This document shows, piece after piece, positions 1 to 47,206 of a stretch of 47,206 nucleotides of DNA. The stretch comes from Craspedostauros australis. Taxonomy: Eukaryota. The stretch is from positions 1 through 47,206 of the forward strand of contig JALAGF010000931.1 of the NCBI GenBank assembly GCA_030167865.1, in the 5' to 3' direction. The translations under genes and the position numbers were made by a program. The notes below the pieces were generated by a model that was not told where the DNA came from, did not search any database, and worked only from the letters and a program-made list of their open reading frames with translations. How positions within the stretch are numbered: the first letter of the stretch is position 1; the number at the start of each line of letters is the position of its first letter.

Positions 1-1370
1 AACACAAGTACATGGCTTGTGCTCACTGTGGACAGACATGATGCCGTCGCTTTTGGTCGATATCAGACTGCGATGGTATCCAACCGTGTGGGTGGTGATG
101 TTGTGACAGCTTCGGTGGTGCGTTGATTCCTCACGTTGTGGACGATTGGGCTCTGTTGTGTGCTTCCTCCCTTGTGTGTGTTGTGTCAAGTAGCACAGGG
201 TTGTTTGTGACATCCCTACACGTTCACGTCCACATTCACGGCAACAGCAACACTTGCGAATACTATGCAGCATAATATTATATAATACAATGGAGCACAG
301 TGACTCATCCTATGGTATGAATAGTATACTATACTCTCCACAATATAATAGGATGCACATAATGCTTATCTTAACAATCCGCAAATGATGACATGACAAT
401 CCTGAACGGGGTGATACGACGAAAGTGGCCGTGGAGAGAAATGGTGATGTATGGAAGGAATCAATGGATTGACGGGCACTGATTTAGTCTTGGGGGCAGA
501 ATTGACTACGGGACTGATGGCCGTGACTTGAAATCGGGGTGAACGAGGCTGACCAGTTATGAAATTATGACCCTTACAACCACCTCCAATACTCATACCA
601 GCACAACAATCCCCTCCCTCCGATCCTTCCTCGTCACATCGTACTCGTGCTGCGTTCCTGATCGGACCGCACATGAACTTCACACGCTTCCTCCTCATGA
701 GCCTCGCAGGAAGATGTCGACGGACAGTGCCGCCGCACGCGGCAACACCGTGATGCAACTGACGACTCCACACAACTTCCTGAAGGAGCACGACCCCATC
801 TTCATCAAAGGCATGGACGCACGTGCGATCATGGAGCTTTTCGTGCGATGATGGCATTGAAATGGGTCTGATGGATGAAGGCTCCGACATGGTGACGTTT
901 GAGTCCGAACAGGGTGAACAATTGCACTCTATTTGAATTGTATAATATTCTATTCTATGATATTATATTACATGAGCAGAATTACAAGTAGAGATAATGT
1001 AAGGTTATGCAATATAAGCAGGAGGGTTGTTTGCACGGTGTCGTCCGCTCTGGTCTGATCTCTTGTGCTCTTGGTGAGTCGGTGGCTAGTTGGATTGAGC
1101 AGAGCCGCCAATCGTCCAGATTCCAATGATATTCGACTTAATTGACTCAACCCAAGTTTGTGGATCCACGTAGTCGATCGGACACCGACACAACGATAAC
1201 ACCAACCACCAAACAAACAAGATCGACAATGACGCAATGCCAAAAAGGAAACGGCGGCACCTTCGCCTTTTCATATTCCCACACAAGTGTTAACACAGCG
1301 CTGGCATTGAACGCTGCTGGGGATCGTTGCAAAGAGTGGAATAGAGCATCTGCACAACAGGGGAGAAGCC

Positions 1371-3167
1371 ATGGAGGCCGAAGTGCCAATGACGCACGAG
1401 GAAGCAGGCGAACCTCCTGCGCATGCCACAGCGAAGGATGGTGCAGTTGAATCAGCTGAGAATGTTGAGAATGGAGCTGTTGACGATGAAACGACCAACG
1501 CGACGAACAGCGCCAGAGAAACGGGGAAGCAATCGGATGATGGCGATCAGAGCGAGAAAGGCGGGGATGGCAATGGCGCTGGCAATGGCGCTGCATCAGC
1601 TGGTGAAGCAGAACCGAGCCAAGCCACTGGCGAATCGCAACCAGCTGATGCCACAGGGCCTCCGCGAGCTGACGAGCCGGTGGCCATCACGGAGGATGCA
1701 ACGCCGACAGAGGCAAGGACGGAAGCAGCCTCCAATGAGAGCGTTTCCAGTACAAACGCAACATCTCCTGAAGAGCAGCCAGCTGCGCCACCGAATGACA
1801 AGGACGACGAGCTGTCCAAACGCAACGCGGAATTGACGCAGAAGGTCCAGCAGAGGGAGAAGGAGCTGCATGCTGCGCAGACGCTCATCGCGCAGATGAA
1901 AACGGAACAAGAGGAGAAGCAGCTGCAAATGGCAGAAGAAGCCAAGGCGGATCTCGATCAGGTGCGCGAGGAGGCGGCGCTCAAGACCAGGCAGCTCAAC
2001 GAGACGGTCGACATGATGTCCCAGGAACGGCAGGCGCTCAAGATGGATATCGAGCACCTGCGTGAGGAACGCGACGAGCAGGCCCGCAAGGAGGCGGCGC
2101 TCATCAACAGGCTCAATGCCGCCAAGAAGAAGGAAGGCGTCAAGGCCAATCAGGCCGAGCTCTATCATGATCAGAAGCAGACGCTCGAGGATGATCTGCA
2201 GACGACGAAGGACGGCCTCGCCGCGGCCAACGCGGAAATCGAAGCGCTCAAGCAGGAGCTCGAAGACGTCAAGAATTACTCAAGAAAGAGGATAAAGCAC
2301 CTCGAGAGCTCCTTGAGCGGGGAACGCAAGCTCAACGACGAGCGCAAGCAAAAGATGAAGGCCTTCGTCGAGGCCAAGACCGAGGAGGTGCGCGTCGCCA
2401 AATCAGACACCACCGCCATGCAGTCCGAGCTCGATCAATCCACCCGCTCCCTCACCGATCTCAACCAGCGACTCAAGCAGCTGCACGCGCAATGGGTGCA
2501 ATCGCAAACGCGCAACCGCGAACTGCAACGAGATATCGTCAAGATGAAGAAGGATTCCAAGATGATGCACAAGGTCGGCGGCACCTTGGAGATGAAGCTC
2601 TCCAAATCGGAGCAGGAGACGGAAGAGCACAAGAACAAGCGCCTCACGGCAAAGAACGAGCTCATGGCCGTCCTCAAGCAGCTAGAATCGGAACGCGATC
2701 TCAACAACCGCATGCGCGACAGCATCAAGTTCACCTTCACGCCCAAGGCGCTCAGCCAGCAGCAGACGATGCGGGAGGCCTTGGACGACCTAGAGGTGCA
2801 GATGGAGCGTGTGGCCAAGCGCTTTGGTGGCACGTTGATGCCGCCACCGGCAGCGGGTCCGTCCTACACCGATCTCGCATTCAACGACGACAACAACGAT
2901 GCCACCACGCCGACCTCCGCGCAGGAGGCCAACACAACGCAGCTCCTGTCCAAGTTGGAGCACGAAACGCAGCAGGTTAGCCAGCTGATCATGACCATGA
3001 CGCAGAGCTTGGAGCGCTTGGATGGAGTCCTGTCGGGTCCCAGCACGCGCAGCTGCGTCGACGCCCTGCAAGACTTTCTGTTGGCAGCCAGCGCCACACG
3101 CAATGCATCGTCGTCCAGTGCGCAGTACGGCCATGTCTATGCCGACAGCAGTCCCAACATGACGTGA
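1371..3167 (+). CDS. Long coiled-coil protein of unknown function (598 aa) with an acidic, disordered N-terminus
   Basis: Uninterrupted ATG-TGA ORF with strong GC3 codon bias. Residues ~145-480 are E/K/Q/L-rich and heptad-like. No recognisable catalytic motif. Confidence 0.85.
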   Translation: MEAEVPMTHEEAGEPPAHATAKDGAVESAENVENGAVDDETTNATNSARETGKQSDDGDQSEKGGDGNGAGNGAASAGEAEPSQATGESQPADATGPPRADEPVAITEDATPTEARTEAASNESVSSTNATSPEEQPAAPPNDKDDELSKRNAELTQKVQQREKELHAAQTLIAQMKTEQEEKQLQMAEEAKADLDQVREEAALKTRQLNETVDMMSQERQALKMDIEHLREERDEQARKEAALINRLNAAKKKEGVKANQAELYHDQKQTLEDDLQTTKDGLAAANAEIEALKQELEDVKNYSRKRIKHLESSLSGERKLNDERKQKMKAFVEAKTEEVRVAKSDTTAMQSELDQSTRSLTDLNQRLKQLHAQWVQSQTRNRELQRDIVKMKKDSKMMHKVGGTLEMKLSKSEQETEEHKNKRLTAKNELMAVLKQLESERDLNNRMRDSIKFTFTPKALSQQQTMREALDDLEVQMERVAKRFGGTLMPPPAAGPSYTDLAFNDDNNDATTPTSAQEANTTQLLSKLEHETQQVSQLIMTMTQSLERLDGVLSGPSTRSCVDALQDFLLAASATRNASSSSAQYGHVYADSSPNMT

Positions 3168-3361
3168 CAGCACACGGCATTTCAAAACACCGCATGATGT
3201 AGACTAGAGGCATTAAAAGCAGTTAAGCAATGGACTCTTTATTGCGCAATCATTGTTGTTCTGCGAGTGTGGTATTGGAGGAAGCATCGCAATGAGCATT
3301 GTGCCTTGTGGAAAGAGCATGTACTGCTACAGCACTTGCTCTGCGCATGAGCGCGATTTCG

Positions 3362-6228
3362 TCACTTGGATGGCTTGCGCAACGTTGTGGGTAACGGGAC
3401 GTGGTCACCGACGACGCGCCCGAACACGACGCACTCCAACAGGCTGTTGCCACCCAACCGGTTGTTGCCGTGCAATCCGCCCGTGACTTCTCCCACAGCG
3501 TACAGGCCAGGCACGATGTCATTATGCGCATCACCCTGTTGCGGCACAACGCACTTACTGCGCAACACACGACCGCAGGGATCGACGGCGATGCCGCCCA
3601 TGCAGTAGTGCACCACCGGTGTCACGCGACCGACGACGAAGATTTCCAAATTCAGATCCTCGGCAGGCACGTTGCGGAAGACGGTCTTGCCGAAGACGTC
3701 GCGTCCGCGCTTTGCGGCGTCCTGGTAGTCGACGAAGGTGCTGCGCAGTGTGTTGGCGCTGACCTCCTTGCCGTATGTTTCGTTGTACCACTGCGCGAGA
3801 TCTTCGATGCCGTGAATGACTTCGAGCAGTCCGATCTTCTTGTAGAAGTTCACGTGCGGATCTGAGGCAGCGAGGGAGGCCGACAAGGAGAGGATCAACA
3901 CGAAGGATTGGGATGGCATGGCCATCATGCGATCCGCAATCACTTTCCGGGTGGCGAGCTCATCGCAGAAGCTGGAGGAGAAACGAAAGAAGGAAGGAAG
4001 GAAGGGACAGAGCCATGCAGAGACAGGACAAAGGGGGTACGAGTACCGTGAGCTGCATGCAGTAAGTGAACAGCCATTCATTCTGGACTTGGCTCTACTC
4101 CACCGCACTCTGCGGTATCGCCAACAAACAGAGCCAACCAAACCGTTGCAGATTCGAACAGCACAAGAGAGATGGAACCACTCCAATCACGCTCGACGTA
4201 CCGTTGTCCATTCTCATCCAATAGCAATCCACCGACCGCCCTCAAACATTCGCCGGCCAATATCTTGGATGGATCTTCCGGATCGCGCGGATTGATGAAT
4301 CCCGTGGGATGGATCTGCACCTTCTCCAAGTCGACGAGGGAAGCATGCGTGTCCTGAACCAGCGTCAAGGCATCGCCGGTCGACCAGGGACCGGATGTGG
4401 TGGGCATCCGCAGCAAGGAATTGAGGTGTGGGCTTACGTTGGGCGGTGTGGTGGGAGTCGATGGTGTTGATCGTGTGTGCGATGTGCGCCGACGACGACG
4501 CGCGTGCTGTTGTTCTTGTCCCATGGTCGCCAACAGCTTCAGGTTGGCGGCGAAGCCACCTGTTGCCAAGATCACAGATTTGGATCTGTACACATCCTTG
4601 TGGAAGTTGGACATGGCCTCATTCGTTGTGGTGGAAGGGTTGCCATCATCGGACAGATGCTCGACACGCACACCTGCCACAGTTGGTACCTGGCTGTTTT
4701 CGGTGTCGTCATCGAATTGCACAGATGAGGAAGAGGATGTGCGATGGATCAAGGATTGGACCTTGGTGTTGGTCATGATGGTGACTCTGCCATGGGGCCG
4801 CGCATCATCGTGCGGTGCTTCGTTCCAATTCTTCAAGATCTTGGAAAGACTGGAAATGAGCGTGTAGCCGATGGTGCCCGTCTTTGGCTGGTACGTGCGT
4901 GCGGTGGAGTGTCCACCGAGCTGGATGGGATGATCAGTGGCCAATGGGACCTTGGCACGCTCCTGCAGCCATTGCAGGGCTCCCGAGCTGTCCTTGACCA
5001 GGATGGACATGAGCTCCATGCCGTCTGGCTTCGTCGGAATCCACCGTTCGATAGGTTGTTGCGTTTCGTCCTTGGCACCCAGTTGCAGCGTGGATACGGC
5101 GAGAATCTTGACTTTCTTCTTGGCCATGGGGTTGTCACTTGTTTTGTTTTTGTCGGTGACGTTGCTACCGATGCTGTCGTTAGTATCGTTCAGGAGGAAC
5201 GTGTCAGCAGCAGCGGCGGTTTGGTGCACCGGACGCACCTTCGTCTTCTTGGTCACCTTGCGACGCCGCTTGACCATGACGATGCGCTTCCTGCGGATGA
5301 CTTTCTTGCCATCGCTCTTGGAAACGACGGCAGGCGTCGTGCCCGCGCCGTTCGCAATGGGCTTGATCGGTGTCAAACCGTCGATCTTGTCCTGCTGTGC
5401 CCGCTGCGTGGTCGTTACTGTAAACGGCTGCGATTCGACCGTCGCCACAATGGTGGGAGGAGACGGCGGAGGTGTCGTAGGATGCTCAGAAGCATGCGAC
5501 TGATACGTATCCTTGAAGAAGAGACGCTTGGAATCTTTGGTGCGGTCGGTGTTGTTGGGAAGGAATCCGTTGATGCCGGAGCTGGCTTTGTTGGAGTTGC
5601 CACCGAGCTTGGGTTCCTTCTCGATGATGAGGACGTGTCCACCACGATCGAGGATGGACAGGGCGGTGACCATGCCTGCCAACCCACTGCCAACGATGAT
5701 GGCGTCAAAGAAGTAGTGCGGCCGTTCGATGGACGTTGGCGGTTGGCTTGGGGCCTTGACAAGCGTTGCAGGAGGCTGCATTTGCGGTGACTCTAGTTTG
5801 GATGGCTGTGGTTGTGGTTGTTCCTGCTGGGTTCGGTTTAGCTGCCGTTGTGGGGATGGTTGTGCCTTGAGTTTCAATTCCTCCTTTGGCTTCATCTGCG
5901 CCTGTCGTGGTGGAGACACCACAGCTGGCGGCATCTCTTCATTGCTGGAGTTGTCGTCTTTGGATGGCTTGATCCATGACGAATCCGCGCGCTTCGACGA
6001 TGACGATGTGGAACGCATACGTGTTGCGAGGTATGCTCGTGGTGGAACCGGGATGGATCGCGAAGGCGATGATTCACCATTGACGGGCTCCGAGAGGCAA
6101 GGTGCCATGGTGCTGTTGCAAGGACGTCCGAAGAATTGGAACTGGTTCAAGCGTCCGCGATGCGATGCGTGGGATGAAGAGTTTTGGAGGATGAACCTGA
6201 TAACTTTGAGAGGAGACATGAAAGGCAT
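3362..6228 (-). CDS. Soluble FAD-dependent fumarate reductase / flavocytochrome c flavin subunit-like protein (Osm1/Frd1-like), ~878 aa; exons 6228-4202 and 3971-3362
   Basis: Motifs [63 protein letters not shown] and [30 protein letters not shown] intron at 4201-3972 (donor GTACGT, acceptor TTTCTCCTCCAG) joins the two ORF-track pieces in frame. The start is uncertain (ATG 6228 or a downstream ATG). Confidence 0.88.
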
Positions 6229-7181
6229 TGTGAGCGGCGTCTTCGTTGCAGCTCTCGGACGGAGACGGATGCTATCGCTGCCGCTGCAACCAAGGCAATG
6301 CGCTCCTGCTGCGCTGCCTCTCTGTTGTCACTGTACCGTATTCCTTCTTCCCACCCTTCACGAGACTTCCGTTGATGGTGTCGAAGCAGGAGAAGAAGGC
6401 AGAGTCCTCCCCCCTCTCACCTTGCAGCAACGATCACGTCTGGTGGTTACGAATTGGTTCGGGTTGGTTATCAGTGTTCCGGAATTGTATGGCAGTGTCG
6501 CTTTGCTGAACATTGCAGTGGCGAACCGAACAGCGACGCGTTCTGCAGCATCTGGAGTTGCTTCTGGAAGAATTCCTCGCATGGCGACAGTGCATCATGT
6601 GTTGCGCCCATTCTCTGCGATGCGTCGTTGTGGCAAAAGAGAGAAACAAGGACCGCAGAATCCCATGGCGTTGTTCTCTCGTCGACTTTGGTTGCCACAT
6701 GTTGACGGGTTCGCATCTCTGGTCCATTTTCTTGATTTGTGGGTTCGGTTCTCGTCGAAGAATCGAGAAAGAGAAACAAGAACAGAGAAGAAAATACGAT
6801 GCTGATAGTACTGTACCTGTAGTTTCTGTATATAGTACTATTAATGAGGTATACTTGTGAATTGATTGAATTGGGGCACACGATCGTGACCAAGAGAGAG
6901 AGACATCACGTGAAAGAAGAAAGAGGGTCACGCTCCGCGCACGAGTGATTGCAGCGATGTCCGCTCACAATCTATCGCGTTCAATTCCACCACAAGATCG
7001 AAGGAGGGACACTGGAAGAGAAGAGGCTGCGCGCCTACAAGCCATTACACAAACAGAGGCAAGCCTCAAGCTTCATTGGAATAGGCAGCACTGGATGATC
7101 ATATTATATTATTGTACTCTTCTAGAATAGGATATTACTCGACTCTATTCTATTCTATTCTACCCAACGCAAGACGTCAGC

Positions 7182-7589
7182 ATGGTGCTCCCTAACTTTT
7201 CGAAATCCAGCACGATGGACGCAACGACGCTGTTTGCATCCACGCTGCAACCGACCGCATTTGCAGATGAGGAATTGCAACCAGTGGCACAGCAGCACGG
7301 CGAAGCTCTGCGACAACACAACTCGAAGCAACGGAAGACCGCACCGCAACCCAAGACATCGAAGAAGAAGAAGAAGAAACAGCGCGCTGCCAAAGCGGTG
7401 GAACCAAAACAACGCACCACCAATGCCATGTATGCGGGCATCGCCATCCTGCTGCTGTGGGGATTGCGCACGGCCTATGAACTTTCCCACAAATCGACGC
7501 CATCCAAGCCGACGCAACAGCAGCAGCCACCGACTGGAGCGCTCAACAGCTTTTCCAATCCCGGACCGGCGGTGACGTCGACGCCTTGA
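7182..7589 (+). CDS. Putative small single-pass membrane protein (135 aa)
   Basis: ATG ORF with a poly-Lys tract followed by one hydrophobic segment (MYAGIAILLLWGL) and a Pro/Gln/Ser tail, flanked by AT-rich intergenic DNA. No family recognised. Confidence 0.45.
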   Translation: MVLPNFSKSSTMDATTLFASTLQPTAFADEELQPVAQQHGEALRQHNSKQRKTAPQPKTSKKKKKKQRAAKAVEPKQRTTNAMYAGIAILLLWGLRTAYELSHKSTPSKPTQQQQPPTGALNSFSNPGPAVTSTP

Positions 7590-7993
7590 TCGTATCGACG
7601 TGCGATGTGATGAAAGGAAGCGGAAGGGCGTACACAATGCGCGTGCGGAGAGTAGATACGTTACGCATACTAGAATGAGACAGCAATGATATGTATATGT
7701 ACAAACGACGAGAGACAGAAGAGTCGAGGGAATCTATGGCAGGAAGTGTGGAATGGGGTGTTGTGGTGCTGTCTCTAGCCAGTCGGTTCGTGCAACAAGT
7801 CTTACAGAATAGTGTGCTTTGGTTTGTTTGTGTTTTGTGTACTTTCGGTTCAACGTTACAGAGGAAGATTGATCCCTTCTATTACAATACTCGCAGCTCG
7901 TAAGTTACCTCGCATGCCCTGCACCCATATTACGTGGACGTACATTCAGAGGTCAACACCGACTCACTGCAAACTCGATATCCCCACCGCACC

Positions 7994-9403
7994 TCATCGC
8001 ATCTTGGGCGATACCGCCACCCGATTGAACCAAAAGGTGCAAACGTGATCCTTTGACTCAGCACAGATCTGACCCCCCAGCAAAGCCTTCCAATCCACAA
8101 CCTTCCATATCATGCGAAAGTCATCCGTCAATGGCGATTCCAACAACGGATGCTTCTTGGGATCCTCCAACCCTTCCGGCGCATTTGTGTGGCCGGCCAT
8201 GGCCGCTGTGTAGAGCAGGTAGGCCTGGAATCCATCCTGCTGCAGCAGCTCGTACTGACGCAACGCGAAGTCGGATCGATCGGCGGCGTGCTCGATGATG
8301 ATGTTGTAACACTTGAACAGGTGCCGCTGCAATCCTTGCAATGCTTCGGGCGTCGGACCCAACTTGATGACGGCAATCTCCTTGGTCCACGGATCATCCG
8401 CGTCGTCTGCTTCTGCGGCCGCCGTCACGTTGACACCGCCCTCCGTTTCCAAATGCGACAGCGACGTCTCCAATTCATCCAGGAACAGATCCAACGTCAG
8501 CATGGGCGTCAGATGCATCGCCGTCTTGCGCTCGCGCAATCCTCGTCGCTGATGGCATGCCTCAGGCTTTTTCCAGATCGTCGTGTGATTCCATAACCCC
8601 ATGTTGTATATGTGCGACAATTTTGGAACGGCGCGCTGGCCGCCCAGCAGATTGAGCTGCGCGAGGTCCATGCACTCGCGGCGCATTTCGAAGGCGTGGA
8701 CGGGGAAGTAGAAGCTGGCGGCGAGGCTCGTGTAGAATCCCGTCTGCATCGCGCCGTCGATGACGATGGTGTCGTACGTGACCTCGTCCGTTTTGATCTT
8801 GTCATGCGTTATGGTTTGCAGGATGGAGATCCAGAGATGCGTGACGGCGCCGAGGTCGCTCGTCTGGTACTCCTTGAAGGCCAGCAGGGGGTTGATGATG
8901 GAGGGCTCGATGTCGAGGAAGGTGAAGGTTTCGGGGGTGTCGCCCATGTTGACGCGCGCCAAAGCGCTTGCGGATGGGCCGATGCCCGGCATGCTGATGA
9001 TGTGTTCATCGAGCTTGTACTGTTCTGTGGGTTGCTTGGTGTACTTGACGCAGTGCTGCAGTGGAATCAACGGGATGGTCTCTCGAGGTGTGTCAGCCAG
9101 TTGCTGCTGTTGCTGCTTCTGCATTTTGCTGAAGGAAGCTCCAGTTGATGGATTGGAGATTCCAAAGTCCAGGGCCGCATTGTTGGCGAAATGCTGCGAT
9201 AGGAGGAATGGAAGACACAGAGCTGCACCCAGCATCATGGATGGCAGGTGGCAGGAGGATCGTGACGATGATGCTCCCGATCCTGATGATGTCGATGATG
9301 CAGAAGAAGAAGCAGAGCAGACGGCAGCGATGGAACTGATGCAGTCATCGCCAGAACGTCCCCTCAACTTGATTCTGCTCCCATTCGGTCGTTTCGGCTT
9401 CAT
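7994..9403 (-). CDS. FkbM-family (Methyltransf_21-like) methyltransferase homolog, type II membrane, with a degenerate KxDxEG motif (469 aa)
   Basis: ATG at 9403 (MKPKRPNG), N-terminal TM anchor, VIDGAMQTGFYT...VHAFEM SAM-binding region. Collinear with the paralog at 10180-11469. Confidence 0.8.
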   Translation of the reverse strand: MKPKRPNGSRIKLRGRSGDDCISSIAAVCSASSSASSTSSGSGASSSRSSCHLPSMMLGAALCLPFLLSQHFANNAALDFGISNPSTGASFSKMQKQQQQQLADTPRETIPLIPLQHCVKYTKQPTEQYKLDEHIISMPGIGPSASALARVNMGDTPETFTFLDIEPSIINPLLAFKEYQTSDLGAVTHLWISILQTITHDKIKTDEVTYDTIVIDGAMQTGFYTSLAASFYFPVHAFEMRRECMDLAQLNLLGGQRAVPKLSHIYNMGLWNHTTIWKKPEACHQRRGLRERKTAMHLTPMLTLDLFLDELETSLSHLETEGGVNVTAAAEADDADDPWTKEIAVIKLGPTPEALQGLQRHLFKCYNIIIEHAADRSDFALRQYELLQQDGFQAYLLYTAAMAGHTNAPEGLEDPKKHPLLESPLTDDFRMIWKVVDWKALLGGQICAESKDHVCTFWFNRVAVSPKMR

Positions 9404-10179
9404 TTTCAATGCTCTTTGATAATTGTGGCTGTGTGTGTGTCTATCTCTCTTCTTGACGACCTTTGGGCTTGTGCGAGTGTGCGAGTGTGCGATTGTGCGA
9501 TTGTGCGATTGTGCTTGCGTATGATGGCACTTGACCTTCGTTCCTTCGCCTCCCACCAACCAGGGGACAATCAGGGGTGCATGGAAACGATGAATGTGAG
9601 AAGTCGTGAAGTTTGTGCCTTTTCGCTATGTTGTGGTCACAATCATGATGCGCTGACCAGCCAAAGCCAAAATTGAGAGACATGGAAAATTTGTCAAGGG
9701 GTCGAATGATTCGAATGGCGACTGATGTGTCATTTGTGATTGATGACCGTTGACTCCTTTGTTCAGCTATGAATCACGAATGTACGAGACTGGATGATTG
9801 CGCATTTTTTTTTACAGAAACCATGCTGACATCGCGCGCAGATGCGTTGCACAATTTCAAACTGGTCTTCGTGTAGTTGTCGCGAGTGCGTGCGCCATTC
9901 TGAATTGCCTCTGGCCCTATCGCTCCAATGATCCATGCATTCGTTCGATCATTGCATCGTTCATCAATCCATCCATCCATTCTTTGGCACCCCAAGTCCA
10001 CTTCATTGCAAGCGTGTGCACCTGGTTGCTTGCTTCCATCCTCATACATCCCGCACTCGCCCTCCCGAATCCGGACGTCACGTTCTGAAACTGTCGCCAT
10101 CGACTCAGCTCCAGTCCAGCAGCAACAGTCATACCCAACATCAACAGTCATACCCAACAGCAACAGTAACAGCAACAAG

Positions 10180-11469
10180 ATGAAGGAACAGACAAGGTTG
10201 CGAGAAGACCGACCCAGACGCTCCACCAGAGCCAAGGATTCGATGAGGGCTGCATCCGCTTCGCAGAGATCCTGCCATCTGCCGTCCTTCTTTTTGGGAG
10301 CATCCTGCTGCCTGCCGTTGCTGCTGTGGCAGTGGTTCGGCGGCATGCTGCTCGTCAGTGATCAGTCCCTGCAAGCCATGCATACTGCCATGACGCACGT
10401 GGAGGATGGATCATCGACGCCCGTGTCCGCGACCAACGGCACCTGCCAATCCATCCCCCTCACACCGCTGCAGCATTGCATCAAGTACACGCAGCGCAAG
10501 ACGGATCACCTTCAGATCGAGAAGCAGGTCCTCACCTTGCCAGATCTGGATGATCCGCCATCCTTCGCCTTCGTCATGGGCAGCAACACTGAACTGCAGA
10601 AGGCAGAGAGCCTCTACGGATTTAACAACTACCAAATCGCCTTCGAAGGTGGCGTCACAAATCTGTGGATCCAAATTCTGCGGCATCACTTGTCGCAACA
10701 GCAACAGCAGAACCTGTTGGTGTTGGATGGCGGTATGAACACGGGGTTTTACACCACGCTGACGGCCCACATGGGCGTGCCGGTGCATGCCTTCGATCTG
10801 CAACGCGATTGCTTCGATGTCGTGCAGAAGATTCTGGAAAGCAACACGCCGCAGATGATGCAGCATGCGCATCTCTACAACATGGGATTGTCCAACGAGC
10901 CATCGATCATGACGGCCACGGAGGGCTGCTCGCCGAGCTACAATCTGATGGATCAAAAAGCACTTTTGCAGAGCACGTTGCCCGGTGGCAATTCCAAGAT
11001 CCACCAGGTCCCCGTCGTCTCCATCGATCTCTTCCTCGACCAGCTGCCCCAGACGACCGACGAGTCCATCATCCCCATCGTCAAATTGGACATTGAGGGG
11101 GCCGAAACCAACGCGCTCAAGGGATTCGTGCGTCATCTTCCAGCCTGCCACAACATCATCCTCGAATTCTCCGAGAAATTCACATCGCGTTTCACCAGAC
11201 CCGTCAACGCCTACCGCCAGTTCCACCGATTGCAGCGCGAAGGATTCGAGGCCTACATGCTCTTCGCCTACTCCATCCCCGCCGATAAGAGACGCGACGC
11301 CGGCTACTTGCAGGGCACCGGCTTGGCACCCGTCGACAAGCATCCCATCACGCGAGCGCCCGTTCCTGATGATTTCCGAATCGTGTGGCGAGTCACGAAT
11401 TGGGCTGATCTCAACAAGAAGGCGTGTCGGGTGGCTTGCAATCTTTGGTTCCACCGCGTCCACGACTGA
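10180..11469 (+). CDS. FkbM-family (Methyltransf_21-like) SAM-dependent methyltransferase, type II membrane (429 aa)
   Basis: ATG at 10180 (MKEQTRL) and a TM anchor. VLDGGMNTGFYT, VHAFDLQ, LYNMGLS, VSIDLFL, IVKLDIEGAE and IILEF are typical FkbM motifs. Confidence 0.85.
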   Translation: MKEQTRLREDRPRRSTRAKDSMRAASASQRSCHLPSFFLGASCCLPLLLWQWFGGMLLVSDQSLQAMHTAMTHVEDGSSTPVSATNGTCQSIPLTPLQHCIKYTQRKTDHLQIEKQVLTLPDLDDPPSFAFVMGSNTELQKAESLYGFNNYQIAFEGGVTNLWIQILRHHLSQQQQQNLLVLDGGMNTGFYTTLTAHMGVPVHAFDLQRDCFDVVQKILESNTPQMMQHAHLYNMGLSNEPSIMTATEGCSPSYNLMDQKALLQSTLPGGNSKIHQVPVVSIDLFLDQLPQTTDESIIPIVKLDIEGAETNALKGFVRHLPACHNIILEFSEKFTSRFTRPVNAYRQFHRLQREGFEAYMLFAYSIPADKRRDAGYLQGTGLAPVDKHPITRAPVPDDFRIVWRVTNWADLNKKACRVACNLWFHRVHD

Positions 11470-11733
11470 AAAATGGTGTCATCGCAAGAGTGACACCACC
11501 CATCAACGACGAATCTTCTTCTTCGCATCAAAGAACAAATCAATGTGAAGCGAAGCGGCTTGATGTGGGTTCCCACCCATGATCATGTGATGCAAGTACA
11601 TGCACGGTCATGTGGATTTCATGCAAAACAAACACAATCGTCATAAAAAGAACAACAGCACACTCCAACTCGAACTCCAACTCGAACTCGAACGATACAC
11701 ACGCACGTGTCATAGCAGCATCCATAGAGAGTC

Positions 11734-13707
11734 ATGAAGTTGACGGCACTTCCCCTGTTCGAGGATGCTGGGAACGCCTGCACCATCCTCCTGAACGATG
11801 GGCAGCTCAATCCGCGATCCTTCGTCGATCTCATGGATCAGCACAAGGCGCTCATCTTCCGCAAGGCGGACGACGACGGCGCGTTCGACACCGAAGGATT
11901 CGGGCAATTCCTCGTGGATCAGCGCCTCGAGTACTACCCGTACATCGGCGGAGCGGCGCCGCGCACCATCATTCCCGTCAAGGCCGGCAAGGACATCGTC
12001 TTCACGGCGAACGAGTCGCCGCCGGATCAGCCCATCCCATTCCACCATGAGCTGGCGCAGACGCCCAAACCGCCAACCTACATCTTCTTTTACTGCAAGG
12101 AACCGCCCAAGGAGGGTGGCCAAACGCCCATCATCGATTCCACCGAGGTCTACCGCTTTGCGCAGGACCATCACCCGCAATTCATCGACAAGCTCAAGGA
12201 GCACGGGGCGCGCTACATCCGCACGCTGCCGAGCCAAGATGATCCGTCCTCGCCCATCGGACGCTCCTGGCAGAACACCTGGAAGGTCTCCTCCAAGATG
12301 GAGCTGGAGCAGAAGCTCTCGCAGATTGATGGCTGCACCTGGCAGTGGTTGCCCGACACCGAAACCGACAAGGACATGGTCCGCATCACCACGGAACCGG
12401 TGCCCGCCATCCGCATGGTCGGCCAGCACGGTCCCAACCAGGTCTACCAATGGACGTTCGCCAATTCCATCGTGGCGGCTTTCCTGGGATGGATCGATCG
12501 TCGCAATCCCGATCCCAAGGACGCGCTGCGCTTTGGGAACATGGACGTCATGCCGGCTGACGTCCTGCAGAGCATCGCCGATTTCATGCACAACAACCGC
12601 GTCCTGCATGATTGGGAGGCGGGTGACATCATGGCCATCCAAAATCAGCTCGTCATGCATTCTCGCAACCCGTTCGTCGGACCGCGCAAGGTCCTCGCCA
12701 GCATCTGGGGCGACAGAGTGCCCCAAGAAAAGTCCCACCCCGACACGGTGCTGCACCCGGAACCAACGCACCCCAACGATCCGCTTGTGTTCGGGTTTTG
12801 GAAGGTCCCCAACGACCGATGCGCCGACGTTTGCTACGAGGCAATCAAGGCCGGGTACCGCCGTTTGGACTGCGCCTGCGATTACGGCAACGAGGTGCAG
12901 GTTGGCCAAGGCATCGCGCGCGCCATCCGCGAAGGATTGGTCACGCGTCATGAGCTCTTCATCACGTCCAAACTGTGGAACACGTACCACAAGCCCGAGC
13001 ACGTGCAGTTGGCGTTGGACAAGACGCTCGCCGATCTGCAATTGGTGTACGTCGATGAGTACCTCATCCATTTCCCAATCTCGATGGAATACGTGCCCAT
13101 CAAGGACAAGTACCCGCCGGAGTGGACCAACCTGGATGGCAAGATGGTCGTCGTTCCCAACGACATGTGCGCCACGTGGAGGGCCATGGAGGCGTTGGTG
13201 GATTCCGGCAAGATCGTGGAGATTGGAGTTTGCAACTTCTCCACCCAGCTTCTGCGGCAGATCCTGAGCACGTGCCGCATCCGCCCATCCACGTTGCAAG
13301 TCGAGCTGCACCCACAAAACACGCAGACCAACCTCGTGCGGTTCGCGCGGGAGGCCGGGATGCGCGTCACGGCCTTTTCCGCATTCGGCGCATCGTCGTA
13401 CATCGAATTGGGCATGGCGCAAGACGACGACATCCTGCTGAAGAATTCGATCATCCGCACCATCGCGGCTACCAAACGCAAGACGCCTGCCCAGATCCTG
13501 ATTCGCTGGGCCGTCCAACGCAACACCCTCGCGCTGACCAAGACGTGCACCACGACGCGCATGACCGAGAATCGCGACGTCTTTGATTTCCATCTCACCC
13601 CGACCGAAATGGAGCAGATCAACGGTCTGAACCAGAACCGTCGCTACAACGACCCCGGCGACTTCTGCGAGCCAGGAATGGGAACCTTCTGTCCCATCTA
13701 CGATTAG
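11734..13707 (+). CDS. Fusion: clavaminate-synthase-like (TauD/TfdA) Fe(II)/2OG dioxygenase + xylose-reductase-like aldo-keto reductase (657 aa)
   Basis: N-half: VFTANESPPDQPIPFHHELAQ...GGQTP...VMHSRNPF (HxE...H triad). C-half: FGFWK, GYRRLDCACDYGNE, LFITSKLWN, YLIHFP, YPP, IGVCNF, LQVELHP, RYNDP (AKR D-Y-K-H tetrad). Single intronless ORF. Confidence 0.92.
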   Translation: MKLTALPLFEDAGNACTILLNDGQLNPRSFVDLMDQHKALIFRKADDDGAFDTEGFGQFLVDQRLEYYPYIGGAAPRTIIPVKAGKDIVFTANESPPDQPIPFHHELAQTPKPPTYIFFYCKEPPKEGGQTPIIDSTEVYRFAQDHHPQFIDKLKEHGARYIRTLPSQDDPSSPIGRSWQNTWKVSSKMELEQKLSQIDGCTWQWLPDTETDKDMVRITTEPVPAIRMVGQHGPNQVYQWTFANSIVAAFLGWIDRRNPDPKDALRFGNMDVMPADVLQSIADFMHNNRVLHDWEAGDIMAIQNQLVMHSRNPFVGPRKVLASIWGDRVPQEKSHPDTVLHPEPTHPNDPLVFGFWKVPNDRCADVCYEAIKAGYRRLDCACDYGNEVQVGQGIARAIREGLVTRHELFITSKLWNTYHKPEHVQLALDKTLADLQLVYVDEYLIHFPISMEYVPIKDKYPPEWTNLDGKMVVVPNDMCATWRAMEALVDSGKIVEIGVCNFSTQLLRQILSTCRIRPSTLQVELHPQNTQTNLVRFAREAGMRVTAFSAFGASSYIELGMAQDDDILLKNSIIRTIAATKRKTPAQILIRWAVQRNTLALTKTCTTTRMTENRDVFDFHLTPTEMEQINGLNQNRRYNDPGDFCEPGMGTFCPIYD

Positions 13708-13999
13708 AGGAGGGCACGGAGCAGAGCCCAATGGTAGATTGTTGCTCGAATGCATGGATTCGCAATCGTAGGCAAATCATTCCCCTTTAATATTTACAGT
13801 TTGTATCTCCCTTCTGCACGTAGCTTTGTGTAATCTAATAGCGGACTTGCGTGTCGTCCGCAAATTCTGGAATTGTTGAAGCGATGTTGTCGAGTGTGGC
13901 CATGCCGTGTGCAGAATGTCTGCACATCTGAGTAACCAAACGCAGCAGATACATCCCAACTCGCATTGCCTCGCATCCACCATGTCCCATTGGTAATGT

Positions 14000-16237
14000 T
14001 TAAGGCGTACTGCTCTGCGCCACGGCAAACGCTTCCTTGCTCAGTTTCGAGCTCTTCACGGGGTTGCTGGTCGATATTATCGCTGCCGTGGCACTCTCTT
14101 GAGACCAAACCATAGTCCTCTCGAGTCGGCATCCACTGCCCCATGCGCAATTCATTTCCAATTCATTTGGTGTGCACAGCCGAGCGCCGGAACTAGCACA
14201 CAGCGCCTCGGCTTCCACGAAAGTTGCCGCCCTGGAACAAACGCCGTTGAGTCTGGATTGCGCCCACACGCCATCGCAGGATGTGCTGGGTCTGGCATCC
14301 GAGAATGGCGAATTGGAGCAGCATCGCACTGGATGCAGGTCCGTGTTGGGGGCCATTCGAGATGGTTGGCCGCAGTAAATTGAGCTAGCGCACACGACCT
14401 TTTCGAGCACGGCGGTGATATCATTGTCTTCGCCTCCATCCGTGCGTGTGGTCGACGATTCCTCATCATCCTCGCCTGTTCGATCCGCCGCACTCTCCGT
14501 CGGTGCCGATGTTGGTTCATTCGTTACCACACTGTCAACGTAGATGGTCGAACGCACCGTGCTGTAAAACTCTTTGGCCGACGTTCCCATGTTGAAGCAA
14601 CCAATGTTGGACGTCTTTTTGTGGATGCCAAGAACCTCATGCGTCTCGTAGCTGATGATCGGTGCACCCGACGATCCCTTCTGCGTGTCGCACGTGTAGG
14701 TGAACAGCCCATCTCTAGCCATTCGGCAAGGCTGCCCGTCCCCTTGGTAGAAATCGAACATTGCAACTTCTTTCGCCCTGGCATTCGGATGCTGCGGAAT
14801 GAAGATGCGCTCCAACCGCTTGTGCGTCTCTGCCAAATACAAATATCTGTGGAGCAGAAAACGTATCGATTCGTAACATGGCGTGTATCATGAATTGCAG
14901 TTGATATGAAGTGTATAAAATACAAAAGGAATATTTGCATTTGCGTGTGTGTACCATGTGAGTGCGAGGTGTTGTGGTAATGGCGACAAATCATCGACGT
15001 TTGGAACCACCAGCAATGCATACGTATTGTACATGCATTTGTGGCCATTGCGGCGTGGACAGGCACAGGTTCCATTGAGATGAAGATGGACTTACCCATA
15101 GGTGGCGATTGGATTGCCATCCAATTGGATGAGGGTCATGTCCCAGTCGCCGTATCCCTGGATGAATTTGTGATTTCCCTCCAAGGTCTCACCAGGAAAG
15201 GCTGCGAGGCTGTCGGCCGACGTGCCTCCGCAACGATCATCCACCATGAAGTGAAAATCGGTGTTGTCCACATCGTGCTGGCTTGACACGCAATGGTGGC
15301 CAGTCATGAAGTAGTTGTTGTTGCCGACGAGGAATCCGGTGCACGCTCTGACTCCGTTGATGATCAAGCGTGCGACTGCGTTGGTTTTGCGATAGAGGGA
15401 TGGATGTTCGGACGTGTCGAAGCATTTCGCATCTTGCAGCTCGGATTCGCCACAGATCGCGAGGCGGCGGTTTTGTTTGTCGGACGCTGCGTCGTCATCG
15501 AGCATGTTGTATGCCGACTGGATGTCGCGCTGCCAACTCTTTTTCATGTCATCGTTGACATGACCAACGCTGCCGTCGCGTCTGCTGGTGCTGCTGCGAC
15601 CTCGCAAGCCCAACGATTGCTTCGTGTGTCCTTCGGCAACCAAGGAGAACATGCCATTGGTTTCGACCGTGTCATCCTCCGGCAGTCTTCGGTTGTCAAA
15701 ATTGTCGGCCGCTTCCCGAGTTGTGAAGCCGGCAGCGTACTTGTCGACTTCGAAGGTTAGCTTGGGCATGTTGTGCGAGCCGACGCCATTGTCGCATTGG
15801 GCAATGATGAGCACTTCGCTGCCGATCACTTGATGCGACCACTCGCGTTGCGTCTGATCGTTTGGAAGGAACGTGGTCGTCAACAGCGTCTCCCTTGCCA
15901 AGGTGGTGACGATGAGAGCACATCCATCGGGAACATGCTTGCTTTTGAAGTGGACGGATATCGTGGGTGCATGCGGATGTCTCAATTTGTAGATGTGCTG
16001 CTGATACTCGTCCGTCGATTCGAAGATCGGTCGGACGGTGGTTGCGCTGTGAACGGTGGAGATTGTCACGTCATGGATCTCGGCGATGGTATCGGCCATG
16101 TGATCGTGCGTGGATGACGAATCAACGTCGCCAGCCAGCGCGCGTTGCTGATCGTCGAGCTGCGTGGGCAGCGCTGCGGTCCGGCATGCACCGAATAGGA
16201 TCGCAGCCAGGAATGCTGGTGGTGCAAAGATCTTCAT
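14000..16237 (-). CDS. Secreted trypsin-like (clan PA) serine protease with a C-terminal Cys-rich module, ~662 aa; exons 16237-15096 and 14846-14000
   Basis: Signal peptide MKIFAPPAFLAAILFGAC. Catalytic triad in CTGFLVG..FMTGHHC (His), DWDMTL (Asp) and CDTQKGSSGAP (Ser). A GT-AG intron at 15095-14847 (GTAAGT...CCACAG) restores the frame GNPIATYG|YLYLAE. Confidence 0.88.
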
Positions 16238-18573
16238 GATTGAATTCTCTCTTTGGCTCTGCTGGTGTTGTGGCTATTGCAGTGGCTGGTCTTGATGCGA
16301 AAGATCTTTCGGGCGATGTTTGTGCGAACTCTGGTTGCGGATGTTATGAATGGCGAGAGTTATGAATGGCAGGCGTGGCCTCTCTCTCTCTCTTTGCCTG
16401 CGTTTCTGTGCCGATTGTGACTGGTGTTCTGCTGCCAGTGTCGGTATCTGTGCTGTCTTACTCGTATCGGTACGCGTATGCTGCTCCTGTTGTTTGATTG
16501 TGCCCTGCAATCAGAGGTTTCTGATCTTTGAGTATTTTAGGAGTATGAGTGTGGGACTTGCGTGAGCTCTTGATTTGTATTTCGGCCAGTTATTTCCGTT
16601 CAGTTTGCATCTGTGCGCTCGTCCTCCACTATCGCTTTGTTGCGGCTTTCTGCTCTGTGTTTGTGCGTGAATCCAAGCGCAAGAAGAACATCATGGTGCC
16701 TTTGCGCCTCCACGAGAGGCTCGAAAGTTACCGTCAACGTGCGAACAACGCAAAGCTGCTTGTGCCATCAGGGACGTCGCTGCTGCTTCAACCGCTCATG
16801 GGCGAAACCTTCTCGCAGGAGCGCTTGTGCGCAAGGTGCAGATGTGCATCTTCGATGCGGACTAGTTGTTTGTGGTCAAATTTGTTCCTTCGCAGTTTCG
16901 TACATCAAATTGTGGGATGGAAGTTTTCGACCTTTTTATATGACTGTAACTATGACCGAGATCGCCCGACGTCAGAAATGTTGAAGGGGAGGATGCAAAA
17001 TTACTTAAACGTTCCTTCACAACTGTGCAGAGAAATCGCGAAGAGATCATACAAGTGACCGAGATTTGTCGTAGTTCGTGTCATATAGTCACAAGGCCCA
17101 AACACTTGTGGATTCGGTTTCCGTGATGTTGTTCGGACATCGCAAGCATCACGCACAGGTGAGATGAGGTACGACTACCAATCCTCACAACTGCACAGTA
17201 CTTACAACGTCTTCGTGGGAGCGTGGCAAGAGTATTGGTAAAGTAGCCCGCATGGTGTTTGCATGTATGGCGCGCTTCTTTCACGACGAAGGTATGTTGC
17301 GTCCTTTGCCGACTTGCACAGCAGAGACGACAAGTCTGTTCGTGGACGCCATCAATAGTATCATGGCTCCAACGGTGCATAGCCGCATTCCTCAATTCCT
17401 TCACGTGGCTATTGCATCTGCCATGTGTTGTTGTTTCAAGGATACAAAAGGCATCACCCATCAGTACTCGTACCATCACACCGCACTCGTGTGAGCTGTT
17501 CTTCCTCGTCAGTGAGAATGAACAGCCATCCACGTACACTACCCAAAGCGTCACGTATCTGCCGCTATTACTTGTTGGACCAACGTGCAGCCTTTTCGGA
17601 GGTACTCGAAGCGTCGCAAAGGAAGAGCTTGGGAGGACGGCAATGCAATCACTTGCGTGCGGTTGGAAGTCCAAGCAGGAAGAGAGAAGAGACGCACGTC
17701 AAAGACTTCTTGACGCCGTCAGTTAGGCCTCCAACCACAGGCCCGTCTATAAAAGTGATGGCTTGGCGCAAGGACCAAAATAACTGGAGCAATTTATTGC
17801 ATTCTCTTTTGCTGGTTTGTCGATCCTCACGCATTGACACTCGATGAACGATCTCATGCAATAGGTATCGATGCGAATCGGCTTTTGTCGACTTCCCTGG
17901 TGCTCGTGACAAGGAGGCTCCACATCGCTGCCCCCGACATCAGGACGAAGATCCGCGGGAATGCAATGCACACCCATGTACACATGCATCGAGAGCCCCC
18001 ACGGCAACCGCACATTGCAACCCACCAGCCACTTGTCACGATCATGACGCATGCCCAACGTCAGATAATTTGTCTTGGGATGAAAAAGATGCATAAGTCA
18101 CAGGTTGGATCACGACCAAGCGGATATCCTTGAAGTCGACAGTCACAATTTGTCACATTTTCGAACAATACATGTGGTGCGTGCTTCACGATCAAGGAAG
18201 GCGCTGAGTGAAGCCGGACGCGCCAAAATGCAGTTGTGAAGAGAATCGGATCATGATCTGCGTTTCTCAGCACGACCGTACGCGCGAGAGGCAACAGGAC
18301 CAACATCTGCTGTATTGGTTCGTTCCCAAGCTCGCGGGTACGAATCATCTCGATCCAACGTCACGCCGTGACTAGACAGCAGAACGACAGCGGCAGCGAC
18401 TGCAACTTGCATCTTAACTATTCTACTTATGTTGGAGTATGCTGCAATGATTGTTTGATTTGGGAATATGTGCTTGGCTATCTAGTGTTACACTGTTGTT
18501 GTTGCTTCTGTTGCGGCAGAGTGAATATGTATATTTACAATGGGTGGGTTGGACGTCAACCGTCGCCTTCCGC

Positions 18574-20211
18574 TTAGCGGCTGCGTCGCTGTGCGCGGCG
18601 TCCGCCTCTGTTGCCAAATCCTGCCTTGACAGTCTTGGCCTCGGTGGTGCCGGCGGCTCCGTAGCCATTCTTTGATGTCTTGGCAGTAGCAGTGTCCGTG
18701 TTGACGGTGTTGGTGACGCCATCCTTGGTTTGCTTCGCGGTATTAGAGTCGAGCAGATTCTCGGGCAGCTGTGGGCCTTCCGTCGGGGCAGATGTTGGTG
18801 AGGCCGTTGGAGAACTCGTCGGAGCCTCGGTCTCGTAGATAATGGGCTCGATTTTGGTGAAGAAGGTCTCGGCCGCGCTGCCCTTGTTCGTGCAGGATCC
18901 CGACGCCGAGTGGTGGATGCCGATGACCTTGTTCGTGTCGCGGCTGACGATGGGGGAACCCGAGGATCCACCCTCCGTGTCGCATGAGTATTGGAAGCCG
19001 TTCTTGAGGCGGCAATGTTTGTCAGCGTAGGTTTGATCTTCGTAGGAGACGTCCTTAGCGCGTGCTCGTGGGTGCTGCGGAATCCAGATCTTCTCTTCTG
19101 CGCGTGCGGATTCAGCGAGGTCGAAGGATCCGTACTTGGCCATCGGGTTGCCGGCGAGCTTGATGAGGACGAAGTCGAGCTCCTCGTGGTAGGCGAAGTA
19201 GATGTGATCACCCTCGTGATCATCGTCATCGAGTCTCTCGCCGCGCACGTTGAACCACAGCTGGTCCGAGCTGGTGCCGCCGCACACGTCCTCGGTCATG
19301 AACTCGAAGTCGGTGGAGTCCACATCTTCCTGGCTGGAGATGCAGTGATGGTTGGTCATGAAGTAGTTGCTGTTGCCGATGAGGAATCCGGTGCACGACC
19401 TGGTTCCCCCAATGATGAGGCGGGCCACTGCCATGGCCTTGTTGTACATGGTGTGGAGGCCCTCTTTCTTGAGGCAGGCAGCGTCCATGTGCTGCGACGT
19501 GCCGCAGATGGCGAGATCGCGTTGCTGGGTGCTGGCCACACCGCGAAGACGCGACAGCGCACGTCCCTCGTTCTCGACATCCTTCTCGAAGAGGTTGGGT
19601 GCGGAGGCCTTCTTTTTGGCGGCAGCTTTGGAGGAGGACGCGCTGGAGCCTGCGCCGATCTCCTCGTTGCTGAAACCGGCAATGTAGTAGTCGATCTCGA
19701 AAGAGACGTCGGTCTCGACGTTGTAGGCGAGGACTTCGCACGCGACGAGCATGCGGACGCTGTCGCCGTTGATGTGATGGGACAATTTCCTCTTTTCCTG
19801 GTTTTCGGATGTGATCGTGGTTTGTTGCTGCGAACCGTTGAGGTCGTTGATGACTATACTGCATCCCTCTCGGACGTTGGCCGAGGCGAAGTGCAGGGAG
19901 ATGAAGGAGGCGTCCTTGTGGACGATGTCGTAGACGTGGGTGATGCCGCCGTCGGACTCACTGATGAGGGCCGGCTTGATGTCGCTGACGCTGGCGTCGC
20001 TGGAGATGCGAGTGTCGAATGGCCGTCCGATCTCCATTGGCTTCTGCGGTGTGAAGTCCTCAAGGTGGCGGCGTTGGCTGGTCTCGCCTTCTGCGAGGTT
20101 GATGGCCGCGGAGGCGGACTGTGCCGAGCTCAGCAGAGTCATGGCCATCATGGCCATGGACGTCAATGCTGTCCGTCTCTGCGTCGTTGTGCTTGATGAT
20201 GATGATGTCAT
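18574..20211 (-). CDS. Secreted trypsin-like (clan PA) serine protease, intronless paralog (545 aa)
   Basis: Hydrophobic signal peptide. CTGFLIG..FMTNHHC, ELDFVL, IWIPQHP and CDTEGGSSGSP motifs. PT-rich linker and low-complexity basic tail. Confidence 0.9.
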   Translation of the reverse strand: MTSSSSSTTTQRRTALTSMAMMAMTLLSSAQSASAAINLAEGETSQRRHLEDFTPQKPMEIGRPFDTRISSDASVSDIKPALISESDGGITHVYDIVHKDASFISLHFASANVREGCSIVINDLNGSQQQTTITSENQEKRKLSHHINGDSVRMLVACEVLAYNVETDVSFEIDYYIAGFSNEEIGAGSSASSSKAAAKKKASAPNLFEKDVENEGRALSRLRGVASTQQRDLAICGTSQHMDAACLKKEGLHTMYNKAMAVARLIIGGTRSCTGFLIGNSNYFMTNHHCISSQEDVDSTDFEFMTEDVCGGTSSDQLWFNVRGERLDDDDHEGDHIYFAYHEELDFVLIKLAGNPMAKYGSFDLAESARAEEKIWIPQHPRARAKDVSYEDQTYADKHCRLKNGFQYSCDTEGGSSGSPIVSRDTNKVIGIHHSASGSCTNKGSAAETFFTKIEPIIYETEAPTSSPTASPTSAPTEGPQLPENLLDSNTAKQTKDGVTNTVNTDTATAKTSKNGYGAAGTTEAKTVKAGFGNRGGRRAQRRSR

Positions 20212-23200
20212 TGTGCCTGTGTTGGTTTTGGTTGTTTGTTGTGTTTGTTGTTGGGAATTGAATTTATGGAATGGACAACAAAGTGCGTGGTTGTTTGGTT
20301 GATTGATTGATCGATTGATTGATTGAATGACTTTGGTGAGCTCGTCAGTTTAATTTTATGAGTGTTGATGCAGTGTTGTTGCTGTCCAGTTGACCCTCAC
20401 TCGTGTAATAGCTCGTATCTGTTTCGATGTTGTTTGCGATGTTGTTTGCGATGTGTGTGATAGCCGTACATCGCAATGTGTTGTGGACAACAACGACATC
20501 CAACAAACGATGTTCTGCGGACAGTGGCAACGTATCAACGTCGGTGAATCCGAACCATGACCGCGATTATACCTGTCGCCGTTCCGAAGCACGCAACCTC
20601 GTCTAGTGCGACGCCGTTCCGGCACCATTGACCGTGCCTTGTTGTGGTTGTTCCCCCTTGTTGTTAACCCGTGTGATGAGAACGGCGCCTTTTGTTCTGA
20701 GCGACGCTCGAACTGAATTCATGCGATCAAGGAGGCTCGCACTGCAGGTGCCGATTTGGTGAATCGGCGGTGTGATGATTTTTCGTCAAGCGACCCACCT
20801 CGTGCACAAATAAGTTTGTCTGTTTGCGACATGTCCGTTGCGACCCGCCTTCTTCTGTGCAGCCTTCCGCTGCCGAGAAAGTCAAAAAGCCCACGGCCCC
20901 ATGCGCCCTCTTCAACAATTAAGCTTCGCCGGGATGCCTGATGGTACTTAACGCAAGGTTGACCGCGTTCCTGTTCGTGTTCGAGGGAAGAAAAGTCGCA
21001 ATACTGGCGCATTCCGTTGTTCAAATGATTATAGTGGTACCATCGATAAGGAATATCAATCGGGGTACTATTAGACTGACCATCTCTGATATACTACGAC
21101 ATGACGTTTCCGTCGGACAAATCCAAATCCTGCATACAACCACGCTTCCTCCAAGAAAGCGCACACACTGATTCAACGCGGTAGCGCTGGTCGCGGTAGT
21201 TCTGCCGACAAACGATGGCAACAGCACAAGCGCAGGAACCGGAACCGGAGAAGGATAGCACAATTCTGGAAACACTCGCGCGGCAGTGCGCGTCAGTACT
21301 CGTATCCTTCTTTCCCCTGTGTTCGTTTTCTCCCCGCTGCTTCCTTCATCCGCATGAGCTGTACGTTTGTCTCGGCGCAGACAACTTCACTAGGACCTAA
21401 CCTGATGCGAAGGCCCCGTCACACAAGAAGGAACTTGGGGGAGAAAACACAACATCATGTTCGAACAGAATGGTCCAGCATCAAACAGATCACAGACCAG
21501 ACCAGAGCAGCTCGTACTCGATGCGCCAGCAAGTGTAGGTCGCACCCTGGCTTGCCCATACACACCGCGCGTGTGGGAAGCTGGCGCAGGGGAGTACAGA
21601 GTCAACATCAAGCTAGCAATATCATTTCCGTCTCCATGTTCTTCGTGTTGGATTGCGAAACTCTTCACCCTTTGCGCTTCCACAATCCTTTGTCGTGTTT
21701 CCGTTTCTGCTCTTGATCTTCTCGGTTGCGTTGTTGCTTTCTGTGTCATGTTCGTCCTTCCTTGGCCGTCCTTTCTCGCAATCTTGAATGACACCGCTCT
21801 CCGTCCTTTGGCTTCCCAAGACGCGAGAATAGATGCTGTAGGAATCAAGCGAAGAGTTACGCTTGTGCTCGTTGACTCGTGCCGCCAACATACTCTTAGC
21901 TCGTACGTGTATGTGTACATAATAGAATACATTATAATCTGTATGAGAGCCGAAACCGCAAACAATCTTGGAATGGGCACCATAGCACAACGGCACAACA
22001 ATACCCTGAACGAAGAGGGAACATAAACCTCAATGTTCAAGAGGGTCCAGCTCTACCCTTGACCTTTCTCCATTTCACGCGACCGCCGAAAGCTCTCCCC
22101 AGAACTGCAACCTCGACACGCACCTTTCGATGCCGACCTTCATCCAAGCACAAGGTGAAATGAAAAAGCCACCGATGTATTATTGACCTCCGCGAGCGAT
22201 GACGACACATGGTTGTGTGTATTGTAACTTTGGTACAGAGCATCATACGAGCATGACACGGAGCGCTACTGGTGTGAATGGAGGCTGGTGCGTTCATGTT
22301 GTGTTCGTCGCCCCAATGATTGATGACCTCCAATCACAAACAAGAGCGATTTCTCTTTGAAGCCGCGAATATTGTTCTTGTCTTGACACTTCTCTTCGTC
22401 ATCTTCGCCTCAAGTGTTCGCAACCCACGCCACAAATTGGGTTCACCAAGACACGGCGGTTTTGTATTGGAACGAACGCGCGCAGTGGTCCATGCCGTCA
22501 CCTGCCACGAGCACGCGTCCGAGGACTGCAGGATCGCAGAGTACCGCCACTAACATCCTCAACCACCACGACAGCATCTCTAGACGCAGAGCATGGACAT
22601 GTCGCTCGTATCCCGCTCAAGTGGTCACCTTCGTCATCTTCTCGTCCGGCATATTGGTGTGTCTCGGTGGAGGCGTCGAAAATACCGCATCAACACATGC
22701 TCAATCAGAAGCAGCACCCGGCTTGAACCATCAACAAGAGGGCAACGAAACAACATGCTACTCCAAGTATGAGCTACTCCACCAGCAACGAGTAAGAGCA
22801 GCCATGAAGTCTGGCTCGTCTCTCTCTCTCTCTCTGGCGAGGCGAAGCTTCAGCTTCAACTTCTCTCGGAACCTACCTATCGTGGGCTTCGTCTTCCATG
22901 TCTTCGCAACCTCTTTTATCCATCATGGGAGCAAACGGTGCGTGGGATGGAGTGCCAACTCCAGAACATGCGGAATGCAAGTGCCACGGGGTGACTTGCT
23001 GGGCTGCGAGACTCTCACTTGACCGAGAACTGTCCTAGCCTGACCAACGCCACATGTATGACCAGGCACCAAGACGCGGTGAGAGATGACGAGTAACACA
23101 CCCAAACAGGAGAGCAGCATAGCTCAACGACGGCACCTGGCAACCTGCAACGGCAACTCCAGAGGAGACAAGAAGTGGCACGCCCATACACAACGATCTA

Positions 23201-25647
23201 CTCTATTGTACAGTATAATACACACCACCCATGTCGATCCACCACTGCGTTCGCGATGATTCCTGCGTCGCCGTCAGCGGCTTTTCCGCTGGAGCGTCCA
23301 CACCAGTGCGCGGAATGTGCATGGTGCGAGTGCTTTGTCTACGTAGCGATCGGCCCACCTCCCTCCTGTTCGTGCCATGCGAGCCGCGTGCACAAGTGCG
23401 GGCAGGCCTCCATTCACTGAATCAATGCAGAGAGCAGGACCACGTGAATGGCCCGTTGACATCCCTCGACGACCAAGCTGCGGCTTCAAGGGTGATGCTT
23501 CCTGCGCGAACATAACCAACGCATCCATTTGGACTGCTGACATAACGCACATACGAGGACGGCATGCAGCGTGGTGCAATCCTTCCGTTGATTCCTGCAT
23601 TCGTCATGCATGATGCGGCAGCGGCGACCGAGCGGTTTCTTCTCTTGTTGTTGCCTTGGGCTGTCAAGGATGCGACGTTCTTCGTGCGCGCCTTGCATTT
23701 CTTGCGTTGGTGGCAGTTGCGGAGTAGTCTTCCTTCGTTGATGTGTTTGTCTGTCTTTGCGTTGGCAGCTTCGCACACTTTGTACGCGTTGCGAACAGAG
23801 TGAGAAATCGGCCAGACAAGAACGTGGGATTGATTGACATTTGCAGTTGTGATTGTGGTGGTGAACAACATCCCAGTGACGGGGTATTGTTTGTTCATCA
23901 TCTCTATGCAAGGACCACAATGGCGGTACTATCGGTATACCATGTCCTCTGCCTCTGTGAATGATGATGTTGTGCCGCCAGCGAAACTGGATGGTGGCGC
24001 TACCGCTCAAAGTGGCACAGCCCACGACATGAACATCACAGACACAGTTGAGCTGGACCGGAATGTGGCCGTCGTATCCGTGTTCACGACCGAGAATGGG
24101 CTTAGTCGTAGCATTCTGGGCCTAATTTGAAACACGATCCCAGTCCCGATCGGGCCCAATAGTGAAGGCCATATATGCCCCTGCGACAGATAAAATGGAT
24201 TGTACGCATAAGTGGAGAATCTGGAGATAGTTTTTCCTGTCGCATCAGAACACATATATATGGGTACTACTCTTATGACACTTTGCTTGTGAAACGGACG
24301 CCACCAAAGCTCACATTTTGTGACTACATTCCGCTCTCACAGTTCCTGCTCACGTGCTGGGACGCCACATCACACCAAGGAAACGAACATGCTCGTGAAA
24401 GCACTGCAGGTGGTACGATCACAGATGACATGAGGAGAAAAAGGAATGAAGAACCCAGCGCCGGCGAAGGATAGTGTGTGGCTGTGCGCGCTTCAGACAG
24501 AAAGATGGTGAAGTTGATCCATCTCTTCGCGCATACAGGAAACTGGGATACCGCCACGCCTCCCGTAAGTATCGTTGTGATCGATCTACGTGCGATGGCT
24601 ATTTTCAAACGGGAGACGGAACATGAATGTACGTTGGTTTGGAATGCGTTAATTGTGCATCGCACACAACCCACTTCGTCTCGTGAATGGAGTATTTAAA
24701 AAAAATCATCCTGTTGCAAGCTAAATGATCACGCTCTGCGGACGTCATCGAACATCACATGCATCGATCGGATCCATGTCGTTGGCAGCAACGCCTGCAT
24801 CCAGTTCGAGCAGATTTATCACAAGAAGAGAGCGACTTGGAGATCGGCGAGGTTCGATCGATCGGTGGAAGTGATGCTCAGTCGAATGGAGTCCATGGTC
24901 CACAATAACACTCACATCGGGACGAGTCCAAGGTCGGCGGTGTGACGATCCCACTCGTGGTTTGCGATGGTTTCTTCGTCATTTTTGTTCCTGTTTGTGA
25001 TGATTTCTTCATCATTGTCGTCTTGGCTTCCAGCAGTTGGAAGGTGAACGGATTATTTTTCCCAAATTGGGAGCACTGCGTTGGACCTTTGTTCGTGACT
25101 TTTTCGCGGTTTGCGTGCATGTCTGGTGCACTCGGACTGCCGAACAGCCAAACGGAGGTTGCGCAATCTGTGGCAAAGCACTTTTTTGGCTTGTTTGGCG
25201 ACGCAGAAAACTGTTGCCTTGTCGTTGCAACCTCGATACATCTCGTTCCCGACTCCGTCATCACGCAGACATCAAGAAAGGACCAGCTGGTTTGCGTTTC
25301 CTTCTGCTGTTGGTTGATTCACGAACGAAGTTCCAGTCTTGCCGAACTTGGAAATCCAGGACTTCAATGGCATGTTTAGTCCGATAATGATATTGTTGTC
25401 CGTTAACAATCTCCACCTTCCATGCGATACTAGGCACCTCCGACTCAGTGGACTATTTCCCTGTTTAACGGTCAACTTCATTGGTGCCAAATGTCGACAT
25501 CCGCAAAACACGACGCAACACGCACACAACAACGACGAGACAAGATGGACAAGACAATCTGCAGAACAAATCAGCCACAAACCACTACAGAAACACGATA
25601 TCGGTCCATGCCAAACGATCCGATGCACTAACAACAAGTTAATCGAC

Positions 25648-27024
25648 ATGGAGAGGGTTGACTTGATGGCAAGGTTCGATGCTGCTGCGGAATGCGTGCA
25701 GGTGCACAAGCGCAGGCAGCAGCAGCAGCAGCAGCAGCAGCAACAACACCATGCAAGGACATCAACTGTCGATCAATCAACGCTTCTGCTGTGGTGTGCT
25801 GCCTTGGAGGCATGGTGCCACCAGCTGCTGTACGCACGAAAGGTGTACTCGTCCGAAACCTTCGAGATGTACAGGTTCCTCGGAATGACGTGCCGTATGC
25901 AGCAGAACGCAGAGGTCATCTCCTACATCCACGAGGCTGTGGAGGTGGCTGCGAAAAGCTTGCTGGATACTTGCATCCGACAAGATCACCGAAATGGCGC
26001 AAGAGCCACAGAAGTTTGCTTGGCGATCTTAGAGACACCATGTTCCACCGATCCGATCGAGCAGTACACCATTTCATTCCAACCCAGCCACAGCATGAGC
26101 AATGCTCCTTGTGCCCGAGCGCAAAGGCAGACCGTCGTCGTTCCGAAACAATGGAGGAACGTGGAGGAACTTGAATCTCAGGTTCGAGATTTGATTTTGC
26201 GTGTCAAGTCACTGGAGGGCTTGATCCCCTACCCACCCTTCGTGGACACCCTGACGTTTCAAGTGCAGCTGTACATCGAACCGCCACCACAGCCACCGAC
26301 GGATGCCGCTGCACGGCCATCATCGACGGGTGGCGAGACGAAACACGCGAGTGTCCCAGCCCAATTGCCAACGACGTCACCTCCTCTGTCGTCACAGCAT
26401 CTGACGCAAGATTCCAACAGCTCCGCCTTCTCCGTTCGCACACCTATCGGCGAGCCATCTGATGCCAGTCCATACCCTCGTGCATCTACTCCACGTTTGT
26501 ACCAAACGGATGAGTCCGACAGCGAGAGCTCGAACGGCGATGGTGTGCACGGCGGCGGCAACAATCGTGATGCAGATGTTGGCAAGTCGCAAGTGCGATG
26601 CACTTACCCTGAAGCTCTGAAGAACGTATTCCATTCTGGTGCATGGTGCCGCATTCCAGACACATCCAGGCGGAGGCAAAACGAGGCAAGGCGTCCATTG
26701 CTGGACATGCCGGGCTCCAATGGCGTCACTGTGCAGCTATGGATGCAGCAACAGCAACAGCAACGACAACGGCAACAAATGCGACGAAAGCAATTGCGGA
26801 GCAGCAGCAACAGCAATGGTAACGGTGGAGGCGGCAACGGCGTCAATGGAAACGAGCGACCTCCGAATGACGAAGCAACGGAATCATCATCATTGTCATC
26901 ATCTCGCCTTCGACCAACGACTACGCAAACGAAACTACGTCGCTCAGCACAACACCCGCGTTCGACACAGCATTCCTCTCCGGCGCCACAACAGTCAAAG
27001 CAACTTGACGATCTATCATGGTGA
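25648..27024 (+). CDS. REV7: HORMA-domain protein, Rev7/MAD2L2-like (458 aa from ATG 25648)
   Basis: LEAWCHQLLYARKVYSSETF...VISYIHE...PIEQYTISF...ELESQVRDLILRV...LTFQVQLY and a distal RPLLDM...VQLWMQ segment follow the Rev7/MAD2L2 HORMA pattern. Poly-Q and Ser/Pro insertions are present. Confidence 0.75.
   Translation: MERVDLMARFDAAAECVQVHKRRQQQQQQQQQQHHARTSTVDQSTLLLWCAALEAWCHQLLYARKVYSSETFEMYRFLGMTCRMQQNAEVISYIHEAVEVAAKSLLDTCIRQDHRNGARATEVCLAILETPCSTDPIEQYTISFQPSHSMSNAPCARAQRQTVVVPKQWRNVEELESQVRDLILRVKSLEGLIPYPPFVDTLTFQVQLYIEPPPQPPTDAAARPSSTGGETKHASVPAQLPTTSPPLSSQHLTQDSNSSAFSVRTPIGEPSDASPYPRASTPRLYQTDESDSESSNGDGVHGGGNNRDADVGKSQVRCTYPEALKNVFHSGAWCRIPDTSRRRQNEARRPLLDMPGSNGVTVQLWMQQQQQQRQRQQMRRKQLRSSSNSNGNGGGGNGVNGNERPPNDEATESSSLSSSRLRPTTTQTKLRRSAQHPRSTQHSSPAPQQSKQLDDLSW
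25717..25746 (+). repeat. (CAG)8(CAA)2 poly-glutamine microsatellite inside the HORMA CDS
   Basis: Read directly from the sequence. Confidence 0.9.
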
Positions 27025-27445
27025 GACATACCAGTGTGGATTTTCTACAAAACTGTGCGCCACGGCGTCATCATCACGACAACATCAATGATCTCAGCAA
27101 ACACCGCGAGACCCGACCATCCAAGCTTGTTATCCTTGCGTATCAAGCCGCAAATGCTATGGTATGTGCGCATATAATCTGTTTCTCTACTGTTATCTAC
27201 TGCCATGCATGCACTCGTACCCATGTTGTGAGTTTGTATAATTACGCGTATGCGCTGATCCGGCAAACAGGAAACGAAGACACTTTGGATGCCATGCCTT
27301 TGTTCATTGCTCTCTGTGTTTGCCTCTCCACATTCAAATTCATTTTCGTATTCGTGCTCATGCTCATCTGTTGCATGCACCTTTGCTTTTGTTTTTGCTT
27401 TTACTCTGGCATGTGCCTTCACCTCCGCACTGCCCACTTGCCAAC

Positions 27446-30400
27446 TCAGGTGCGGCGCTGGGAGGTGCCGGTGTGGCGGACGGACTCGTCGGCACGGAAC
27501 TGCTTCTTGGACAGGTCGATGAAGATCTGCTCGAGGCTCATCTGCGCAACGGAGTAAAACTTGATATGGTGCCTCCTCTTGTTCTTCTCCAGGACATCGA
27601 AGATGGTCGCCAGTTGCTTGATGCTCTGGGAGGTAGCGATGCCGCCGCTGCCATCCTCAAGGAATGGGACCTTCAGCTTGAAGTTGTACGGCAGGGATTC
27701 GTAGACCGTGGCATCCATGCCGAGCGATCGCAGCAACCGCACGACACTGTTTTGGGATTGCTCGGGTGCGTCGCGGTCCAACGCAATCTCCACGAAGTAG
27801 CTCTTGCAGAAGCGCTGCTGCAACCGATCAAGGTCTCCTGTTGCAACGAGCTCGCCATCGATCATGATACCGATCCTTGTGGCAAGCTCTTCCGCCTCGT
27901 CCATGTAATGCGTCGAGAACAGGATGGCTGGAAGCTTGTACTCTTCGTTGACGAGATCAGGCTTGAGTGCGCTCCACACCAGATGACGAGCGCCGGGGTC
28001 AAGGCCTGTCGTGCATTCATCCACAAGCATCGCGGTCGGGTACCCGACCATCGCAATGCCAAGGGAAAGGCGACGCTTGTATCCACCGGACAGATCTGTG
28101 GAGTACTTCTCCATGTGCTTGGTGAGGCCCAGCAAGCGCGCGACGGCCTCGATGTGCTCCTGGGTGACGTCGCTGTCCCAGTCCAGGCCACGGATGCGAG
28201 CGTAAAACTCGAGGTGCTGCTCCACCGTCAGGCCTTGGAAGAGAGAGTCGTACTGGGGGCACCAGGAGATGTTGCTGCGTTCGAAGATGTGATCGACGCC
28301 CCTGTCCTCGGCGGAAAAGCCCCTGCCGTCAATGCTGGCGCTACCATTCTCCGGAGTGTAGGTGCCAGCCAGGACAGACATGAGGGTCGTCTTCCCAGCT
28401 CCTGCTCATGGTTAAAATCACAAAAAGGAATGGTGAAATGATCATGCAGTGAATCGAAGCGAAGCGAAATACAAGAGTTCGTGTGGGTAAAGGGGTGAGC
28501 TGACAAGTCAGTAGGCATGCAAAGTGAAAGTCGATGCCATGAAACATACGCCCATGGCAACCGTGGTACACACTAGTAGCCATCCAAGCATCAGCATCGG
28601 CAACAGCAGAAGACCAAGCAGCAGACGTACCGTTGGGCCCCAGGAGGACGTAGATCTCATTCCTCTTGATTCCGAAACTCACGCCCTTGATTGCGCGCTT
28701 GATGACGTGGTCATCCTCATCATCCTCAACTTCGCCTTCCTCGGAAAGGTCGACCTCGAAGACCTTCACAATGCCTCGGGAGTAGATCCCGTCACCACTG
28801 TCGAGAGATCTTTGCTTCTCAGCGAGGACGTCCTCATCGTGGATGGGCACCGGAACAGCGTTGGCCTTGTCTTCTTCGGCCAGCTTCGTGATCTCCGGCT
28901 TCGTCGTGGTGAGGCGGTACAGGTAGATCCATTCCGCAGTACCAATGACGAACATGCAGATGATGACGACGATGACGCGCGATTCAAACTCGAAGACGTC
29001 AGAGTACGTCAAATCGTCGTCGTCGAACTTGGTCGAAACGTCGACGATCGCACCGAGGCCACGCTGGAATGCGACGGGAGGGATGATGTTGAGGAAGTCT
29101 CCCACGATCAACAGGGTGTCTTCGCCGCCGTCAACGAGTTGGTACGCAAGGTTCCATGCCGTGTAGGGCACGGAGATGCCGGCGAAGTAGATGGACGGGA
29201 ACCAACCCTTGGCATCGTCGAAGTCCTTCGTGATCAGCTTCTTCGAGATGATGAGTCCCATGGGGGTCGCGGAGTAGGCGTAGAGCAGGAGAAGGATCAC
29301 CGTCGCCAACCACCGACCGGCGTTGCCAAAGATCACGGTCTCGAAGGAAAGGCCGAGGACAATGAGGATGACGAAGAATGGGAGGAAACTCGTGATGCAT
29401 TTGTAGAACGTGACGCCGAGGCACACTGTCCACTCGTTCACGCCGCCGACGCGGAACAACGAAATGATGTTGTTCGCCTTGTACGTCAGGATGTCGATCA
29501 TGGAGAAGACCATTCCCGTGAAGCCGTAGACCAACGCGATGGGGATGAGGAGCGAGTCCAGACGGAAGTCCTCCTCTGAATCATATGGAACCTGCTGGAG
29601 GTTGATGCCGAGGCTGGTGTCATTGTTGCCCAGCCTTCCGAAGTTCGCCAGCATCATGAGGTTAGTTCCGATTTGAGTTGCAAAGCCGGTGATGTCGTTG
29701 TTGTACTCCAGGGTGTTGGTGTCCGCGAGGTAACCGCCCAGCACAGGCATGGCATCGTGATACCCAGCAAACGACGTTGGTGCGTCGGTCAGCACGATAT
29801 CGTCCATGTTCAAGTCGGTTGTGTTCATGTCGAGCCCGAAAAATTCGCTCGTCTTCCCAGACAAAAGCTGAGACGAGATCGGAATCGGGTCAGGCTCGAC
29901 GCGTTCAATCGCATCCGATTCGCCGACCAGGTAGACCGCGACAAGACCACCGACCATGTACAACAATGGCAAGGTAACGTTGAGAACGATGGCCTCCGGT
30001 TGCTTCCAGGCATCCTGCATGGCGAACTTGGCAACGATGAAGAACTTGTCCCAGAACGAGAGACGATGTTTGACTTGGTTGTTGGCCCACACCTTGGAGA
30101 GGAATGATTGGCGTTCGCCAGCTTCTTCCAAGTCGAGCTCAAGCCGTTCGTTGTCGTTGTCATCGTCACCATCGTCACTTGTGTCGCTGGATTCCTCTTC
30201 CTTCCCGGTCGCGAGGAAGACCTGTTCCAACGTGGTGAGTTCCACCTCGATGTTCCTCGCCCCTTCGGATTCCAACCAGGACAGCATGGATGGGAAGGAT
30301 GGCTCCGTCCCGTGCGACAGGCTCCACTTGAACGTTCCTGGCCTTTCGCTGGTGGCCCTCGTGGCATCTTCGATGATGCGCGTCACATCGAGATCGTGGC

Positions 30401-31358
30401 GCGAATCGAAGCGGAGGGAGTACCCGACGCCGAAATGGTGCTTCAGGAACAGGGTCGTGCCGGACGTGACGATGCGTCCCTTCTTGAGGATGGCGACTCG
30501 GTCGCTAAGCAGATCGACTTCTTCGAGATGGTGCGAGCAGAGGATGATGCTGCGGTCCTTCTTCGCCTCGATGATCATGTCCCAGATGCCACGGCGGTTG
30601 TACGGATCAACGCCGGCGGTGGGTTCGTCGAGGAAGACGATTTCTGGATTGCCGAGCAAGGAGAGCGCGATGCAGACCTTGCGCTTCATTCCGCCGGAAT
30701 ACGTCTTGACTGGCTTGTCGCTGTCCTCGCTTGAGGTGAAGGCGATCTGGTCGATCAGACGCTGCGCTTCAGCATCGATCGCTTCGTCCAAGGATTGACC
30801 TGGTTCCATCGGGATGTCGCCACGAAGGCCAGCAAAGAGCTGCAAAGTTTCGCGGCAGGTCTCGTCTCCCAGCAGATTGTTGTGCTGCGGGCACACACCG
30901 ATCTTACCACGGATGGCTTCGCTGCTGCCGTTTGGCTGCAAGTCGACCTTGCCATCGTGGAGGTTGTAACTGAGTTGGCCGGCCTGCAAGCGCTCTTCGC
31001 CCGAAAGGATCCGGATGGTCGTCGACTTTCCGGCTCCGTTGTGACCAAGCAACCCGAGGACAGAGCCACGCGACACGTCGAGGTCGAGACCGTTCAAGAC
31101 CTCGACTGGAGCTGTCTTCTTGCACATGGGGCTTGCGTAGGTGTGCATGAGCCCTCGGACCTTCAGCAGGACTTCGCTGTCGCGTGGCAATGGTTCGAAG
31201 TTCGCTGCATCGGACTGTGCAGCGGCAGCATTGTCACCGTCATGGCCGCTGCTTCCGTTGGAATCGGTGTCGCCGCCGCGGAGAATGGTCAGAAACGCCA
31301 GGCGAAGATCAGGCGAGGTCCAGACGACGATGATGATGCAGTAGAGAATCACTCCGCA
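27446..31358 (-). CDS. ABCA: ABCA-family transporter, 3' part (NBD1-TMD2-NBD2), separated from its 5' part by the retrotransposon; intron 28630-28402
   Basis: NBD1: GHNGAGKST, YSGGMKRK, VFLDEPTAG. NBD2: GPNG|AGKTT is rebuilt across a GT-AG intron (GTACGT...TTAACCATGAGCAG), followed by LSGGYKRR and LVDECTTG. C-terminal YSVAQMSLEQIF is ABCA-typical. Confidence 0.92.
31342..31358. repeat. Left target-site duplication TAGAGAATCACTCCGCA (17 bp)
   Basis: Identical to 40197-40213. Confidence 0.95.
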
Positions 31359-31495
31359 CAATTTTTGAAAGGACCGAAAAATTCTTGAAAAAATTGTCGC
31401 AATAAAAGACACGATTAAAAATAGAAGACAGCAACAAAACAACAAAAGACAACTAGCAACAACACGACGAAAAGAAGACGACGAAGACGACCAAG

Positions 31496-34177
31496 ATGAC
31501 GAGCAAAGCTATCCAAACACCGCTTGAAGCCTACATTAGGACAATGGCAGCGAAGAAAGCAGAGCAGGACGAACAAAGGGCGAGGAATAAGGAAGGCGCA
31601 GGGAAAGAAAGTGGCGAAAAGGAGGAAGGAACGGAGGAGACAGAGGAGAATGACCGGAGGAAGGAGGGAAGCAAAGGGAACGCAGGATGCGCAGCAGGAG
31701 AGAAGTGCCTATGCAAAAGCAAAGCAAAGGCAGAGCTACGGTGCGCAGCATGCGGCGATCCAGTGCACGTGACGTGCAGTGTGGCTATAGTACCAACAGG
31801 CCAACAGCAGGTACAGAAGGGGTTTGGGGCAGTATGCATGTTGTGTGTGGAAGAGCACCAACTGCGCGTGTCGAGAGCCTCGAAGAAAAGGAGCTACATC
31901 ACCGGAGCACAAGTGCGAATGGGACAGATCCTACGCAACCGATGGGACAAGATGGAAAAGGAGAAGAAGAGGGGAGACGAAGAGGCAAAGGACATGACAG
32001 ATGGGGGAGCACAACAGAGCAAGGACGACCAGGGCGCGGAGGAAGAAGGCAAAGGAGGAGAGGAAGAAGAGGAGGAAAACAGGGACGGAGGGAACAAGGG
32101 ACAAGGAGACATCGTGGCTCAGCAACAAGAGGACGACACAGACACCGCAAAGGATGCAGAAGTGCAGCAAAATAGAAAAAGGGCAGAAACGAGCCCAAGG
32201 CACAGAAGCAGAACTGCGCAGCCAAGCAAGAGGCTGAACACCGACGACGCGGAACAAGAAGGGGAAGACGAACAACCAACCATGGACATAGAGGACAGCG
32301 GATCGGAAGGCGTAGCTAAGTTCATCTATGCAGGCCCAGGAGAAATGGAAATCAGTGAGGATGAGAAAACACAAGTGGGCAATAACTCCAACATGGATGA
32401 GAGGCAACATGAGATAGTACACCCGGAGGTCAATGTGATCACAAGACAACAAGACATCAAGTACTGTGACCTACAGCTGATGGTTAACGGAGGGGCAGGA
32501 TCGGGCAACGTGAAGGTTGCGATGGACGCCGTGATAGGGTCATGCAAGGACTTTTTACGAGCCATCCAACAAGTCAATTCCACAGCCAAATTGCTACCGT
32601 GGGACCTGAAAGCGGACTACACCAGGATCCATGCATTGGAAGATTTTCCTAACGACATGACTACGCTCAAGAAATTCTTCAAGGGTGCGAAGGCACTGTA
32701 TGGAGCGGTGAGGGAGAAGGCGTACTACAAGGTGCGAATCGAATGCGAAGGAAAAGTAAGTGAGATCACGGATGAGCTCGCAGACTTTTTCGCAGTAGAC
32801 AAAGGGAGATTCACGGTAGCCAAAATACAGGCGGCATCGACAACAACTATTGGATGGCTTCTGTACTCGACAAGGCAGATCGGAGTGGACGAGCTGGAAG
32901 AAGAGCTCACAAGACTCGCAATGCGACCGATAGCAACAAATTGGAAGCGCATCTCTGACGGAACTAAATTTGATCCGGACAGAAACACCGAGAACGATCC
33001 AAGGGCACTACACGTGGAAACGGCCACGGACGATAAAGATGTGGTAACAGAGACACTGATGCACTACTACAGCACGAAGTCGACGACCTTCCCGCTGGGA
33101 ATCCGAATGAGGATGGTAACACCGCTGGCAGGAATAGTCAACACGGACGTGAGATCGGGGTGGTTCAAGCTACGAAGTCGGCAGGGTAAATGGTGCCAAC
33201 AAGCACAAGCAGTGACATCCTACGACATCATACAAGAAACGCTGGACACGGTACCGTATGGCAAGAAACAAACGCTTCGGAACATGATCATGAAGATCAA
33301 AGCAACAACAGGCAATACCAACACGCCACTGTTCACATCGGTCAACACGAAGTGGAGAGGCGCAGGTTACGTGTTCCAATTCCACCCTGAGAAAGAAATG
33401 GAGGCGAAGATGGTAGTCAAAGGCTTGTTGGTCCGGCTAGTAGCAGAACACGGTGATGTCATCAAGACGCTCTTTTCGTCGATGGCAATCACAGAAGCCA
33501 AGACCATGAGATGGGACCCAGGGACAAGCCGAGTGATTTCAGAGAAAGACAAAGCAGTGGAAGCGGCATTGGAAGGGGATGACGACATGCATTTCGTGCA
33601 AACAGAAGAGAACTTAGAAATTGAACAGGAACACCGGGAATGTGACATGGTGCCAGAAAGAGACTACGGCGACAACGACACTATCCCCTCGCTTCGAAAT
33701 CAAGGAGAATGGAGAAAGATTGCAACGGAACAAGAGCGGCAGAAAGTTGCGGCAAGGAATGCGGCACTGCAGGACAGCGGATCCACGGGGACGAAATCCA
33801 AGAAAACGACGCGAACCGAAGGAACGAGCAAAAGGTTGGTGTCAATTGAGGCAAAGATAGCGGAGATACTGGAGACAAGGACGCAACGATCAGCTTTGTC
33901 GACATTGTCTGGGAGCACGAGAAGGTCCAAAGACACGATGACGAAGGAGGTGAAGGAGATGAGGAAGCAGATGGAGCAGATGCAGGCGATGATGGCAGCA
34001 ACGATGGAGGAAAACAGAAAGCTCAAAGAGAATTCGAGCAGTGCTCCAAGAGAGCAGGGAGTAAGGCCACCGGAGGCCCAGCGTACAGATAAGGACAATC
34101 CGAAGGTTGACAGCCTGAGGGAGCCACGCGACATAACCGAAGCAGGCGACGCGCGAGCGAAGCCTGCGGAAGGTTGA
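31496..34177 (+). CDS. Retrotransposon ORF1 (893 aa): PHD-like zinc finger, acidic region, globular core, C-terminal coiled coil
   Basis: Intact ORF directly upstream of the RT ORF. C-x5-C...C-x2-C-x4-H-x2-C-x19-C-x2-C at 31688-31846. EVKEMRKQMEQMQAMM coiled coil. Confidence 0.88.
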   Translation: MTSKAIQTPLEAYIRTMAAKKAEQDEQRARNKEGAGKESGEKEEGTEETEENDRRKEGSKGNAGCAAGEKCLCKSKAKAELRCAACGDPVHVTCSVAIVPTGQQQVQKGFGAVCMLCVEEHQLRVSRASKKRSYITGAQVRMGQILRNRWDKMEKEKKRGDEEAKDMTDGGAQQSKDDQGAEEEGKGGEEEEEENRDGGNKGQGDIVAQQQEDDTDTAKDAEVQQNRKRAETSPRHRSRTAQPSKRLNTDDAEQEGEDEQPTMDIEDSGSEGVAKFIYAGPGEMEISEDEKTQVGNNSNMDERQHEIVHPEVNVITRQQDIKYCDLQLMVNGGAGSGNVKVAMDAVIGSCKDFLRAIQQVNSTAKLLPWDLKADYTRIHALEDFPNDMTTLKKFFKGAKALYGAVREKAYYKVRIECEGKVSEITDELADFFAVDKGRFTVAKIQAASTTTIGWLLYSTRQIGVDELEEELTRLAMRPIATNWKRISDGTKFDPDRNTENDPRALHVETATDDKDVVTETLMHYYSTKSTTFPLGIRMRMVTPLAGIVNTDVRSGWFKLRSRQGKWCQQAQAVTSYDIIQETLDTVPYGKKQTLRNMIMKIKATTGNTNTPLFTSVNTKWRGAGYVFQFHPEKEMEAKMVVKGLLVRLVAEHGDVIKTLFSSMAITEAKTMRWDPGTSRVISEKDKAVEAALEGDDDMHFVQTEENLEIEQEHRECDMVPERDYGDNDTIPSLRNQGEWRKIATEQERQKVAARNAALQDSGSTGTKSKKTTRTEGTSKRLVSIEAKIAEILETRTQRSALSTLSGSTRRSKDTMTKEVKEMRKQMEQMQAMMAATMEENRKLKENSSSAPREQGVRPPEAQRTDKDNPKVDSLREPRDITEAGDARAKPAEG

Positions 34178-34316
34178 ACACAGAGGGCAGGGCCAACCGT
34201 TGGTGGAAGCACAACAACAGAGCCCGAGCCAGAATGCGCCGGTGGCAAAAAAGGATTTACCGCATCCAAAATGCCACGGAGAGGAGGGAGACGAGAGAGA
34301 TGAGACAGGGGATATT

Positions 34317-37300
34317 ATGATGAGGAAGGCAGAGGGGAGAATGAGAATCGGGATGCAGAACTTTGGAGGTTTGAGACGAACGAAAGGAAACATCGATGAA
34401 GGCTTGAAAAGGTGGATGAATGAAGGCGAGTTCGATGTATTCGGAGTAACCGAAGTGAATGTGGATTGGAGAGGAGTGAGAGAAGAGGACAGCCTAAAGA
34501 GCCGAACCAAAGAATGGTGGCCATCAGGAACAACACAAGTAACAACTGCCAACAATGAGAATGAAGAGACCGTCAAGAGCAAACAATGGGGAGGCACAGC
34601 AATCATCAGTAGGTTCCAAGCAGCAGTGCGAATGATCAAATCAGGACAAGATGAGACGAAGCTGGGACGGTGGACGTGGCAACTCTACAGAGGTGCAAAC
34701 CAACAAAGACTACGAGTAGTCGTAGCGTACAGACCATGTCGACCGAGAACAAAAGGGGTCCTCAACACATATGCGCAACACAGAAGGTACTACAATGAGA
34801 AAGGAACGGATGTGGAACCAAGACACAAGATACTAGAGGATTTGACTGCAAAGGTGCAACAGTGGAGAAAGGAAGGAGAACATGTAGTAGTATTAATGGA
34901 CTGCAATGAAGACACAGGATCTACAAAGATGCAGGAGTTCTTGGACAACAGCGGACTACTCAATGCGATGACAAAGGCGGAAACCGACGCAAGCGCGACT
35001 GCAACACACAGGCTCGGAAAGAAGCCGATCGACGGAATCTTCGTGACCAAATCAATTCGAGTGGCTCGGGCAGGCATGACGCAGTGGGACGAAGGGATCC
35101 AAGAGAGATGCGCTGATCATAGGTGCTTGTGGATTGAGGTGAGCATGCAAGCTGTGCTAGGACAGACGATGCCACCATTACGGAGAGCAGTAGCACGAAG
35201 AGTGAAAACTGAAGACCCACGCATAGTTCAAAAATTCAATGCAGCATATGAGGCGTATCTGAAGAGTCACAACGCAAGAAACCGAGCGATAAGGCTGGAG
35301 AGAGAAGCAGAGGGTCAGTGGAACAAGAAGATGGAGGAGGAGGCGGAGGCGTTAGACAAGATACGGGTACAAGGAATCTGGGCAGCGGACAAACGCTGCA
35401 GGAAGCTTCGAATGGGAGGGATACCGTATTCGGACGAGTACAAACAGATAGAGGCAAGAATTGGCTTATGGAACAACATAGCGAGGCAAGCAAGAGGAAG
35501 GAAGGTGTCTACGTCTATGCTGCGACGGCTGGCAAGGAGAGCACAAGAGAAACGACGATTAGCGGAGCTACGACGAATGCAAGAAGAAGAGATACGTCAC
35601 GAGCAAAAAGCGGCATACGAAGCACTCAAGACGTTCAGGGGGAGAGCGACGGAATCCAGAGCGAACTGGTTGGAAACTATCGCGGCGTCAAGGGCGGAAC
35701 AGGAGGAAAAGAGAAAGGGGTCACGAACAGACAGGAAGAGAAGAACAACGCAACGAGGGAGCTGCACGGCATCGCAACTAAGACAACTACGAGGAAGGGA
35801 ACAAACCAAGGAAATGTATCGACGGATAAGACGAGCTGCAGGTAACGACAGTCCAGGAGGCATATCGATGGTAATAGCGCCGGACCAACAAGGGGTGTGG
35901 CAGGAGCGAACGGAGCGCGACGACATAGAACGTGGTTGCATGGAAGAGAATCAACGAAGATTCCGGCAGACCGAAGATACTCCATTCATGCATGGGGAGC
36001 TAGCACGCGACTTCGGGTACCTCGGATTGACAACGGCAGCCCAAGACACATTGAGGGGATGTTATACAGCATCAAAATGGGTGGACGAAGGCGCGAGAAA
36101 GCTCATCCAAGGGCTGCGGTCAGTGGCAAATACCAAAATACCAGCAGGCATGACAACTGATGAGTTTCAATCAGGCTGGGCGAAGTGCAAGGAGGATACA
36201 TCGGCAGGACCGTCAGGGTTGCACTTTGGCCACTTCAAAGCCATAGCGCAGCACCGGGGCAATTCGGAGTTTGAAGCATGCATGTCATCTGTAGCGATGA
36301 AGTCAGGGTACGCCTATGAAAGATGGAAGCAAGGAACTGATGTGGAGCTGATGAAAAAAGCGAACAGCTACAGGGTGGACAAGTTGCGTACCATCGTGCT
36401 GTTCGAAGCCGACTTCAACTTTTCGAATAAAGCCATCGGGAGAAAGGCGGCAGCACAGGCAGAGCGGCAAGGCGGATTCGCGGAAGAACAATACGGGAGC
36501 CGAAAAGGGCACAAGGCAGTGGAGCATGCATTGAACAAGCAGCTAACACTCGACTGGATGCGGCAAACCAGGACACCAGGGATGCTCTGCTCCAACGATC
36601 TCAAGAGCTGTTATGACAGAATCACGCATTCAGTGGCGTCGATCGGGCTGCAGAGGCAAGGTATTGCCGAAACCGAGGTACGGAGCATGTTCACTACACT
36701 GCAGCAACTCGAGCATTATATACGGACGGTATATGGCGACTCGAGGACGGCGTACAGCGGACGGGATTCGGCCAAACCGATGCAGGGAATATACCAAGGC
36801 AATGGAGCAGGGCCGGTCATATGGGCGGTGATATCGTCGCCTATGTTGGATATCATGCGGCAGGAAGATCACACGGCGAGGTTTGTGACGGCGGCTGGCC
36901 AAGAAAAGGTGACCATCGTCGGGTACGCATTCGTTGACGACACTGACTTGGTAGTCAATGCTAGGCAGAACGAAGGAATCACAGAGGCAGTCCAGCGCAT
37001 GCAAGCGAGTGTGGATCAATGGGAGCAATTGGTACGAGCAACAGGAGGAGCATTGGTGGTGGAGAAAAGCATGTGGTGGGCCATCGATTTTGTGTGGCAG
37101 CAGAACGGCGAGTGGAGGTATGCACACAACGACGAAGTGGAGGCGGCGATATCAATGCGAGGCAACAGCAAGCAGCGCCAGAGCATGCCTCGCAGTAGCG
37201 TCAACGAGGCGTTTGAGACATTAGGAGTCAAGTTAGCACCAGATGGAAATGGGCAAGCGATCTACGAGGCGATCAAAGGGAAAGCGGAAGCATGGGCTGA

Positions 37301-39974
37301 GAAAGTGCGGACCAAGCGCATCCGGAAACAAGACGCTACAGCGGCGATGAACTCGGTGTTGCTGAAAAAGCTGGAGTACGTGCTACCGGTGGCGCAGCTG
37401 ACGGAGGAAGAATGCGGGAAGGTCATGCAACCGGTGTGGAAAGTGATGATGTCGAAAATGGGGTACAACAAAGGATTCCCAAGAGCGATGATACATGCCG
37501 GAGCCAGTCAGCTGGGAGCCGACGTTCACAGCTTACATACTACCCAGGTCGTGGAGCATGTGATGATGATTTTGGAGCACGGAGGACGGGGTACCATGAC
37601 CGGACGGCTGGTACGAGGAACGATAGAGGCGATGAAAGTCGAGATTGGTACAGGGCGCCCGCTATTCGAGTTACACTATGACAAGTGGAAATACTTGGCG
37701 ACGCCGTGCTGGATGAAAACAGTATGGAAAGAAGCTCAGGAGTATGGCATTCAAATACAGGAGAAGACGAAAGGGGCGAGCAAAGTGCATGATCATGACA
37801 AGTGGTTCATGGACGAGGCGTGGCAAGTGGGGTATTCAAACAGTCAATTGCAGAGGATTAACAGGTGCAGGATCTTGATGCGAGTAATGACGGTCGAGGA
37901 TGTACAAGGAGGGGATGAAGTGTTCCATGTGCGGACGAGCAGAGGCAGATGGCGAGGGCGACAAGATATTAATTGGCCACGGCAGGGCGAGGTTCCCAAG
38001 CAAGATTGGGCCCTGTGGAGGAAAGCAGTGAAGGCAGTAAGGCAGAAGAGCAACAATCTGGAGCAAGCAGGACAACGACGTTGGTATGCAATATGGGCAC
38101 CCAGCAAAGGAGCTGTGTGGACCAGGACAACAGAGGGCGAATGGCAGGAGTGGAGAGCCCAGGCTACGGACAGTGCGGGCTTGCAAGGGTTTCACCAAAC
38201 GGGACGGAAGGTGCAGGCACAACGCATCCAAGGCCGAGAAGTGAAGCTGCGGGAAAAAGGTGGTAAAGTGTACGTGGTGGAGACCGGTCGCATATGTGAG
38301 CAAGAAGGGGAAGAGGCAGAGAGTGCGACAACAAGCAATCTTGGCGAGTGGATAGAGGCTGTACGCGAAGGCCGGGCAGTCATCAGCACCGACGGATCGT
38401 TCAAGGACGGGGTGAGTGCGGCAGCGTTCTCTTTGAATGTGAGCGGGCGACGGGAAGGATGCATAAGGATGTCCGGGCCAGTACCAGGGCGGCCAGAAGT
38501 GCAAAGTGCATACCGAGCGGAGTTGGGCGGCATTTACAGGGCCATGAAAATGGTTCGGCGAGTGCTCGAGGAACAACAAGAGTCGTGGCCAAAGACAGCG
38601 GCAATCGTGGTCGCGTGCGACAATAAAATGGCCGGAGTGCATGCGGTGACGTTCGACCGTGACGTACCGACAAGAGTTCAGCACTTCGACCTGTTGCGGG
38701 CCATACGGCACGAGCAAAGACGAATGCCGGTAGCGATGGTGTACAAGCACGTGTACGGTCACCAGCTTGAGCGGGAACGAGGGGTCGAAGTTGACGAGTT
38801 CTCGTTCTGGAATGACGACGTCGATAAGATGGCGGGAGCGGCCAGACAAACAATGGCACCGGGAAGAGATGCAGAGTGGAGCAAGGAGGAGTGGTCAGTC
38901 TGGATTGATGGCAAGAAGGTGTGCACGCGGGCGAAAGCGGAGCTGCGGGCGCATGTGGAAAAGCAAAAAACAGAGCGATGGCAGCGCCAGACACGGAAGC
39001 TCGACTCGGCCGACATCGCCGATATTGATGGCGAAGCTATACGAGCGGCTATGGGCGGCATCAGCCAGAGCCGGAAAAGATGGGTGGTGAAACATGCAGC
39101 GCACTTCGGACCAGTCGGGAGGAACATGCATAAATGGAAGTTCTGGAGCGATGGGCTGTGTCCAGTGTGCAAGTCTGAAGAAGAGACGACGGAGCATGTG
39201 GTGAGATGCCAGCATCCGGCCGCAGTCCAGGTGCGCAATGCGGCAATGAAAGAATGGGAGGAGGAAATGCGAGCGTCGGCTGGCAATCCGCATATGGTAC
39301 AAGAGATGGGGCGGCAGCTTCGGATGTGGATGGACGGAAGGGAAGCAGAGCCGCAAGGATGGTCAGAAGTACAGCAGGCCGTAGCGGCGCAGGCACGGCT
39401 AGGATGGGACAAGATGATGTTGGGAAGGTGGTCAGTACGGTGGCGCATGATCCATGAAAGTACAGTGCGGCGAACGAAGTCGAGTCGACCACCAGTCAGC
39501 TGGGTTGGGAAGGCCATCAGAGGGTTGTGGGAAGTGCGATGGAAAGCATGGGTAGCGCGGAACCAGGCGCTGCATGAGGATGAGAAGTGGAAAAAACAGA
39601 CGGAACAAATGAGACGTGCACGAATGGCAGTGGACGCAGAATGGAGGAAAGGGGGTCGAGGGCTGTTGGCCGCGGATGCAGGGCTTATGGCTAACAACAG
39701 CCGACAGGAGGTTGCAAACATGACAGCTGATGAACAATTGCGGTGGGTGCAACATGTCCAAGCGGCGCGAGCTGTGGCAGTAGCAACCCGGAGACAATCG
39801 GCAAGGCAGTGCGGGAGCGTGACGGACGCAGAAGGAGCTGGGGTAGCGCGGCGGCGACGAACGGAGGCGCGAGCGACGAGTGGGCGATTAGCAGGGAAAC
39901 GAGGAGGGTTGAGCAGCGGCCCGGACAGGGACTCCAGACGCAAGCGAGCGAGAAGGGGACGCTGGAATATATGA
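34317..39974 (+). CDS. Retrotransposon ORF2 (1,885 aa from the first ATG): APE endonuclease, reverse transcriptase, RNase H, CCHC zinc finger
   Basis: APE: QNFGG, GVTEVN, MDCNED, PIDGIF, ADHR. RT: SAGPSG, LRTIVL, QYGSR, NDLKSCYDRI, GIYQGNGAGP, AFVDDTDL, LGV. RNase H: STDGS, RAELGG, ACDN, HVYGH, NDDVDKMA. Zinc finger: CPVC...TEHVVRC. Confidence 0.95.
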   Translation: MMRKAEGRMRIGMQNFGGLRRTKGNIDEGLKRWMNEGEFDVFGVTEVNVDWRGVREEDSLKSRTKEWWPSGTTQVTTANNENEETVKSKQWGGTAIISRFQAAVRMIKSGQDETKLGRWTWQLYRGANQQRLRVVVAYRPCRPRTKGVLNTYAQHRRYYNEKGTDVEPRHKILEDLTAKVQQWRKEGEHVVVLMDCNEDTGSTKMQEFLDNSGLLNAMTKAETDASATATHRLGKKPIDGIFVTKSIRVARAGMTQWDEGIQERCADHRCLWIEVSMQAVLGQTMPPLRRAVARRVKTEDPRIVQKFNAAYEAYLKSHNARNRAIRLEREAEGQWNKKMEEEAEALDKIRVQGIWAADKRCRKLRMGGIPYSDEYKQIEARIGLWNNIARQARGRKVSTSMLRRLARRAQEKRRLAELRRMQEEEIRHEQKAAYEALKTFRGRATESRANWLETIAASRAEQEEKRKGSRTDRKRRTTQRGSCTASQLRQLRGREQTKEMYRRIRRAAGNDSPGGISMVIAPDQQGVWQERTERDDIERGCMEENQRRFRQTEDTPFMHGELARDFGYLGLTTAAQDTLRGCYTASKWVDEGARKLIQGLRSVANTKIPAGMTTDEFQSGWAKCKEDTSAGPSGLHFGHFKAIAQHRGNSEFEACMSSVAMKSGYAYERWKQGTDVELMKKANSYRVDKLRTIVLFEADFNFSNKAIGRKAAAQAERQGGFAEEQYGSRKGHKAVEHALNKQLTLDWMRQTRTPGMLCSNDLKSCYDRITHSVASIGLQRQGIAETEVRSMFTTLQQLEHYIRTVYGDSRTAYSGRDSAKPMQGIYQGNGAGPVIWAVISSPMLDIMRQEDHTARFVTAAGQEKVTIVGYAFVDDTDLVVNARQNEGITEAVQRMQASVDQWEQLVRATGGALVVEKSMWWAIDFVWQQNGEWRYAHNDEVEAAISMRGNSKQRQSMPRSSVNEAFETLGVKLAPDGNGQAIYEAIKGKAEAWAEKVRTKRIRKQDATAAMNSVLLKKLEYVLPVAQLTEEECGKVMQPVWKVMMSKMGYNKGFPRAMIHAGASQLGADVHSLHTTQVVEHVMMILEHGGRGTMTGRLVRGTIEAMKVEIGTGRPLFELHYDKWKYLATPCWMKTVWKEAQEYGIQIQEKTKGASKVHDHDKWFMDEAWQVGYSNSQLQRINRCRILMRVMTVEDVQGGDEVFHVRTSRGRWRGRQDINWPRQGEVPKQDWALWRKAVKAVRQKSNNLEQAGQRRWYAIWAPSKGAVWTRTTEGEWQEWRAQATDSAGLQGFHQTGRKVQAQRIQGREVKLREKGGKVYVVETGRICEQEGEEAESATTSNLGEWIEAVREGRAVISTDGSFKDGVSAAAFSLNVSGRREGCIRMSGPVPGRPEVQSAYRAELGGIYRAMKMVRRVLEEQQESWPKTAAIVVACDNKMAGVHAVTFDRDVPTRVQHFDLLRAIRHEQRRMPVAMVYKHVYGHQLERERGVEVDEFSFWNDDVDKMAGAARQTMAPGRDAEWSKEEWSVWIDGKKVCTRAKAELRAHVEKQKTERWQRQTRKLDSADIADIDGEAIRAAMGGISQSRKRWVVKHAAHFGPVGRNMHKWKFWSDGLCPVCKSEEETTEHVVRCQHPAAVQVRNAAMKEWEEEMRASAGNPHMVQEMGRQLRMWMDGREAEPQGWSEVQQAVAAQARLGWDKMMLGRWSVRWRMIHESTVRRTKSSRPPVSWVGKAIRGLWEVRWKAWVARNQALHEDEKWKKQTEQMRRARMAVDAEWRKGGRGLLAADAGLMANNSRQEVANMTADEQLRWVQHVQAARAVAVATRRQSARQCGSVTDAEGAGVARRRRTEARATSGRLAGKRGGLSSGPDRDSRRKRARRGRWNI

Positions 39975-40196
39975 GTTCATGACAGCAGGTGAAGTGCACG
40001 GCGGACTTCGGTCGGGTGCCCAGTGCGGTATGTTTTATGGCCCAAGGAGATGGCAATCCGAGGAAGACAAGGACGTGAGAGATCCTTGTAAAGGTCGTTC
40101 TGGCGCTGTCGGCCAATAGGGCTCGCAGTATGCAGGCGACGGTAAAGCCTTCGAGGCAACCTTGGTAACAAGGGATAATCAGTGAGTTATTATTAT

Positions 40197-40213
40197 TAGA
40201 GAATCACTCCGCA
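40197..40213. repeat. Right target-site duplication TAGAGAATCACTCCGCA (17 bp; the first 2 nt overlap the TTA tail register)
   Basis: Identical to 31342-31358. Confidence 0.95.
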
Positions 40214-41623
40214 GATGCTAGCGATGATGCTGCCGATGAGGCCGCTGTCGACGATCTCGCTGGCGGAGGTGATGCCCGTGTTGTAACCCTCAACGTCGTA
40301 CTTGTAGTAGATCAAGCTGTAGTTGATGATGCTGATGAAGGGTGACAACACGGATAGGATGGAGAGAACCTCCTGCGGGGCATCGATGGCGATCATGACG
40401 ACCGTCACGATGGTGGAAAGGAGGAACGTGAGGAATGGGAGGTTCTGCGCCATCTCCTCCTTGGCGGAGAACAGGGTGACCATGACCACGAAGCCGAAGA
40501 ACTGCAACAGACTGAGGTAATGGGAGATGAAGATCAGGACGATGCTCGATTTGGGGTAGAGCTTCCAGCCGACCGAGACAGCGGTGAAAACAATCGCGGT
40601 GAAGATCCCGTTGATGGACATGTAGAGGTACCACTGCAAGACGTAAGTCCGCAGACGAACGCCAGCACGCACGAATGCCAAGTGGACGTCCTGGACCTTC
40701 TCGGCCAACATGGGTCCGATGAGATGACCTGCAGTGATGGCGAGAGTAAGAGCCGTGAGGATGCCGATGGTCATGCCGATGTACTCGTCCGTATCATCCG
40801 GAGCGGTCTCCTCGAAGATGGTTGGAATCGATCGGATCTTATCGATGGGGAAAGGGAGGGAGGAGAATTCGTCGTTGGCGTCGCCGTTGTTGGCAATGGC
40901 GTTGGATGCCGTCACGTTCCACAAAGCGGCCTGAACCCAGTACTGGGCGCCGGCGATCTTGTTCGTGAACGGGGCGAGCGACTCGTCGCCTCCAAAATAG
41001 ATCGTGGTCAGAGCATCCAAATTGGACGGGGAGAGGTCGCCGAGGCTGTTGCTTGAGTCGATGCCGTCAATGGCAGTGGCGTTAACGTCGAAGTACACGC
41101 AGAGCTTCTCGGCTTTGTCGGCGTCGCTGATGGTGTCCTCGCAAAAGTCAGCAAACGATGTCTTGTTGCCGTTGAAGGCAGACTCGACTTCGAAGACGGT
41201 TCGGATGGTGTCGATGCCGTTGATGTACTTCGCGGCCTCCTCGAGCATAGCCGGGTGGTTGCTGGCACCGTAGATCTTCTCGGGCATGGACCAGTCCTTG
41301 GCATCGTGGATGACAAAGTTGCCGGATCTGGTGCCTTCGTCGGGATCATCGTAGCCAAGGTAAAACCCGATGGTGTACAGCATCAAGATGGCTGCTGGGA
41401 GGAATGTCTTGGCCCACCAGACGGGCAACTTCTTGCGATCTCGTTTGAGGTTGCGACGCATGAGGATGAACGCCTGTTGCAGGTCGGAGGGAACGGGAGT
41501 GCGCAAGGATGCGGATGGAGTGGATGCGGACTTGACGGAGGACTTGGCTGAGGCCGCAACCTCTTCGACCTCAATGCCGCTGCCACTGTCATCGTTGGAT
41601 TTCACACGGAGATGGCTGTCCAT
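40197..41623 (-). CDS. ABCA: ABCA-family transporter, 5' part (N-terminal TM, extracellular domain, TMD1), truncated by a TAA created at the insertion junction
   Basis: ATG at 41623. QQAFILMRRNLKRDRK followed by a TM helix is ABCA-like, and several TM helices follow. It ends ...IIASICGVIL*, and the same CGVIL continues as CGVILYCIII from 31358 downward. Confidence 0.88.
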
Positions 41624-44305
41624 GGTAGATGTCTTCACCTTGTTGTTGCTGTTACTGTTACTGTGGTCGGTGGCGTGGATGTGATGAGCTTGTTGCCTGC
41701 TATCTTGTTGATTTGTTGATTTGCGTTCCTGGTCTCTGTTTGCGTTTTCCGCCTTGAGGTTGTATCAGGTACGAGGGTGTCAGGAGTGGTGACAAACACG
41801 GCCAGTTGTTCTTGTCCGTTGTTTGGTTGGTTGGTTGTCTTATATGCCGTTCTGTTCTGGTGCTTGTGTGCGTGTTTATGATTGTGTGTGTGTGTGTGTT
41901 CGGTCTTCAGATTTGCTTTTTATGAGGAGACTGAGTTCGCTGATCAATGAAACAGCAACGACACGAGATGGGCAACAAACAGGTTGAGGTGTGCAGAGAG
42001 AGGCACGTCATGGGACAGGATGTGCATGAGTGTGTGTGGGTATCGTCCATGCGAGCTACGACCTGCGGTAGGCACGGTATCCTAGTTGGAATACCTCTGT
42101 GATCTTGTTCAAGTCGTGTGCCGACAACATCAAAGCGGCTCCATCGCGGCTTCGTGATGAGGAGATGTGATCTGGCATTTGCGAGTTCGTGTTGATTTGC
42201 GGCTTTCTTCGTTGCGGTCACACGTGACTTCCACAGACGCGGTGTCGTCGCAATGACTTTTTCTCCCTCCTGACCGTTCCGCGATTTGCGAACGGAAAAT
42301 TCGCCAATGGAGTATTCGCAGATATCTTGCGATAACGAGGTAACTCTTCACGCGTTTTGGTAGGTATGCAATCATAGTAGGTATGGCATGTTGGTACATA
42401 CCCGTACCTTGCAGAGCAGCGCAGCGCAGTGCAGAGTGCAAACTTATCGGCAAGGCTTGGAGGCGGAATCCATCGATCTCTCACACATGGTTCATATACG
42501 TGGACACACTCTCACACACACGCGCGTAATGCAAGTGTCCATCATCAACTAGCTGTGGAGTACAACAACGTACCAGACACGCACAGTGCCAATACTGGTC
42601 GGCCGAAGAGCACGCAGAGCAGAAGATGTCCTTTGTTCTAATACGTTCCCCCACCTTCCACGATCCACACAGGTGGATGCGGATGAGCCTGAGCAATCTT
42701 CGATTGATGCTTTGGTGCTTGTACGACTTAAATCTCGTCGTCTATTCTGTCCGACCGAGACTGATGATCAAAATCGAAGATCCCAGGGACTACACGTACC
42801 ATGCTACTAAAAGTATGTACATAGGTCGTACCAATACAAACAGAGATCAAGAGATCGTGGTGGCTTCAGATGGATCAAAGCAGATCGAGAGAGGGCAAGC
42901 AACGCATCAATCCATCCAAGGGTCTCTCCAATCGTGAAGAGGTGTGGCGACACCGCCTGGCAGTCCGCAGTGATCCACGAATCTCCCCCTTCGCAGCGCC
43001 CATCGTCTCTCTACAGAGTAGATACTATACTATTGACGACACCATGGCAATGCAAGTGCCACCTACTCATGGTTCTGAAGTCCAAGGCGGCTTGCCTCTG
43101 TTCCTCTTCCTCTGTGCCCAGGCGGCATGAAAGATCCTTTCTGGTGCTGCTACTCCGGTACCACGGTGCTATTCGCCATCACATTCGCAGGCGCGATGCC
43201 TGAGATCAAAAGAGAACGGAAAGATATCCAAGATTTTGCGAATGATCGACAAGAACTGACAACGAGCGTCACTGTGAGTCGTGCTGAAGGTCCAGGAACG
43301 GATTGGAAGAACACTGCGCGCCAAATGTGCTCAGGGCGCACTTCTTCCAGCCACATTCTCTCAGCGACGTGCATGCCAGCATCGCCTTCGTGTGACCAAA
43401 CATAGCCGAAGGCGCCGTTAGGTGTGCCCAGACCGATTGTACCGAAGGAAGCCATGGAGAAGTCTTCCCTCATCGATCTTGGCCAAAGCCAACGTCGCTA
43501 CCACCTCCCATTCCCACCAACGCGCAAGCGAAGCCATCAGCGATGTTGATGCTTGATGCCCGCAGATCTCGGGTATCCCTTTGTGTGATTCGGATTTGTT
43601 GAGAACAGTTCACTTCCAGAACAAACAGTTACATCGATGTCACACAATCCAAGAGAGCTGCTCGGGTCTGGAAAGAGCCTCTTGGGTGGCGCACACCCAT
43701 GTGGAGATAGATAGAGGGCAGAGTGCTATACATGTAGAGTAGAATAGGGTAGAGTAGACTCCAGCAAGCCTCTCTCGATTTTGGTATGCTTGTGGGGTAC
43801 GACTACGAGGACGCGTCTTGCTAACAATAGCTTGCATGCCCCATGGCCTCGTTTTCCTCTTTGGCGATGAGTTGAGAATTGCAATCCACCCTGGACGTTT
43901 CTGTCACCACAATTCGCACGAGCTGTGGTGCCCAGGGCATTCTGTATTCTAGACACTCTACGTAGCCTACGGACAGGTTGCACGGCCAGGCGATACTGGT
44001 GACATTCAGTATCAATGCAAATCGTGTGCGAACCACAACCACTTCCGCATCGCTTGCGCAATGATCTTCACAGCACTCTTACTAGAATTCCAAACAAGCG
44101 ATTGCCACCAGTGACCCCCCATCTCCACTCGGCCCATGGAAACACGGCGCTACTTGTCCTCCCAAATACAGCTACATGGAACAAACTACCAGTGGAGTAA
44201 TACATGCATTGTTTTAATACTCCGTTGCAGCAATGGCAATTAGCCGTTGCACCTGGCCTGTTCCAGAAAGAGGGAATGCTAGAGCCTGCGTGCCACCATA
44301 ACGCC

Positions 44306-46005
44306 TTACAGAGCCGTTCCACGTTCCAGATTCTGTCGAATATCGGCCGTGTGCTTGTCGAATTGTCGGCTGAGCTTCTCGTTGAAACGCTTGTTGCGCT
44401 TGTTGATGGAGGAGATATCGGACTCGTTGAATTCCAGGCTGCGCTTGGCGGCGGCGGCGCGGCTCTTGTCGATGCGACGGTGCATCTCCTTGGCCAGACG
44501 GCGTGCTCCGGCGCGTTCCTTCGTGTTGCCACCCGACAGCGCCGATGCGCCGCCCAGGGTGGGATCAAATGTGTCTGTGGAGGATGCGGTCATGGATGCT
44601 GCGTTGTCGGAGTTGGTGTTGTGGACGATGGTCTTCATGTTGCGCTGGTAGTTGCGATGCTGCCCCTCGGAGTTGTGATAGTCGTTGACGTCGAATTGGT
44701 TTTGCACCATCTTTTCTTGCGCGTGATATGTCTTGTTCTGTGGTGTTGTTGGAGTTGCGGTGACAATTGCGGTTGTGGTTCCATTGACGGTTGGGAGCAT
44801 GAATTGGATCAAAGTGAAGACGAATGAGCAAGGAGGAAAGTCAGCGAATGCATTTAATTGAATGTGTGAGTGGATCATGGACTTCTCTGACGACACGTAC
44901 ACACGAACGCAATTTGCAAGCCAACAACGATGACGGCAAATGCGCCTTCCATCACTCCCCGACACACCACAATACAATGCAATTCGGACATACACACACA
45001 AATCCTCCATCGCACACGCAAGTTCACACGCACCATACTATCCTTCGCGGATGTGACGAGATACTTGGCGTCCACACCGCTGCTGGATGCCACCTCGATC
45101 GCCTTGGAGTTGTTCTTATTCCACTCCTCCTTCTGGCTGCGCTTGTCCTGTCGCAGCTGACGTTGCCGCGCCTTGGCCGCGCCCTCCATGCTGCCCAACC
45201 GTTCACCTTCCTTGACTACGGCCTGGCGATTCAGCTGCTTGGCCTGGTTCATTTTCAACTTCAAATTGCGAATGCGCTGCTGCATGGCGGTCGATTTGAT
45301 TTTGGATTTGGACGTCTGCACCAAGGTGGACTGTTCGGGATCCATCTCCCTGGCTTCGGCCTCCGCCTTCTTCTTGGCCTCCTCTTCTTCCGCCAATTTC
45401 TGGGCCGCAGCAGCTTCTGCTGCCTTCTTCGTTTGTTCCGCTTCGAAATCGACTGCGTTGGCATCGTCCTCCGCAGCATCGGCGTCATCCGCGCCACCCT
45501 TAGTATTGTCAAGACCGCATTTGACAACGCGGATGGCCTGCAAGGGACGATCCGTGCTGCTGTCGATCGGGACCTGCTCCAGTTGCTGGAGGACCTCGAA
45601 GGACGACGCCTCGACGTGGCCGAACACGACGTGCTTGCCATTGAGATGCGACGTCGCGCGGAACGTGATGAAGAACTGGGAGCCGTTGGTGTTGCGTCCC
45701 GAGTTGGCCATGCTGAGCATGCCGCGCTTCGCGTGCGCGTGGATGAAGTTCTCGTCATCGAACTTGTCGCCGTAGATGGAACGTCCGCCCGTGCCGTCGC
45801 CGTTCGTGAAGTCCCCGCCCTGCGCCATGAAGTTGGGGATGATGCGGTGGAAGGCGGAGGCGAGGTATCCCTCACCGGCCGGCTTCTGCAGCAGAGCGGC
45901 GAAGTTATTCACCGTGCGCGGGACGCTGTCATCGTACAGCGCCAGATCGAGCCGTCCCAAGGGGCTGTCGCCGTGCGTCAACTCGATGAATGCTTTCTGA
46001 ACCAT
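44306..46005 (-). CDS. SYF2: Cyclophilin-type PPIase fused to pre-mRNA splicing factor SYF2 (~467 aa); exons 46005-45034 and 44737-44306
   Basis: Cyclophilin motifs VPRTVNNF, FHRIIPNFMAQGGDFT, SIYGDKFDDENF, LSMANSGRNTNGSQFFIT and HLNGKHVVFG. The C-terminus DISSINKRNKRFNEKLSRQFDKHTADIRQNLERGTAL is the SYF2 signature. An in-frame GT-AG intron lies at 45033-44738 (GTGCGT...CCACAG). Confidence 0.88.
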
Positions 46006-47037
46006 GCTTGCTTATTGTTGATTGCTTATTGTTGATTGTTGATTGTTGATTGTTGCTGAGGGTCGGCTGTTGGTTCTGCTCCTGTCGATGATGATCTGAA
46101 TGAAATGGAGTCAAAGTCGATTGAAGGCTTGCGTTGTGCAATGTCGGAAGCAAGTGCGCTGTCTTTCTTCTTTCGCTCGTTTCGCCTCCACGCTCGTGTG
46201 ATGAGCAATCGAAAAACACGAAAAGTAGTCTTGTTTTCGCTTGTGTGGTTTCGTCGACTCCATCGAATCACGAACGACGGACAGACCTATGCAACTACTA
46301 GAATTCTGCCATCGTTCTATCTCTCTATCTCTATCTAGTGTCTTTTGGCTTGGGTGGAGGCCAATTTTTTTGGTAACCATTGGTAATTTTTGGTAACTAG
46401 TCGTATGAGTCAATTTCGCCGTAGACGCTGGTACATTTTGTACGTCAGTCCCACTCGAAGCTGCCCAAAAAACACCTTTTCTGCCACAAACCTCCTCGGC
46501 AAGTTCATGCCGCTCCATTTGTTTGAGCTCTTCTTTGGTGAGCACTATCGTGTGTGGCTTGTAATCATCCTCTCCAACTTTGGTGGCGATTGGTTGGGTA
46601 GTGGTTGAGATCTGTTTGTTTCTTTGGAGCAGGCACTCGTTGCTTCCATTCACGAATGCCAATCACCGCGATGTATCGTGGCGAATTTCTCTGTGCCCCA
46701 GTGCGTGTTAACACGCGATGGAAATGATCACACAACATTGTGGTGCCAACCAATGTGTTCTTCACATGCTATGATCAGTTCCTTGTATCTTGTTATCATC
46801 CATTGCGACTTCGTTCATCGTATTGCGTTGTAGTTGATTATGGTTGATAAGTTCTGCAATAGCGTTTTAGTTCTACTCCAGAATACTGTTTACCAGCAAT
46901 CACCTTGGCAACAGCAACTTGGATGCATGTGTATCGTTGCATCCATCCTGTTTGGGAGAGCAATGATCCCTTGGTTAGCAGCAGCACACAATAGCAGTCC
47001 AGAATAGAGCAGAGTCGACTGTTTCACACTGAGGAGT

Positions 47038-47055
47038 NNNNNNNNNNNNNNNNNN
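47038..47055. other. Assembly gap (18 N)
   Basis: Run of N. Confidence 1.
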
Positions 47056-47206
47056 CACCGCTCTTCTTTGGATCTTCCGCATCGCTGAGCATGTGCAACT
47101 GCGCCGCGCAAAATTTCCACGCCATGTGCGCGCATTTTAGCATGTGTCACGTGCGCAATGTAGAGGCCAATGTTCGATTGGCCATAGTTGCGCTGGAGAT
47201 CGTATA

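Follow-up and report, generated by a model that had tools for sequence, protein, structure and literature searches.

A probable full-length, coding-intact APE-type LINE with an RNase H domain, recently inserted antisense in an exon of an ABCA-type transporter gene

Results

A non-LTR element within a transporter exon

The window, by which we mean the whole 47,206-nt stretch of DNA analysed, contains a non-LTR retrotransposon that lies antisense in the gene for an ABCA-type transporter, inside a coding exon. The locus is laid out as follows, TSD denoting the target-site duplication.

27446–31358, minus strand: downstream part of the host gene, with NBD1, second membrane domain and NBD2 (Pfam)
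31342–31358, no strand: left TSD copy, 17 bp, TAGAGAATCACTCCGCA, exact repeat of 40197–40213
31359–40196, plus strand: non-LTR element body, 8838 bp, with a 17-bp TSD on both sides
31359–31495, plus strand: 5′ UTR, 137 nt, A-rich, starting CAATTTTTGAAAGGACCG (read from the sequence)
31496–34177, plus strand: ORF1, 893 aa, open frame in the standard code
34178–34316, plus strand: ORF1–ORF2 spacer, 139 nt (stop-to-stop frames)
34317–39974, plus strand: ORF2, 1885 aa, with endonuclease, RT, RNase H and CCHC finger in that order
39975–40186, plus strand: 3′ UTR, 212 nt up to the tail (from the sequence)
40187–40198, plus strand: (TTA)4 tail, its last TA (40197–40198) shared with the TSD
40197–40213, no strand: right TSD copy, 17 bp, TAGAGAATCACTCCGCA, exact repeat of 31342–31358
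40197–41764, minus strand: upstream part of the host gene, with the first membrane domain (ABC2_membrane_3, E = 6.1e-12)

A repeat search returned TAGAGAATCACTCCGCA as the sole exact 17-nt direct repeat bracketing the element, and because this pair alone does so we set the element body at 31359–40196. The preliminary description had given this interval, with both ends defined by the TSD, and had read the tail as (TTA)4, rather than poly-A, sharing TA with the start of the target; both readings hold at the coordinates given above. Since the right TSD copy opens with the very TA that closes (TTA)4, the TA microhomology is real. Long terminal direct repeats are absent, as within 31000–40600 no direct repeat exceeds 31 nt (71% identity); lacking terminal repeats and possessing a 3′ tail and a TSD at both ends, the element has the anatomy of a LINE.

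In relatives, 5′ termini were set at the points where near-identical copies cease matching, and these start ACAATTTTAAGGTTCGG (L038/L039) or CACAATTCTAATGTTCG (L017/L027). The start of the window element resembles them, which suggests that this copy is not truncated at its 5′ end, and its 5′ and 3′ termini both match relatives' termini. An exact repeat of at least 9 nt that could be a TSD was found in 0 of 20 tail-bearing loci among the relatives, whose contigs may be too short or chimeric.

When the element and one TSD copy are removed, an open frame of 1522 codons is restored on the opposite strand, the other two frames being open for 35 and 17 codons. That a 17-mer placed exactly at the element's ends, and whose removal restores such a frame, arose by chance is far too unlikely to be credible. 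In the filled allele, the host frame stops within the antisense tail, at a TAA occupying 40196–40198. Upstream of the break, the match to ABC2_membrane_3 covers profile positions 123–335 of 347 and ends 5 residues before the interruption; the downstream part matches ABC_tran twice (E = 3.2e-32 and 2.7e-19), ABC2_membrane_3 (E = 8.8e-6) and R1_ABCA1 (E = 9.4e-5), with NBD2 and the ABCA1-like R1 region lying in the next frame (27446–28405). The Atlas neighbours of the host transporter are eukaryotic full-size ABCA transporters. In domain order the host gene alternates membrane domain and NBD twice within a single polypeptide, as an ABCA-type full transporter does.

Since removal of the element restores the ABCA frame, the insertion appears young and gene-breaking, and the interruption of an otherwise intact frame by an element whose termini match those of relatives indicates that the element is both young and complete. 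Its arrival was probably very recent. Splicing of the element from the host transcript was considered and rejected: inspection by eye found no in-register GT...AG pair within the TSD, and the contigs of a sequencing run contained no such joint.

ORF2 combines endonuclease, RT, RNase H and a CCHC finger

Both ORFs are intact across 2778 codons, as had been claimed from a first reading, and the 1885 aa of ORF2 agree with the 1850–1990 aa found in relatives, which speaks for a full-length copy. The stop-free frame of ORF2 opens at 34137, overlapping the end of ORF1. Its first ATG falls 139 nt past the ORF1 stop and in another frame, leaving ORF2 with no obvious translation route. Four domains could be delimited.

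34317–35216, plus strand: apurinic-like endonuclease (EEP fold), ORF2 aa 1–300 (Pfam, profile, invariant residues)
36114–37346, plus strand: RT core, aa 600–1010, YAFVDD motif (RVT_1, alignment A6)
38274–38906, plus strand: RNase H domain, aa 1320–1530 (alignment A5, Pfam in relatives, structure model)
39111–39209, plus strand: CCHC zinc finger, C1615, C1618, H1627, C1631 (zf-RVT, alignment A1)

Residue conservation was assessed in alignment A1, which comprises the window and 15 relatives (16 sequences). For the endonuclease, Exo_endo_phos matches aa 30–253 at E = 8.8e-4 with 19.5 bits, below the cut-off of 24.5; the ORF2 family profile from A1 matches the EEP structure 3teb (E = 4.1e-4), and E46, D195, N197, D267 and H268 are invariant. 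The element thus carries a predicted N-terminal apurinic-like endonuclease, as an APE-type LINE does. Downstream of it, RVT_1 matches aa 681–903 (E = 4.9e-7), its 30.1 bits exceeding the cut-off of 29.6. D761 and V873-D874-D875 are invariant in A1, F872 is present in at least 90% of the sequences, and the FVDD motif (F273-V274-D275-D276 in region numbering) is invariant across the 42 sequences of A6, so that an RT with an F/YxDD motif follows the endonuclease.

Sequence comparison with solved structures yielded little for this protein. A search with the single ORF2 returned no match at E≤1, the whole-ORF2 profile gave weak EEP matches only, and the RT profile (42 sequences), compared with solved chains that presumably included L1 ORF2p, found no RT at E≤10 and one unrelated match.

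The RNase H domain is recognised chiefly through the family and through its predicted fold. Pfam RNase_H (PF00075) matches 11 of 23 aligned family members (best E = 2.1e-6), the window's own segment having no Pfam match, and among solved structures a profile of the domain came no closer than E. coli RNase HI at E = 0.33. D1359, E1402, D1435, H1482 and D1503 are invariant in A1. A structure model of the window's segment (pLDDT 86, pTM 0.85) gave 246 Foldseek matches at E≤0.001, headed by Sulfolobus RNase HI (4.7e-7, probability 1.00) with E. coli RNase HI next. The model confirms a predicted RNase H fold with the D-E-D-(H)-D set. For the CCHC finger, zf-RVT matches aa 1599–1629 at E = 0.0019, under its cut-off, and 4/4 ligands are invariant in A1. 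The catalytic residues that the preliminary description had pointed to in APE, RT (FVDD) and RNase H (D-E-D-H-D) are therefore invariant across the window and 15 relatives, save that the F of FVDD is present in at least 90%. Its reading of an intact LINE with endonuclease, RT and RNase H stands, the non-LTR retrotransposon being full-length and free of interruptions, with ORFs, TSD, residues and fold in agreement.

ORF1 contains a conserved, predicted RRM-like region

ORF1 runs from a Cys/His cluster through an acidic low-complexity stretch and a conserved central domain to a charged C-terminus; compared with Pfam as a whole, it matches no family at a meaningful score.

31688–31858, plus strand: PHD-like Cys/His cluster, ORF1 aa 65–121 (weak Pfam matches: C1_1, E = 0.05; PHD, E = 0.29)
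32423–33655, plus strand: conserved central domain, ORF1 aa 310–720 (blastp, alignment A4, structure model)

The Cys/His pattern of the window was found in 0 of the 26 relatives' ORF1 N-termini examined, which hold 0–6 Cys each. When 172 ORFs at 80 loci were compared by blastp, upstream ORFs at 38 loci matched ORF1 (E≤1e-3, 39 rows), and the central domain could be aligned across 22 sequences (A4). Its structure model (pLDDT 85.3, pTM 0.77) shows tandem ferredoxin-like/RRM-like folds. Foldseek returned no match to this model at E≤0.001; the best VIA-align match was the CFIm68 RRM (Z 7.0, rmsd 3.5, 89 aligned, model 142–260), and ribosomal S6 and ACT-like folds aligned to model 6–138 at Z of about 6. 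These Z values are middling. The central domain is presumed to be the RNA-binding part of ORF1p.

A 3′ terminal module shared across the family

The 3′ end of the element consists of two hairpins, TAATCAGTGAG and TTA repeats, an arrangement also present in relatives whose proteins share only about 30% identity.

40141–40192, plus strand: family-wide 3′ terminal module, hairpins A and B and TAATCAGTGAG, running into the tail
40147–40157, plus strand: hairpin A, GCCT-TCG-AGGC (MFE and centroid folds)
40160–40173, plus strand: hairpin B, CCTTG-GTAA-CAAGG (MFE and centroid folds)
40176–40186, plus strand: TAATCAGTGAG motif, common to relatives and running into the tail

Among the 31 loci with at least 300 nt past the ORF2 stop, 20 have TAATC-N2-4-TG-N1-2-TTA followed by an AT-rich microsatellite downstream of ORF2, and relatives' tails are made of (TTA)n, (TA)n or TTAT-type repeats. 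The last hairpin terminates on the T of TAATC in 20/20 loci; that of the window ends 3 nt earlier than in these 20 relatives. Folded whole, the 3′ UTR and tail (39975–40198) are no stabler than shuffled sequences (z = −0.32), the support for structure being confined to the terminal module. Applied to the 3′ ends, MAFFT/RNAalifold recovered hairpin A only and misaligned hairpin B, and a covariance model was used instead.

This model, R1, was built from 11 relatives. Across 81 sources it identifies 28 sites at E≤1, all on the sense strand and with the window among them; the window site itself is a weak match (24.3 bits, E = 0.058). In the R1 alignment, 10/10 pairs change on both sides, and 90.5% of cells pair as against 76.5% after shuffling (0/500 shuffles reach the observed value) and 21–51% with the partners slid, these pair counts coming from a model-fitted alignment, a bias that favours the structure. 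The alignment shows a shared 3′ module with apparent compensatory changes. A scan of the window with Rfam gave no family at gathering score, and a tRNA gene search gave none.

A large family known mostly from environmental contigs

The family comprises 2051 representative clusters at E≤1e-30, and the RT reaches only 14898 at E≤0.001. Metagenome contigs supplied 454 candidate stretches, 446 of which were confirmed. Most members lie on unnamed environmental contigs, and the clusters of relatives are annotated only as 'hypothetical protein' or 'exonuclease III', with no taxa given for ORF2 relatives in the Atlas. The LINE lineage is very large and deeply divergent; its elements measure 8.6–9 kb, their ORF2 runs to about 1900 aa, and environmental eukaryote sequence contains them in abundance. 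So many clusters with almost no names suggest that the resources searched give poor coverage of a major lineage of plankton retrotransposons. Several subfamilies of relatives include copies at least 99% identical with differing flanks, which points to activity in the lineage. Among about 15 billion public proteins there is no near-identical one, the best reaching 35–36% over ORF2 and 55% in the RT core, and searches of the 47-kb window for a second copy (blastn, tblastn) gave the self match only.

Discussion

Relationship to known LINE groups

In CRE elements a restriction-like endonuclease follows the RT, and they are not known to carry an N-terminal APE. The architecture found here is a different one, with an N-terminal APE and a C-terminal region made up of RNase H and CCHC finger only. 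This bears on the preliminary description's proposal of a place in the Repbase Ambal clade, which we regard as a real possibility while leaning against it. Table 3 of PMC4438587 gives Ambal as a non-LTR clade found only in 'protists', and PMC12803021 reports 'LINE/Ambal' as abundant in one diatom genome; the window, whose host genes are eukaryotic, has the look of a compact eukaryote genome of protist type, with long ORFs poor in introns, and the RT of the element is remote from those of mainstream LINEs (its profile matches no solved RT at E≤10; only 14898 clusters at E≤0.001), as would befit a separate, little-studied clade. RepeatMasker, however, puts Ambal under CRE, with the label 'CRE-Ambal' (PMC11572971), whereas this element has an N-terminal APE. 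The literature we found on Ambal contains no clade definition or architecture, the name occurring in lists, a label and one diatom genome report.

Comparison with better-described groups yields partial likenesses. The Drosophila I factor has two ORFs, an ORF2 with APE-RT-RNase H, a (TAA)n 3′ end and TSDs of variable length. The window element is like I-group LINEs in its two ORFs, its APE-RT-RNase H order and a trinucleotide 3′ repeat in place of poly(A); it differs from the I factor in that its repeat is (TTA)n on the sense strand and its ORF2, at about 1900 aa, is much longer, and from the I group, with its CCHC knuckles, in that its ORF1 domains are RRM-like and a PHD-like finger is present in this copy. 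Lower-ranked Atlas neighbours of ORF2 combine RVT_1, Exo_endo_phos_2 and RNase_H, which is a lead only toward the I group.

L1 elements with an added RNase H occur in plants and oomycetes, and in plant L1 the finger precedes the RNase H. The window element recalls them in uniting APE, RT and RNase H within a single ORF2 and in its CCHC finger of zf-RVT type (a weak match), but its RNase H precedes the finger and its RT profile matches no solved RT at E≤10. Nor does the poly(A) tail of the L1 clade occur here, the tail being (TTA)4 in the window and (TTA)n, (TA)n or TTAT-type in relatives.

Stringent CR1/L2 LINEs such as eel UnaL2 have a conserved 3′ stem-loop beside a short microsatellite tail, needed for RT initiation, and are not known to carry an RNase H. 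Like UnaL2, the window element has hairpins, two in this case and with compensatory changes, adjoining TAATCANTGAG and an AT-rich repeat; unlike CR1/L2, it has an RNase H, its tail units and sequence motif are different, and recognition by the RT is presumed. A further resemblance, by description only, is to LEC1–3, LINE RT clades that PMC5029228 describes as known only from marine environmental sequence (Tara Oceans plankton), since the family to which the window element belongs is likewise found mostly on unnamed environmental contigs.

Intactness, age and activity

We consider it about 85% probable that the locus holds a full-length, coding-intact, autonomous APE-type LINE that inserted recently, antisense, into an ABCA exon and has not yet begun to decay. 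Present-day activity, which the preliminary description thought likely, we infer from this one young copy. An intact copy could also belong to a family no longer mobile here, being single, recently dead or horizontally arrived. The presence of one copy only in 47 kb, a closest match, out of about 15 billion public proteins, that reaches no more than 55% in the RT core, and a sequencing run (X1) without contigs inside the element would all fit; yet both ORFs are intact over their 2778 codons with every catalytic residue present, the split ABCA gene is undecayed, and the lack of public relatives reflects missing data for the host genome, not a search of that genome, and we judge an immobile family unlikely.

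X1, the one run found, is small (share 0.06), and no RNA run was listed beside it. Its contigs match 31223–31377 and 40182–41870 with 0 differences and extend 19 and 15 nt into the element at the two junctions, less than the 31-letter bridging criterion. Within the element interior (31378–40181) X1 has no contig and across the empty site no joint, and it is uninformative on expression or on an empty allele. These contigs may derive from the same strain as the assembly. An assembly artefact, in which an element contig was chimerically joined into the gene, is highly improbable: an 18-N gap at 47038–47055 shows that the assembly is scaffolded, and junction overlap from reads or contigs nowhere reaches 31 nt, but a misjoin would not yield an exact 17-bp TSD whose removal restores the host frame, the canonical family 5′ end and 3′ tail would not fall exactly at joins, and the X1 contigs carry both junctions (19 and 15 nt) without mismatch.

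A possible course of insertion

Combining the anatomy of the recently inserted LINE with established target-primed reverse transcription, we infer the following course; the sequence of steps, the RT's recognition of the 3′ module and the binding of RNA by ORF1p are all part of that inference. ORF1p, through its RRM-like central domain, and ORF2p would bind the element RNA, and ORF2p would recognise the conserved 3′ module (two hairpins and UAAUCAGUGAG) together with the (UUA)n tail. The N-terminal endonuclease would then nick the bottom strand after ...TCTCTA, the terminal TA of the primer would pair with UA at the end of the tail, and the RT would copy the RNA, after which the element's own RNase H may remove the template. 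A second nick 17 bp away would give rise to the 17-bp TSD.

Significance

The element is of an ordinary type, and this is an unusually clean and informative copy; clean, intact LINE copies with both ends, a TSD and an unambiguous empty site are rare outside model organisms. As the target is a coding exon, the insertion can be dated as apparently very young and an effect on phenotype is likely, through a truncated ABCA transporter. The 3′ module with its compensatory changes offers a testable RNA element for transcript choice by an RNase H-bearing LINE. More tentatively, and with the balance of our judgement against it, the copy may be a live member of a huge, global, under-described protist LINE lineage whose RT is guided by two hairpins, UAAUCANUGAG and (UUA)n. 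Were this true, a LINE that is naturally active, tractable and equipped with a defined RNA recognition element would be available from outside animals, plants and fungi, and one copy of it would just have knocked out an ABCA transporter in an apparently sequenced, culturable micro-eukaryote.

An intact LINE with exact ends

A 17-nt exact direct repeat, the sole such repeat at both ends (family D15), brackets an element whose two ORFs both begin with ATG and are open under the standard code.

Features of the element (window coordinates; + denotes the forward strand)
31342-31358: left copy of the direct repeat, TAGAGAATCACTCCGCA
31359-40196, +: non-LTR (LINE) retrotransposon, 8838 bp
31496-34177, +: ORF1 (protein P0001), 893 aa
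34317-39974, +: ORF2 (protein P0002), 1885 aa
40187-40198: (TTA)4 repeat
40197-40213: right copy of the direct repeat

The 3' end of the element consists of TAATCAGTGAG followed by (TTA)4, and the final TA of this repeat doubles as the TA that opens the right copy of the duplication. Long terminal repeats are absent, the longest direct repeat in 31000-40600 being 31 nt at 71%. The sense strand is purine-rich across 31001-40000 (GC skew +0.16 to +0.32, AT skew +0.25 to +0.47), strongly so relative to most of the window. The preliminary description had proposed, at this position, a LINE that is intact, carries RNase H and has exact ends, a (TTA)n tail and TA microhomology; the positions of the 17-nt repeat and the shared TA show its coordinates, tail and microhomology to be correct, and the open ORFs, the duplication and the RNase H fold (see below) bear out the kind of element it described. 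The Ambal label that it gave the element is a putative one, and the family may be mobile at present, as it proposed.

The first ATG of ORF2 lies 139 nt past the ORF1 stop, in the +1 frame, and the stop-free ORF2 frame opens at 34137, 40 nt ahead of the ORF1 stop (34177). This ATG falls about 9 codons before a conserved RIGxQN motif, where relatives have about 40 residues, and in many relatives the frames of ORF1 and ORF2 overlap by a few to about 100 nt. ORF2 may be translated via frameshifting or reinitiation.

Sequence from the window occurred in a single public sequencing run, X1 (share 0.06; 13 million letters; guessed to be RNA). Two stretches, 31223-31377 and 40182-41870, are covered by its contigs with zero differences, which carries the contigs across the junctions and into the element by 19 and 15 nt, respectively. 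Because these lengths fall below the 31-letter bridging criterion, and because X1 possibly derives from the assembled strain, the run gives modest support that the junctions are real. The contigs provide no cover inside the element and no empty-site joint, and X1 says nothing on expression or on an empty allele.

The insertion splits an ABCA-type transporter gene

In both flanks, minus-strand open frames end or begin exactly at the element. Removing the element and one duplication copy in silico restores a 1522-codon stop-free frame across the junction, as against 35 and 17 codons in the other two frames. The upstream gene piece matches the Pfam family ABC2_membrane_3 (E 6.1e-12, profile positions 123-335 of 347), the match ending 5 residues before the break; the downstream piece carries ABC_tran (3.2e-32), a second ABC2_membrane_3 (8.8e-6), a second ABC_tran (2.7e-19) and an ABCA1-like R1 region. 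Language-model neighbours of the host protein are eukaryotic full-size ABCA transporters of 1540-1700 aa. This Pfam layout, the break point and the ABCA neighbours place the element, in antisense orientation, within an ABCA-type gene, in the last membrane helix of its first membrane domain.

The antisense tail supplies an in-frame TAA in the filled allele and the ORF ends at 40196, so that the host protein would terminate precisely at the junction. No stop has been acquired in either half of the ABCA gene, nor in the element; chiefly because of these stop-free sequences and the perfect duplication, the insertion is evidently very young. It may be heterozygous, strain-specific or culture-acquired.

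As a separate observation, the X1 contig over the upstream ABCA half (40182-41870) has a word depth of 302 and stops 15 nt inside the element tail, and those over downstream ABCA parts (27178-27879 and 31223-31377) have depths of 5-12. This contrast could come from a transcript truncated at the antisense (TTA)n, with the proviso that contig depths cannot rank gene parts and that the kind of run is guessed.

The remaining window is ordinary gene-dense eukaryotic DNA, encoding among other products an FAD-dependent oxidoreductase, an FkbM-type methyltransferase, trypsin-like proteases, a HORMA-like protein and a cyclophilin; no second transposon, tRNA gene or Rfam family was found in it. One frame (11728-13704, +) joins a TauD/TfdA dioxygenase (E 1.2e-25) to an aldo/keto reductase (E 1.6e-37), an uncommon fusion. 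A 618-codon open frame at 1311-3167 (+) has no Pfam family, shows no similarity to the element and has an AT skew (+0.31 to +0.39) unusually high for the window. A run of 18 N at 47038-47055 marks an assembly gap near the window end.

ORF2 encodes APE, reverse transcriptase and RNase H domains

Three Pfam families match the window's own ORF2 protein: RVT_1 at aa 681-903 (E 4.9e-7, 30.1 bits with a cut-off of 29.6), Exo_endo_phos at aa 30-253 (E 8.8e-4, 19.5 bits, under its cut-off of 24.5) and zf-RVT at aa 1599-1629 (E 0.0019, likewise under its cut-off). When about 5.8 billion protein clusters were searched by word index, 29 relatives emerged at E<=0.001, mostly of 1850-1950 aa, the best having 35% identity over 96% of the query. 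Aligning ORF2 with 15 of the relatives from this search (alignment A1) shows that the endonuclease residues E46, D195, N197, D267 and H268 are invariant; these we take to be the APE-family catalytic Glu, Asp/Asn and Asp-His. Also invariant are D761 and V873-D874-D875 of the reverse transcriptase motif YAFVDD (with F872 in at least 90% of sequences), the RNase H residues D1359, E1402, D1435, H1482 and D1503, and the CCHC finger ligands C1615, C1618, H1627 and C1631. The RNase H precedes the CCHC finger.

The RNase H segment of the window protein (aa 1320-1530) has no Pfam match even at E<=10. Among 23 family members aligned over this segment (A5), 11 match PF00075 RNase_H (best E 2.1e-6) and 2 match RVT_3, and the profile of this alignment reaches E. 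coli RNase HI among solved chains at just E 0.33. The predicted structure of the window's segment (pLDDT 86.0, pTM 0.85) has 246 Foldseek matches at E<=0.001. The RNase HI of Sulfolobus tokodaii (4.7e-7) and that of E. coli head the list, retroviral RNase H domains come next, and each of these top matches has probability 1.00. The family's Pfam matches and the matches of the predicted structure to RNase HI together confirm the RNase H assignment in ORF2. Judged by its sequence, the element is a LINE of the endonuclease type that is autonomous and encodes its own RNase H.

ORF1 contains a conserved, probably RRM-like domain

No Pfam family was found in ORF1. Its central domain (aa about 340-700) is conserved: a blastp comparison with 172 ORFs from the 80 related loci gave 39 rows at E<=1e-3, which place it in ORFs ahead of ORF2 at 38 loci. 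A confident structure model built from 22 sequences (pLDDT 85.3, pTM 0.77) consists of repeated beta-alpha-beta-beta-alpha-beta units. Foldseek gave no match to it at E<=0.001; the best VIA-align match is the CFIm68 RRM (Z 7.0, rmsd 3.5, 89 aligned, model 142-260), followed by S6/ACT-like folds on model 6-138 (Z about 6) and other RRMs (Z 5.1-5.7), all of these Z values being middling. The central domains are probably RRM-like and RNA-binding, a reading that accords with the known role of LINE ORF1 proteins.

Nearer the N-terminus, a Cys/His cluster at aa 65-121 (window 31688-31858) has a weak PHD likeness in Pfam (C1_1 E 0.05, PHD E 0.29). Since the pattern occurs in none of the N-terminal parts of 26 relatives' ORF1, and hence in this element alone among the 27 compared, the cluster appears to be a peculiarity of this element; it may represent a lineage-specific gain of a possible chromatin-reading finger.

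The family is large, mostly environmental and contains near-identical copies

The ORF2 alignment was used to scan metagenome contigs; 446 of the 454 candidate stretches could be confirmed, and the 80 loci retained have ORF2 identities of 27-43%. Many of these contigs are 8-12 kb long, with an ORF2 of about 1900 codons downstream of an ORF1-like frame. In several of the relatives' subfamilies, copies with at least 99% identity lose their similarity at the same two points and sit in different flanks, which speaks for movement of the lineage.

Sets of near-identical copies among the related loci
L008/L010/L011: 8.59 kb
L074/L075/L078: 9.0 kb
L020-L023
L036/L038/L039
L003/L004

The 5' termini defined by the end of copy similarity, ACAATTTTAAGGTTCGG (L038/L039) and CACAATTCTAATGTTCG (L017/L027), resemble the CAATTTTTGAAAGGACCG of the window, a resemblance that argues for a full-length window copy. 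Target-site duplications were found in 0 of 20 relatives' contigs, perhaps owing to unreliable assembly of the flanks of repeated elements. At one locus, L039, a full-length copy (1889-10611) directly follows a segment (1-1889) that shares 98% identity with L028 583-2470, part of another family member, an arrangement that suggests nested or tandem insertions of related elements.

Among 8000 candidates from a word-indexed search, an RT-core profile from 42 sequences (A6) matched 645 clusters at E<=0.001; the 120 matches listed are all below 1e-165, the closest of them (P0136) having 55% identity in the RT core. In an exhaustive search of 1.84 billion representatives the profile matched 2051 at E<=1e-30, 7448 at E<=1e-10 and 14898 at E<=0.001. 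Named entries are almost absent from the family clusters, and against solved structures the profile retrieved no reverse transcriptase at E<=10. These cluster counts, the scarcity of names and the lack of a match to any solved RT indicate a lineage that is large, mostly environmental and far from solved LINE RTs.

A conserved, covarying module at the 3' end

The ORF2 C-terminus is included in 43 loci, 31 of them with at least 300 nt past the stop. In 20 of these 31, the motif TAATC-N2-4-TG-N1-2-TTA is followed by an AT-rich microsatellite, against an estimated chance expectation of about 0.01 sites per locus; the microsatellite varies by subfamily, being (TTA)n, (TA)n or of TTAT/TTTA type. Among individual subfamilies, L003/L004, L008/L010/L011, L022/L023, L054 and L060 retain the hairpin described below and TAATCCATGAG and differ in the AT-rich tail, with repeats including TTATTTATTT, TTATATATAT, TTAAATTA and a long (TTTA)n. 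Since subfamilies with the same hairpin and TAATCCATGAG have different repeats, the tail unit appears to evolve while the neighbouring motif persists.

In all 20 TTA-tail loci, the 36 nt that precede the motif adopt a hairpin as their minimum free energy fold, and its 3' arm extends as far as the T of TAATC. Stem sequences vary by subfamily (GTTAGG/CCTAAC, ATAGAT/ATCTAT, ACTAGTC/GACTAGT, AGTAGG/CCTACT and others), and the window hairpin, CCTTG-GTAA-CAAGG, ends 3 nt earlier than in relatives. Stability relative to shuffles has a mean z of -2.0, with 14 of 21 sequences below -1.5. A small second hairpin (GYCU-loop-AGRC) lies just upstream of this last one.

A covariance model of both helices, R1, was built from 11 relatives and searched against both strands of 653 kb, giving 28 sites at E<=1, all on the sense strand, among them the window site at 40141-40192 (24.3 bits, E 0.058). 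Standard pairs make up 90.5% of cells in the R1 alignment. Shuffling lowers this to 76.5%, with none of 500 shuffles attaining the observed value, and sliding the partners by 1-3 columns lowers it to 21-51%; all 10 pairs have at least one change on both sides. The alignment used for these pair counts was fitted to R1 and so is biased toward the structure; both the slid controls and the folds of single sequences, obtained independently, agree with it. The entire 3' UTR has no unusual stability (z -0.32), so that the support is limited to the terminal module.

Relation to known groups and probable mode of insertion

In architecture the I group is closest, combining APE, RT, RNase H and a trinucleotide-repeat tail; the Drosophila I factor, an I-group element, ends in (TAA)n. 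The hairpin-plus-microsatellite 3' end resembles the 'stringent' type of CR1/L2. CRE elements have a restriction-like endonuclease and no APE; because the present element has APE, it would not fit Ambal, to which the preliminary description likened it, if Ambal shares the CRE architecture. The name Ambal appears in lists within PMC5753468 and PMC4455052, PMC4438587 treats it as protist-only, 'LINE/Ambal' is reported for a diatom genome in PMC12803021, and the RepeatMasker label 'CRE-Ambal' occurs in PMC11572971. PMC5029228 describes LINE clades known from environmental sequence alone in Tara Oceans, LEC1-3, and the present family may be one of these.

From the anatomy of the element we infer the steps of standard target-primed reverse transcription. 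The endonuclease would nick the bottom strand after ...TCTCTA, and the terminal TA of the primer would pair with the end of the (UUA)n tail; the two-hairpin/UAAUCANUGAG module would position the RT, which would copy the RNA, and the template would be removed by the element's RNase H. A second nick 17 bp away would then yield the 17-bp duplication.

The most useful points are an evidently very recent, gene-disrupting insertion and the conserved, covarying 3' module of a very large environmental family.
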